DNA of 59,728 nucleotides, counting the filler. It is 7 parts of 7 records of this genome, joined end to end, with 100 filler letters (N's around TTAATTAATTAA, not from the genome) between each part and the next. Parts side by side here need not be neighbours in the genome. Positions count along the whole stretch, not along the records: positions 21,471 to 29,713 come from SRR2962707_3035; 6 more parts are not named here. One strand, written 5' to 3'. The notes beneath the pieces were generated by a model. That model had not been told where the DNA came from. It did no database searches and saw nothing but the letters and a program-made list of their open reading frames with translations. The position numbers and the translations under genes are program-made. The first letter of the stretch is position 1, and each line of letters opens with the position of its first letter. Positions 1-59,728 of the stretch are shown piece by piece.

Positions 1-81
1 GCAGCGATGGATGTTCTTGCCGCTGTAGAGGTTGCTCAGAAAATCGTATACCGGGCCAATGTATTTGTATTTATCGCGCAT
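1..81 (-). CDS. 5' part of a protein, probably a class I SAM-dependent methyltransferase (runs off the window)
   Basis: Not in the ORF track. The minus strand from ATG at 81 reads MRDKYKYIGPVYDFLSNLYSGKNIHRC; the 'Y..I.P.YD' N-terminus is typical of UbiE-like methyltransferases. Confidence 0.5.
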   Translation of the reverse strand, partial: MRDKYKYIGPVYDFLSNLYSGKNIHRC

Positions 82-320
82 GGTGACTTCTGCCTGTCCA
101 TATCCTGGGGATGCTTCCATTCTTCTTGTGATTGTTGATTCACCGTCAGGTGAATTGAAGGAAGCGCCTGATGGATTTGAGCTTAGAGAAGCCGGTGGGG
201 GAATTATGTGCAGTACCGCGCATTTCCAGATACATAACGTAACGAACAGCAACACTTTGCAAACCAGATCAACATTTTAGATCTGACTGTCCGACAATGG
301 AGTATCGATAATGCGGTAGG

Positions 321-2522
321 TTAGAAAGCGACGGCGCGCGCCGGGGTATGTCCGAGGGTTTTGCCGATGACGTCTGCAGGCCGCGCCGGGCCGTAGAAGA
401 ATCCCTGAACCTGGTGGCATCCCAGGCTTTTGAGGTAGGTGAGCTGTTCGTCCGTTTCCACACCCTCCGCCACGATCTGAAGTTTCAGTCCATGGGCCAT
501 GGCGACAATGGCGTTTACAATACAGGCACCATCTTCGCCTCTGCGAATGGCTTTGACGAAGGACTGATCCACTTTCAGGGTGTGAATGGGCAGCCGGTGA
601 ATGTAGTTCAGGGAGGAGTAGCCGGTGCCGAAATCATCAATGGCAATTCTGACGCCCAATGACGCTAATTCCCGGAGTTTCTGACTGATCTGCTCAAGAT
701 CGTTCATGATCACGTTTTCAGTGATCTCGATTTCCAGGTTTTGGGGTGGGAAGCCGTGGGCCTGGAGTTGAGCCATCAGGGTCTCTACAAACCTTGGGTG
801 CTCCACCTGGACCGGGGACAGGTTTACGGCCAGTCGCAGGTCGCTGTGTCCTTCTCGAATCCACTGGCCGACATCATGGCAGGCCTGGTCGAGTACGCAT
901 TCACTGAGTTTGGCAATGAGTTTGGTTTCTTCCGCCAGCGGCAGGAAGTCCCGTGGATAGAGCAATCCCCTTTCCGGATGTTGCCAGCGCACCAGCGCTT
1001 CCAAACCCACCACGCGATTGCTCGAGGAACAGACTTGCGGCTGATAGAACACCCGCAACTCATCGCGCTCCAGTGCCATCCTAAGGTCTCTTTCCAGGCT
1101 CAGGCGGTTGGCCGTGTCAATGCTCATGCTCTCCGAGTAGAAGCGATAGCCATCCTTGCCCCGTGCTTTGACGTGATACATGGCAATGTCGGCGTTCTGG
1201 ATCAGTTGATCCATGGATTCGCCGGCTTCCGGGTAGGTGGCAATGCCAATGCTCACACCTACGAAAACTTCGTGTTCGCCCAGTTGGAAAGGCGCGCGCA
1301 AGGCCTTGATCAACTTCTTTGAAATCTGTCTTGCGTCCTCGTAACCGTGGATCGACGGCAACAGCAGAGTGAATTCATCGCCACCGAAGCGTGACAGGGT
1401 GTCCCCTTTGCGCAGACACCGTTCCAGTCGCTGTGTGACAGCCTGCAACAGGCGATCGCCCATGGCATGTCCCAGCGTGTCGTTGATAACCTTGAAGCGA
1501 TCAAGGTCCAGGAACATCACCGCCAGCTTCTGCTCACTGCGGCGCGCGTGGGTGATGGCCAGGTCGAGCCGGTCCTTGAACAGGGCGCGGTTTGGCAGTC
1601 GGGTCAACAAGTCGTGGTAGGCCTGGAAGTTGATAAAGGCTTCCGCTTCCTTACGCTCGGTCACATCGCGGGCAGTGCCGTAGTAGCGGGCCTCGCGACC
1701 ATTGTATTTGCCGTCGTCGTGAACGGTGTGGGGCCAGGTTTCCGGGTCAATCGGAAACGCGGTAATTTCAAAGTGTCGGGTGGCTTTGCGGCTGCCTCGG
1801 GTCTTGAGCCGAACTTCCAGTGTCCGGGGATTGTCGGCGCTGATATTCGGGCCTTTCAGGGCATAGGTTCCCCGGGCGATGTCCCGGTCATCCAGGATGT
1901 GGCGAAAGTGACGCCCGCACAGCTCAGCGGGTTGGTAGCCAAGCAGACTCTCAATCTTGCTGTTCACAAAACAGAAATGCCCGTCGCCATCGAGCATGAA
2001 AACGATATCGGGTGAGCTGTTGACGATGTAGCGATGCAGTTCCTCGGACTTTTCCAGGCGCATTCGTATGTGCTCGTGGGCGCGAAGCAGAGAACGCTTG
2101 CCGAGCACGCCGTCGACCGTTGCCAGCAGTTCTTCCGGGTCGAACGGTTTGCGGATATAGTCCAGTGCCCCCCGGCGCAGGGCGCGGCTGACGGCGCTGA
2201 ACGAGCTTTCACCGCTCACGACAATCACGCCACATTCTGGTTGTTCCGATGACAGGCGTTCCATCACACCGAATCCGTCCACATCGGGCATGCGAAGATC
2301 CAGCATTGCCAGGTCGAACGATTCGGTCTCAAGGATGCGACAGGCCATGCGCCCACCTTCCGCTTCGGTGACCTCGTACCCCTTGCTTCTGAGCAGTGAA
2401 GCAAGGCCGGAAAGCAGTCTCGGATCATCGTCGACGACCAGGATGCGCGCCTTTCCGTCGTCGCCGTAAGTCCACTCGGTGCTCGCAGGTTTCATGTCAG
2501 TAGCCCGTCGTTTCTTCGTCAT
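321..2522 (-). CDS. Response regulator diguanylate cyclase/phosphodiesterase (REC-PAS-GGDEF-EAL)
   Basis: REC (ILVVDDD, DLRMP, KPF), PAS (SSPD), RKGD I-site with GGDEF, and EAL/DDFGTGYSS/EGVE motifs, all intact. Confidence 0.95.
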   Translation of the reverse strand: MTKKRRATDMKPASTEWTYGDDGKARILVVDDDPRLLSGLASLLRSKGYEVTEAEGGRMACRILETESFDLAMLDLRMPDVDGFGVMERLSSEQPECGVIVVSGESSFSAVSRALRRGALDYIRKPFDPEELLATVDGVLGKRSLLRAHEHIRMRLEKSEELHRYIVNSSPDIVFMLDGDGHFCFVNSKIESLLGYQPAELCGRHFRHILDDRDIARGTYALKGPNISADNPRTLEVRLKTRGSRKATRHFEITAFPIDPETWPHTVHDDGKYNGREARYYGTARDVTERKEAEAFINFQAYHDLLTRLPNRALFKDRLDLAITHARRSEQKLAVMFLDLDRFKVINDTLGHAMGDRLLQAVTQRLERCLRKGDTLSRFGGDEFTLLLPSIHGYEDARQISKKLIKALRAPFQLGEHEVFVGVSIGIATYPEAGESMDQLIQNADIAMYHVKARGKDGYRFYSESMSIDTANRLSLERDLRMALERDELRVFYQPQVCSSSNRVVGLEALVRWQHPERGLLYPRDFLPLAEETKLIAKLSECVLDQACHDVGQWIREGHSDLRLAVNLSPVQVEHPRFVETLMAQLQAHGFPPQNLEIEITENVIMNDLEQISQKLRELASLGVRIAIDDFGTGYSSLNYIHRLPIHTLKVDQSFVKAIRRGEDGACIVNAIVAMAHGLKLQIVAEGVETDEQLTYLKSLGCHQVQGFFYGPARPADVIGKTLGHTPARAVAF

Positions 2523-4495
2523 TTTTCATCGTTTTTTTTATTTGCCGCCGCGGGAAACAGAATTCGGAATGCTGTCCCTCCGCGCCCCGTGCGGCAACTA
2601 ATGATGCCCTCCATGTCATCAATCAACTGTTTGACCACGCTCAGACCCAGGCCGCTATGGCCCTTGCCCTTGGTGGATTGAACCGGTGAAAACAAGTGTT
2701 TTCGGACCTCGTCGGGAATTCCATTACCGGTGTCCGCCACTTCCAGTTCCACCCAGGTTTTTCCGCTCTGCCAGACCGGTGCCTGTGTGTGAATAGCCAC
2801 TTCGCCACCGTCAACAAGGCATTCTGCCGCATTACGGACCAGGTTGATAACCACCTGCCGGATGACCGCACCGGGCACGGTAACATCGGTGGGGTCCGCG
2901 CACAGGTCAAGCTCCAGCGCCATGTCGTCGCCGCTGAACAGGCTGTCTTCCAGCAAGTCCCGCAGAATTCTCAGTTCGTCATTAAGATTGCAGACGCCGG
3001 TCGGGTTTGCTGCATCATGGCCCGGACCCCGGCTGATCTGCAACAGGAGATCCCCCGCGCGATCGAGTTCGTCACGTATGACGTCCAGCTCTTCCTGTAC
3101 TTCGTCATCATCCAGCCGGTTCCGTAGCTGATAGATATATTGCCGGATGATGGTCAGCGGGTTGCTCACCTCATGGACCTGGCGACGAATGGCCTGTCGG
3201 GCCAGTTCCGACTCCATACTGTCCTGGGTACCACTATTGGCTAGCGTGGCAGTGACGGCGTCAGACAGTTTGGCGCTGAACAGGCGACCGATTTCTTCTG
3301 TCTGACCGGAACTGTCATGGTCGGTACCGACGACAAAGACGCCAGCACATTGATCTTCCCCCCGAACGGGAATAGCCACCAGAGAAGGGGTTTTCAAGAG
3401 AGAAAGCAGCTGGCGGTCCAGCACAGTCGTTGTGCGGTCACCAAGACACAGGGCGGTGCCGCTGCTGTAGGCCTCGGTCAACACGCTGGTGGCCGGCCCG
3501 CTGGCAACTGTAAGGTCAGGAGTATCGCCGTTGCTGGCGGATAGCAGTGTCAGCCCGTCTCCGGCCTGGCCAAAATACAGTGCCGGCAGGCCGGTGATCA
3601 GTGTCAGGCTGGTGACGGTTGAGGCCAGACTCTCCTGGGCACTGCCGCGAATCGGCGACAGTTCCAGCGCCTGGCTGGCCATGGCCTGTTTCAGTATGGT
3701 CTGTTTGAGTTTGTGGTTGGAATGGCGGGCGTCGTAGTCTTCCGATAGCGGAATGCCCAGTGACTCGGCCACGCCGCTCACTTCCTGGTCGATCCTGCGG
3801 TTGATCTCTCGCGTGAGCTCTTCATTGAGCCCAAAAATGGTCCCCGCCGCCGCAATGCCCGCCGCGTCCGAGAGTGCCAGGCGCGTTGCCAGACTGATCA
3901 GTTTGACCAGGTGCCCGGCATCCTGTATTTCCGTTGGCATGGCCTGCTGATAGCGCATAGCGTCAACCGCCATGGGGCCCAGCCCCCATGAATTGACCAG
4001 TTCGGCAGCAATATCGGACTGGTGGTCAAAGTAGTATTGCTGGGTTTCTCCAGGCGGTGTTTTCAGTGCGATCAGCTCGCCTACGTTGTGCAACATACCC
4101 AGCATGAACGCCTGGTCGGGTTCGGGGTAGCGGGTCAGTGTTGCCAGAGCCCTGGCCGTCAGGGCGGTGGTCAGGGAATGGCGCCAGAAGTCCCGCAGCT
4201 GTTGCCACTGGTCTGCCCCGAGTTCGTAAAGAATCTGGCGCAGTGCAGCAGTCAGAACCAGGGTGTGAAAACGTCGGGTTCCCAGCCGGAGCAGGGCCTG
4301 GTCAATGGAACGTATTTGCGAGGTGGGGCCGTACAGTGCCGAGTTGGCGAGGGCGAGAACGCGAGTGACCAGAGCGGTGTCGGCAGACACAATGTCACTT
4401 ATTCGGCGATAGTTTTCATCCTGATGGCAGGCCTCAAGCGCCCGAAGGGTAACCTCCGGGAGACTCGGTAGCTGTATGTCAGGGGCAATCTGCAT
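2519..4495 (-). CDS. HDOD-domain sensor histidine kinase (HDOD-GAF-like-HisKA-HATPase)
   Basis: HDOD motifs LPSLP, LANSALY, FWRHS, GMLHNVG; H-box HEVSNPL; N-box NLVRNA; DTGNG and GSGLGL. Overlaps the downstream gene by 4 nt. Confidence 0.92.
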   Translation of the reverse strand: MQIAPDIQLPSLPEVTLRALEACHQDENYRRISDIVSADTALVTRVLALANSALYGPTSQIRSIDQALLRLGTRRFHTLVLTAALRQILYELGADQWQQLRDFWRHSLTTALTARALATLTRYPEPDQAFMLGMLHNVGELIALKTPPGETQQYYFDHQSDIAAELVNSWGLGPMAVDAMRYQQAMPTEIQDAGHLVKLISLATRLALSDAAGIAAAGTIFGLNEELTREINRRIDQEVSGVAESLGIPLSEDYDARHSNHKLKQTILKQAMASQALELSPIRGSAQESLASTVTSLTLITGLPALYFGQAGDGLTLLSASNGDTPDLTVASGPATSVLTEAYSSGTALCLGDRTTTVLDRQLLSLLKTPSLVAIPVRGEDQCAGVFVVGTDHDSSGQTEEIGRLFSAKLSDAVTATLANSGTQDSMESELARQAIRRQVHEVSNPLTIIRQYIYQLRNRLDDDEVQEELDVIRDELDRAGDLLLQISRGPGHDAANPTGVCNLNDELRILRDLLEDSLFSGDDMALELDLCADPTDVTVPGAVIRQVVINLVRNAAECLVDGGEVAIHTQAPVWQSGKTWVELEVADTGNGIPDEVRKHLFSPVQSTKGKGHSGLGLSVVKQLIDDMEGIISCRTGRGGTAFRILFPAAANKKNDEK

Positions 4496-4814
4496 AGGCC
4501 TGCCTGTGTAACGCGCCAGATATTTCGTTAGTATCTGACGACTTGTTCATAAACATTAACCCGATGGAGCTTAGTCAATAACCTGCATTTATTAAACAGT
4601 TATTGGTCCTTTTTTAAGCAGAGTATTACCCGTGTTGTGATGTGTGTAAACTTTTTACAGGTTAAATGTCGCAAAACCGTCCATGATCGGGCATTCAACC
4701 CGTCTCTTTTTGTCTACAGTTAGAACTCCGTCCGGGTTACACTTTGACACAGTACTCAAATTTTACCCGGATCACGTGTCAGTCGACGGACAAGACAGCG
4801 CCTATTAAGCATTC

Positions 4815-6128
4815 ATGACCGATTCCCGCACTTCCAGGCACATTCCGAAGCAACCCAGAACACTGGCCATAACCGGTGGCAAAGGTGGCGTCGGAAAAAC
4901 ATCGGTGGCACTGAACCTTTCCCTGACCCTTGCGCGAGAGGGTTACAGAGTATTGTTGCTGGATGGTGACACGGATCTGGCTAATGTCAGTATCATGCTG
5001 GGCCGGTATCCGGAGCGCACCCTGGCCAACGTAATGGCCGGTGAGTGCTCTCTCCGCGACGTGATTATGGAAGCGGAGTGGGGTTTGCACATCATTCCCG
5101 GCGCCTCGGGAGTTGAACAATGTGTGGATATGGCCGCTGAAGAAAGCCTGCGTGTTCTCAAGGCGTTGTCGAGGCTGGAGAAAAACTACGACTACGTGAT
5201 CACAGACACGGCCTCGGGTTTGCAGAAGACCGGCATGCACATGATTGCGGCGGCGGAACTGGCCTGCGTCGTGGTCACGCCAGACCCTGCATCGCTGACC
5301 GATGCCTTCTCCCTGATAAAACTTCTGATTCGTCGTGGCTACCGAAGGACGCCGAGCGTGTTGGTGAACATGGCCCAGGGTGCAAGTCAGGCTCGATCCG
5401 TGTTTCAGCGCCTTGATGCTGCTGCAGTTCGGCACCTGGGGTTGCAGTTGCATTACCTGGGTGCGATCTGGCGTGACGAAACCTTGCGCCAGTCAGTGAT
5501 GAATCAACGCCCTGTGGCACTGTTGCCGGCTTCTGATCCGTCCAGCCGTCAATTCCGAACATTGGCTGACATGCTGAACGTGCGGCTGCGCCAGTTGCCG
5601 CCGCGAAAGGCGGGGATTGCGGCGTATTGGCACCGGGTGTCGTCCGGCCCAGCGGATACGGCGCCTGCGTCCGGCGGTGGCCAGGCAAAAGCACCAAAAG
5701 ACCCGGCCCAGGAATGCAAGCGGCTGACAGCAGAGCTCGGTGAAATACTGGCTGACAGCAATGATAAGCCGCTGCTGCGTTATGAAGCGTTTCAGGGGCT
5801 CTTTGCACTGTTAGGGCGCAGAATGGATGCAGATGCCATTGAGATTATCCAGACCGGTTTAGCCTCTCTCAATTGGGACAAACTGGAAAAGGAACAACGA
5901 GAACATATGGCGACTCATCTTCGCCATCTCGCTGCAGAAGTTGACCCTGCGGCAGTTCCCCGTAAGGCGGAAGCAATAGTAAATAAGCCAGAGCGGGAGC
6001 CGTACTACGACCGTATCAGTTTTGGTGAACAAAGCCGGTTGATTCGGGCGCTTAAGGAGCAGCCGTCCAATATCTCCCTGGATCAGCTTCTACGCTCGCT
6101 GGCGGACACCGACAAGAACGGTTCCTGA
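4815..6128 (+). CDS. MinD/FlhG(FleN)-family ATPase with long C-terminal extension
   Basis: Deviant Walker A GGKGGVGKT, LLDGDTDLAN, IIPGASG, DTASG and TPDPASLTDA (FlhG-type), plus about 165 extra C-terminal residues. Confidence 0.88.
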   Translation: MTDSRTSRHIPKQPRTLAITGGKGGVGKTSVALNLSLTLAREGYRVLLLDGDTDLANVSIMLGRYPERTLANVMAGECSLRDVIMEAEWGLHIIPGASGVEQCVDMAAEESLRVLKALSRLEKNYDYVITDTASGLQKTGMHMIAAAELACVVVTPDPASLTDAFSLIKLLIRRGYRRTPSVLVNMAQGASQARSVFQRLDAAAVRHLGLQLHYLGAIWRDETLRQSVMNQRPVALLPASDPSSRQFRTLADMLNVRLRQLPPRKAGIAAYWHRVSSGPADTAPASGGGQAKAPKDPAQECKRLTAELGEILADSNDKPLLRYEAFQGLFALLGRRMDADAIEIIQTGLASLNWDKLEKEQREHMATHLRHLAAEVDPAAVPRKAEAIVNKPEREPYYDRISFGEQSRLIRALKEQPSNISLDQLLRSLADTDKNGS

Positions 6129-6353
6129 GCGCCTTTTATCCGGTTTCTCTCCATTCCTTTTTTTTGCATTTAGTCACCTTATTTTATGGTCATTTTATTG
6201 ATGCAATTTGTAGCGTAACTTTGCTCTATGTCACCGCACTGTCATTCGGTCTGTGCAAAAATCAGCCTTATTCCCGGAATCGTGGCCCGCAAAATGCAGT
6301 AAAACCCACTGCATTTGATGGCTACACAGTGAATTTGAGAAGGAGTTCTCGCC

Positions 6354-7892
6354 ATGGCAACACAGCAGCAACAGAATGGAGCGTCAGCGTCCGGTGTTCT
6401 TGAGCAACTACGTGGTAAACACGTGTTGATCACCGGCACCACCGGGTTTCTTGGTAAGGTGGTACTGGAAAAACTGATTCGCACGGTGCCGGATATTGGC
6501 GGGATCCATCTGCTTATCCGCGGTAACAAAAGGCATCCGGCAGCGCGGGAACGATTTCTCAATGAGATCGCGAGTTCTTCCGTGTTCGAGCGCCTTAGGC
6601 ACGATGACAACGAGGCGTTCGAAAGCTTTCTTGAGGAACGCGTTCATTGCATCACCGGCGAAGTGACTGAACCCCGTTTTGGGCTTACGCAGGAGCGGTT
6701 CCGTGCTCTTGCCGGGCAGGTCGATGCGTTTATCAATTCCGCAGCCAGCGTAAATTTCCGGGAGGAGCTCGATAAGGCGCTGAAGATCAATACCCTTTGC
6801 CTCGAGAACGTTGCCGCTCTGGCGGAGCTCAACAGCACTATGGCGGTCATCCAGGTATCCACCTGCTACGTCAACGGAAAAAATTCCGGTCAGATCACGG
6901 AGTCCGTTATCAAGCCGGCGGGAGAGTCTATCCCCCGCAGCACCGACGGATACTATGAAACGGAAGAGCTTGTACACCTTCTGCAGGACAAGATCTCCGA
7001 CGTGAAGGCCCGATACTCCGGCAAAGTGCTTGAGAAAAAGCTCGTGGACCTGGGTATTCGCGAGGCCAACAACTACGGCTGGAGCGACACCTACACGTTT
7101 ACCAAATGGCTGGGTGAGCAACTCCTGATGAAAGCCCTTTCCGGGCGCTCACTCACAATTGTTCGCCCTTCCATCATTGAAAGTGCACTGGAAGAACCCT
7201 CGCCGGGATGGATTGAAGGTGTGAAGGTGGCGGATGCGATCATACTTGCCTACGCCCGTGAGAAGGTCTCCCTGTTTCCCGGCAAACGCAGCGGTATTAT
7301 CGACGTGATTCCGGTGGACCTGGTGGCCAACAGCATTATCCTGTCCCTGGCTGAAGCCATTTCCGAGCCTGGGCATCGCCGCATCTATCAATGCTGCAGT
7401 GGCGGTTCAAACCCAATTTCGCTGGGCACGTTCATTGACTACCTGATGGCCGAAGCCAAGTCCAACTATGCAGCGTATGACCAGTTGTTCTATCGACGGC
7501 CCACGAAACCGTTTGTGGCGGTCAATCGCAAGCTGTTTGATGTTGTGGTTGGCGGGATGCGCGTGCCGTTGTCCATCGCTGGCAAGGCACTGAGGCTGGC
7601 TGGCCAGAACCGTGAGCTAAAGGTTCTCAAAAACCTCGATACCACGCGTTCACTCGCCACCATCTTTGGTTTCTACACTGCACCGGATTACATCTTCCGT
7701 AACGATTCGCTGATGGCCCTGGCTTCCCGCATGGGTGAACTGGATCGTGTCCTGTTCCCGGTGGATGCACGCCAGATCGACTGGCAGCTGTACCTGTGCA
7801 AGATCCACCTCGGAGGTCTTAACCGTTACGCTCTCAAGGAGAGGAAACTGTACAGCCTGCGGGCTGCCCAGACCCGCAAGAAAGCCGCCTGA
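6354..7892 (+). CDS. far: Fatty alcohol-forming fatty acyl-CoA reductase (Maqu_2220-type FAR)
   Basis: TGTTGFLGKV Rossmann motif, YTFTK catalytic motif, IVRPSII and a C-terminal Sterile/FAR_C domain; closely resembles the Marinobacter FAR as recalled. Confidence 0.93.
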   Translation: MATQQQQNGASASGVLEQLRGKHVLITGTTGFLGKVVLEKLIRTVPDIGGIHLLIRGNKRHPAARERFLNEIASSSVFERLRHDDNEAFESFLEERVHCITGEVTEPRFGLTQERFRALAGQVDAFINSAASVNFREELDKALKINTLCLENVAALAELNSTMAVIQVSTCYVNGKNSGQITESVIKPAGESIPRSTDGYYETEELVHLLQDKISDVKARYSGKVLEKKLVDLGIREANNYGWSDTYTFTKWLGEQLLMKALSGRSLTIVRPSIIESALEEPSPGWIEGVKVADAIILAYAREKVSLFPGKRSGIIDVIPVDLVANSIILSLAEAISEPGHRRIYQCCSGGSNPISLGTFIDYLMAEAKSNYAAYDQLFYRRPTKPFVAVNRKLFDVVVGGMRVPLSIAGKALRLAGQNRELKVLKNLDTTRSLATIFGFYTAPDYIFRNDSLMALASRMGELDRVLFPVDARQIDWQLYLCKIHLGGLNRYALKERKLYSLRAAQTRKKAA

Positions 7893-7920
7893 CACCCGGT
7901 CAGTCGGCTGTCCTTTCTAC

Positions 7921-7946
7921 CCGTCCCCCCGGTTCCCGGGGGGCGG
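7921..7946 (+). terminator. Strong GC hairpin downstream of far (no U-tract)
   Basis: ccgtccccccgg-ttc-ccggggggcgg inverted repeat. Confidence 0.4.
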
Positions 7947-8055
7947 AAGCTCACTTGTTGTTTCCGCTGGCGGGTCTATCCTTTAGGGCAGGCTCCAGAA
8001 CATAGGGTCACCCCTCGTGAGACCGTCATTCTAGCTAAAAGTGCTGGCGGATTGG

Positions 8056-8065
8056 GACGTTAGTC
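8056..8065. promoter_or_regulatory. Putative CrbR/ErdR-type palindrome GAC-N4-GTC upstream of acs
   Basis: gacgttagtc, about 130 nt upstream of the acs start; this motif type is described for acs promoters under CrbS/R control. Confidence 0.4.
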
Positions 8066-8191
8066 TAATTCATTGTTCACTGGCACGCGTGTTGAACTAT
8101 GGGTATCCGTCTTCAGGGCTTTTTTGCCCGTCACGCTCTTTATTAAATAACCGATAATGACAACAGACTCTGACTAATAAGGGGGAGCACA

Positions 8192-9387
8192 ATGACTGAT
8201 AAACAGGTTTATCCGGTAAGTCCGGACGTGGCCAAACGGGCCCTGCTAAACCGGGATCAGTACGAGAAGATGTACCAACAGTCGGTGAATGACCCGGAGA
8301 CCTTCTGGGCTGAACACGGCAAGCGACTGGACTGGATCAAGCCCTTCTCGAAGGTGAAAAATACCACCTACGACTACGACAACCTATCCATCAAATGGTT
8401 TGAAGACGGCCAACTGAACGCCGCCGCTAACTGCCTGGACCGTCACCTGGAAAAGCGCGGTGATCAGACGGCCATCATTTTCGAGGGCGACGCCCCGGCC
8501 GATTCCCGCAACGTGACCTACCGCGAACTGTACGAAGAAACCTGTAAGTTCGCGAACGTTCTGAAAGATCAGGGCGTCAAGAAGGGCGATGTTGTCACTA
8601 TCTACATGCCCATGATTGTTGAAACGGGTGTTGCCATGCTGGCCTGTGCCCGCATCGGCGCTATCCATTCTGTTGTCTTCGGCGGGTTTTCTCCGGAAGC
8701 ACTGGGTGCCCGGATTGCTAATGGTAAATCCCGATTCGTGGTAACGGCTGATGAAGGTGTCCGCGGCGGCCGCAAGATTCCTCTCAAGAAAAACGTCGAC
8801 GCTGCGTTGAGTAAGGAAGCCGGCGCAGATGTGGACAAGGTTATCGTGGTCAAGCGTACCGGCGGTGATGTGCCCTGGAAAGACGGTCGTGACGAGAGTT
8901 ACGAGGAGCTGATGAAGGGCGCGTCCACGGATTGCCCTGCAGAACCCATGAACGCCGAAGATCCGCTGTTCATGCTGTACACCTCCGGCTCCACTGGCGC
9001 CCCGAAAGGCGTATTGCATACCACCGGTGGCTACATGGTCTTTACCTCCATGACCCACGAATACGTCTTCGATTACCACGATGGCGACGTCTACTGGTGT
9101 ACGGCGGACTTTGGCTGGGTCACCGGTCACAGCTACATTCTGTACGGCCCGCTTGCCAATGGTGCTGTTACCGTCCTGTTTGAAGGTGTACCCAACTACC
9201 CGGATACCTCCCGTATGGGTCAGGTGGTGGACAAGCACAAGGTCAATATCCTGTACACCGCACCTACCGCCATCCGTGCCTTGATGGCCGAAGGTGAGTC
9301 CTGCATGAACGGCACCACCCGCGACAGTTTGCGCCTGCTGGGTTCGGTGGGTGAGCCGATCAACCCGGAAGCCTGGGAGTGGTACCA
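8192..9387 (+). CDS. acs: Acetyl-CoA synthetase (3' truncated at contig end)
   Basis: [24 protein letters not shown] and [14 protein letters not shown] motifs; RBS ggggag. Confidence 0.96.
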
Positions 9388-9487
9388 NNNNNNNNNNNNN
9401 NNNNNNNNNNNNNNNNNNNNNNNNNNNNNNNTTAATTAATTAANNNNNNNNNNNNNNNNNNNNNNNNNNNNNNNNNNNNNNNNNNNN
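9388..9487. other. Artificial contig linker
   Basis: N-run + TTAATTAATTAA (stops in all six frames) + N-run, 100 nt. Confidence 0.98.
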
Positions 9488-9495
9488 CCCTGCCC

Positions 9496-9885
9496 TCACC
9501 CGTCCGTGAAGCTGTCGATGAAGGCGTTGACGGCGGCGATGGCGGTGCGCATGCGGGTCATGACGTCGCTGCGGTCGGCGTCTGCCGGGAGCTGCTCTGC
9601 TTCTTCGGCGAGGTCGCCGAGCGCCCAGGCGCCGAGGCCGCGCGCGGAGCCTTTCAGGCTGTGGGCGGCGTTCTTCCATTCCTTGTCGTCCAGCGCATCG
9701 TCGAGACGGGCGAGGTAGACATCGGCCTGGTTGCGGAAGAGACCGAGCAGCTCGTTTTCGAGCGAACGGTTGCCGAGCGTGTATTTGGAGAGGTGAACGA
9801 GATCGATGGCGCGGCGGCTACCGGGAGACGCGGTGCCCGTCACGGGCGCATCCGCCGCCTGCATGCTCATTGCCGAAACTCTCAT
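9496..9885 (-). CDS. Stand-alone Hpt (histidine phosphotransfer) protein
   Basis: AHSLKGSARGLGA Hpt motif and IDLVHLSKYTLGN N-terminus. Confidence 0.9.
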   Translation of the reverse strand: MRVSAMSMQAADAPVTGTASPGSRRAIDLVHLSKYTLGNRSLENELLGLFRNQADVYLARLDDALDDKEWKNAAHSLKGSARGLGAWALGDLAEEAEQLPADADRSDVMTRMRTAIAAVNAFIDSFTDG

Positions 9886-10008
9886 GCCACTACTCCGCTA
9901 CCTGAATCGTTCGGGACAATTTTACGGACCGGACGATACCGATTCGTTAAAGCCTGCATTTGCGGCACTTTCCGGGCACGCGGGCGCGGCAGCGGCGGCA
10001 TTGTGTTT

Positions 10009-10027
10009 ATGGTTAATGGTGTTTAAA
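10009..10027 (-). promoter_or_regulatory. Putative CtrA binding site between divergent hpt and polar-protein genes
   Basis: Minus strand reads TTTA-N7-TTAACCAT (near-consensus full site containing a perfect TTAACCAT half-site) in an AT-rich patch. Confidence 0.55.
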
Positions 10028-10262
10028 CTTACTCACACGAGGACCGCCGAGTGGCCGCATAAAGAGCCACGGACGGCCCCGAATAGCCCCTCTTCTGCCC
10101 CCGGCATGCCCCCCGTGCGCGGGGGTCTTCTTTGGCGCATACACCGCCTGGGGCGCGCGGGCCCCGCACCACGCCAGCAACAAGCCAGCAACAAGGTTGA
10201 CGCCCCTCATGGCATCCGACAATTTGAACAGGCCGCATGTCAGCGCATGGCCGGGAAAGCTC

Positions 10263-12500
10263 ATGAAAAACAGGGATTTGGCGCCGGGCGACACCGCCGG
10301 CGCAAGCGAAGACGCCAAGGCGCCCCAGAAGGCTGCCGAGACGGAGGCCGAACCGCGCGTGCAAGCCGCGAATGAGGACAGCCCGACGGGCGGCGCGCTC
10401 TACCGCATGATCGCGCGGCGGCCCTCGAAACGCATTTTCGGCGCGGCGGCGCTGGCGAGCCTGCTCTGCATCGGCGCGGAGGCGGCTTACCTCTGGGGGC
10501 TCTACGGCATCGAGGGACTGCAGACGCTGACGCAGCTCGAGACCGGGCTGATCGCCGCGGCGGCGGTGGCGCCCGTCACGCTGATCTGGATGCTCGCCTG
10601 GACGGTCTGGCGCGGACAGGAAATGCGGCTGATGTCGGAGGCGCTGGCGCGCACCGCGATCCGGCTTTCGGACCCGGAGGATTTTGCGACCGGCCAGATC
10701 GCGACGATCTCGGCCGCCGTGCGCCGCGAACTCGGCGAAATGCGCGACGGACTCGACGCGGCGCTGAAACAGGCGAACGAATTGAAGGAACTGGTGGAGC
10801 GCGAGGTCGAGGAAATCGACCGGGGCACGGGCCGCGCCGAGTTCCGCACACGGACGATGGAAGACCTGCTCTCCCGCCACAAGCAGGGCCTGGAAGAAAT
10901 CGCCCGCACCATGGGCAGCGAGAGCGACACGATCTCGCGCGCGATCCGCGAACAGGTGGACGCCGTGCGTGGGCTGACCGGCAAGGCGGAGGACGACCTC
11001 GACGCGGCAGGCAAACGCATCGCCGAACAGGCGGAAGTGCTGTCGCGCACCAGCGAGGCCGCGCGCGCGGGCGCGGACCAGACGGCGGCCATGCTCGACC
11101 GGCAGTCCTCGCGCCTCGAAGTCGTGGCGGAGGCGGCGCTGTCGAAGGCGGATGAAATCGGTAAAGGTTATGAGCGCCAGCGCGAGACGATCGCGGAAGC
11201 GGCGGGACGGCTGGAACGCGAACACGAACGGCTCAGCACCGTGTTCGAGGCGCATCGCGACGGCATGGAAGCGGCGAACAAGTCGCTCGCCCACCACACG
11301 GCGGAAATCGGCCGGGCGGTTTCGAGCCTCGGCGCAGGCCTCGACACGACATTCGAGACGGCGGCGTCCCGCGCGGCGGCCTTGCGCGAAAGCATCGCCG
11401 AAGAAGTCCGGCGCGGCGCGGCGGAAGCAGCCGACGCTTCCACGGCGGTCAGCCGTTCGGCGGGCGCGGCGACACGCGCCATCGGTGCGACGGTGGACGA
11501 ATTGAAGGCGGCCTCCGGCGCGCTGGCGAACGATGTTTCGCGCGCGGCGAGCGAGGCGATTGCCGCGACGACGGAAAAGCTGACCGCGGCGACGGCGACC
11601 ATGAGCCGCGATGTCGCACAGGCGACGGAGAAGCTCTCCACCGATGTCGGCGCGAAGACGGAAGAACTGCGCGCGCTCGCCGAAGGCGCGGCGTCGGACA
11701 GCGAGACGGCGGCCGAACGCTTCAACGCCGCGATGATCCGCCTTGGCGGCACGGCGAAGGAAGCGGGCCGCGCGCTGCACGAGGCGACGGACGACCTCGC
11801 GCAACGCATCAATGAATTGCCGGAGGAAGCGGCGGGAAGCGCAACAGCGCTGCGCGACGTGCTGGAGGAGCAGGTCTCGGCGCTTGCGACCATCGCCGAA
11901 ATCGTGGTGCGCCATGCCCGCACGCTCGACCGCGCGACGCAGCCCGTGCCGCAGCGGCGCGAAACGGATTTTCCGCGCCCGGCCCAACCTCGCGAGTTGT
12001 CCCGCGAAATGCCGCGCGAGCAACTGCCGCCGGCAGGCGGCACGCAACGGCGCTGGGGCATGTCCGACCTGCTCGCCGCCGCCGAACGGCGCACGGGCGA
12101 GCATAACGAGGCGCTGCACCGGGGCACCGAGCGCGACTTCCAGCGCGCCTCGCTCCATGTGATCGAGACGCTGCAGGCGCTCGCCATCGACCTCGACCGG
12201 GCGCTTGAAGAAAGCCCGCCGCCGGAACTCTGGCAGCGTTATCAGGCGGGCGAACGCAACGTCTTCGCGCGCCGCCTCTACAACATGGCGGGGCGCGAGC
12301 TTTACGACCGGATCGGCCAGAAATACCGCAAGGACGGCGAGTTCCGTGGCCATGTCGACCGCTTCGTGTCGAGCTTCGAGGAACTGCTCGGCGCGGCAAG
12401 CGGCCGCGACCGCGACAACATCCTCGTCGATACTTATCTCACGTCGGATACCGGCAAGGTCTATCTCATTCTCGGCCAGGCGATCGGGAAGCTTTCCTAG
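10263..12500 (+). CDS. Polar landmark/growth-pole protein, GPR/RgsE/TipN-like
   Basis: Two N-terminal TM helices, long Ala-rich apolipoprotein-like coiled coil, and conserved C-terminus LWQRYQAGERNVFARRLY...YLTSDTGKVY. Start chosen at ATG 10263 (ORF track starts at 10197). Confidence 0.75.
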   Translation: MKNRDLAPGDTAGASEDAKAPQKAAETEAEPRVQAANEDSPTGGALYRMIARRPSKRIFGAAALASLLCIGAEAAYLWGLYGIEGLQTLTQLETGLIAAAAVAPVTLIWMLAWTVWRGQEMRLMSEALARTAIRLSDPEDFATGQIATISAAVRRELGEMRDGLDAALKQANELKELVEREVEEIDRGTGRAEFRTRTMEDLLSRHKQGLEEIARTMGSESDTISRAIREQVDAVRGLTGKAEDDLDAAGKRIAEQAEVLSRTSEAARAGADQTAAMLDRQSSRLEVVAEAALSKADEIGKGYERQRETIAEAAGRLEREHERLSTVFEAHRDGMEAANKSLAHHTAEIGRAVSSLGAGLDTTFETAASRAAALRESIAEEVRRGAAEAADASTAVSRSAGAATRAIGATVDELKAASGALANDVSRAASEAIAATTEKLTAATATMSRDVAQATEKLSTDVGAKTEELRALAEGAASDSETAAERFNAAMIRLGGTAKEAGRALHEATDDLAQRINELPEEAAGSATALRDVLEEQVSALATIAEIVVRHARTLDRATQPVPQRRETDFPRPAQPRELSREMPREQLPPAGGTQRRWGMSDLLAAAERRTGEHNEALHRGTERDFQRASLHVIETLQALAIDLDRALEESPPPELWQRYQAGERNVFARRLYNMAGRELYDRIGQKYRKDGEFRGHVDRFVSSFEELLGAASGRDRDNILVDTYLTSDTGKVYLILGQAIGKLS

Positions 12501-13171
12501 CTCCCCTCGCCCGCCGCGAGAGATTGTTCGAGCGTCCAGGCCGCGATGTCGATGAGCACAACATCGAGCGCTTCGTCATAGGCCGCGACGACACCATCCA
12601 TCCCGCCAGCCGAAGAGGCTTCCGCCGAGAACGCGCGAGAGGCGATGATCGTCCGGTCGCGCGCGCGCAGGAGGCGCACGAAAAGCTCCACCCTGACCTT
12701 CGTGCCGCCTTCGCCTAAGCCCGCACCCGACGGGCGGTAGGCCGAGAAGGAGCGGATGTCGCCGACCAGCGCCTGATCCATGCGCGCGCTGGCGCCCGGC
12801 CCGATGACGGCGGGAAAGCTGCCGGTGCCCGCCAGCGTTTCGACGAGAAGCGAGGCGATCATGCGGGGGGAACGGTCGCTCCAGCGCGCGCCGGCATAAT
12901 AGGCGATCTGGTTTTCGCTCTGCATGAAGACGATGCGCGTCGTATCGACCGCGGCGGGCGCGGAAAACTCCTCGACGACAAGCTGCACCTGCGATTGCGG
13001 CGCACCGGGCGTGGACTCGACGGCGGGCGCCGTCAAGACATAGAGCGAGGGCGCCGGGCCGCCGCCGATATCGGCAAGCGCACAGCCGCCAAGCGGCGCA
13101 AGCGCGGCGAGAAGAAGAAGCGCACGCCGCGCCGGTTTTGCAATTCGATCCATGATCGCTTCCCCCATCAT
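12497..13171 (-). CDS. ABC-type transport auxiliary lipoprotein (PqiC-like)
   Basis: Lipobox LGGC, YYAGARWSD motif; last gene of the MCE operon. Confidence 0.85.
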   Translation of the reverse strand: MMGEAIMDRIAKPARRALLLLAALAPLGGCALADIGGGPAPSLYVLTAPAVESTPGAPQSQVQLVVEEFSAPAAVDTTRIVFMQSENQIAYYAGARWSDRSPRMIASLLVETLAGTGSFPAVIGPGASARMDQALVGDIRSFSAYRPSGAGLGEGGTKVRVELFVRLLRARDRTIIASRAFSAEASSAGGMDGVVAAYDEALDVVLIDIAAWTLEQSLAAGEGS

Positions 13172-14076
13172 TCCGCTTCCACTTCGGGCACGCCGTTGCC
13201 GACCAGGAACTGCGCCGGATTATCTTCCGCGCTCGTCGCGATGCGATCGAGCGACGATACGAGCGCCCGCGTCTCGGAGACGAGCTGCGGCAATTGCGCG
13301 AGACCCGCACCGACACCCGGCCCGCCCTGCTTGAGAATGGCGTCGAGTTCTTCAGCGACATCGCGGTAAGCCCGCGCGGCCTCGCGTGCATCCGCAATGA
13401 AGACCTTGACGTCGTTCTTCATGAGGTCATCGGCGCTGCGGCTGATGCTGTTGAGGTTCTTCGAGGCTTGCGACAATTGCGTGATCGCGATCTCGACATC
13501 ATCGGAACTGTCGGCGAGCGTTTTCGAGAGGGTCGCGACGTTGTTGAGCGTCTCGTTCACAGCCTTCTGATTGTCGATGACGACCTTGTTCAGCTCCCTC
13601 ATGAGTTCGTTCGCGCTCTGCAGCGTTTCCGGCCCGGCCTTGAGCAGATCCTGCAACGAGGACGGCGCAGCGCGGATGACCGGATATTCCTGCCCGGGCC
13701 TGGCGCGCAGCTCCGCCGACTCCGGACTGCCGCCGGTAAGCTGAATGAAGGCGACGCCGGTGAGGCCGGAGAGTTCAAGCTGTGCGACGGAGTCTTCCTT
13801 CACGGGCGTGCGCGCATCGAGTTCGATGATCGCGACCACCTTGTTCGGGTTGCGCTCCATCAGATAGAGGTCGCGCACCTTGCCGACCGGCAGGCCGTTA
13901 TACTGCACCGCCCCGGACTCAGAAAGGCCGGACACCGACCCGTCGAAGATGATCTTGTAATAGGCGAACTGCTTGTTGAGCTGCACGCCGCTGATCCAGA
14001 GCATGAACAGGAAGGTGCCGATCACGGTCAGTATCGTGAAGGCGCCGATCAGGACATTGTTGGATTTGATTTCCAT
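13168..14076 (-). CDS. mlaD: MCE/MlaD family protein
   Basis: N-terminal TM helix, SVSGL...VQYNGLPVGKV MCE motif and helical C-terminal region. Confidence 0.9.
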   Translation of the reverse strand: MEIKSNNVLIGAFTILTVIGTFLFMLWISGVQLNKQFAYYKIIFDGSVSGLSESGAVQYNGLPVGKVRDLYLMERNPNKVVAIIELDARTPVKEDSVAQLELSGLTGVAFIQLTGGSPESAELRARPGQEYPVIRAAPSSLQDLLKAGPETLQSANELMRELNKVVIDNQKAVNETLNNVATLSKTLADSSDDVEIAITQLSQASKNLNSISRSADDLMKNDVKVFIADAREAARAYRDVAEELDAILKQGGPGVGAGLAQLPQLVSETRALVSSLDRIATSAEDNPAQFLVGNGVPEVEAE

Positions 14077-14081
14077 AGCCG

Positions 14082-14855
14082 TTATTTGCCCGCAAGAGCC
14101 GCGCGCGCCCGCGGCCCGTGAAAATATTCGTGAACCCAGGGATGGCTGCTACGCAACATGTCGTCGATCGTCCCGACAAGGATAACATGCTTCTCCGCAA
14201 GCACGGCTATCCGGTCGCAGGTGGCATGAAGCGAGTCGAGGTCGTGCGTGACGAGGAAGACGGTGAGCCCGAGCGTCTCCTTCAGGTCGTTGATGAGTTC
14301 GTCGAAGGCGGCGGCACCGATAGGATCGAGGCCGGCCGTCGGCTCGTCGAGAAAGAGGATTTCGGGGTCGAGCGCGAGGGCCCGCGCGAGCCCGGCGCGC
14401 TTGCGCATGCCGCCCGAAAGCTCTGAAGGGTAAAGCGCGCCCGCCGTATCGCGCAGGCCGACCATCGCGACCTTGATCGCGGCAAGCTCATCCATCAATT
14501 GCTGCGAGAGGTGGAGATGCTCGCGGTAGGGAACCTGGATGTTTTCCGCGACCGTGAGCGCGGAGAACAGCGCGCCGTCCTGGAAAAGAACGCCCCAGCG
14601 CTGCTCGTTCTTGCGGCGCTCCTCCTCCGGCAGTTCCGTGAAATCGATACCGAAGACGCGGACACGCCCCGCATCCGGCTTCTTGAGGCCGAGGATCGTG
14701 CGGAGCAACACCGACTTGCCGGTGCCCGAACCGCCGACAATGCCGATCACCTCGCCGCGCTTCACGGTGAGGTCGAGGTTCTCATGGATCACATGATCGC
14801 CGAAGCGCGTGTCGATCCCTTCGACCTCGATGATGGGTTCACCCTTCTTCACCAT
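14082..14855 (-). CDS. mlaF: MlaF-type ABC transporter ATP-binding protein
   Basis: GGSGTGKS, LSGGMRKRAGLARALALDP, DEPTAGLDP. Confidence 0.93.
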   Translation of the reverse strand: MVKKGEPIIEVEGIDTRFGDHVIHENLDLTVKRGEVIGIVGGSGTGKSVLLRTILGLKKPDAGRVRVFGIDFTELPEEERRKNEQRWGVLFQDGALFSALTVAENIQVPYREHLHLSQQLMDELAAIKVAMVGLRDTAGALYPSELSGGMRKRAGLARALALDPEILFLDEPTAGLDPIGAAAFDELINDLKETLGLTVFLVTHDLDSLHATCDRIAVLAEKHVILVGTIDDMLRSSHPWVHEYFHGPRARAALAGK

Positions 14856-14857
14856 GC

Positions 14858-16033
14858 TCAGATGCCCACCGAGGTGAAGAACATGGCGAACAGCGCATCG
14901 AGCACGATGACAAGGAAGATCGAGCGCACGACCGAACTCGTCGTCATGGCGCCGACGGATTCGGCGCTGCCGGTGACGGAGAGGCCCGCCCGGCAGCCGA
15001 CCAGCGCGATCACAATCGCCATGAAAGGCGCCTTGATGAGGCCGACGGCGATGGTCCAGAAATCAACCGCACTCGCGACCCGCTCGATATAGACGGCGGG
15101 CGACATGCCGAGCATGACCTGCACGACGAGGCCGCCGCCGAGAAGCCCCATGATGTCGGCAATGAAGGTGAGGAGCGGCAGCGTGATCATGAGCGCGGCG
15201 ACACGCGGCACAATCAGCATATCCATCGGATCGAGGCCGAGCGTGCGCATGGCGTCGATTTCCTCGCGCATTTTCATCGACCCGATTTCCGCCGTGAAGG
15301 CGCTGCCCGAGCGGCCCGCGACGATGATCGCCGTCAGCAGCAGGCCGACCTCGCGCAGGAAGATGATGGCGATGAGATTGACCGTGAAGACTTCCGCACC
15401 GAAGGTCCGAAGCTGCACCGCGCCCTGCTGCGCGACGACGGCGCCGATCAGGAAGGTCAGCAGACAGACGAGCGGCAGCGCATCGAAGCCCGACTTTTCC
15501 ATGTGATGAACGAAGGGCACCATGCGGAACCGGCTCGGATGGGCGATGGTGCGCCCGATAACGGCCATGACTTCGCCGATGAAACCGAGCATGCCGCGCG
15601 CCTCGGCACCGATGGCGCGCGTCGTCTCGCCGATCTTGCCGACGATTTCAATATGAAGCGGAGGCCCCGGAACCCGCACCGGCTCCGGGATGCCGCAGGA
15701 ATCGATCTTGTCGAGAAGGAGCCGCTGCGCGTCGTTGACGCCCTTGAGGTCGACCTTGAGCCCGCGCTCGCCGAGAAAGAAGGCGGTGCGCTCAAGCACG
15801 GTTGCGGATGCGGTGTCGAAGCGGGAAATGCCCGAGAAATCGATGACGGCGCTGTCGGCCTCGATCTCGCCGGAGGTGATCGCGCGAAGCTCCTGGTCGA
15901 CGGGATCGAGATGCGTGATCGACCAATCGCCGGTTGCCTCGATGCGAAGCACGCGATTCTCGATACCGATCTGGCAGGTGGCTGCCCCCTCAGGCCGCGC
16001 GCCCCGTTCGTTGCGTTGTTCCAACCCGGCCAA
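14858..16033 (-). CDS. mlaE: MlaE-type permease with N-terminal STAS domain
   Basis: GRSGSAFTAEIGSMKMREEIDA motif; STAS-like DFSGISRFDTA. Probable TTG start at 16033 (ORF track starts at 16147). Confidence 0.9.
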   Translation of the reverse strand: MAGLEQRNERGARPEGAATCQIGIENRVLRIEATGDWSITHLDPVDQELRAITSGEIEADSAVIDFSGISRFDTASATVLERTAFFLGERGLKVDLKGVNDAQRLLLDKIDSCGIPEPVRVPGPPLHIEIVGKIGETTRAIGAEARGMLGFIGEVMAVIGRTIAHPSRFRMVPFVHHMEKSGFDALPLVCLLTFLIGAVVAQQGAVQLRTFGAEVFTVNLIAIIFLREVGLLLTAIIVAGRSGSAFTAEIGSMKMREEIDAMRTLGLDPMDMLIVPRVAALMITLPLLTFIADIMGLLGGGLVVQVMLGMSPAVYIERVASAVDFWTIAVGLIKAPFMAIVIALVGCRAGLSVTGSAESVGAMTTSSVVRSIFLVIVLDALFAMFFTSVGI

Positions 16034-16238
16034 AATTCCCCCGATTTCCGCCGTTGAGTGCCGCGTGCCCGCCAGCGGACCCCCGGTATCGGCCAATGTG
16101 CCTGCCCCGCCGCCGGACGGCAAGCGCCGCGCCAGTCTGTCGCACACCCTTCACTTTAAATCGATTTAGGATAGGTTGCGTTCCAGCCGGTGACCCGAAA
16201 AGTCGCTGGAAGACAAGGTTTCTTTGAAGAGGTGCGTG

Positions 16239-16652
16239 ATGCGCGGGTTTTGGACGGGATTTCTGGGTATCGCCGTGGCGATGACGATATCGGGCGCGGC
16301 CTTCGCGGAAGAGGGCCCGGACCTTGCCCCCGACCTCGCCAAGGGTCAGAAGATTTTCGCCCGCTGCAAAGCCTGCCACACGCTGGAAGAAGGCGGCGCC
16401 GACCGCATCGGCCCGAACCTCTACGGCGTTTTCGGCCGCACCGCCGGCACGAAGGAAGGCTACTCCTATTCGGCTGCGATGAAGGAACATGGGGCCGACG
16501 GTCTCGTCTGGTCGGACGAGACGCTGATGACCTATCTCGAAAAGCCCGCCGCCATGGTGCCGGGCGGCAGCATGTCCTTCCCCGGTCTGAAAAAGGAAGC
16601 GGACCGCGTGAACCTCATTGGATATCTGAAGAGCGAGACCGGCGCCGAATAA
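16239..16652 (+). CDS. Class I cytochrome c (c2/c550-like)
   Basis: Signal peptide, CKACH haem motif, IGPNL and distal Met in PGGSM. Confidence 0.93.
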   Translation: MRGFWTGFLGIAVAMTISGAAFAEEGPDLAPDLAKGQKIFARCKACHTLEEGGADRIGPNLYGVFGRTAGTKEGYSYSAAMKEHGADGLVWSDETLMTYLEKPAAMVPGGSMSFPGLKKEADRVNLIGYLKSETGAE

Positions 16653-16673
16653 CGCCGGTCCCTCCCCTTCTCG

Positions 16674-17279
16674 TCACAGCATCTTTTCGCGCGCATGCTC
16701 CGCGCGCGCGGCGCCGATTGCGGTTTCCACTTCCTTGACCTCTTCGGGCGGCGGAAGCACCGCCGGGAAGCCGAGCGCGTCGATCCACAATTCCCGCGTC
16801 CAGCCGGTCGTATGATAGAGGTGGTGATCCTCGTCATGACCGATCGTCTCACGGGCTTCCGCGAGCACCTTCTTCACATCGCCGGTCGTGTTTTCGGCGA
16901 CATGCTCGATCAACTCCCAGTTCAGGTGGTCCTTGGTTTCGGCAAGCACGACGCACTCGCCCGCGACGAGCTGCGCGGCGTCCGCATCGCCTTCCGCCTT
17001 CGCCATCTCCATCGCCTTCACGAGCGACTGGCCGATATGGGCGACGACCTTGCGGCCGGGCGTCTGTGCCTCGGGGTCGAGACCGAGCTTCTCGAACGCC
17101 ACGAGGAGCGTCTTGTGATGGGTCTTCGTCTCGTCGAGATAGTCCTGCCATTCTTCCTTCAGATCGTCGTTCACCGCGCAGGAGATTGCCGTCTTGTAAA
17201 TCTCGATACCGCCAGCCTCGGTTTCGAGCGCCTGGTAGAGCAATTCGTGAAGCTGGGTTTCGTTGGCTTTCTTCGCCAT
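16674..17279 (-). CDS. Ferritin-like (DUF892/YciF-like) stress protein
   Basis: Four-helix ExxH-type motifs (ETEAGG, DETKTH, ETKDH, EDHH); RBS ggagg before ATG 17279. Confidence 0.7.
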   Translation of the reverse strand: MAKKANETQLHELLYQALETEAGGIEIYKTAISCAVNDDLKEEWQDYLDETKTHHKTLLVAFEKLGLDPEAQTPGRKVVAHIGQSLVKAMEMAKAEGDADAAQLVAGECVVLAETKDHLNWELIEHVAENTTGDVKKVLAEARETIGHDEDHHLYHTTGWTRELWIDALGFPAVLPPPEEVKEVETAIGAARAEHAREKML

Positions 17280-17354
17280 CGCACGTACCTCCATTGATCC
17301 TCCCTCGCGGGAGGTTAGGCTGAACAAAAAATCGGGACGCTAGCTACCGGCTTT

Positions 17355-17648
17355 TCAGGATGCCGCGGCAACCCGGTATTCGCTTTCCATGCCGACATAG
17401 TCGATCCGCCATCCGGGCGCCGGATCACCGACCGGCTGGATGTAGATAATGGGCGGGTGGCAATCGACATGGCCTTCCCAGACCGGGCCATTCGCGACGA
17501 TCGGCATTTCGTAATCGGGCCCGACATAAATAAGGAGGCCACCATTAGGCGGCGCGATGGTCACCCTCAACAACACAGTGATGGCCTGAGGCGGCACGAG
17601 CCCTGAGAGATCAACCTCGGTCGCATTCGAAAGCAGTTTACTGGACAT
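17355..17648 (-). CDS. Hypothetical beta-rich protein (~97 aa)
   Basis: Protein-like part of ORF 17355..17909 from MSSKLLS; lies downstream of an EcfG-type promoter. Confidence 0.55.
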   Translation of the reverse strand: MSSKLLSNATEVDLSGLVPPQAITVLLRVTIAPPNGGLLIYVGPDYEMPIVANGPVWEGHVDCHPPIIYIQPVGDPAPGWRIDYVGMESEYRVAAAS

Positions 17649-17739
17649 CGTTTTTTCCGTTGTTGTCCGAGCTTCCTCATTCGGGCGCAAGCAAGCGCCC
17701 GTGAGACCTGTAGCCCCTGTTGAAGAATCGCTCATCGTA

Positions 17740-17765
17740 AACGGCCATGTGGCTCTTCCGGTTCC
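17740..17765 (-). promoter_or_regulatory. sigma-EcfG (general stress response) promoter
   Basis: Minus strand GGAAC-N17-CGTT matches the alphaproteobacterial EcfG consensus, upstream of the hypothetical and ferritin-like genes. Confidence 0.7.
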
Positions 17766-17958
17766 GCCACCGCCGACCGATTTTTGGCAGGGTTCCGGGA
17801 AAATCGGCACATCGACACTCCGTCTTTTTTGGAACGGAAGCTGCAACAGCAGAGCCGAGGGCCTGTATGCTTGTTCCGGATCGGGACACAGACGGGCCGA
17901 TAGGTTCATTATGGGGCATTACCCGCGCAACCTGTGCCGCGCGGGCGAGTAGTGAGAC

Positions 17959-20220
17959 ATGAATCCGACACCTGCGTTCCGCAGACTTTCCGCGATACTG
18001 CCCGGTCTAGTGCTGGTGTTGGCGCTCGCCGTGTCGATCTACAACCCGCAAGGAACGGGCGTCTTCCTGCAGGACCGCGTGTTCGACCTCTATCAGCACA
18101 TCCTGCCGCGCGAACCCGGCCCCCTCGGCACCAACGCCATCTATATCGACATCGACGCGGAAACCGCGAAGACCTACGGCGCCTGGCCTTGGCCGCGCAA
18201 ACGGCTGGACGACCTCGTGGAGCGCGTGCGCGATGCAGGCGCGAGCGCCGTCGTGATCGACATGCCGCTTGCCGAACCCGACCCGACATCGGCGAAGGAA
18301 CTCGTCAGGCTGTGGTCGCCCTTCCCCGCCGCCGGCAACTTCGCCGGGCTCGGGCAGGCACTGGCGCAGCTTCCCGACCATGAGCGCGAACTGACCGCGC
18401 TGCTCGCCTCGACCAATTCCGTCGTCTCCTTCGTGCCCGGCAAAACCGACTACAGCGGCAAGAACGAGCCGATGCGCAAGGCCGTGATCGCCCCGGAAGG
18501 CGGCGATCCGCGTCATCATATGGAGAGTCAGGACACATGGCGCCCGACGCTGCGCCTTTTCGAGGCGGCGGCGAAAGGCAACGGCGCGACGCTGCCCGCC
18601 GGCACGCGCGGCAGCACCGTTCGCGGCCTGCCGATGCTGGTCGACCTCGACGGCACGCTCTATCCCTCGAACGTGCTGGAGGCGCTGCGCGTCTCGGCCG
18701 GAGGCAGCGGCTACCTCGCACAGGTGACCGCGCCCGAAAACGGCTTTTCCTTTGAAATCGAACCCGGCATCGAGCGCGTCGTCATCGAGGGCACGTCCTT
18801 CGCGGCGCGCACGCTGACGAACGGCGACCTCCGCCTTTACTTCGGCGACGAGACGACACGCCGCAGCGTGCCCGCCGGACACATTCTCGCAGGCACCGCC
18901 AATCTCGCCGCACTGAACCAGCGCATCGCCGTGATCGGCGTGTCGGCCAACGGCTCCGACCGGCTCTACAACACGCCCATCGGCATCCAGATGCCATCCG
19001 GCGCCGTCGCCGCCAATGCCATCGACCAGATCGCCAACGGGCAGTTCCTGCTGCGTCCGGGCTGGGTGCCGGCGGCGGAACAGATTTTCATTCTCGTGGC
19101 CGGACTGATTGTCATTCTCGTCGTGCGCCGCTTCCGCTCGCGCTGGGGCCTGACGCTGACGCTGCTCTTGGCCGCAGGCGCATGCTACGGCTCGTGGTGG
19201 GCATTCGAGACCTATCGCTGGCTGGTCGACCCGGCGCTCGGCAGCGTGACGCTGTTCGCCGCCGCGATCACCTGCGCGCTGATGACACGGCTGCACACGG
19301 AAGACGAAATCCGCTTCGTGGAAACGCAGTTCGGCCGCCGCCTGCCATCGGCCGGTCTTGCGAAGGTGAAAGCCAATCCGCGCATGATCCATGGCGAGGG
19401 ACAGTTGCGCGACGTGACGTCCGCCGTCGCGGGGCTGCGCGGCTTCAACATCATTTCCGACCGCTATCTCGAAGACCCGACGGCCTATGCCGACATTTTG
19501 AATCGCTTCTTCTCGCCGATGACGAAGATTGTGCTCGACCGCAACGGCATGGTCGACCGGACAGTCGGCGACGCGCTTTATGCGGTGTGGAACGCGCCGC
19601 TCGACGCGGGCGACCATGCGTCCAAGGGCTGCGATGCGGCGCTGCGCATGGTGGAGAACCTGGAAGCGCTCAACGAATTCCTGGAGGAAGACGCGCGCCG
19701 CCAGCACCTGAGCCATGTGCCGCTGAGCCTTTCCATCGGCGTCGACACGGGCACCGCCATTGCGGGCAACATGGGCGCGATCCAGCGTTTTGACTATGGC
19801 GTGCTGGGCGAGCCAGTGAGCTTCGCGGCCTACTTGCAGAAGAACGCGCGCCATTATGGCCCCGCCATCATCGTCGGCGAAGGCACGCAGCGCGCCGTGG
19901 GCGACCGCTATGCGCTGCTGGAAATCGACCTCGTTTCGACACCGCGCCACCCCGAAGGCCGCCGCGTCTATGCGCTGCTCGGCGACCCGATCATGCGCGC
20001 CAACCCGAAATTTCGCGCGCTGCAGGAAGCGCACATGCTGATCTTCTCCGCCTATCGCAACCAGCGCTGGGCGGAGGCGCGCGCCGCCATTGCCGAATGC
20101 CGGAAACTCAATGGCGCGATCCCGACGCTTTACGATTTCTACGAGGCGCGGATCAGCCAATATGAGGCGAACCCGCCGGGCGAGCACTGGAACGGGGCCT
20201 TCTTTGCGGGCAGAATCTGA
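17959..20220 (+). CDS. CHASE2 + class III nucleotide cyclase-like protein (catalytically degenerate)
   Basis: CHASE2 (IDID, GAWPWPR), three TM helices, cyclase fold (VGDA, WNAP, IGVDTG, GNMG, RFDY) and TPR-like tail. Confidence 0.9.
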   Translation: MNPTPAFRRLSAILPGLVLVLALAVSIYNPQGTGVFLQDRVFDLYQHILPREPGPLGTNAIYIDIDAETAKTYGAWPWPRKRLDDLVERVRDAGASAVVIDMPLAEPDPTSAKELVRLWSPFPAAGNFAGLGQALAQLPDHERELTALLASTNSVVSFVPGKTDYSGKNEPMRKAVIAPEGGDPRHHMESQDTWRPTLRLFEAAAKGNGATLPAGTRGSTVRGLPMLVDLDGTLYPSNVLEALRVSAGGSGYLAQVTAPENGFSFEIEPGIERVVIEGTSFAARTLTNGDLRLYFGDETTRRSVPAGHILAGTANLAALNQRIAVIGVSANGSDRLYNTPIGIQMPSGAVAANAIDQIANGQFLLRPGWVPAAEQIFILVAGLIVILVVRRFRSRWGLTLTLLLAAGACYGSWWAFETYRWLVDPALGSVTLFAAAITCALMTRLHTEDEIRFVETQFGRRLPSAGLAKVKANPRMIHGEGQLRDVTSAVAGLRGFNIISDRYLEDPTAYADILNRFFSPMTKIVLDRNGMVDRTVGDALYAVWNAPLDAGDHASKGCDAALRMVENLEALNEFLEEDARRQHLSHVPLSLSIGVDTGTAIAGNMGAIQRFDYGVLGEPVSFAAYLQKNARHYGPAIIVGEGTQRAVGDRYALLEIDLVSTPRHPEGRRVYALLGDPIMRANPKFRALQEAHMLIFSAYRNQRWAEARAAIAECRKLNGAIPTLYDFYEARISQYEANPPGEHWNGAFFAGRI

Positions 20221-20333
20221 GCCGGAGCGGGCCCAGTCCCGTTTTGGGGCTTGGAGACAGCGCACACAAAAGCCATCATCGCGCGCGAGTTTCCAGACTG
20301 CCTTGAAGCCCGAGACCCCCGAGCCCCCTGCCC

Positions 20334-21320
20334 ATGCGCGAAATCACCGTTGAAGCCCAATCATGGCCCATCGCTGGAGCCTTCACGATTTCGCGCGGGG
20401 CAAAGACCGAAGCGCGCGTCGTCGTCGCGACCGTGAGCGAGGACGGCCTGACGGGACGCGGTGAATGCGTGCCCTATCAGCGCTACGGCGAAACCGAGAA
20501 AGACACGATTGCCGCGATCAAGGCGCTTCAGCCCGCGCTGACCGACGGCCTGACACGCGAAGAGCTGCAGCGCGCCATGCCGCGCGGCGCGGCGCGCAAC
20601 GCGCTCGATTGCGCGATGTGGGACCTGGAGGCGAAACGCGCCGGGCGGCCCGCCTGGGAACTGGCCGGGCTCGCAAAGCCGCGCGCGCTGACCACTGCCT
20701 ATACGCTGAGCCTCGGCTCGCCGGACGCGATGCGCGAGGCGGCGGCGGCGGCAGCGGAACGGCCTCTCCTGAAACTGAAGCTCGGCCATGGCGGCGACGA
20801 GGACATTGCGCGCGTGGAAGCGGTGCGCGGCGGCGCGCCACGCTCGGCGCTGATCGTCGATGCGAATGAGGGCTGGAAGGCCGAAGACGTGCTGCCGCTG
20901 GCGCGGGAACTGGCGCGGCTCGGCGTTTCGCTGATCGAACAGCCGGTGCCCGCCAAGGACGACGAGGTGCTGCGCGGGATCGAAAGCCCAGTGCCGCTCT
21001 GCGCCGACGAAAGCGCGCATGGGCTCGAAGGCATGAAGCGGCTTGTCGGGCTTTACGACTTCATCAATGTGAAACTCGACAAGACGGGCGGCTTCACCGA
21101 AGCGCTCTCCGTCGTCCGCTGCGCGAAGGCGCGCAAGCTGCGCGTGATGGTGGGCTGCATGGTCGCGACCTCGCTCGCCATGGCGCCCGCCATGCTGATC
21201 GCGCAACAGGCGGACTATGTCGACCTCGACGGACCGCTGCTGCTCGCGGAGGACCGGAAGCCGGCGCTGCGCTACGAGGGCAGCCTCGTTTATCCGCCGG
21301 AAGCGGAGCTGTGGGGTTAG
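20334..21320 (+). CDS. dgcA: N-acetyl-D-Glu racemase / L-Ala-D/L-Glu epimerase (enolase superfamily)
   Basis: FTISRG, KLKLG, DANEGW, EQP, ADES, KLDKTGG, GCM and DLDG motifs. Confidence 0.85.
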   Translation: MREITVEAQSWPIAGAFTISRGAKTEARVVVATVSEDGLTGRGECVPYQRYGETEKDTIAAIKALQPALTDGLTREELQRAMPRGAARNALDCAMWDLEAKRAGRPAWELAGLAKPRALTTAYTLSLGSPDAMREAAAAAAERPLLKLKLGHGGDEDIARVEAVRGGAPRSALIVDANEGWKAEDVLPLARELARLGVSLIEQPVPAKDDEVLRGIESPVPLCADESAHGLEGMKRLVGLYDFINVKLDKTGGFTEALSVVRCAKARKLRVMVGCMVATSLAMAPAMLIAQQADYVDLDGPLLLAEDRKPALRYEGSLVYPPEAELWG

Positions 21321-21342
21321 TTTTTGCCCGCGCCCATTTTAA

Positions 21343-21370
21343 CGTCATGACCCGGCTTGTCCGGGTCATC
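21343..21370. repeat. Alphaproteobacterial REP-like palindrome at contig end
   Basis: cGTCATGACCCGG-CTTGT-CCGGGTCATC, matching the GTCATGxCCGGxCTTGxCCGGxCATC REP pattern. Confidence 0.7.
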
Positions 21371-21470
21371 NNNNNNNNNNNNNNNNNNNNNNNNNNNNNN
21401 NNNNNNNNNNNNNNTTAATTAATTAANNNNNNNNNNNNNNNNNNNNNNNNNNNNNNNNNNNNNNNNNNNN
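21371..21470. other. Artificial contig linker
   Basis: N-run + TTAATTAATTAA + N-run. Confidence 0.98.
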
Positions 21471-21508
21471 GGCTGGCTTGCTGGCTGGCTTGCTGGCTGG
21501 TTGGCTGG
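21471..21508. repeat. (GGCT/TGCT)n microsatellite at contig start
   Basis: ggctggcttgctggctggcttgctggctggttggctgg. Confidence 0.8.
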
Positions 21509-21581
21509 CGGGCCTTCTTTCTGTCCGGAACTGGTCGTTGGTTCTTGACTCTGTTGTGGCGGTGGATCTTTCGCAACCACC

Positions 21582-24500
21582 ATGATTGGGCACAATAAGA
21601 CCGTCGTTCGCGACGTGGAGATCGTCATGGAAGGCCCTCTCATGAAGGCGCCAAAGCAAAAGCAGAGGTCGAGCGGGCAGTACTCTGTGGGCATTCGCTC
21701 TGCACTGCGGCAGCGCTGGTTCACGCTGGATGCTGCCGGGCACTTTGATTATTACACGGACGTGTCCCAAAAGCAACACAAAGGCCTTGTGACGATTGCG
21801 TCCAATTCCACCGTGCGCATGCTCTCCAGGAAAGAAGCGGACTCGGGCAAAGCCTTTCTTGTGGACAGCTCGGAATCGGGAATCATTGTCATGGAGGCGG
21901 CGACCACGGAGCTGGCTTCGTCTTGGGTGCAGGCAATCGAATCAGTTATCGCAGGCTTGCAGGCGGGAGGGGCCGGAGGAAAGGAAGCAGAGGTGGCCGC
22001 GGAAGCTCTGGCAGAGCAAGAGGCCGAGCTGCGCCAGCTCAGAAAAGATATTCTGCAACTAAAGGAAGCCCACGAACAAGAACTTGCTGTCCAGGAGCAA
22101 AGACATCGCGATGACAGTTCGGCCACGCTTGAAAAACTCAGTGAGGTGGAGCTGCAGCTGGAGCGCGAGCAGCGCGAGTCGGCTGATAGGCAAGAAGAAC
22201 TTGAACAGACGAAGTCGGAATTGGCGGATGCCACCGCCGCCGCTGAGGAGGCTTCTCGCGAGCTCAACGCCACCAAACAGGAGGTGCAGCTGTTGCGCAG
22301 CGCGCATGGGACATCCGATGACGAAGTGCACGCACTGAACGAGAAGCTGGCCGAGCAAAAGGCTCTAAACGAAGAATTGTTCGTCCTCTTTATTCACGCC
22401 CACTGCATGCCCGTACCGCGAGGCCACCTCCTCGCTGGTGTTTTGAGTCACACTGTGAAGTCTGCGAATGATATTTCACCGAGCTTGTATTTTGAAAATA
22501 ACTAGGTACGAAAAACTGGTGGACGTTCGCGAACAGTTGAGCCTTCGGGGTGATGGAGCTGCCAGTGAGGACGAGCGCGGCGGACAACGCACAGTCGCAG
22601 ACCTTATCGAGCAAATCGACGCTAAGGACCAAGAGGTTCAACGGCTGACAGAATTGCTTGATACGCAAGCCGCGTCTCGGCAGGAGGAGCATGACGCCGC
22701 GTTTGCGGACATGCAACGTGCCCACGAAGAAGAGTTGTCATTTTTGATGGCTCGGCTCGATGAGATGGAAGCTGCCAACGAGGAGGTCGCGAATTTGCAA
22801 AAAGAGGAGCGGACTGAGCTGAAGGGAGAGGTCAACCGGTTGCGGCGCGCCACGTCTGCAGAGTTCCCACATCAACGCTCTCAACGTGCGCTTGGTGCCA
22901 CTGAAGGCATGGGCTCAAGTGCTGGTGGAAGTGACGAGGGTACTCCACCTGAGGATCTTCTTGTTCAGTCACCACAGGGACTGGCTGTACTGCGTGACGT
23001 TGCTGTCGAGCTGCGGTCGCGAACGGGAGCGGTAGGGCAGGAAGGGGAGGCTGAACTGGACAGCAGTGAGAACGCCTCGGCTTTGGGTTCAACAGCGGCG
23101 CGATGCATCGAGGCACTGCTCCGGTGTCGCTTCGAAAACGCAAGCGAAGTGCAATCTGAATTCCGTGCGCTCGCGGACCAGATTAACGAAGGTGCCGCTC
23201 AGATCGCGAAAACAACGCGCCAGCTTGAGACAGCAGAGCAGGCTGTTGTGGCGGCTCGTGAAGCTTCTGAACGTGATACTGCCGAATCTACAGACATGTT
23301 GAGAAAGCTTGAGGCTGCGAAGCAAATCCTGGAGACGCAGGTCAGCGAGTCAAAAGAAGAGTTGCAAAAGGCAATCACTCAAGTGCAGAATTCGGAGAAG
23401 CATGTTGCTGGGCTCGAGGCCCGCAACGAAATGTTGAGGGCGCAAGCAGAGCGCTTGACCATCGAAGGCAGCGAAGTTCGCACGCAGTTGGAAGAGACAC
23501 GGCGTCAGTGTGCAGGGCTTGAAGACGACGTGCGGCGCGCTGAAGAACAACTTGCGGCCGCCCAGCAGCGCGAACAAGCTGCAACTGCCCGTGCCGATAA
23601 AGCTGAGCTGGAAGTGAGCCAAATGCACGAAACGTCTCAACTGGCCAACGAACGTGCTTCCGAAGCCAAGGCACAAAGCCAGGATGCCGAGGCGACCATA
23701 TCCAGTGCCCACGAAAAACTGAAGAAGGCGGTGCAACGGGCAGTCACTGCTAAGAAACTTGCCAATGCCGCGGAGCAGCGTGCCAACGAAGCTGAGCAAC
23801 GTGCCAGTGACGCAGAGCAGCGTGCCAATGACGCGGAGCAACGTGCCAATGAAGCTGAGCAAAGCGCCAGTGACGCAGTACAACGTGCCAGTGATGCAGA
23901 GCAGCAATCCAACAAAGTTGAGCAGCGTGCCAGCGACGCAGAGAAGCGTGCCAGTGATGCCGAGCAGCGTGCCAACAAGGCCGAGCAGCACGCCGGTGAG
24001 GCCGAGCAGCGCGCAAGTGAAAGTGAACAGCGTGCCACCAACGCTGAAAAGCGTGCTGACGGACTTGAAACAGAGCTTGTGGAGCTACGAGAGCGGGTTG
24101 CTTCGCGTGAGGAACAAGTCGCTGAGCTTGAGGGGGCATGCGAGGGCTACAGTGACGAGGTGCAAGAGTTGAACGGGCAGTGCGAACAGTTGGAAGTTGA
24201 AAAGCTGAAAGCGCAGGTGGAGGTGCAGACACTTCGTCAGCGCGTTGCCCAGTTGGAAGAACAAGTGGCTGCTGCGCAGAAAGACGAGTCGGCACCTGAC
24301 ACTGCCCAAGGCTCCGCCACCGGTGTTGAGAAACCCAGTGAGGACGTTCAGGCAGAAGTTGCAAGTGAAACTGACGACGCCACGGACGCCCCAACGGAGG
24401 ACGTTGTCGATGCAGCTCCGTCTGCCTCTGGTGCTGGTGAAAGTGTTGTGGCACTTTTAGAAGAGCAGCTTGAGCGGCAAAAGTCCATCGTCAAAACGCT

Positions 24501-27500
24501 TCGCACCAACTTGCGGAATGCCAAGGATGAAGCCGCGAATGCGCAAGCAGAGTTGGAAGTGTCCCTCACTCAAACCAAAGATGCTCTCAGTGCCCAGGAA
24601 AAAGCAGCTCAACAGGAGTTGCTCCGTGAGCGGCAGGAGGCTGGGGCACGGATGTCAAAGGCAGCTGACCGTGAGAAACAGCTGCAAGCTCGCGTGGCGC
24701 ATCTCGAAGAGGAGGTTGCAGAATTGAAGCTCGCAGTCAGCGCAGCCTCCGACGAGGTGGACCGTGTGAAGCTCGAGGCTCGTGATGCGGTGGCGGCGGA
24801 AGCAGCTGCAGCACAGGCAAGGGAGGCGGCAAAAACCGAGGCTGACGCGTCATCATCGTCGGCGATGGAAGCTGATCTTGCTGAGGCCAAGGAGAAAGCC
24901 AAAACGACGGAGCTGCGCGCATCGGAGCTTCAAAAATCACTTACAGAACAGGCCAAACGTGAAGTCGCCGCTGCACGCGCAGCACACAAAGCCGAAGCGT
25001 CGGCCCTGGCGTCGAGAATCGCAGAAGTGGAGGAACGGCTGGCAGTTGCGCAACAAGAGGCGGCTGATGCCGCAGAGGCCGCAGCGGCAGCATCGGCTGC
25101 CGCAGAAGCTGCTGCGGCGGTAACTCCAGTCAAGGCTGGCCCCAGCGAGGACATAGAGTCACTGTGCCCAACCACCGCGAACCTGAGTCCGGCACAGACT
25201 CAGTCCATTCAACGCCTGCTGGTCAAGTTTCGGCGACTCCAGCGAGAGCGGCACTCCATGGCGTTGGAGTTAAAAAAGGCAAAGGCCGCAGCACGAGCTG
25301 CTACAGCTGCTGCAGCCCGAATGGCCACAGCGTCAGAGGCTGGAAGGATGCAGGGATCTGAAAGTGCCAAGGTATGATGCCGCCTACTTGAGGCTGTCGC
25401 TGCGCAAATCGATCGTGCTTGCGTGGAATGCGTTTGCGTACTGATGGTCCGGTGCTTTTTGGGCCACCAGCTGACTGAGCGTGTTTTTTTTAACCCGACA
25501 ACTTGCAAGGTAAACCAATTGTTGGAGGAGCGGCTGCGGGCGCACGTGCGCAGCAGGGGATACGAGGGTGAGCCTTTGCGGCAGGAGTTGATGGCACCTG
25601 ACAATTCAGTTGCGTTGGTAGTGGATACAGAGGGCGTTGCGACAGCGCTGTCGCTACTCAACAGTGGCCTTTTTCAGGTTTGGTGCTTGGTTCAACCGAC
25701 ATTGGGCACGGTTTCTGAGTGTGAATCCGTAAAGGATACCCAACTGCTCCTGACGTCAGTGCTTGCTTTGCGATTGCGTGCGATTTTTGTGTGAAGATTC
25801 CCCGAGAAATCATGACGCTTGCAGTTTTCTCGGATTTGGACCAGCGGTACCTTGCTGTCCACCTTGACAAGTATGGACGTTGGGTTGGTGGGAGTGAGGT
25901 CGATTGGGCAATAACAGGAACCAAGCGAAAGGTTCTTCTTCGTGGGAAGCCAGGCGATACGGACGCGGGAATTTCCTTTGGCACGTTCTGTTTGCGTTAT
26001 GATGTGGCTGGAAATGATGTGGACCTGCTGCTTACTCATCTTCGTCACGGAATTCTGTGTTCCCCGATGCGTGCAGATCACTCCACGCCCTTGCACCAGC
26101 AATTAACCGCGTCGGTTGACGAAGGCAAACTCTCCCGTTCCACATGGACTTCTCGCATTTTTGCCATTGGAATCCGCAATGTTGACAATTTGCGACACGG
26201 AACTTTGACACTTGAGCAATTTCGGCGTCTTGTTCTTAAGGATGTGACAGTGCCGGTTCAAACCGGGGCAAAGTGGGGCTTTTGCGCTGCAGACTGGAAG
26301 CAAGTGCGACTCGACCCACGACCAACCTGGCGGCACGCTCTCGATTCCACGGAAGCAAAAGGAATATTGGACGGATGGACTGCCGTGGCTGCGCGACAGA
26401 AAGCACTGCTTGATTGGCTGGGGCGTCTCCAGGTTAGTTTGTTGCATTCACTCATGGCAAGTTCACGATGGCAACTCGTCAGTAAGCTAGCCTTTTCGGA
26501 AGGGGTCGGGTGGTTGATCATGCGTCACGTTCTGCTTTGGTGGTGCGACGTGTGTAGATGCATGATATTTTCTCGGCCGGTTTCAGTCCTGGACTACAAC
26601 TACGTGCCTTGGGGCTCCACACAGCGTTTCAAATTGTCGCTGAGCTTGTGGCGTTCGTGCAAACGAGGACGCTTGTGCCCATCAGCGCATTTGTGCGCCT
26701 CCATGCCGAGAACCCTGACGACGTCAGCGACGCCGGCAGCGATGCTGGGAGCAGTCGCGCAGGCCGTGGGGATTCCCAAGACGATGATCTCAGTGACGAT
26801 GGAGAGGGTGACATGACGGCTTTGTTTGACGTGCGGCTGGGTATCAACTGCTGGGAAGAGTATGACCTGTGGCCCTTGTGCCAGGACGCCCAAAAGAAAA
26901 GCCGCGGCGCGGTTCCCACCGCCCCCGCCACGCAAAATTCGTCTGCATCCCCTGCTGCTGGAGCAGATGCTAGCAAAGCTGCTGGGGCAGGAACTATTGC
27001 TGCCATGCACGAAACATCAGCCTCAATGAATATGTGGACTGGGAAAGCTGTCTTGAATATTCTGGAATCGTGGACGGCAGATCCTGGGCGCATTTCTCTT
27101 GTCCATCAATGGATGTCGAAGATCCTGAACGCGCCAGCTGAGCGCATGGTGCGCAAGTCTGCAGCTCGTTTTTTGAAAGGAGCTTTGCGACGGAGGAAAG
27201 CTCCACAAACAACGAAAGCGTATGCTCCCGTGCATCACGGAATCGAGTTACAAAAGATGAAAGCGCGGGTGGCGGCAGAGTTTGTGGCGCGTGTTGTGCC
27301 CCGGTTGGCAAAGGTGCGAACACTGGCAAGCGCATTCCGTTTTTTGTATGCCATCGCCAACATTGTCCGTTCGTCCGTTCCAGCAGTGATGCTGAACGCT
27401 TCCTTTGCTTGCACAGGCCTTGGGGAGTACTGAGCCTGGAGCCTTGCGCTTGTGGATTCGCAAAAGCCGCGACCGACTGGACAACCTTTCGGCTGTGCCC

Positions 27501-27626
27501 GCTCCTGAGCACAGAGTTCAGTTTTTCCGCGAGACTTTTGGAGCGGCGACACTGGAAGATCTCGTGAATGGCGACAACGGCGATGACAGCTTGCTTGTCG
27601 ATATTCGGCTGCGCGCACTTGTTTGA
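21582..27626 (+). CDS. Eukaryotic ~1810-aa PH-domain/coiled-coil protein, 6 exons
   Basis: PH domain (MEGPLMK...RWFTL...KG...SWVQAI). In-frame GT-AG introns at 22379-22505, 25372-25509, 25678-25796, 26433-26557 and 27314-27416 join five downstream ORFs. Kozak-like ACCACCATG start. Confidence 0.75.
23767..24060 (+). repeat. Intragenic 21-nt tandem repeat encoding about 14 heptads AEQRA(N/S)(E/D)
   Basis: Recurrent gagcagcgtgcca units; translated AEQRANE/AEQRASD. Confidence 0.9.
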
Positions 27627-27862
27627 GAATTCGTGGCGAGTGTCGCTTTGTATGTGCACGCTTGTCGGAGAGGTGGAGCATGCCACTCGGTGCCCTGCTT
27701 TTTTTTCTTCAAATAAGTAATTGATCCTTGTGCGCACGCGCAAAAAGTGTTCGGTCATGGTCGTATGCACAGCGGCTTGCAAAAACTTCGTTGTGTTCGG
27801 CGTTCGTTCCACGGGTGCGTATTGGCGCGTTTTAGTTTTTAGATTTTGCCGGCGAAGTACGG

Positions 27863-29713
27863 CTACCAGTTGTTGTTGCCAACTTTTCGTGAGTCCTTCC
27901 TGCGCCGACGATGTTCTTCACGGAGTTGCCGTATGCGTTCTTTCTCGGGTCGTTTCAAGTCATCAAAAAATTCTGCAACAACTTCAGGGCTTTCTTCTTC
28001 CGAATCCTTGATGGGATCGTTGTACACTTGGGCGCCAGCCACTTGCGCTGGTGGAAGGCCTTCTTGTTTGCGGTATCTAAGCAGGTACACAGAACCACCG
28101 TTTCACACACAAAAGCAGGGGGAAATCGTAAACTTGTCGCCACACAAAATGAATCCGGTCGAAACGGGTCAGGGGTGCGTCACGAACATGTTGGTGTCGC
28201 GAAGGCTGTATGAGCAGCCACAATATTCTTGTTTGTAAAAGGAGCGTTCGGCATTCACGCGGTACTTGCGGTCTGTCATTTCCGGAGTCTGCCAATCCCG
28301 CGACCACCACGTGACGCCAGGGTATTTAGCAACGGCAGCAACGCCGGTTCGATTGACCTGTTCTGCATCTTTCCACCGGGAGGTCGCGTTCGTCGTCGTA
28401 ATGTACTGGAGCAGAAGCGAGTTGACACAGACACAAGCCAGCACTGCATCACCACAACTCACAGACAAGCAGAAAATGAAACGAAAGGAAAAACTCGCAA
28501 CTCATACACGAACCTGAAATCCGTGCGTTTGCGCATACTCTGCCGTCTTTTCGAAACGCATGTCAAAGCACATGGTGCATCGATCGCCACGTTCGGGATC
28601 GAATTCCATTCCTTTTGCGCGGGCATACCTTTGAAGCAGCGTGCAACTTTGAACTCAAAAAAAATTGCAGATTGTTGTGTACAGCCCACCAAACCCACGT
28701 ATCCAACCCCTGGGGCGATACGCCTGTAAAGGCTCTGGCACTCACCACTCATCCACATCATAATCCAGGTCGACGAAATCTACACCTAGGAAGTCGGCAA
28801 AGCGCTTGTTCTCCTCCTTTCGAACATCGTACTCTTCACGCGGGTGAATGTTGGGATTGTAAAATAAAATCGTGACATCGTTCCCTTCGCTGAGCATTTG
28901 CTCAATCATTGCCCCACTGCACGGTGCACAACAGGAATGCAGGAGCACTTTTTGATCAGGCTCGATGCGACCTCCTATTGAGATCATGCTTTCGCGACCA
29001 CCTACGACTTCGACAATTTTGCTGCGATTCGACACAGGGTCGCTGACAGTTGCATTCTCGCTCTGGTCTTCGGCGTTTTTGTCCCAGTTGTGGGCGGGTT
29101 CCACAGCAAAAGCGCCAGGGTTGGGCGTGCACTGAGGAACTACGAATACAAGGTCATCGGGCTTCTTCGGAGCCGAAGATGTTGCCGTTTTGACCTGCAC
29201 GCGCGCGAGATCCTCACTGACACCCACAGCCGGGAGATCCTGCAGCCGGCACAGCGCAGCCTGAAAACCTTTCGGAGCAGTATTCACGAACTCCAATAGG
29301 GATGCTGCAGGAAGCTGCGAGTCCTCACAACTGCTTAACAGTGCAAGTGCATTCAAGGTCTGAGCTGCTGAGCTTCCAACGGCAATGACTGGTCGCTGCA
29401 ATCGTACGCTCCGTTTCAGTTCGCGTCGGACGCGTGCGAGTGCTGTTGTATCGTCGAAAGCGTCAGCTGACCTTGCGTTGGGCAGCACCGATATCTTGAC
29501 ACCGCTGCGGCGGAGCTCGTCAATGCTCAGAATGTCGCTGAAGGTGAATTCAGAGTCGACCACGACGTGCGCGTCGCTGGGGAAAAGCCCAGCAGCTGCC
29601 CCGGGCGAATCGAGTGACACCGCTGCCCACACGCCGTCCGTAGCCACGGCATTTGAGAGAGTCTTGAATCGAATTTGATTCGCCAGCGCAGCAGCAGCAG
29701 CAGCAGCAGCAGC
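27863..29713 (-). CDS. queH: Eukaryotic epoxyqueuosine reductase QueH (DUF208) homolog with N-terminal extension, at least 4 exons, 5' truncated
   Basis: [36 protein letters not shown] and [14 protein letters not shown] are reconstituted across GT-AG introns 28629-28745, 28406-28513 and 28077-28187. The frame is open to the contig end. Confidence 0.88.
29686..29713. repeat. (CAG)n microsatellite (poly-Ala in the QueH frame) at contig end
   Basis: Run of cag repeats immediately before the linker. Confidence 0.85.
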
Positions 29714-29813
29714 NNNNNNNNNNNNNNNNNNNNNNNNNNNNNNNNNNNNNNNNNNNNTTAATTAATTAANNNNNNNNNNNNNNNNNNNNNNNNNNNNNNN
29801 NNNNNNNNNNNNN
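29714..29813. other. Artificial contig linker
   Basis: N-run + TTAATTAATTAA + N-run. Confidence 0.98.
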
Positions 29814-32398
29814 TTGCACTGCCGAGCCTACTGCCCCTTGAAGTCTTCCTACCAGTTGGAATTACTTCGTTTGAAGGTGGCATTGGGAGGGGTATTGCTG
29901 TGGCAAAAGGGAGGGGCGAGATGGATCTTCCCGGGAGTGCCGTTGTTGGGAAGGTGCAGCGACGGATATCGCAGTTCAACAGACAGATCTCAAACGAGCG
30001 CTCGGTGCCGTCGTCGGCAGTGAAAACACGCAAGAGGACACCGGCAAAGTTTTTTAAATCCCCGATTCGAATCAAACTTGCCCAGGAAAACTTTTGCTCT
30101 GTGGCCAAAATACAACTCACAGACTCCATGGAACGGCGCTATAAGATCAACTCTTTTTGGGACTGGGTCACTGTTGGCATCTACCTTGCGCTGGGACTCG
30201 CCGGCTTGCAGACGGACGTGTTGTCGATTCACACGCTCTTACGGTCATGTGCGCTGAATGGAATTGATATTACGTGCCACAATCACCTCGACGCTGCGGC
30301 AACTCTTTCTTTGATCCTTATCGCTGTCGTGTGGGTTTTGTCATTTGGTGCCGGGATTGTGAAGCTGTACAATGACAGATTGGTGGAACGAAAGCCCAAA
30401 CAGGTCCCAATGAGCATGTGGAAAACTATTGTTTGGGCTCCATTTGCACTGGGTTTGAGCTTGATTCGTGGCCTCACTGCCAGCATTTGGGTAGCAACTG
30501 GATTCGTTTTGTACATTTCGAAAGCGTGGATGATCGGGCCCGTTCTTGAGATGTGGTTAATTGTTGGTGGTCCAATGGCGCATCTTTACTGGGACACAAA
30601 GCAGCTCGCAGCCACTTCCGCAGATCACATAGTGCTTGCGGTCACATTGGATGAATTCAATCCAAACACAGCAAAACGCGGTAATGAACGAGCATCGCTC
30701 CGTGACGCACAAGTGATGCGCCGCGCACTGAATGCAGAGTTTCGCAGTGTTGGGCGTCCCGAAAAGAAACCGAGAAGGCGCATGACTTCTTCCACCAATT
30801 TTCTGAGTACATTTCTCCACATCACGCCAAGAGTGGACCTTCTCTTTGACGTACGTAGTGCCAGTTTTATTTGAAAGAAGCTGCTTTTTATGCCAAGTAG
30901 AGTGTTTGTTCATCGTTCTCGTTCTGGCGCGCTCAAACTACAATTACAGGTGGCCGCCCTCAACAAGGCCTACACATTGGAATTCTTGCTGCGCAATACG
31001 CCAGTTTTTGTCTTTCAATTACTGTGGAGCGCAGTGAGTCTTGCACGCTCTGTTGCAGAAACTGTGCTTCAGAGCCAGGGCATGCAAATTCCGATTTCGA
31101 CATGGTTTTGGAGCATTGTTCTTTCTGCTACCAACAAGGATGTTCAAGTTTTGGGTGATTTATCGATTGAGGGTTCAAACAGTACTGCGAGCAAAGGAGT
31201 TTGCAGTTTTGTTGGCCTTCATAACGTCAATTCGGACGAGACAGTGGCTCTTGGCGACTGGACAACGTTCATTCTGCCCGTGGTTTCTGGATTATTGTTT
31301 CTGTAAGTTGCTGTGGGGTCCGCTGCCTCTGCATTGGGTGCAAATACGTCAAGTTTTTTTAATTACCAGCGCGATATGTGATTTACTAATGCTCCGTATA
31401 GGTTTAATCTTGGAAGCTATCTCCACATGCATCGGACAGGGTCGTACGCATCAGCTTTTGAAAATATTGCCACTTCGCTTGGAAATGCGCTCCGCACTGC
31501 AAGACAAGTGTTTACCAATATGACGACAACTGAACCGTCAAACACCCGGCCGTCGACACGACGCTGCTCTCATCGAGGAATTAATCGCAAGTCCATGAAA
31601 GTACGATTTGGGCGCATTAATGCTGCACTTGCGGCACAGAAGAAAAGATTCGCTCGTCAAGGCAACAATGTTAGCGTTCAAGCACCGGTTCACCAGTCCT
31701 CAACATCCTCATCCAATAACGTAGCAGCAACGCCTGTGGCAACTCCCAAATTTGCACCTACGCGCTCTGTGAGGGCAGTGGCGCCAGATGCATCGAAGGC
31801 AAAAGCTTACGCCACACCCCCTGCTTTACGGCAGACATTCAGTCGAAAAGCAAGGTCTGAACGGGAACTTCGGCAGCTCGTGGCACAATCTGCAGCGGGA
31901 GCAGCTCAAAACATATCGCCATCCTCTAGCGGCAACGCAAAAGAGTCGCGTCGACCGCCTAAACGATCACGAATTGGGCTTGATGAAATTCAAAAAGTGT
32001 GTCTCATCAAGCGATCACGCGCTGGGACAATCAGCAAGAAGACATCAACAGGTCGACGTCGCAGAACTGTGCAGCATATGGACAACAACACTCTGAACCC
32101 AACAAAGGAAATAAAAAGGAAGGGGGCAACCAGGCGAAAGCGCTCTCGTTTTGAGTCTTTGAGCAAGCGCGTGAATGCAGCAGCAGCTCTTGCGGACGCC
32201 AAGAGTGGGCTTGGTCGAAGGAAAGCAGTTAAAGCACCCTGTTCACCAGATCTTGCAGTGCAAGTTGCGCAAAGGGCGATTGAGCTACGAGCGAAGCGCC
32301 ATCGAATATCAAATACCCCGCTCCGTGCGCAAAACTTAAACCTGCGGCCCGTCGCACTGAATGTCGAACCACAACCTTCGCCAGAAGCCGTTCTGTGA
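29814..32398 (+). CDS. Eukaryotic multi-pass membrane protein with long basic C-terminal tail (5' truncated, at least 3 exons)
   Basis: ORFs 29900, 30890 and 31427 are joined in frame by introns 30851-30949 (gtacgt..ttacag) and 31303-31401 (gtaagt..tactaat..atag); several hydrophobic helices. Confidence 0.65.
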
Positions 32399-32478
32399 GT
32401 GAACACAATTCAGACGACTATAAAACAGGGATTTCCAGCATTATAAATTATTTATTTCCCAGCAGTTTCCTTTCTGGA

Positions 32479-34721
32479 TTAGTATGACCGCGGCAAACCC
32501 AGAACTTTCTCTGCAACGAAACTCAAAATGAGATTTGTCGAGATCGGAGCAATACGATACCTTCATCGAGTTCCAAGCTCCAGTGAGTGTTGCCGCATCA
32601 TCGCAAGCCAACTCGACAGCAGGCAGGCGTACCAAATTTTACTTACAACTTGCTTTCTCGAAACTTCCTTTCAATACCGAAGTCTGACGCAAAAGCATAC
32701 CCACCATGAGTTTGCATGCACCTGCAAAACAAATCAGCAGTCAGCACGCACCACAGATCAATTCCGACAGTGGTGAGACGCTCCACCAATAGCGCAGGAT
32801 CTGTGACAGGAAACATAGCTTGTCGCACGTACATGTCGCCTGCTTTCCATGATGCCTCTGCCGCTAAATACTTGGCCTGAAACGCAGTTCCAACGAACGA
32901 AAGGTAAGCGGCGGCTTGTCTTTTGTGACCTGCAGGGGTACCAATGCATGACGCACCATGTTGGCTTCTGCTCCAGCAGGCTCCCCAGCCTCATATCGGC
33001 GGGCAGCTGCATCAACCATGAGGGCAGCTGCTCGTGTTTGAGCAAAAGCTTCAGCAATCGGAAACTGGATTCCCTGGTTGGCACCAATGGGGCGACTGTA
33101 TACACCAGCACCCATCGAGAAAACGTGTGGCAAAATTAGCTGGTCGCTGCAAATAGTGAGTCCAGAACACAAAACTTGATGCCTGGGAACACGCACCCAA
33201 ATACAACTCGTTCATTGGAGTATTTCACTGCCTGTTCCACAGGCACATGCAACCACAGTCAAAAAGCGAACGGAAACTGCACCGCCAAGTTGTTGCCAAT
33301 GGTTCCTTTACATCATGGACACATATAATACCGCACCTTTTCAATAAAGAAACGAGCATCTCCAATACTTTCGGAGGCAATCAGAGTCCTTTCTGCATTC
33401 ATAGAAGTCAGGATACACTTGAGACCGTCTCCCTCTTCACCAATCATGTTTTCTGCTGGGACGATTACGTTGTCGAAAAAAACCTGATGGTGCCACTCGA
33501 AGCATCAATCAACCGAATCTGGAAGGTGGCTGGAGGGACAATGCGCACTGAAATGCCGATAAAGGTGAAAATGCGCACCTGGGTTGTGGAGTGATTCATC
33601 ATTGTCCGCACTGGTGTAATTTCCATGTGGCCTCCATGAATATTACTTCCATCCTTTCCAATCGTCAAAACAGTTGATCCGAGTTCAGGTTTGCAATTCA
33701 AGTGCTGTCTTATTTCAGGCATTTGGGGCCAAAATTTTACCTTGGTTGTGATGGTACGTTGATGCTTGGCATCCTGCATGTCGACGACAAAGAGGGACAG
33801 AGCCTTTGACCGCCTGCGGTGTTGGGTGAAAGAGAAACAAGGGAATGCATCGTCAGTACCAAGTTTTGTTGAAGCCAGAGCGTGATTTCTGGAAAAATGC
33901 GGACACTCATCAAACACAAATATGCCATGTCACAGTGCAAAATGCAAGCCGACAATTACTAACCCTCCCTTTGTGGCATTCTCTGGGGACGTTCGACAGA
34001 GCAGCAGCATGAGATCTGAGTGCTCAGCTCGCGACGTCCACATTTTCTGACCATTAATACGGTAGTGGGTAGTTTCTCCGTTGGCGTTCTTTGCGCAAGC
34101 AGTGGCCTGAAAACCAAGCAGGTAGCGAAAAATCAATGGAGACAGCATGGGTTCGATTGGCAGCGAAAATGGAATGTCATTTACCGTTGTCCTGAGCGAG
34201 AGCGTGTCTGTGCCCGAGTCCGGCTCGGAGACGCCGAACGCCTGCAGTCGAATCTCGCCACTGGCAATGCCTGGAAGCCAGCGCTGCTTTTGCTCTTCGG
34301 TACCGTGGTACAGCAAGGTGCCCATTGTGTACATTTGGGCGTGTGCCGCACCACCATTACCGCCACTTGCATGTATCTCCTCAAGCACTGCGCAGGCAGC
34401 GGACAACGGCAGCCCACTTCCGCCGTACTCTTCTGGGACCAAAATCGACAGGTAGCCCGCGTCCTGCAGCGCGCGGACAAACTTCGAAGGGTATTCGCGG
34501 CTGGAGTCAACACTGTCCCAGTAACTGTGCGGAAATTCGGCACACAGTGCCCTCACTGCTTCGCGGATCTCCGGATAAGCATTCCCCCCGACCGTCACAC
34601 CGTGCGGGAGTACTGAACTGAAAGATCTCACGGACTGGCTGGCAGGCCAACAACTTGCCTTCCTCGGCATGAGGCATCCAGGGAGCTGCGCTGCTCGGCG
34701 AATGCAGCGCGAAAACATCAT
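32479..34721 (-). CDS. Acyl-CoA dehydrogenase with mitochondrial presequence, multi-exon
   Basis: PEEYGGSG, SEPDSGTD, INGQKMWTS, IGANQGIQFPIA, AKYLA, QTHGG and YRIAPISTNLILSFVAEKVLGLPRSY* across introns; N-terminus MFSRCIRR...RSFSS. Confidence 0.9.
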
Positions 34722-34959
34722 CGTCGTGCGCTGCTGCCAAGAAAGATGGTGTTTGAGATGCCCACTGCACCGTCGCTACAACTTTTTCAAAAATTCTCGC
34801 TCCACGTTGTGCTTGACGAAAGAGAGGCTGAAAAACCGTCCACGCAGGAATCAGAAGCTTTCTGAGATCGTCGCCGCACCACCTCACGCACTCCAGTCAC
34901 CGAGAGTTCTCTCCAGGGTCCACCAAGGGAAACTCCAACCACGCAGACAGCCAGAGAGT

Positions 34960-35016
34960 CTCGAGAGAGCATCTCGAGAGAGCATCTCGAGAGAGAGCAT
35001 CTCGAGAGAGAGCATC
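34960..35016. repeat. Tandem 13-15 nt repeat CTCGAGAGAG(AG)CAT x4
   Basis: Read directly in the sequence upstream of the ACAD gene. Confidence 0.85.
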
Positions 35017-35630
35017 AGGAGTATGGAGAGAGAGTATCGAGAGTAGGAGTGAGCGAGTGCGCCAGCCAAACTTGAGAGCCAACTGACTTTTTTTTGCAGC
35101 TTTCGAACTTTTGCACTTTTGCAGCTTTCCCAGCTTTCCAGAAGCTTTTTTATGCATTTCGTTAATACAGCTAAAACGGTACATGTAACATTCACAAAAA
35201 TTGGTGTTTTATCAAACTTCTAAATTTGCAAGAATCAAGAACCGACGCAAACCTCCGATGTTGAAATCCGTTAAAATACTCATGAACAGCAGGAACCTAC
35301 CCTCAAATTCGTTGTACTTTTTCGAAATTACCTTGACATGGCTTTCAACCCTCCAGTGTGTGGTCACCTGACAAAAAATAATCTGAAGCTTGTGGTAGAA
35401 AGTCGCTAATAAAGCTAAATAGAAAAGCTAGTAGAACCTAAAAACGACGTTTTTAATGTTTGTTGATGGTCTGGCTCGTTCCACCGGTCAAAATGCAGTG
35501 CGTTCGCTTTCGAAGCGTGATAACTGGTTAAAATAGCTAAAATGAAACAGAAAGACGGGTATAATTGCACGATTTAAATGGAATTACACGTCAACGCGGT
35601 CGTTACACCTTGCAGCGGAGAGCGTTGTGG

Positions 35631-35659
35631 TGTGAGTGAGTGAGTGAGCGAGTGAGTGA
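35631..35659. repeat. (GTGA)n microsatellite at contig end
   Basis: tgtgagtgagtgagtgagcgagtgagtga. Confidence 0.8.
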
Positions 35660-35759
35660 NNNNNNNNNNNNNNNNNNNNNNNNNNNNNNNNNNNNNNNNN
35701 NNNTTAATTAATTAANNNNNNNNNNNNNNNNNNNNNNNNNNNNNNNNNNNNNNNNNNNN
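35660..35759. other. Artificial contig linker
   Basis: N-run + TTAATTAATTAA + N-run. Confidence 0.98.
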
Positions 35760-36543
35760 GTTTGACCATGATCATGTCTGCGCCTTCGGCAATATCTTGC
35801 TCGGCTTCGCGCAGCGCTTCATCGCTGTTGGCAGGGTCAATGTAATAGGTTTTTTTATCGCCTTTGAGCAGGCCCAAAGTGCCGATCGCATCGCGGTAAG
35901 GACCATAAAACGCAGACGCAAATTTCGTTGCGTAAGACATGATTGCGATATCTTGATAACCGCCTTCATCGAGCGCATCACGAATAGCGCCAATGCGGCC
36001 ATCCATCATATCGGACGGCGATATTATATCAGCGCCAGCCGCCGCTTGCATAACCGCAGCGCGCGCAAGGATATCGACGGTTTCATCATTGACGATTACA
36101 TCGCCGCGTAAAACACCGTCATGGCCGTGGCTGGTGAATGGATCAAGCGCGACATCGGTCATGACACCAATATCGGGAACTGCTTTTTTAATGGCCGCTG
36201 TGGCTAGATTTATAATGTTATCTTCGTCCAAAATATGTGAGCCGGTTACATCTTTCTTTGACGCTTCAATATGGGCAAACGGTGCAAGAAGCCCAATACC
36301 GAGGTCATGCGCCTCTTTTGCCGCTTCAACGGCAACATCAACACTCATGCGGAATACGCCAGGCATCGCATCAATCGGTTGTTTTTGGTTTTTGCCGTCA
36401 ACGAGGAAAATCGGCCAGATTAAATCATTGGTGGTGAGTTGATTTTCTTGAACAAGACGCCGTGACCAATCTGCCTTGCGCATGCGTCGCAAACGGCGCC
36501 CATTCGTAATTTCGTCAACGCTTCGCATGTGATTTCCTTGCAT
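35760..36543 (-). CDS. hemB: Porphobilinogen synthase, Cys-less (non-Zn) type, 3' truncated
   Basis: DVALDPFTSHGHDG, PSDMMDGRI, FYGPYRDA and GADMIMVK motifs. Confidence 0.95.
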
Positions 36544-36687
36544 TAATATGAAACTGTTGCATGAAGTATCACGCCCCTTTGCACTTCGCCAAGACTTGCT
36601 ATACCAAAAACACGGCCAGCGCTAAAAAGGCGCACCTGCGCACAAAGCGTTATAATTTGGGTCAGCAAAGTTGGATTTTGACAAAAA

Positions 36688-37107
36688 ATGCTTAGTCAAA
36701 TGCACGTTTCAAAACAACCTCCATCGCGTTTGCGAGACATATATGTGTATTTTTTACGCATTATGGCGGCCGTTTGTTTCGTTTCGGGATTAATTTATTG
36801 GGCCCAATTAATCGGAATTACCGGCGAAGGGCTGTTTCGATTTGACCTACTCGATACTAAATGGCGCGTTGTTTCGGCAACATTAGCTGTGCTTTTGCCT
36901 GCTGCGGCACTCGGTCTTTGGCTTACCCAGTCATGGGGAATTGTCCTATGGATATGCGCAATGTGCATAGAAATAGGAGCCTTTGGCATATGGGCAAACC
37001 TCTTTGTAGCTAAGCCCATGTTGGTGCTTGGGCACCTGATATCTATTGCATTTATTTGTTTGATTTCGGCCGCGCGTTATTTAGAGCGATATCGTCATGG
37101 TTCCTAA
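36688..37107 (+). CDS. DUF6163-like membrane protein
   Basis: Four TM helices with GLIYW, AALGLW and WGIVLW motifs; conserved position between hemB and ldtR in Rhizobiales. Confidence 0.7.
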   Translation: MLSQMHVSKQPPSRLRDIYVYFLRIMAAVCFVSGLIYWAQLIGITGEGLFRFDLLDTKWRVVSATLAVLLPAAALGLWLTQSWGIVLWICAMCIEIGAFGIWANLFVAKPMLVLGHLISIAFICLISAARYLERYRHGS

Positions 37108-37160
37108 TTTATGAACGCTGGCATAGCAATTCATTAACGACGAAAACCAAAGACCCCTTG

Positions 37161-37176
37161 GTAAGGCCTTATTAAC
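37161..37176 (+). promoter_or_regulatory. Putative CtrA site upstream of ldtR
   Basis: GTAA-N7-TTAAC, one mismatch from TTAA-N7-TTAAC. Confidence 0.45.
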
Positions 37177-37264
37177 GCTGGCTTTTAATTCGAATTTTAT
37201 ACGTGTTCGATAGATTGACCTCACAAGCCGAGAAAAAACATCGGCGACCTACAGTGAGGCGAAA

Positions 37265-37777
37265 ATGTTAAACCAAGCAAATCTAGTCGGCGCTACGCGT
37301 CCGGCAACTGAAGAGAATTCTATTCGTAAAGTCTACCTTGAGTCATTGCAGCTCGTTGAGCGTTTACACCACCGTTTGCAAGATGTCGTCAAGGATGAGT
37401 TTGATCGCAAAAATCGCAGTGATGTAAATGCTGTTCAAGCTTTGTTGCTGTTCAATATCGGCGACAGCGAGATGACAGCCGGTGAACTGCGTTCACGTGG
37501 TTATTATTTAGGCTCAAACGTATCATACAACATCAAGAAACTTGTTGAATTGGGCTTTATCAACCACGAGCGTTCACGCGCAGACCGCCGTTCAGTACGC
37601 ATTAGCTTGACTGAGACAGGTATGGATGTCGCGAAGACTGTTTCAGCCCTCTATGATCGTCATGTCGAATCGATCGAAGCTGTTGGCGGCATCGGCCAAG
37701 CCGAGTTTCAAACAATGATCCGTTCAATGCAGCGTTTGGACCGTTTCTGGAACGACACAATCATGTACCGCCTCTAA
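37265..37777 (+). CDS. ldtR: MarR-family regulator LdtR
   Basis: VERLH, NAVQALLLFNIG, AGELRSRGYYLGSNVSYN and DRRSVR motifs. Confidence 0.88.
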   Translation: MLNQANLVGATRPATEENSIRKVYLESLQLVERLHHRLQDVVKDEFDRKNRSDVNAVQALLLFNIGDSEMTAGELRSRGYYLGSNVSYNIKKLVELGFINHERSRADRRSVRISLTETGMDVAKTVSALYDRHVESIEAVGGIGQAEFQTMIRSMQRLDRFWNDTIMYRL

Positions 37778-37796
37778 AGGCCGTTCACCTAAAATT

Positions 37797-37830
37797 AAAA
37801 ACGCACTGCAAGCAATTGCAGTGCGTTTTT
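37797..37830. terminator. Bidirectional intrinsic terminator
   Basis: aaaaacgcactgcaa-gcaa-ttgcagtgcgttttt. Confidence 0.85.
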
Positions 37831-38067
37831 GCATGTTTAGTAGTAGGTTACGCTATGTATAGCGGCGTAAACTTGTAAATTGACATGGATTGGCCATATT
37901 CAAGCCTCAAATAAGATTCAAATGAGAAGCTCAATTGGGCTTTTGTCCTAAAATGATATTCTTACTGCGCTGAAGCCAATTTATGGTTTGCGCTTTGTTA
38001 AGTTTAGGTTGCTATCTAGTAACAAAGAGTTGGCGGATTCGCCGGTGAAAGCACAAACAGGTCAGTT

Positions 38068-39339
38068 ATGAGCAGATTAAACAAAAATAATCGTCGATCT
38101 ATTCTTAAAATCGCAGGCGCGGTTGGTGCAGCGGCGTTGTTGCCAAGCATGGCTTATGCCCAAAGTTCCATAAATGACATTTTGACATCGCCGCAGCGCG
38201 GCGGTTGGGACGATCAATTTGATGCAACGGGCTCTCGCAAAGCATCAGTTGATTCTCGTTTGCCAATCCTAAGCCCTGAAACTGTGGCTTATGTTGAAAA
38301 AGCAATTGATGAATATCGCTCAATTGTATCACGCGGCGGTTGGCCTCGGGTAAATGCAACACAGCGTTTAAAAGTCGGTGTGACTGACAGCGCTGTGCGT
38401 GAATTGCGCCAACGCCTAACGATTTCGGGCGACATGGCGCGTAACTCAGGTACCAGCACCACGTTTGATTCGTTCCTTGATGCGGGCCTAAAACGCTTTC
38501 AAGAGCGCCACGGCATGGTTGCCGATGGTGTGATGGGAAACTACACGCTTGCAGCGCTTAATGTTGACGCACAAACACGCCTTGGCCAGTTGGAAACAAA
38601 TCTTGTTCGTCTACGCTCTATGTCGGGCTTCTTGGGTGATCGCTATGTGATGGTGAACATTCCAGGCACTGAGCTTGAAGCGGTGGAAAATGGCCGTGTT
38701 GCGCAGCGCCATAAAACCATTGTTGGCCGCGTAGACCGCGAAACACCTGTTTTGTCGTCGAAAATCAATGAGGTTATTTTAAACCCTTATTGGACATCGC
38801 CAAAATCAATCATCGAAAAAGATATCATTCCGTTGATGCGCAAGGATCCAACCTACCTTACGCGCAACCACATTCGCCTATTTAACGGTGATGGTGAAGA
38901 AGTGGCACCTGAAACGGTCAATTGGACAACCGATGAAGCGGTGAAATTGCGGTTCCGTCAGGATCCGGGCAAAATCAACGCGATGTCTTCAACGAAGATC
39001 AACTTCAATAACCCGCATGCCGTCTATATGCATGATACGCCGCAACAGAGCCTTTTCGGCAAATTTTTGCGCTTTGAATCATCTGGCTGCGTCCGCATTC
39101 AAGATATTCGCGAACTATCGACTTGGCTGTTGTCTAGCGATTCTGGCTATACCCGTGAAATGATTGAGAAAATCATTGAGACACGCGAAAATACGCCAAT
39201 TCCATTGCAGACACCTGTGCCAGTATATTTCGTTTATATCAGCGCATGGTCAACCGGTGACGGCGTCGTTCACTTCCGCGACGATATTTATAATCGCGAT
39301 GGTGTGGGCGAGTTGGAAACAGCGTCTACCTCGCTTTAA
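38068..39339 (+). CDS. L,D-transpeptidase (YcbB/LdtP-like, PG-binding + YkuD domains)
   Basis: Tat-like RR signal, FQERHG..DG PG-binding motif, NPYW and HDTP...SSGC catalytic motif. Confidence 0.9.
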   Translation: MSRLNKNNRRSILKIAGAVGAAALLPSMAYAQSSINDILTSPQRGGWDDQFDATGSRKASVDSRLPILSPETVAYVEKAIDEYRSIVSRGGWPRVNATQRLKVGVTDSAVRELRQRLTISGDMARNSGTSTTFDSFLDAGLKRFQERHGMVADGVMGNYTLAALNVDAQTRLGQLETNLVRLRSMSGFLGDRYVMVNIPGTELEAVENGRVAQRHKTIVGRVDRETPVLSSKINEVILNPYWTSPKSIIEKDIIPLMRKDPTYLTRNHIRLFNGDGEEVAPETVNWTTDEAVKLRFRQDPGKINAMSSTKINFNNPHAVYMHDTPQQSLFGKFLRFESSGCVRIQDIRELSTWLLSSDSGYTREMIEKIIETRENTPIPLQTPVPVYFVYISAWSTGDGVVHFRDDIYNRDGVGELETASTSL

Positions 39340-39481
39340 AGCGTCAAATATCGGCGTAAACACAATCAGTGGATGCGCCGATTTGCCTTATCATCAGTAC
39401 ATGACAAGCCCAACGTGATCTGTTAGAGGGTCGCCATTGGGTTTGAACCCTCAATTCCTTCTCTAAAAAGGTGTACTGACC

Positions 39482-40795
39482 ATGTCTTCAGATCGCGCTA
39501 TTTCCGAAAAATTCTCGGATGCTTTTTTCAACCAAACACTAGCAGATCGTGATCCGGCGATTTTTGGTGCTATTGGCAAAGAACTTGGCCGTCAGCGTCA
39601 AGAAATTGAGCTAATCGCATCTGAAAACATCGCATCTCGCGCAGTCTTGGAAGCACAAGGCTCGGTCATGACCAACAAATATGCGGAAGGCTATGCAGGC
39701 CGCCGCTACTATGGTGGTTGCCAGTACGTTGATATCGCTGAAAACCTCGCAATCGAACGCATTTGTGAAATCTTTGGCTGTGAGTTTGCCAATGTACAGC
39801 CAAATTCTGGTTCGCAGGCAAACCAAGCTGTTTTCATGTCGTTGGCAAAACCTGGCGACACTATTCTCGGCATGAGCTTGGACGCTGGCGGTCACTTGAC
39901 CCACGGCGCAAAGCCAAACCAATCAGGCAAATGGTTTAACGCTGTTCAATATGGTCTCGTTAATGACACTGGCTATATCGACTATGATCAGGTTGCGGCT
40001 CTTGCTGAAGAGCACAAACCACAAATTATTATTGCTGGTGGTTCTGCCTATTCCCGGGTGATCGATTTTAAAAGGTTCCGCGAAATTGCCGATGCCGTTG
40101 GCGCGTATCTTTGGGTTGATATGGCTCACTTTGCTGGCTTGGTTGCCGCTGGCATTCATCCAAACCCGTTCCCACATGCGCATATCGTTACTTCAACAAC
40201 ACACAAAACACTGCGCGGTCCACGCGGCGGTATCGTGTTGACCAATGATGAAGCGATTGCAAAAAAAGTAAACTCTGCTGTGTTTCCTGGTCTGCAGGGC
40301 GGCCCATTGATGCATGTGATCGCCGGTAAAGCCGTTGCTTTTGGTGAAGCGCTGCGTCCAGAATTCAAAACCTACATGACTGCAGTTGCTGAAAATGCGA
40401 AAGTGTTGGCGCAAACGCTGGTTGAAGGCGGCTTAGATATCGTTTCTGGAGGCACTGACACCCATTTGATGCTCGTTGATTTGCGCCCGAAAGGCGTAAC
40501 CGGCAAGGCAACAGAGCAAGCGCTTGGCCGTGCTTTCATCACTTGTAACAAAAACGGCGTTCCAAACGATCCAGAAAAACCAACCATTACGTCTGGTATT
40601 CGTCTTGGTACACCAGCGGCAACAACACGCGGATTTGGCGCAGCTGAGTTCCGCGAAGTTGGTCAGTTGATCTTGCGCGTTGTCGACGGTGTTGCAGCAG
40701 CAGGCGAAGAGGGCGATGCGGCGATTGAAGCATCGGTCAAAGCAGACGTGCTGAAGCTTACAGAACGCTTCCCAATTTACGATTACATGGGATAA
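39482..40795 (+). CDS. glyA: Serine hydroxymethyltransferase
   Basis: LIASEN, NKYAEGY, GGHLTHG and [12 protein letters not shown] motifs. Confidence 0.98.
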
Positions 40796-40799
40796 TTGG

Positions 40800-41303
40800 A
40801 TGCGTTGCCCATTTTGTCATTCTGAAAACACGCAGGTTAAGGACAGCCGTCCTGCCGAGGACAACACGGTCATTCGGCGCCGACGTGTTTGCAATGATTG
40901 CGGTGGGCGCCACACCACGTTTGAACGCGTTCAGCTACGCGAACTCTTTGTTGTCAAAAAATCAGGTCGCAAAGTCGCTTTTGATCGCGACAAGTTAGCG
41001 CGATCATTTGAAATTGCGCTGCGCAAACGGCCCGTTGAAGCAGAGCGTATTGAACGTGCTGTTTCAGGCATTGTGCGCCAATTAGAAAGCAGCGGCGAAC
41101 AAGATATTTCATCCGATGATATCGGCGCATTGGTGATGGAAGTCCTGCGCAACATGGATGATGTTGGCTATGTACGCTATGCATCTGTCTATAAGGATTT
41201 CCGCGATCCAAAGGATTTCCAAGAATTGCTTGGGCAGCTTGGTGGCAATTTGCTTATCCTTGACCGCGTCAAAGATGAACCGCAATTTGATGACGAAAAC
41301 TGA
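40800..41303 (+). CDS. nrdR: Transcriptional repressor NrdR
   Basis: MRCPFC, RRRRVC..C, ATP cone and YVRYASVY. Confidence 0.97.
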
Positions 41304-41320
41304 TGAAATCGGCGCTTTAA

Positions 41321-42436
41321 ATGGCCGCTAAATTTTCAAATCAAGATAATCGATTTATGTCTGCTGCTATCCGTTTGGGCCGCAGGCATAAAGCGCGCAC
41401 CGGAACGAACCCGCCAGTCTCCACGATCCTTGTGAACGACCTCGGCGGTGGTCCTGTTATCGTCGGAAGCGGTGTAACCGGCATCGGCGGACGACCGCAC
41501 GCAGAAGCAGCGGCGCTTGCCGAAGCAGGTGAATTAGCTAAAGGTGCCACAGCCTATGTGACGCTTGAACCATGCGCTCATCACGGCAAAACACCGCCTT
41601 GTGCCGATGCGCTGGTTGCTGCTGGCGTTGCGCGTGTGGTCAGTGCGCTAACCGATCCCGATGAGCGCGTATCTGGCAAAGGCTATCAAAGATTACGCGA
41701 TAACGGCATTCAAGTTGATGTGGGTTGCATGGAGAATGAAGCGCGTTCTGTGCTTGGTTCTTATTTGAATCGATCTATCACCCGCCGCGCGCAAGTAACT
41801 GTAAAGCTTGCGGTTTCTCGCGATGGCATGATCGGCAAGAGAGATGAAGCGCAATTTGCGATCACAGGCAAACAAGCCCGAGACCAAGGCCATATTCTGC
41901 GCGCCGAGCACGATGCAATTCTTGTGGGGTTGGGCACAGCGCTCATTGATAATCCGACATTGACGTGCCGCTTGCCGGGCATGGAACACAGATCGCCAGT
42001 GCGTATCGTGCTTGATACGTCTGCGCGCCTATCGCCCAATAGCGCCATGTGCCACACCATCGATCAAGCACCGCTCTATATTGCGACCGCCTATCCAGAA
42101 TCTGACAATGCAAAATTATTGGCCGAAAAGGGCGCACGCATTATTGCTTGTGAGCTTTTTGAAGGGCGCATCGCGCTTGCTGAATTGCTCGAAGATTTGG
42201 CCGGTATTGGCATAACAAGCATCCTCGTTGAAGGCGGCGCAGAAACCGCTCGGGCATTTATTGAAGAAGGGCTTGTCGAGCGGATTGCGCTTTTTCAAAG
42301 CAATGTGGTCGTCGGCGAGCAGGGGCTAGGCAGCCCATTTACGGCTGATAAATTGCCCGATGGATTTGCAATCGCGCAACAAATGGCATTTGGTGCCGAC
42401 ACCTATTTTCAAATCAACAAAATCATTGCGGACTAA
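41321..42436 (+). CDS. ribD: Riboflavin biosynthesis deaminase/reductase
   Basis: HAE, TLEPCAHHGKTPPC, DNPTLT and VEGG motifs. Confidence 0.95.
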   Translation: MAAKFSNQDNRFMSAAIRLGRRHKARTGTNPPVSTILVNDLGGGPVIVGSGVTGIGGRPHAEAAALAEAGELAKGATAYVTLEPCAHHGKTPPCADALVAAGVARVVSALTDPDERVSGKGYQRLRDNGIQVDVGCMENEARSVLGSYLNRSITRRAQVTVKLAVSRDGMIGKRDEAQFAITGKQARDQGHILRAEHDAILVGLGTALIDNPTLTCRLPGMEHRSPVRIVLDTSARLSPNSAMCHTIDQAPLYIATAYPESDNAKLLAEKGARIIACELFEGRIALAELLEDLAGIGITSILVEGGAETARAFIEEGLVERIALFQSNVVVGEQGLGSPFTADKLPDGFAIAQQMAFGADTYFQINKIIAD

Positions 42437-42441
42437 TTTTC

Positions 42442-43068
42442 ATGTTTACCGGCATTATCACAGATATAGCGACAATCAGCGCGGTGAGCGATCGACCAAG
42501 CGGCAAGTTGTTCCGCATTAACACCGATTATGATCCATCCACGATTGATATTGGTGCTTCGATTGCTTGCGCGGGCGTTTGCCTGACTGTGACCACCAAA
42601 TCAGATGATACTTCAAACGAACAATGGTTTGAGGTTGAAGCATGGGAAGAGGCGCTGCGTCTCACAACAGCATCAAACTGGGCTGCAGGTTCTAAAATCA
42701 ACACCGAACGCGCAATGAAAGTTGGCGACGAATATGGTGGCCATATGGTTTCAGGCCATGTTGATGGAATGGCAAAGGTTTTGCGCATTGTAGAAGAAGG
42801 CGAGGCGACTCGCTTTTTCATTCAAGCGCCGCATGAATTATCGAAATTTATAGCGCCAAAAGGCTCGGTTGCACTTAACGGAACATCGCTGACAGTCAAC
42901 AGTGTTGAGGGCGATGTTTTTGATGTCTTGCTCATCCGCCACAGCCTCGCTGTGACGACATGGGGCACCACGCAGGTAGATGATCTCATCAATATCGAGA
43001 TCGATACAATCGCCCGTTATGTGGAACGATACATTTCTCGTCTTGCAGAGGTATCAAAACAAGCGTAG
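42442..43068 (+). CDS. ribE: Riboflavin synthase (alpha chain)
   Basis: MFTGII, GVCLT, GGHMVSGHVDG and KGSVALNGTSLTVN motifs. Confidence 0.96.
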   Translation: MFTGIITDIATISAVSDRPSGKLFRINTDYDPSTIDIGASIACAGVCLTVTTKSDDTSNEQWFEVEAWEEALRLTTASNWAAGSKINTERAMKVGDEYGGHMVSGHVDGMAKVLRIVEEGEATRFFIQAPHELSKFIAPKGSVALNGTSLTVNSVEGDVFDVLLIRHSLAVTTWGTTQVDDLINIEIDTIARYVERYISRLAEVSKQA

Positions 43069-43148
43069 GCAGCGCCTTTATTCATGCGGACTGCTTCAAC
43101 AAGCGGCTGCAGAAATTCGTAATTTGATAAAATTGGTCGGAACAATCA

Positions 43149-43625
43149 ATGGCTGAAGAATCGACAGACAAAGGTGTGAAACCCGCCAATAAACGTGGCG
43201 CGGCGCGTCTTGCCGCCGTGCAAGCACTGTTCCAAATGGATCTTTCCGGTGCGCGTGTTTTGGAAGTTGCTGCCGAATATGAAACTTTTCGCCTTGGCCA
43301 AGTGGTTGATGGTGAAAAATATGTTGAAGCTGATGCTGCCTGGTTTCGCGGTATTTTGGCCGGTGTTGTCAAAGAACAAACACGCCTTGACCCAATTATT
43401 CGCGATGCGCTTCAAGAAGATTGGCCGCTTTCACGCATTGATACAACGCTTCGCGCTATCCTTCGCGCGGGCACCTTTGAATTGACACTGAGACAAGATG
43501 TTCCTGTCGCTGTCGTTATTTCTGAGTATATGGATATTGCAACAGCCTTCTATGATGATGGCGATGAACCTAAAATGGTGAATGCAGTATTGGATCGGAT
43601 TGCGCGCAGAACGCGCAAAGCCTGA
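43149..43625 (+). CDS. nusB: Transcription antitermination factor NusB
   Basis: [23 protein letters not shown] and VNAVLD motifs. Confidence 0.95.
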
Positions 43626-43641
43626 TCAAAAGTGAGGTCTT

Positions 43642-44862
43642 TTGAGTGACGTTTTTGAAATAGAAGAAGCTGAACTCAAAGAAGCCAAACGCACAGCACT
43701 TACATTCGCAATGGCGCAATCAATCGTCGGTGCCTGTGCGCCGGTCGCGATTTCCATTGGCGGTCTCGCTGGCTTTTATTTGCTCGGTGCCGATAAGACT
43801 TTCGCGACACTTCCGGTCACAGGCTACAACATTGGCGTTGCCGTTGGCGCGCTGCCCGCAGCGATGATCATGCGCGCAATTGGCCGCCGCAAAGGCTTTT
43901 CTACAGGCGCTTTGGTTACTTCGCTTGGCGGCGCGCTTGCCGCTACTGGCCTCATTCTACATAGTTTTCTGTTCTTCGTGCTCGCTCTCGCTGTCATTGG
44001 TGTCGGCGGCGCTTTTGCCCAGCAATATCGCTTTGCAGCCGCTGATGCTGCGCCGCGTTCGTTTAAACCGCAGGCTATCTCTTGGGTTCTAAGTGGCGGA
44101 ATATTCGCCGCGATCATCGGCCCGCAGGCCGTGATCTGGACCAAAGACCTGCTAGCGCCGGTTAGTTTTGCCGGTGCGTTCCTTTCTGTGGTTGTCCTTG
44201 GCATTATTGGCATGGCTGTCTTAACGACACTCACCCATTTGCCGCCGCCTGCCGCTGATTCTGAAGAAATGATGGGCACCGAGCGGTCAACCCGCGAAAT
44301 CATCAGCCAGCCGCGTTTCCTGGTGGCATTTATGTGCGCAGTAACAACCTATGCGCTGATGAGCTTTGTCATGACTGGCGCGCCCATAGCGATGGTGGAT
44401 TGCGGATTGACGGCCAATGACGCCACCCTTGGTATTTCATGGCACGTTATGGCGATGTTTGGTCCTAGCTTTTTTACCGGCAAGTTGATTGCGCGTTTCG
44501 GCAAGGCAAAGATCGTCGCTGCGGGCCTACTGCTCTTAATCGCTTGTGCACTCGTTGCATTATCAGGTGTTTCACTCGGCCAGTTTTGGCTAGCGCTCAT
44601 TTTGCTTGGCGTTGGTTGGAACTTCGGCTTCATCGGCGCAACTGCAATGCTAACCGACACCTACCGGCCGTGCGAGAAAAGCAAAATTCAGGGCATCCAT
44701 GACTTTGCGCTCTTTACAACCGTGGCAATTGCCTCATTTGGCTCCGGCGCAACGCTCAATGCCTATGGTTGGAGCATGCTAAGCTGGATCACACTGCCCG
44801 TTGCAGGCTTCTGTTTGGTTGTGCTTCTGGTGCAGGCATTTGTGACACGCGGCAGCAAGTAA
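43642..44862 (+). CDS. MFS transporter
   Basis: About 12 TM helices; QYRFAAAD, WHVMAMFGPSFFTG and GWNFGFIGAT motifs. Confidence 0.88.
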   Translation: MSDVFEIEEAELKEAKRTALTFAMAQSIVGACAPVAISIGGLAGFYLLGADKTFATLPVTGYNIGVAVGALPAAMIMRAIGRRKGFSTGALVTSLGGALAATGLILHSFLFFVLALAVIGVGGAFAQQYRFAAADAAPRSFKPQAISWVLSGGIFAAIIGPQAVIWTKDLLAPVSFAGAFLSVVVLGIIGMAVLTTLTHLPPPAADSEEMMGTERSTREIISQPRFLVAFMCAVTTYALMSFVMTGAPIAMVDCGLTANDATLGISWHVMAMFGPSFFTGKLIARFGKAKIVAAGLLLLIACALVALSGVSLGQFWLALILLGVGWNFGFIGATAMLTDTYRPCEKSKIQGIHDFALFTTVAIASFGSGATLNAYGWSMLSWITLPVAGFCLVVLLVQAFVTRGSK

Positions 44863-45025
44863 AGCTTAAATATCCACACATGCCGTTTAGCGGCCATGAC
44901 TTGACCGCCATATAACCTTTGGTCATGATCTTGTTGAGGCGTCGAGCTTCCAACCGGAAGCGACGATTCGCTTTTGTTTGGGAACTTGTCGGGGGGAGAT
45001 TCGACAAGTCATTTTGGAGGAAATT

Positions 45026-45705
45026 ATGATTCTACTTGCAGTTATCGCAAGCGGTCTGCTTTCAATTGTGTATGCGATTTGGGCCACACAGTCAGTTTTG
45101 GCTGCTGACCAGGGCAATGCGCGTATGCAGGAGATTGCTGGTGCTATTAGGGAAGGGGCGTCAGCCTATCTTAACCGTCAGTATTTTTATGTTGCAATCG
45201 TCGGCGCCGTTGTTCTCGTCATCACATTTTTGTTGTTGGGTGCAACCGCAGCTATTGGTTTTGCCATCGGTGCTATTTTATCTGGTATTGCGGGATATAT
45301 TGGTATGAACGTTTCTGTTCGCGCCAATGTGCGCACCGCGCAAGCCGCCTCAAAATCACTTGCCGCAGGATTGGATATCGCCTTCAAATCCGGTGCGATC
45401 ACCGGCATGTTGGTGGCAGGTCTCGCGCTTCTTGGCGTGTCTGTCTATTTCTACGTGCTGGTCGATATGATGGGCTTGGAAGCCTCTAGTCGCCAAGTTA
45501 TCGACGCACTGGTTGCGCTTGGCTTTGGTGCTTCATTGATCTCCATTTTCGCTCGTTTAGGCGGCGGTATCTTCACCAAAGGTGCAGATGTGGGCGGCGA
45601 CCTTGTTGGTAAGGTGGAAGCAGGCATTCCTGAAGATGATCCAAGAAACCCAGCAACGATTGCGGATAATGTGGGTGACAATGTTGGCGACTGTGCCGGC
45701 ATGGC
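45026..45705 (+). CDS. hppA: Membrane-bound H+/Na+-translocating pyrophosphatase (3' truncated)
   Basis: [30 protein letters not shown] and DNVGDNVGD motifs; RBS ggagg before ATG 45026. Confidence 0.96.
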
Positions 45706-45805
45706 NNNNNNNNNNNNNNNNNNNNNNNNNNNNNNNNNNNNNNNNNNNNTTAATTAATTAANNNNNNNNNNNNNNNNNNNNNNNNNNNNNNNNNNNNNNN
45801 NNNNN
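45706..45805. other. Artificial contig linker
   Basis: N-run + TTAATTAATTAA + N-run. Confidence 0.98.
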
Positions 45806-45875
45806 TGGGGAACCTGGATTCGAACCAGGACTAACAGAGTCAGAGTCTGCGGGTCTACCGTTAACCTATTCCCCA
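45806..45875 (-). tRNA. tRNA-Gln(CTG), 3' end clipped by the contig edge
   Basis: Reverse complement TGGGGAA TA GGTTAACGGTAGACC C GCAGA CT CTG AC TCTGT TAGT CCTGG TTCGAAT CCAGG TTCCCCA folds as a cloverleaf. Confidence 0.93.
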
Positions 45876-46140
45876 ACGTGGGCCGGGCCGGAAAAATATC
45901 AGGCCAGCGGGGCGGCTTATAACCAATAATCGGCGAGGATGCAAACCCCGATTATACAGTTTTTTCCAATCAGTTTGAACGCCCCGATCGTAGCGTTGAC
46001 GCGGTCGAACCGCAAATGCGCCCTGCGGCGGGACAAAAAGAGTTTTGCGTTCTGTTCGCCGGTTTGCTAATCTTTTCCCAACGACAAACCGTGAAGCGCG
46101 GTGCGGGCATATTTGCTCGCCGCACACGACAGGAAAGACC

Positions 46141-47700
46141 GTGAAAGACCTTCGGGATGGCGAAACGCCAAACGCAGGTGCATCACTGGCAGGTGACAAA
46201 CCGTCTGAACGCGCCTTAACGGCGGCGGCAGATGGCGTGAAGCAGGGACACGGCAAGCCCGTGGTCTCAAGCTCGTCTACTGATGGAACGCCATCAGTGC
46301 GCGCTTCAGCCAGTGATTCCACCACCGACAAAGGCGGCTCCGAGCCGTCCGGACGGCGCAGGCGGCGGCGCAGAAAATCCGCGCGCAAGGCCGAGAGCAA
46401 AGGCGCGCCCGGGCCTTCCCCTTCCACCAGTCCCTCGGTAGCCGCCCAGACACCGGCTCCTGGTGAAAAGAAGGGCCGGCGCCGGCGCCGCAAATCCGGT
46501 CGCGAAATTCAGGGCCGCCCACTGGCCCCGCAGAAGGCGCCGGGTCAGGCAAAGGACAAAACCCATACGGGCACGACTGGTCACAGCCAACGTCACAGCG
46601 ATGCCTCACCGGCAGCCGCTCAAGGCGGAGGGTTCTCAGGGCCGGCAATGCGCAGGCAGGCTGATGATCTTTATGCAGCGCTTGATCTGGGCACCAACAA
46701 CTGCCGTCTGCTGATCGCGCAGCCGACGCGGCCCGGCCAGTTCCGGGTGGTTGATGCGTTCTCCCGTATTGTCCGGTTGGGCGAAGGGCTTGATGCCACC
46801 GGCGAGCTGTCGCAAGACGCCATGGACCGGGCCGTCGAAGCGTTGAAGGTCTGCGCCGGAAAGCTGAAAAACCGTCCCGTACGGCGTCATCGTCTGATCG
46901 CCACCGAAGCCTGCCGCTCGGCGCGCAATGGCGAAGAATTCCTCGCCCGGGTTCTACAGGAAACCGGGCTTGAGCTCGAAATAGTCACCCGCGAAACCGA
47001 AGCCAGGCTTGCGGTTGCAGGGTGCTCTTCTCTGGTTGGCCGGGAAACCGACGGTTTGGTGCTGTTCGATATCGGCGGCGGCTCGTCCGAGATCGCCATG
47101 ATCGATCTGACAGAAAACCGTTCCAATCGGCTGGCCAATCACATCAAGGCCTGGACTTCGCTGCCAGTTGGCGTTGTCACTCTGTCGGAGCGTCACGGCG
47201 GATGTCTGGTAACGCCTGCCGTTTTCCAGGCGATGGTCGCGGAAGTTGATGTCATGCTGGCTGCTTTCGACCCTCCACCACTGCCTGCCTTTTCGGGTCT
47301 GGGCGAGGGGCGGATTCACCTGCTTGGGACATCGGGAACGGTGACCACGCTGGCCGGCCTGCATCTCGATCTCCCGCGCTATGACCGCCGCAAGGTGGAT
47401 GGCTTGTGGCTGTCGAACGAGGATGTGGATCTGATGCTCGACAGGCTTTTGTCCTGGGATTTCGAAGCCCGCGCCGCCAACCCCTGTATCGGGGCTGACC
47501 GCGCGGATCTTGTTCTTGCCGGTTGCGCCATTCTGCAGTCGATCCGCAAACGCTGGCCATCCCAGCGGATGCGTGTCGCCGACCGCGGGTTGCGCGAGGG
47601 ATTGCTCAACGAAATGATGGCGTCCGACGGTGCCTGGCGGCGCAGTGGACGGAATTTCCGCTACCGCAACCAGCGGTCGGCCCAAGGGGAAAAATCATGA
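46141..47700 (+). CDS. ppx: Ppx/GppA family exopolyphosphatase with disordered Arg-rich N-terminus
   Basis: [25 protein letters not shown] and GLREG motifs; probable GTG start at 46141. Confidence 0.9.
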
Positions 47701-48413
47701 CCCGTCCTCCCTCAGGCCCCACCGGGCGCAAGCTCGGACAAAAGGTAAAGCGAAAGAGCAAGCTCAAGGCGTCGTCGCGGCGCTGGATCGAGCGTCATCT
47801 CAACGATCCTTACGTCCAGCAGGCCAAGCAGGAAGGCTACCGCTCACGCGCAGTCTACAAGCTTCTGGAAATCGACGAGAAGCACAAGATTCTCGACAAG
47901 GCCAAGCGCATCATCGATCTGGGAGCTGCCCCTGGCGGCTGGTCGCAGATCTCTGCGCAGGTGACAGATTCCACCGATGAAGATCCCAAGGTTGTGGCCA
48001 TCGACTTTCTCGAGATGGACGGCCTGGCCGGCGTCAAGTTCCTGCAGATGGACTTTCTCGACGATGCAGCACCCCAGGCGCTGAAGGATGCGCTCGGAGG
48101 CGCGCCCGACGTGGTGTTGTCGGATATGGCCGCGCCGACCACCGGTCATCAGCGCACCGATCATCTTCGGACCATGCATCTGTGCGAGGTTGCGGCCCAT
48201 TTCGCCATAGAAACGCTCACGCCGGGCGGACATTTTCTCGCCAAGACTTTCCAGGGCGGAACCGAGAATGATTTGCTGACCCTGCTGAAGCAGAACTTCA
48301 AGTCTGTCATCCACATCAAACCACCGTCATCGCGTGCGGAATCGGTCGAGATGTTCGTTCTCGCCAAGGGCTTCAAGGGCCGCAGCAATCCGGACTCAAC
48401 TGCGGACGGGTGA
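47697..48413 (+). CDS. rlmE: 23S rRNA Um2552 methyltransferase
   Basis: [24 protein letters not shown] and SSRAESVE motifs; ATGA overlap with ppx. Confidence 0.95.
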
Positions 48414-49811
48414 GGCGGCGCGCGGACCGGCCTGCTTGAGCGTGTGTCCTGAAACCGCATTGCCGGCATTGGGCGGCAGAGCCAGAAACGGGATGATGGC
48501 GAAGGCTGTGATTGCAGCCACCACGAAGAATGCCGTTTGAAACGCGCCCAGATCCAGCACTCCGCCATTCATGGTGCTGACCACTTCGACAATGCCGCCG
48601 GCAACGGCCACCCCGATGGCGATGGACACCTGCTGGAATGCCGAGGTAAAGGCGGTCGCTTGCGCTGCGGTTTCCGGTGCAATCTCGGAGAATGTCAGCG
48701 CATTGACCGATGTGAAGAACATCGACCGGACAAGCCCGCCAAGAAACAGGATCACCAGAATCAGCGCGATCGGCGTGGCGGGGCTGAAAAACCCGTTGAC
48801 CGCGATCGACAAGGCCGCTCCTGCTGCTGAGACAAGCAGTGTGCGGCGAAATCCGACGGAACTGAGAATGCGCTTGATGACGAATTTCATCATGATGGCG
48901 CCGGCTGCGGAAATGAAGGTGATCATGCCCGACTGGAACGGCGACATGCCAAATCCCAGTTGCAGCATCAATGGCAGCAGAAAGGGAACGGCACCCGCAC
49001 CGACCCGAAACAGGTTCGAGCCAAGCAGAGACAAGGCGAAGGTCCGGTTCCGGAACAGTTTGGGGTCAAGCAGCGGTTTCGGATGAGACCTGGCGTGCCT
49101 GAGATAGGCGATCAGTGACAGTATGCCCCCGGCGGTCGCCGTGATCCCCCAGACCGGCGGCAGGACCGGCAGGCTGATCACCGACAGACCGAACACAATG
49201 CCCGAGGCAGCACCGCCCGACAGCAAGAAGCCCAGCCAGTCGACCTTTTCACGCAAACGGACACCATCGTCTGGCAGGATTCTGAGCGCAAAGACGATTC
49301 CCGCAAGCCCGATTGGAATATTGATCAGGAAGATCCAGTGCCAGGTCAGGAATGTGGTGAGAAAGCCACCCACGGGAGGGCCGACCATCGGGCCAACAAG
49401 CGCCGGGATCGTCAGCCAGGCCATGGCGCTGACCAGTTGCGATTTTTCGGTCGATCTGAGCAGCACCAGGCGGCCGACCGGAGTCATCATTGCCCCGCCC
49501 ATGCCTTGCAGGAACCGCGAAATGACGAATTCCAGGAGGCTGCTCGAAGCAGCACAAGCAATCGAGCCTGCAAGGAACACCCCGATAGCGATGGCGAAAA
49601 TCCGCCGCGCGCCGAACCGGTCGGCCATCCAGCCGGAAATCGGGATGAACACCGCAAGCGACACCAGATAAGCCGTGAGCGCCAGCTTGAGCGAGATCGG
49701 GCTTGTGTCGATATCGGCTGCGATTGCCGGCAATGCGGTGGCAATGACGGTGGAATCCATCTGCTCCATGAAAAGGGCGACGGCCAGAACGAGCGGTATC
49801 GAGCGGTTCAC
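48396..49811 (-). CDS. DHA2-family MFS efflux transporter
   Basis: [28 protein letters not shown] and [10 protein letters not shown] motifs; probable GTG start at 49811. Confidence 0.9.
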
Positions 49812-49940
49812 GATAAATATCCATTGATGCGGGAGACGCTGCTCAGCCTTCGACCGCTCTTGAAACAAGCACTTTGTTCTACAGGAAAATGCTGCCACCG
49901 AAAGGGCGACAAAGTATCATTTGCTGCCGGGCAATTGTGC

Positions 49941-50852
49941 TCACTTGATTGGGGCTTCGGCCTGGCCTCCGGCCTGAAGCCGCAGCGCCAATTGGTCGGC
50001 CAGGGCCCGCACCCGTCTGGGCTGAGCCCGGCTGGGTGGAAACAGCATCTGGATCGGCGTCGCTGGAGCGGCATGGTCCGTCAGAAGCTCGACCAGACGA
50101 CCGGCCCTGATGTCAGGCCCGACATCCAGTTCCGATCTGTTCGTCACTCCGTGGCCATCCAGAGCCCATTGCCGCACCAGCGCACTGTCATTGGCAACGC
50201 GGTCCCCCCGCACGGTCACGATCTGCTTGACGATATCGGGACCAAACCGCCAGACATTGTCGAGGTTGATGCCGAACCGCATGACCAGGCAATTATGGTT
50301 TTTCAAATCCGCAGGTGTCTGCGGCGCACCATGTTTTCTTATATAGCTCGGCGCGGCACAAATCAGCCGCCGCTTTGAGCCAAGACTTCTGATCCGCAAA
50401 GAGCTGTCGGTCACCTCTCCAAAGCGGACGGCGATGTCATATCCTTGTCCGACAAGGTCGATATAGCCATCGGTAAGCATCAGTTCGATGGAAATGGACG
50501 GATGGTGTGCCAGGAACCTGTTTATTTCATCCGTTACAATAGTGCGGCCAAGGTCACTTGGCGCGCTGATGCGGATGAGCCCCGACAGGGTGTGTGCACC
50601 CTGCCGGATGCGGGTTTCAAGATCATCCATCTCTCCCAGCACCTGCCTTGCGCCTTCCATCAGCGTCCGGCCTTCTTCAGTGAGGCTGATGGAGCGGGTG
50701 GTGCGGTTAAGCAGCACCACTCCGTAATGGGCTTCCAGGGTTGCTAGCCGCTCGGAAACCGTTGTCGGCGACAAGCCGAGTTCGCGTGCGGCTCCCGAGA
50801 GGCTGCCTTTTTCGACGATCGTCTGGAACAGGGCAATGTTGGAAAGGAGCAT
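49941..50852 (-). CDS. LysR-family regulator (CrgA-like)
   Basis: GSLSGAAREL, LLNRTTRSISLTEEG and DIAVR motifs; divergent from the redox operon. Confidence 0.93.
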   Translation of the reverse strand: MLLSNIALFQTIVEKGSLSGAARELGLSPTTVSERLATLEAHYGVVLLNRTTRSISLTEEGRTLMEGARQVLGEMDDLETRIRQGAHTLSGLIRISAPSDLGRTIVTDEINRFLAHHPSISIELMLTDGYIDLVGQGYDIAVRFGEVTDSSLRIRSLGSKRRLICAAPSYIRKHGAPQTPADLKNHNCLVMRFGINLDNVWRFGPDIVKQIVTVRGDRVANDSALVRQWALDGHGVTNRSELDVGPDIRAGRLVELLTDHAAPATPIQMLFPPSRAQPRRVRALADQLALRLQAGGQAEAPIK

Positions 50853-50950
50853 TATGCGGAATATCCGGATTATCAATTCGTATATTGCTCGTTTATTCGG
50901 TCCGGGCAAGTGGTTAGGTGTAGATCATCGTGAACCCAGGAGGCTTCGAA

Positions 50951-51241
50951 ATGACCAGACTGACCATTGTCGCCAATATCAAGGCTGCCCCCGACCAGAT
51001 CGCGCTGGTCAAGGCGGAGCTGGAAAAGCTGATCCCGATCACCCGCGCCGAGGCCGGATGCCTCAACTATGATCTGTATCAGGACAATGCCAATCCGGCG
51101 CATTTCATGTTTCATGAAAACTGGGAATCCCGCGACCTTTGGCAGACCCACATGAATGCTCCGCATCTGGCTGCCTACATGCAGGCCACCGAAGGTGCGG
51201 TCGTCGAGTTCACTCTCAATGAAATGACCCAGGTCGGTTGA
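50951..51241 (+). CDS. Antibiotic biosynthesis monooxygenase / putative quinol monooxygenase
   Basis: TRAEAGCLNYDL, FHENW and HMNAPH motifs. Confidence 0.88.
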   Translation: MTRLTIVANIKAAPDQIALVKAELEKLIPITRAEAGCLNYDLYQDNANPAHFMFHENWESRDLWQTHMNAPHLAAYMQATEGAVVEFTLNEMTQVG

Positions 51242-51309
51242 ACCGGCAGGCCCCAGCCAGGGATCGTCTGGGGCCTGCCAAAGGCGCCACCGGCAAGCAA
51301 GAGAGCATC

Positions 51310-52137
51310 ATGAAGAAAACCATTCTCATCACCGGTTCGACTGACGGCATAGGCCTGGAAACGGCCAAAGTCCTGACCGCCGCGGGACACAATGTGTTGC
51401 TGCACGGGCGCAATCCGCACAAGCTCACTGAGGCCGCCAAAACCCTCTCGGCATTGAGCAATGGCGGGGGCGTGGAAACCTATGTGGCCGACCTGTCGCG
51501 CATGGCTGATGTCGAAGCATTGGCAGCTGAGGTGACTGGGCGGCATGCAAGGCTTGATGTGTTGATCAACAATGCCGGTGTCTACCGGGCGGCCGAGCCA
51601 ATGACTGCGGAAGGGCTTGATATCCGGTTCGCGGTCAACACCATCGCCCCTTACCTGTTCACGCAACGGCTCTTGCCGCTGATGGAGCCATCGGGCCGTG
51701 TGATCAACCTGTCATCGGCCGCACAGGCACCGGTCGATCCGCAAGCCCTTTCCGGAAAAACCGGTCTCTCCGATGGTGCGGCTTATGCGCAAAGCAAGTT
51801 GGCTCTTACCATGTGGTCCCGCAGTCTGGGGCTGCAATTCAAGGGCAAAGGCCCGCTCGTTGTTTCGGTCAATCCCGGGTCCATGCTTGGCAGCAAGATG
51901 GTGAAAGAGGCCTTCGGTGTCGCAGGCGCCGACCTGGCCATCGGCGCGGACATACTCCGCCGCGCGGCGCTGGATAAAGAATTCGCCACGGCTGCGGGCC
52001 TCTATTTCGACAATGATTCAGGCCGCTTTGCCGATCCCCATCCCGACGCTCTCGATCTTCGCAAATCTCAGGAAATCCTGAGCCTTGTCGAATCGATCAT
52101 ATCCAGACTCACACAAGAACAGGAACAAATCCGATGA
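51310..52137 (+). CDS. SDR family oxidoreductase
   Basis: TGSTDGIG, NNAG and YAQSK motifs. Confidence 0.92.
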   Translation: MKKTILITGSTDGIGLETAKVLTAAGHNVLLHGRNPHKLTEAAKTLSALSNGGGVETYVADLSRMADVEALAAEVTGRHARLDVLINNAGVYRAAEPMTAEGLDIRFAVNTIAPYLFTQRLLPLMEPSGRVINLSSAAQAPVDPQALSGKTGLSDGAAYAQSKLALTMWSRSLGLQFKGKGPLVVSVNPGSMLGSKMVKEAFGVAGADLAIGADILRRAALDKEFATAAGLYFDNDSGRFADPHPDALDLRKSQEILSLVESIISRLTQEQEQIR

Positions 52138-53144
52138 AAGCAGTTGCCCTTACCCACTATCTTCCCGTTGAAAACCCCAAGGCGTTTCTTGACGTGGATC
52201 TTCCCAAGCCGGTCCGGTCCGGACGCGACATCCTTGTTGCAGTTAAGGCTGTGTCGGTGAACCCCGTCGATACCAAAGTCCGCGCCCCCAAGGAAACGGT
52301 CGAGAAAACACCCCGCGTTATCGGCTACGACGCCTCCGGCATCGTCGAGGCTGTCGGTCCTGACGTCACGCTGTTCAAGGTCGGGGACGAAGTCTACTAC
52401 GCCGGTGATATCACACGCTCGGGCACCAACCAGGAATTCCATCTGGTCGATGAGCGCATTGTCGGCTTCAAGCCCAAGAGCCTGAGCTTTGCCGAAGCGG
52501 CTGCTCTGCCGCTGACGACGATCACCGCCTATGAGGCGTTCTTCGACCGTCTCGGCATTGATCGCGATGGTGCCGACAAGGGGCAAACCATTCTTATTAT
52601 CGGTGCCGGTGGTGGCGTCGGTTCTATCGGCATTCAGCTCGCCAAGGCCGCCGGACTGGTCGTCATCGCCACGGCTTCCCGGCCGGAAACGACTGCCTGG
52701 GTCAAGCAACTCGGTGCAGACCACGTGGTCAATCACCGCGAGGACATGGTTGCGCAGGTTCGCGCACTCGGCTTCCAGCATGTCGACCACATCGCCATCT
52801 TCAACGACATGCGCCACTGGGAAACCGCGGTGGAACTTATCCGGGCCGAAGGTGCAATTGTCACCATTGACGACACCGATCAGCCAATGCCGATGGCCGG
52901 CATGAAGATGAAGGCCGCAAGCTTGCATTGGGAGTTCATGTTCGCCCGTGCAATGCATCAGACGCCGGACATGATCGAGCAACACAAATTGCTCACCTAC
53001 GTTGCTGCGGAAATTGATGCCGGCCGCATTCGCACCACGCTGGATACAGTACTGAGCCCGATCAACGCCGAGAACATGCGCAAGGCCCACGCTCTCATTG
53101 AAACGGGCGCTGCCAAGGGCAAGGTCGTCGTCGAAGGGTTCTGA
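52134..53144 (+). CDS. MDR-family NADPH:quinone oxidoreductase-like protein
   Basis: VNPVDTK, GYDASG, AAALPLT, GAGGGVGS and HWEFMF motifs. Confidence 0.9.
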   Translation: MKAVALTHYLPVENPKAFLDVDLPKPVRSGRDILVAVKAVSVNPVDTKVRAPKETVEKTPRVIGYDASGIVEAVGPDVTLFKVGDEVYYAGDITRSGTNQEFHLVDERIVGFKPKSLSFAEAAALPLTTITAYEAFFDRLGIDRDGADKGQTILIIGAGGGVGSIGIQLAKAAGLVVIATASRPETTAWVKQLGADHVVNHREDMVAQVRALGFQHVDHIAIFNDMRHWETAVELIRAEGAIVTIDDTDQPMPMAGMKMKAASLHWEFMFARAMHQTPDMIEQHKLLTYVAAEIDAGRIRTTLDTVLSPINAENMRKAHALIETGAAKGKVVVEGF

Positions 53145-53248
53145 TCATCCCGCACTGTTGAAAAGGCGTCTCAAGGCCATCGGTTCATCCCCGAGATCTA
53201 TCAGTTCGATCTGTAAACAGTCACCTAATACGGCTGTGAGAGCCAGGG

Positions 53249-53279
53249 CCCGGGCAGCAATGCCCGGGTTTTTGTTTTT
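53249..53279 (+). terminator. Intrinsic terminator
   Basis: cccgggca-gcaa-tgcccggg followed by tttttgttttt. Confidence 0.85.
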
Positions 53280-53445
53280 GGTGGAACTGGAAAGTGTGCG
53301 CCGCAGCGAATTTCAGTGATCAAACGCTTTCCGGCTCTTTCATAAGCCCGGGAAGCGTGGTACTTGCCGCTGCCAACGCGAGATACCCGAAACACCACCG
53401 GGCAGCCCGGTTTGGGCGGCCCCGAACACACGGAGCCGACAGGCG

Positions 53446-54028
53446 ATGGCAACCATAATCCAAACCATTACCGGCGCTGAAGCGCTGACTTTTGATGATG
53501 TGCTGCTGCAGCCCGGTCATTCGGAAGTGATGCCCGGCCAGGTCAATATCGCCACCCGCATTGCGCGCGATTTTGATCTTAATCTGCCAATCATCTCTTC
53601 GGCCATGGACACCGTCACTGAGGCACGGCTTGCCATTGCCATGGCGCAAGCCGGCGGTATCGGTGTCATCCACCGCAACCTGACCCCTGAAGAGCAGGCC
53701 GAGCAGGTCCATCAAGTCAAGAAATTCGAAAGCGGCATGGTCGTCAATCCGGTGACCATCAGCCCTGATGCGCCGCTCGCCGAAGCGCTGGCGTTGATGA
53801 AGGCGCATGGCATTTCGGGTATTCCGGTTGTCGAGCACCGTGGCGGTGCGAGCGATCCGGGACATTTGGTGGGCATCTTGACTAACCGCGACGTGCGGTT
53901 CGCAACGGATCCGAGCCAGAAGATCCATGAACTCATGACCCATGAGAACCTGATTACGGTCAAGGAAAGCGTCGAGCAGACCGAAGCCAAGCGTCTGCTG
54001 CACAGCCACCGCATTGAAAAGCTTGTTG
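53446..54028 (+). CDS. guaB: IMP dehydrogenase (3' truncated)
   Basis: LTFDDVLL, SSAMDTVTE, GGIGVIH and CBS domains. Confidence 0.96.
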
Positions 54029-54128
54029 NNNNNNNNNNNNNNNNNNNNNNNNNNNNNNNNNNNNNNNNNNNNTTAATTAATTAANNNNNNNNNNNNNNNN
54101 NNNNNNNNNNNNNNNNNNNNNNNNNNNN
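54029..54128. other. Artificial contig linker
   Basis: N-run + TTAATTAATTAA + N-run. Confidence 0.98.
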
Positions 54129-54404
54129 TTCTAGAGGCTCGGTAGAAATTCTGCGAGGACTCTCTTTCGTGACTGAATCGAGACTCTCTGTGTTTGTTTC
54201 TTCTTTTTTGGCGGTTGGTTTGCGGGCTGATCAACTCTCAGTTTTTGCTTCTTCTCGTTTTCATTTGTAGGTGTTCACTCTCTGTGAGGAGTGTGGCGAG
54301 GGAGAGCTGGTGCGTGGCTGAGTCGTCGTGATTCAGTGAGCCTTTGTGTGAGTCGCTCTCGACTTTTTCGCGAGGTTTTCGTCCGTTTTCGCGAGTGAGT
54401 GACC

Positions 54405-57400
54405 ATGCGCTCTCGCCCAGGGGGCCAGCATCCGCTGGAGAGGAGCCTCGCGGCTCGCCCGCTCGGGTCTCGAGACAGCAACTCCAGGAAGCCAACGAGC
54501 CTTTGTGCTGGTAGCTGCGTTGGAAGCCACCATGCTCGCAAGACCACACCAGCCACCACCACCACCACCTCCTCCTCCTCCTTATCTCAGCAAGCCTCGT
54601 CGACGCTTTCGTCCGTCGTGGAGACTTTCAAAGTCATGGCCCGGGTGAGGCCGCGACTTGCTCGTGAGATGCCCAACGAGAATGTACGGGTGCGAGACGA
54701 TTTCATCACCGTCACCGGAGATGTGGCGTACGCCTCCTCCACGCGGACCACCAGGCACAAGTTCGACCGTGTGTTCGATCGGTCTGCAGAGCAAGCAGAC
54801 GTGTACCAATCAGTGGCGCCACTCATTGAAGCCGCCTTCGACGGCTTCAATGCGACCATATTTGCGTACGGACAAACTGGCACCGGCAAGACACACACCA
54901 TGCTTGGAGTGGACATTTGGAACCTTGGGCAGCAGCACGAGACGAGTGTGCAGGAAGCCATCCGTTCTGTGGCCCGCACCAAAGAGCTTTGGGGAATCAT
55001 CCCGCGAGCCATGGAACACATTTTTGCGCACGTGGAGGACCAGCGTGACCGTTTTCAATTCAAGATATGGTGCTCTTATCTTGAAATTTACAAAGAGAAC
55101 GTCTACGACCTGCTGCACGACGAGGCCCGCCCAGGAGACCAGGGGCAACCGCTTGAGATCCGGGCCGTTGCTGGCGGCTCGTCCACTGCAGGCGGAGGGG
55201 CTGGTGGGAATGGGTCCGGTTCCGCGGTTGGCGGTGTATTCGTGCCCGATGCCACAGATGTCCGCGTGCAGACCGAAGAACAGGTCCTGGCCATGTTGTG
55301 GAAAGGAGCCAGAAACCGCGCAATTTCTGCCACCGACATGAATGCACACTCAAGCCGCAGTCACACTGTATTTCAGATCGTCGTGGAGCGCAAAGAACGT
55401 GGGCGCAAGGGCGCGTCTTCATTTTTGAGGTGCGGCTGGACCCAGTTTATTGCGTCATTAGGTGTCATCGTTGCGTTTGGGCCTTGCTTACGGTCTGCTG
55501 GTTGTGGCACCCCATGCATGTGTCAGATCGAAGATCAACCTTGTGGACCTTGCAGGTTCCGAAAAATGGAAGCCGCATCAACTCACTTCCTTTTCAACGA
55601 AACGAATTCAAGAAATGACGTCGATCAACAAGGTGGGTTTTGGGTCCTTATGTCGTCGTTTGGAAGTTTCATGCTGCACTTTGACTTGTTCTGCCCGAGA
55701 GCTTATTTTGACACATTGCGTGTGGCCAGAGTCTTTCCAACTTGGGCAATTGCGTTCGAGGGTTGCTCGCAGGCGATCGTCATATTCCGTACCGAAACTC
55801 CAAGCTTACGCGTCTCTTAGCCGACAGCCTTGGTGGCAACACCCGGACGGTTAGTTGTTTCGTTGGCCCCCAACCTCCCCCGTGCGAGCGAGGGGCCTGA
55901 TTTCCGCAACAACAATTGCAGTGCCACGCTCACTATCTGGCGCGTCTGTTGTATTGGTTGTATATCAGGCGTTCATTGTTACGGTCTCACCCTCAGTCGA
56001 GTCCGTTGGGGAAACGATCTCGACTTTGCAGTTTGCAGATCGCGCCAAAAAGGTTGTAATTGAAACAACAGTGAACCGGCATGCCCACTCGCGCCACTCA
56101 TCCGACGGGCAGCCCGCCTCGGCAGTAAATAGCGCTGGCTCTCCTGGTGCAGACACCCGCGCCCGCTGGAACCAAGAGTATGAAGCTGAGATACTAGAGC
56201 TCAAGACTCAGCTTCACGAGGCTTTGGCTGCCCAAAACGAGCGGAACGAGGAACAGATTCAAGCCCACAGGAAACCATCGCAACATAGTGAACCCTGCAG
56301 CAATGATTTAAACCGAGGAGACACCAAAAAAGGTGTTGATCACCAGAATGACGGTGACGAAGTTGTCGCACTGAGGAAGGAAAACTCAGACCTCCGCAAT
56401 CTTCTTGCTCGTACTGCCGGTGAGAAAATTGCCGATATTCCCAAGCTGGTGCGTACGGTGGCCCTCGTTTTTTGCGTGATGGCACTGGAAGCTTTGTGAT
56501 AAGTGTGTCGGTTGTTGACGTGTGCTTGTTGTGTCTACTCTATCTTAGGCGGAGTACCTTGCGACATTGGAGCAGTCTTCAAGTGGCGCAGCGGGAGCAC
56601 TGGACGCTGGCAGTCTTGAAGCTCTCGGAGGGCAAGGTACGGCCTGTCCCAGCTGCACACGCCGTGACACTGGACTGTGCCGCCAGCCAGGGAAACTGGC
56701 TTTTGACTGACTTTGCTTTTTTTCGTGCGCGCATTGTGCCCATCAATTTTTGTGACAACGGTCGATCCCAAAGGTCGCCTCACTCTGTTGGAATGGGCTG
56801 TGGTCTCTCAATCACATCATTTCGACGTTATCAAACGGCAGTTCCAAGATGACTTGGAAAAGGCACAGGGTCGGCTTTCTGCGCAGGAGCGGCAAATTGC
56901 TATAGCGGCGGCAAGAGAAGCTGGGCTCAAAAAGGAGCTTGAAGTAGCGCGCAAGGAGATTGCACGGCAACAGGCCCTTGTCTCTGTGTCTCATGCCAGC
57001 GCAAAGGCGGCGGCGGAGAGTCCGAAAGAATCGCTTGTCTCCCAATCGAAGAGTTTCCCGTCAACGAGCGGGTTTGTAAAAGAGGCAAGTGCGTTGGCAC
57101 AACAGGCTGGCGCAGTGCGCATGGCTCGCGACAGCATGGCAGCTCAGCAGCTGAAAAAGGAAGGGCGGGCACAAGGGCAGCCGCACAAACGAGAGGTGAA
57201 CGCATTCGACGCGGCTGGAAAGTTGATGTGTGAGACAGATGCTCCGTCGCTGTGGGCTGCCGCAGCTAAACTTTCACGTGCTTCTCAACCGATTGCGTCG
57301 CTTAGCTCGTCACAAGGCCGAAGTGTACCCATGGCTTCGGTTGGCGGCGTCCTTCCGAAGGACTTGACGCTCACGATGAGTGACGCTGTGTCAACTGAGG

Positions 57401-57876
57401 GAAAGAAAAAAAGTCAAGCGCCGTCATCTCAGCCTGATTCGAGCATGTCGTCATCAACGTCATCGACACTGTCCTCTAGCACCACGCCAGGCTCTTTTGC
57501 ATTGAAAAAATCTCAACCTCATCGCAGAATAGACGCAGACGAAAATCTGTCTGCGGATGTAGCTGTTCCGCGGCAGGACGATGGAAACAGTGGCGAACAG
57601 GGACACGTTCAGCAGCAGCTTCCTCGCACTTGGACATGGACGGAACATTTTGACAAAAACACAAAGCGAATGTACGTGCGCATTGATTTGAGATGACTGG
57701 TGCAACTTCAAAACACTTTTGGGCTGGTTCGAAGGTGCGGCAGTGACTTGCACGGTACTGAAACATAAGTGGCGTGCCGTTTCCACGACCATAGGTATTA
57801 CCACAACCGTGTAACGGGGGTGACATCGTGGGAAAAACCACCCTGCGCCTTTCGGCCTGCAAGACGGAAAATGTAA
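54405..57876 (+). CDS. Eukaryotic kinesin with coiled-coil stalk and C-terminal WW domain, multi-exon
   Basis: [46 protein letters not shown] and TLQFADRAK across introns (e.g. 55430-55526, 56637-56773, 57672-57794). WW domain [27 protein letters not shown]. Confidence 0.9.
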
Positions 57877-57968
57877 AGTAGGTGTCGATTTGCCCGCTGC
57901 AAGCGAAACTCTAGACAACGCACTTGTGGCAGGTTTTTGATTATAAAAATGCAAACGCAGCATTCAAA

Positions 57969-59728
57969 TCACTGCTTGCTTCCTGATTTTCGCGACTTGC
58001 GGCTGCGTTTTAAGCGGCCAGCCTCATCCAGGTTGCCATGCTGGCCAGCACGGCGCTTCATCATTTGATCTCGCACCTGATCAAGTACGGTCGGGAGCAA
58101 AGCACAGTCATTGCCATGCAACGTGCACACGCACTGCAACAGGCGGGCATTGGCAAAGTCGCGCATGGGCACACAAACACTGTGAACGGAACGCACCCGT
58201 GTCTTTTGAAGGAAGGGGTTATCAAAGTCCGTGGTGTCTTGGTCCGCCAAGTGGGTATACTTCGTGCGCCCAATTTTCCCGAAATTCTTCACCTGCAATA
58301 CCTTTGGCAGCTCTTGTTTGTTGAAGTGGTCTTCCAGCGTGGGCTCATTATAGTCTTTGCGCCGCACATCATTCTTGTCCGTGATGCTGTCATCATCCAT
58401 GTAAAATACACCCTTGTGGTAGTATCTGTATTGCACGACACCAAGATGCAAAGTAAAAAATCAGAACGAATGTCCGGGAGCGCGGATGCAAGTCTGCACG
58501 GTCCAACATGGACGGACTTTTGCATGAACTTGAGCTTGGACTTTTTGGCGTTGGGATCTTTCTTTAGCCCCGCGGCAATAAGTTCGGCATCCTCCTTTGC
58601 TCGCTCAGCATCCGTCAGACCTAGCCACAGACAAACACAACCGAAAATGTCAACTATAAAACTATAAAGGCAGCAACACACAGTTGCTCAAAGTCCCCGT
58701 GGTGCACGTGTTGATGGGCTTCCCCAGAAAGTCATCAATGCAATGTCACGCACCACGCCGGCGTTCCACCTCCGCTCGTTCCAGTTCGACCTTTCGACGA
58801 GCATCCCGGTCGCGCTGCAACCGCTTCAGCTCGCGTACCTTCCATGCTTCGTACTCTTCAAGGTCATTGGGGTCGTCCGTGTCATCAGGCATCTCACCGC
58901 CATCCTCATCGCCGGCTTCTTCGGCATCTTGCTCGGCCTGTATCTCGTCTACAACGAGCTGGCGAGTGGCAACGGCGCGGTGCTCGAGCTTCAGTGCCTC
59001 TGCGGCATACTTTGCTTCCTGCCGGGCTTCTTTGGCCTCTCGCGCTTTGATGGTGGCGCGCTGGCTCTTCGGGACAAACGTGGGTTTCTTCAAAGGAAAG
59101 GACCCTGGCCCGCCTGGGCCATCCTCGTCGCTGCTGTCGGTTTCCCAGGACCCAGATGAAGACTCTTCTTCCTCCTCCTCGTCTTCACCTGATTCATTCT
59201 CCGAGTCGGCGATCGGCAGCTCTTCGTCCTCGTCGTCTTGGCCTTCACCGTCGTCAACTTCCTGAGCCACCACCTTCTCCCTCGCGCGCAAACGCGAACG
59301 AATACGAGCTCGGCGCGCCATGATATCTTCCTCAGTCTCCGCCTGCTTGACACCTTGGACCTCGACGTCGCCCGCAACACGTTGCTCGGCGTCATTGCTG
59401 CCCAACGCAGTGCCGTCCTCGTCAACAGCAAGTGCAGCCGCTCGCCTTCGAGCGCGCGCACGAGCTCTGGCTCTTGCAGTTGCACCCCCATCGTCATCAT
59501 CGTCACCGTCATCACCATTGGCATTGCTTTTTCCGAATGGTCCACTCAAGGGTTGTGCAGCGTCTTCCTCCACTTCCTCTGCCTGAAAACGCCGCCGCCG
59601 TTGACTGGAGGGGCCACCACCTGCCGGTGACTGCACGGCAGCAGCTGCAGAAGCCGAGGTGTGCACCGAGTTGGCTGCAGCGTTCGGCCTTCGCGCAGTG
59701 CTACTACTACTACTACTACTACTACTAC
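57969..59728 (-). CDS. MFAP1: Microfibrillar-associated protein 1 (spliceosomal MFAP1/Spp381-like), multi-exon, 5' truncated
   Basis: [38 protein letters not shown] and [27 protein letters not shown] motifs. Confidence 0.9.
59701..59728. repeat. (CTA)n microsatellite (poly-Ser in the MFAP1 frame)
   Basis: ctactactac... to the end of the window. Confidence 0.85.

Follow-up and report, generated by a model that had tools for sequence, protein, structure and literature searches.

Why would a spliced gene in a protist encode QueH, an enzyme of bacterial queuosine synthesis, and what might such an enzyme do there? The textbook view is that eukaryotes only salvage queuine. We analysed a 59,728-nucleotide stretch of DNA (the window) in which positions 27863-29713 (minus strand) encode a QueH protein that we refer to as WIN. 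An earlier note on this DNA had proposed a spliced, horizontally acquired QueH, reasoning that eukaryotes do not need the step that it catalyses. That premise is outdated: according to a 2025 article (PMC12301720), Chloropicon and red algae have a bacterial-type route (TGT, QueA and QueG) in their mitochondria, a first exception to the salvage-only view.

A spliced queH gene on a eukaryotic contig

The window is a chain of seven contigs joined through stop-codon linkers, and several of these contigs look bacterial. The contig that carries queH (positions 21471-29713) is eukaryotic. Its queH gene is cut at the 5' end, position 27863 being the final base of the TAG stop codon and position 29713 the last contig base before the linker (Table 1). 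The gene has four exons and three GT-AG introns on the minus strand, and joining the exons yields 1515 nt that encode 504 amino acids followed by a single terminal stop. In an alignment of the spliced protein with seven homologues, which include an MMETSP transcript, every junction was free of gaps.

Splicing is seen in contigs from X2, a run of the same organism. In particular, a 1963-nt contig (record 13) has joints at 28076>28188, 28405>28514 and 28626>28744 (cut +2); read on the plus strand, the skipped segments have CT..AC ends. The same contig is contiguous across 28744-29678 in exon 1. (Note that the RNA status of X2 is a guess; the precision with which GT-AG introns are skipped speaks for it.) Contigs from X1, a DNA run, read through the QueH introns and have none of the X2 joints, and a 262-nt marine-metagenome contig (X3), with zero differing letters, covers intron 3 at 28002-28263. 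Five further X2 joints on the queH contig (22378>22506, 25675>25795, 25979>26076, 26430>26556 and 27311>27415), four of them GT..AG and one GC..AG once shifted by 1 base, bring the total to eight spliced junctions. The GC3 of the queH gene is 0.552, compared with 0.548 in the neighbouring spliced gene. We conclude that this four-exon queH is most likely encoded in the nucleus of a marine protist and transcribed. The earlier note had read three GT-AG introns, a second intron-rich gene on the contig and a locus free of bacterial contamination from the letters, and had named transcript support for the junctions as a check; each of these points is borne out here, the last subject to the guess that X2 is RNA.

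Table 1. Features of the queH contig and of the linker that ends it (positions in the window)
Feature	Position	Strand	Evidence or remark
Neighbouring spliced eukaryotic genes	21549..27626	+	ORFs, X2 joints
PH-domain/coiled-coil gene	21549-25377	+	Intron near 22379-22505; PH domain E 6e-5
Gene of unassigned family	about 25725-27626	+	Convergent with queH; interrupted by four introns
Exon 4, 214 nt including TAG stop (27863-27865)	27863..28076	-	Eukaryote-specific tail
Intron 3, 111 nt, GTTCGT..AG	28077..28187	-	Homologue alignment, X2 joint
Exon 3, 218 nt	28188..28405	-	PF02677 positions 109-174, E 4.3e-15
Intron 2, 108 nt, GTTCGT..AG	28406..28513	-	Homologue alignment, X2 joint
Exon 2, 115 nt	28514..28628	-	PF02677 positions 69-106, E 2.1e-9
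Intron 1, 117 nt, GTGAGT..AG	28629..28745	-	Skipped in X2 record 13, kept in X1 DNA contig
Exon 1 (5'-partial), 968 nt	28746..29713	-	ORF and junctions; reaches contig end; ends in TG of split Trp codon
QueH core, first third (HSCCAPC, NPNIHP)	28746..28949	-	PF02677 positions 1-68, E 4.3e-21
Upstream region, about 254 aa, probable decayed QueA module	28950..29713	-	Collinear residual similarity
Artificial linker	29714..29813		N44-TTAATTAATTAA-N44; ends queH contig; sequence past linker unrelated

The QueH core is complete and highly conserved

On the minus strand, PF02677 is matched in order by three ORF pieces, each running from stop to stop, at HMM positions 1-68, 69-106 and 109-174 of 175. 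Their bit scores of 76.2, 38.1 and 56.7 exceed the gathering score of 23.5 bits, and the match is far above the chance level. As the earlier note had stated, the Cys motifs, NPNIHP and SRWK are intact, with HSCCAPC, NPNIHP, RCTMC, SRWK and YCGC all present in the spliced protein. In 138 other QueH cores, 63 columns reach at least 95% conservation, and WIN keeps all 63. Moreover, WIN and its relative P0001 are identical at 67 of 68 positions in QueH, compared with 176 of 255 upstream, and the pattern points to tight constraint on the QueH half in the lineage of WIN. WIN is a genuine eukaryotic member of the QueH family, and its ancestry is of bacterial type.

The exons of WIN align to the solved QueH of T. 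maritima (PDB 7lc5, 7lc7 and 9deu), with which WIN shares the fold family and the motifs CCxxC, NPNIHP, ERGxRCxxCFDxR, SRWK and YCGC; WIN has a Cys at the position of T. maritima residue 13, which is the one changed in the deposited D13N mutant. (Exon 2 alone gave no match among PDB sequences, and the reviews searched held no detail on the metal ligands of QueH.) Unlike bacterial QueHs, WIN comes from a spliced and most likely nuclear gene, and adds an N-terminal extension of ~330 amino acids (judged from P0001) and a 79-amino-acid tail ending in NNW. Where bacterial QueHs have the signatures SSLGISRWKN and NWRK, WIN has an 11-residue stretch (letters not shown) and DWQT, respectively.

Eukaryotic QueHs group together and many are fused to QueA

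We placed WIN in a tree of 139 QueH rows that included 39 GTDB prokaryote loci and 44 eukaryote-type rows, the label "eukaryote" being set by a motif inside the alignment itself. In this tree, which like a second tree was built by the "quick" method, the 44 eukaryote-type rows, which include WIN, all fall on one side of a branch with a support value of 100, and 0 of the 39 prokaryote loci fall inside. By the same method WIN groups at a value of 99 with P0002, P0241 and P0246, all three of which are intact QueA-QueH fusions, and these four are nested in a 42-row group that holds 28 fusions. The QueH core of WIN is 76-79% identical to those of eukaryotic fusion proteins. For the best prokaryote QueHs, identity to the eukaryote-type member P0005 is 44-59%.

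All 26 of 26 longer homologues combine PF02547 with PF02677 (QueA with QueH), and all are from algae or protists. The fusions include proteins of Aureococcus anophagefferens, Pelagomonas calceolata, Diacronema lutheri and Polarella glacialis as well as MMETSP and EukProt transcripts, and some are already annotated automatically in public genomes. The QueA-QueH fusion gene is widespread, occurring in stramenopile (pelagophyte), haptophyte and dinoflagellate lineages and in further protists. WIN is not a one-off: it belongs to a numerous set of algal and protist genes that have hardly been studied. Of the horizontal acquisition that the earlier note proposed, the bacterial-type ancestry stands; that the acquisition is special to this protist is contradicted by the eukaryote-only branch, the grouping of WIN with fusions and the 26 fused homologues.

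The paper that reported the discovery of queH (Zallot et al. 2017) is said to cite gene fusions as evidence in its abstract, and possibly mentions QueA-DUF208 fusions. Our literature searches found no paper on eukaryotic QueH; the earlier note had allowed that homologues might prove already characterised and widespread in eukaryotes, and they are widespread, but no characterisation was found in those searches. The trees in Fig. S5 of PMC12301720 may count QueA-QueH fusions among their QueA homologues.

The region upstream of QueH is probably a relic of QueA

WIN shares with eukaryotic QueA-QueH fusions the tail with its NW end, the QueH core and a collinear upstream region. In WIN the first residues of this region form a poly-Ala run, whose codons are (GCT)n (~29687-29713), at the contig end. 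No Pfam family matched the upstream region at E<=10, PF02547 (QueA) included; a phmmer search against 1.84 billion representatives found P0001 as the sole relative, and the ESM Atlas gave no usable match. When the region was compared by hhalign with 19 eukaryotic QueA parts, the probability was 68% and the score 42.5 (best of 40 shuffles, 22.7); a separate hhalign comparison with QueA gave a probability of 70% and a score of 39.9 (best of 30 shuffles, 22.8). In both alignments the sequence RPVIAVGSS of WIN falls on the QueA strand that carries VGTT. Note that a first hhalign run with 14 partial fusions (-M 50) gave a probability of 0.25%, and that the probability was 0.6% against five bacterial QueAs alone and 22% against the combined profile. 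An AlphaFold2 model of exon 1 from a 3-sequence alignment was poor (mean pLDDT 49.8), and the sole family that Foldseek matched to it was QueH (7lc7, E 0.044), QueA being absent from the matches; given the quality of the model, this outcome weighs neither for nor against a QueA relic. We conclude that the upstream region is probably a decayed QueA module, the homology lying below customary confidence.

Each of seven QueA motifs occurs in 16-18 of the 18 full fusions, and 0 of the 7 is found in WIN, P0001 or P0078. Moreover, the part that precedes QueH is 334 amino acids long in P0001, compared with a median of 499.5 in the fusions. Most likely, the QueA half of WIN and P0001 has become shorter and no longer has any of its catalytic motifs, with P0078 probably belonging to the same lineage. 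Thus, because its upstream module is much shorter and contains neither the QueA motifs nor PF02547, WIN would not be a functional fusion.

Eukaryote-type QueHs have a tail that usually ends in tryptophan

The tail that follows YCGC in WIN has one acidic and one basic stretch and closes with N-N-W (codons at 27866-27874). No Pfam family matches this tail, and it can be aligned with those of eukaryote-type QueHs. A C-terminal W is present in 33 of the 44 eukaryote-type rows (32 of these ending in x-N-W) and in 0 of 56 bacterial-type rows; among 20 full fusions, 18 have NW as their last residues. PMC10245660 describes a C-terminal [LIM]-[DES]-[WF] signal in clients of the CIA machinery, and bioRxiv 10.64898/2026.04.06.716496 indicates that CIA binding depends above all on the terminal Trp with its carboxylate, the -1 residue being largely dispensable in Trp-ended motifs. 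Like proteins with this TCR tripeptide, WIN is a predicted Fe-S enzyme, and its eukaryote-specific tail has a near-invariant Trp as its last residue. Eukaryote-type QueHs nevertheless depart from the consensus [LIM]-[DES]-[WF]-COOH at -1 (N) and at -2 (N/E/D/S/G), and the likeness of the x-N-W end to the CIA signal is a resemblance only.

We also counted charges at the other end of these proteins. By this crude measure the first 30 residues of P0001 contain 6 R/K and 1 D/E (the N-terminus of WIN itself is missing at the contig end). A basic extension directly precedes QueA in 8 of the 16 full fusions that have the QueA start motif, including those of Pelagomonas and an Aureococcus-like protein, and a presequence-like start is absent by charge count from 27 of 40 eukaryote-type proteins without the QueA motif. 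Presequence-like starts occur in 5 of 8 proteins without a terminal W and in 4 of 17 with one, a difference that is not significant (Fisher p=0.087) and that comes from phylogenetically non-independent rows. Seven full-length fusions have both a basic N-terminal extension and an NW end.

Possible roles of WIN

On balance, and with somewhat better than even confidence, we favour the interpretation that WIN, having descended from a QueA-QueH fusion, finishes a bacterial-type queuosine pathway in an organelle, probably the mitochondrion. WIN would be an Fe-S epoxyqueuosine reductase acting on tRNAs whose anticodon is GUN, where it would turn epoxyqueuosine-34 into queuosine-34. In such a pathway a bacterial-like TGT would insert preQ1, QueA would make oQ and QueH would make Q, probably on mitochondrial tRNAs. 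The QueA half of the ancestral fusion would have decayed while the QueH half was kept, and we assume that QueA activity, the presumed source of oQ, is supplied in trans from a separate gene. The Chloropicon and red algal route (BL-TGT, YhhQ, QueA and QueG; PMC12301720) likewise consists of bacterial-type late queuosine enzymes that a eukaryotic nucleus encodes, and the presequence-like N-termini of a relative of WIN and of many fusions add to the likeness. Its reductase is QueG, which is not homologous to QueH, whereas WIN is a QueH (PF02677); the term "QueH" has 0 occurrences in that article. WIN and its relatives would represent a second version of a eukaryotic bacterial-type queuosine route, based on QueH and usually fused to QueA. 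The features that lend themselves to testing are an expressed, spliced gene, a natural variant in which QueA is dead and QueH alive, and a conserved terminal Trp. These features are relevant to the questions of which tRNA pools carry the modification, which precursor (preQ1, oQ or queuine) marine protists take from bacteria, and how an imported bacterial Fe-S enzyme gets its cluster.

Other origins for the gene are far less probable. The window does contain bacterial-looking contigs, but their genes are set apart from queH by linkers, the queH contig has eight spliced X2 junctions, and QueH is unreadable unless three spliceosomal-type introns are removed; bacterial contamination or an assembly artefact is refuted on these grounds, and we put its chances at next to nothing. 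A recent, lineage-private transfer of a bacterial queH that was later domesticated would fit a bacterial family in which Rickettsiales, Legionella and Parachlamydiaceae, intracellular associates of protists, are among the closest prokaryote members. We nevertheless hold such a transfer to be very unlikely, given that WIN is far closer to eukaryotic fusions than the best prokaryote QueHs are to P0005, that eukaryote-type QueHs share a single branch, and that the eukaryote-specific tail is common to the clade.

Two further alternatives accept the eukaryotic clade and concern what WIN does. If QueH has been kept under selection after the fused QueA decayed, then another source of oQ is needed; QueA might truly be lost, in which case epoxyqueuine or oQ nucleotides salvaged from bacterial prey would bring oQ into tRNA and QueH alone would reduce it. 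The idea of epoxyqueuine from prey, the boldest in the earlier note, becomes slightly more plausible with the decayed QueA module, which has none of the seven motifs while QueH is conserved throughout. A stand-alone queA may exist elsewhere in the genome, however, and QueA is intact in the three nearest relatives of WIN. Moreover, we know of no eukaryotic TGT or QNG1 that handles the epoxide, which also counts against salvage, and we consider this alternative improbable. The other is that WIN is cytosolic and matured by the CIA machinery, with x-N-W-COOH serving as the recognition signal for the targeting complex and with QueH and the fusions acting on cytosolic tRNAs. A CIA-like C-terminal Trp would point to the cytosol and so against the mitochondrial reading. 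In its favour are the distribution of the terminal W, the variable residues ahead of it (as a terminal signal would predict), the published signal with its Trp-dominated binding, and the lean of W-less proteins towards presequence-like starts. The departures from the consensus, the lack of significance of that lean among non-independent rows, and the seven fusions with both kinds of end argue against it, and to us it seems rather unlikely. Because the QueA half appears dead and QueH is almost unchanged, QueH may even have left the de novo-type pathway and now rescue epoxyqueuosine or epoxyqueuine from prey, with x-N-W as a possible cytosolic CIA-type signal; we give this combination little credence. 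If true, the prey-salvage or the cytosolic CIA reading would amount to an undescribed eukaryotic step of queuosine salvage.

Other observations on the window

The earlier note had missed the chain of seven contigs, the 5' truncation at (GCT)n, the ~255 upstream codons and the 79-amino-acid tail. An Rfam and tRNA scan of the window gave a tRNA-Gln, on another contig, as its sole match. The bacterial-looking genes on other contigs encode a REC-PAS-GGDEF-EAL protein, an HDOD kinase, YkuD, SHMT and RibD, the last two from uninterrupted genes. Another contig, possibly from a different organism, encodes a kinesin whose nearest named proteins (from Acrasis, Aureococcus and Phytophthora) are 35-40% identical to it.

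A spliced QueH gene on a eukaryotic contig

Three stop-to-stop ORF pieces on the minus strand of contig 21471-29713 match the Pfam QueH family (PF02677) in the order of the profile, and the exon junctions were set by alignment to homologues. The gene reaches the contig edge exactly, within a (GCT)n run. The joined CDS is 1515 nt long, has a single terminal stop and encodes a 5'-partial protein of 504 aa (referred to here as WIN) that is gap-free at every junction when compared to seven eukaryote-type homologues.

Coordinates of the contigs, linkers and QueH gene features
Feature	Position	Strand	Remark
Contigs	1-9387, 9488-21370, 21471-29713, 29814-35659, 35760-45705, 45806-54028, 54129-59728		linker-bounded
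Linkers	9388-9487, 21371-21470, 29714-29813, 35660-35759, 45706-45805, 54029-54128		stops in six frames
PF02677 piece 1	HMM 1-68	-	E 4.3e-21
PF02677 piece 2	HMM 69-106	-	E 2.1e-9
PF02677 piece 3	HMM 109-174 of 175	-	E 4.3e-15
Exon 1	29713-28746	-	homologue-fixed junction
Intron 1	28745-28629, 117 nt	-	GT..AG
Exon 2	28628-28514	-	homologue-fixed junctions
Intron 2	28513-28406, 108 nt	-	GT..AG
Exon 3	28405-28188	-	homologue-fixed junctions
Intron 3	28187-28077, 111 nt	-	GT..AG
Exon 4	28076-27863	-	ends in TAG

The locus is contained in two runs, X1 (DNA) and X2 (guessed to be RNA), that come from the same coded organism; both were mapped on the whole contig. One 1963-nt X2 contig joins 28076>28188, 28405>28514 and 28626>28744 (cut +2), exactly the three QueH introns, whereas the X1 contigs read through these introns and contain none of the joints. 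Five further X2 joints lie in neighbouring genes, four of them GT..AG, and GC3 agrees between the QueH CDS (0.552) and its spliced neighbour (0.548). The earlier note had rebuilt QueH across three in-frame GT-AG introns, had asked for transcript support and had argued against bacterial contamination. PF02677 coverage from 1 to 174 of 175 and the X2 joints bear out the gene model; the joints, the X1 read-through and the GC3 match together confirm the observation and exclude contamination for this contig. A marine-metagenome run includes a 262-nt contig over 28002-28263, intron 3 included, with zero differing letters.

Note that the argument from an intron-rich neighbour on the same contig, which gains from the five X2 joints there, is valid only for 21471-29713, since bacterial- and eukaryotic-looking contigs are mixed in the window. 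Six N44-TTAATTAATTAA-N44 linkers divide it into seven unplaced contigs, of which at least three carry uninterrupted bacterial-type genes: REC-PAS-GGDEF-EAL and HDOD kinase among long unbroken genes on the first, a CHASE2-cyclase (GC 0.66) on the second, and YkuD transpeptidase, SHMT and RibD on the fifth. Other contigs look eukaryotic, such as the seventh (kinesin and MFAP1). The assembly is a protist mixed with associated bacteria. (A tRNA-Gln(CTG) gene at 45804-45876, minus strand, occupies the first bases of the sixth contig and abuts the linker.)

The X2 contig carrying the spliced message extends to 27415, the start of the last exon of a convergent plus-strand gene (joint 27311>27415), so that the end of the QueH 3' UTR is undefined; over 27415-27863 either the 3' transcript ends of the two genes overlap or the assembler merged both. 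The fifth neighbour joint, 25979>26076 (plus strand, 25980-26076, 96 nt), is GG..CA as printed and GC..AG after a permitted 1-base shift, which would be a non-canonical splice site. Minority length variants occur in X1 in intron 3 (28104 and 28118; gaps of 2 nt and 1 nt, depth ~23-29 of ~130) and exon 1 (29270; 1-nt deletion, depth 11.6 of 105); none was seen in X2 at these positions, and they may represent allelic variation or assembly noise. A neighbouring PH-domain/coiled-coil protein (ORF 22459-25377) contains a near-identical heptad-like 'AEQRA(S/N)DAEQRA...' repeat run at 23700-24100 (plus strand).

WIN groups within a widespread eukaryotic QueH family

A search with exon 1 returned 1929 proteins at E<=0.001 (8000 candidates scored). 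The best 120 are of two evident kinds: a bacterial type of ~215-250 aa with SSLGISRWKN, and a eukaryote type with a distinct 11-residue stretch (letters not shown) and a long tail, often preceded by a QueA domain (PF02547), from sources including MMETSP and EukProt transcripts, Heterosigma akashiwo and Polarella glacialis. All 26 matches in a search of longer proteins (567-2000 aa) were QueA+QueH fusions, among them proteins of Aureococcus anophagefferens ('queuosine biosynthesis protein'), Pelagomonas calceolata ('Epoxyqueuosine reductase'), Diacronema lutheri and Polarella glacialis and a Pyrodinium transcript. Prokaryote QueHs from a GTDB species-genome scan reached only 44-59% identity to one eukaryote-type member, with Rickettsiales, Legionella, Neisseria and Parachlamydiaceae ranked top.

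A 139-row tree, built with the quick method from 183 columns, separates the 44 eukaryote-type rows, WIN included, from all other rows by a branch with 100* support; the 39 prokaryote loci used all lie outside the eukaryote-type side. Rows were labelled eukaryote-type by a motif that is itself part of the tree alignment. Three features outside the tree columns agree with the label: the tail, the QueA fusions and, for six rows, source names that are explicitly eukaryotic. In a second tree (70 rows, rooted on 8 bacterial rows), WIN clusters at 99* with P0002, P0241 and P0246, three intact fusions to which it is at most 79% identical, and this group is nested in a 42-row group with 28 fusions. The 100* branch, the fusions and the 99* grouping place the gene in an old, widespread eukaryotic family. 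The earlier note had inferred a horizontally acquired, domesticated QueH; a private transfer into the lineage of WIN was rejected on this phylogeny. The trees cannot name the bacterial donor of eukaryotic QueH.

WIN retains all 63 columns conserved at >=95% among 138 other QueH cores, and its exons align to the solved Thermotoga maritima QueH, residue 13 of which, changed in the deposited D13N mutant, aligns with the third Cys of HSCCAPC. The QueH of WIN is real, expressed and not unique. Eukaryotic QueH and fusion proteins are already in public databases under automatic names. No paper on either was found in the literature searched (the queH discovery paper, outside that search, may mention fusions), and QueA, QueG and QueH are all unmentioned in a 2025 survey of eukaryotic Q. 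The features that merit experiment are the tightly conserved QueH beside what is probably a dead QueA module, and a near-invariant terminal Trp.

Six giant proteins (P0244, P0251, P0252, P0253, P0255 and P0259; 974-1811 aa; Polarella and Pyrodinium included) fuse extra domains to QueA+QueH, namely FolD (PF00763/PF02882), pterin-4a-carbinolamine dehydratase (PF01329) and sometimes PF09084, uniting folate/pterin and queuosine enzymes in a single reading frame.

The upstream region resembles a decayed QueA module

The ~250 residues upstream of QueH matched no Pfam family at E<=10 and gave no lead in the Atlas search. Their single relative among 1.84 billion representatives is P0001, the closest relative of WIN. 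P0001 is a genomic ORF of a different organism and breaks off at the same intron as exon 1; identity is 67/68 in the QueH part and only 176/255 upstream. A third member sharing the region, P0078, is more distant.

A first profile run, on mostly partial sequences, gave no signal. Against 8 fusion QueA parts the upstream profile scored 39.9 (prob 70%; maximum of 30 shuffles 22.8), and against 19 full-length eukaryotic QueA parts 42.5 (prob 68%, E 4.8e-5, 64 columns; at most 22.7 in 40 shuffles). The probability was 22% with bacterial and fusion sequences combined and 0.6% with 5 bacterial QueAs alone, the best alignment being on the same segment. The profile signal is consistent across comparisons, at a sub-threshold level. 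The islands that align run collinear with QueA; in the clearest of them, RPVIAVGSS of WIN lies on the VGTT strand of QueA. None of seven QueA motifs that occur in 16-18 of 18 full fusions is present in WIN, P0001 or P0078, and the region is shorter (334 aa in P0001 vs a fusion median of 499.5). Profile similarity, collinearity, motif loss, reduced length and tree position together make it quite likely that the region derives from a QueA module by decay. Whatever its origin, it does not read as a working QueA.

A probable mitochondrial route and a Trp-ended tail

The start of WIN is missing at the contig edge. The first 30 residues of P0001 contain six R/K, one D/E and no hydrophobic signal-peptide core. 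A basic, acid-poor start of this kind is more in keeping with a mitochondrial presequence than with the bipartite plastid leader found in complex algae. Basic extensions occur in 8 of the 16 full fusions having the QueA start motif (including those of Pelagomonas and an Aureococcus-like protein); 27 of 40 QueA-less eukaryote-type proteins lack such a start. On the best reading, WIN would catalyse the last step, oQ-tRNA to Q-tRNA, of a QueH-based route located probably in mitochondria, with QueA activity supplied from elsewhere. The published precedent, PMC12301720, describes, as what its authors call the first report of this sort, a mitochondrial BL-TGT/YhhQ/QueA/QueG route in Chloropicon and red algae, and does not contain 'QueH'; that route is QueG-based, whereas the proposed equivalent is QueH-based.

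The tail past YCGC has a median length of 79 aa in eukaryote-type proteins vs 34.5 aa in bacteria. A terminal Trp is present in 33 of 44 eukaryote-type rows (NNW 23, ENW 3, DNW 3, SNW 2, GNW 1, ATW 1) and in 0 of 56 bacterial-type rows; WIN ends in NNW, and an NW end is found in 18 of 20 full fusions. Such a tail resembles the C-terminal signal by which clients of the cytosolic Fe-S (CIA) machinery are recognised, and it could be one. Binding of that signal depends, according to a 2026 preprint, mainly on the terminal Trp with its carboxylate. Residues -1 and -2 of the tail, however, are off the client consensus, [LIM]-[DES]-[WF] (PMC10245660), and seven full fusions pair an NW end with a basic, acid-poor extension directly before QueA. 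A presequence-like start and a terminal W show an inverse trend that is not significant (4/5/13/3, p=0.087). The evidence for a CIA signal is mixed, and that reading stands as a less likely alternative for a tail that is otherwise without an explanation.

A eukaryote-type sub-clade of P0025, P0032, P0033, P0043 and P0086 (98-99*), together with P0063, has no Trp at the terminus, finishes on a basic stretch and has QQYCGC in place of QEYCGC. Four of these six (P0025, P0043, P0063 and P0086) have a presequence-like start, and the Trp-less sub-clade may be a purely mitochondrial branch.
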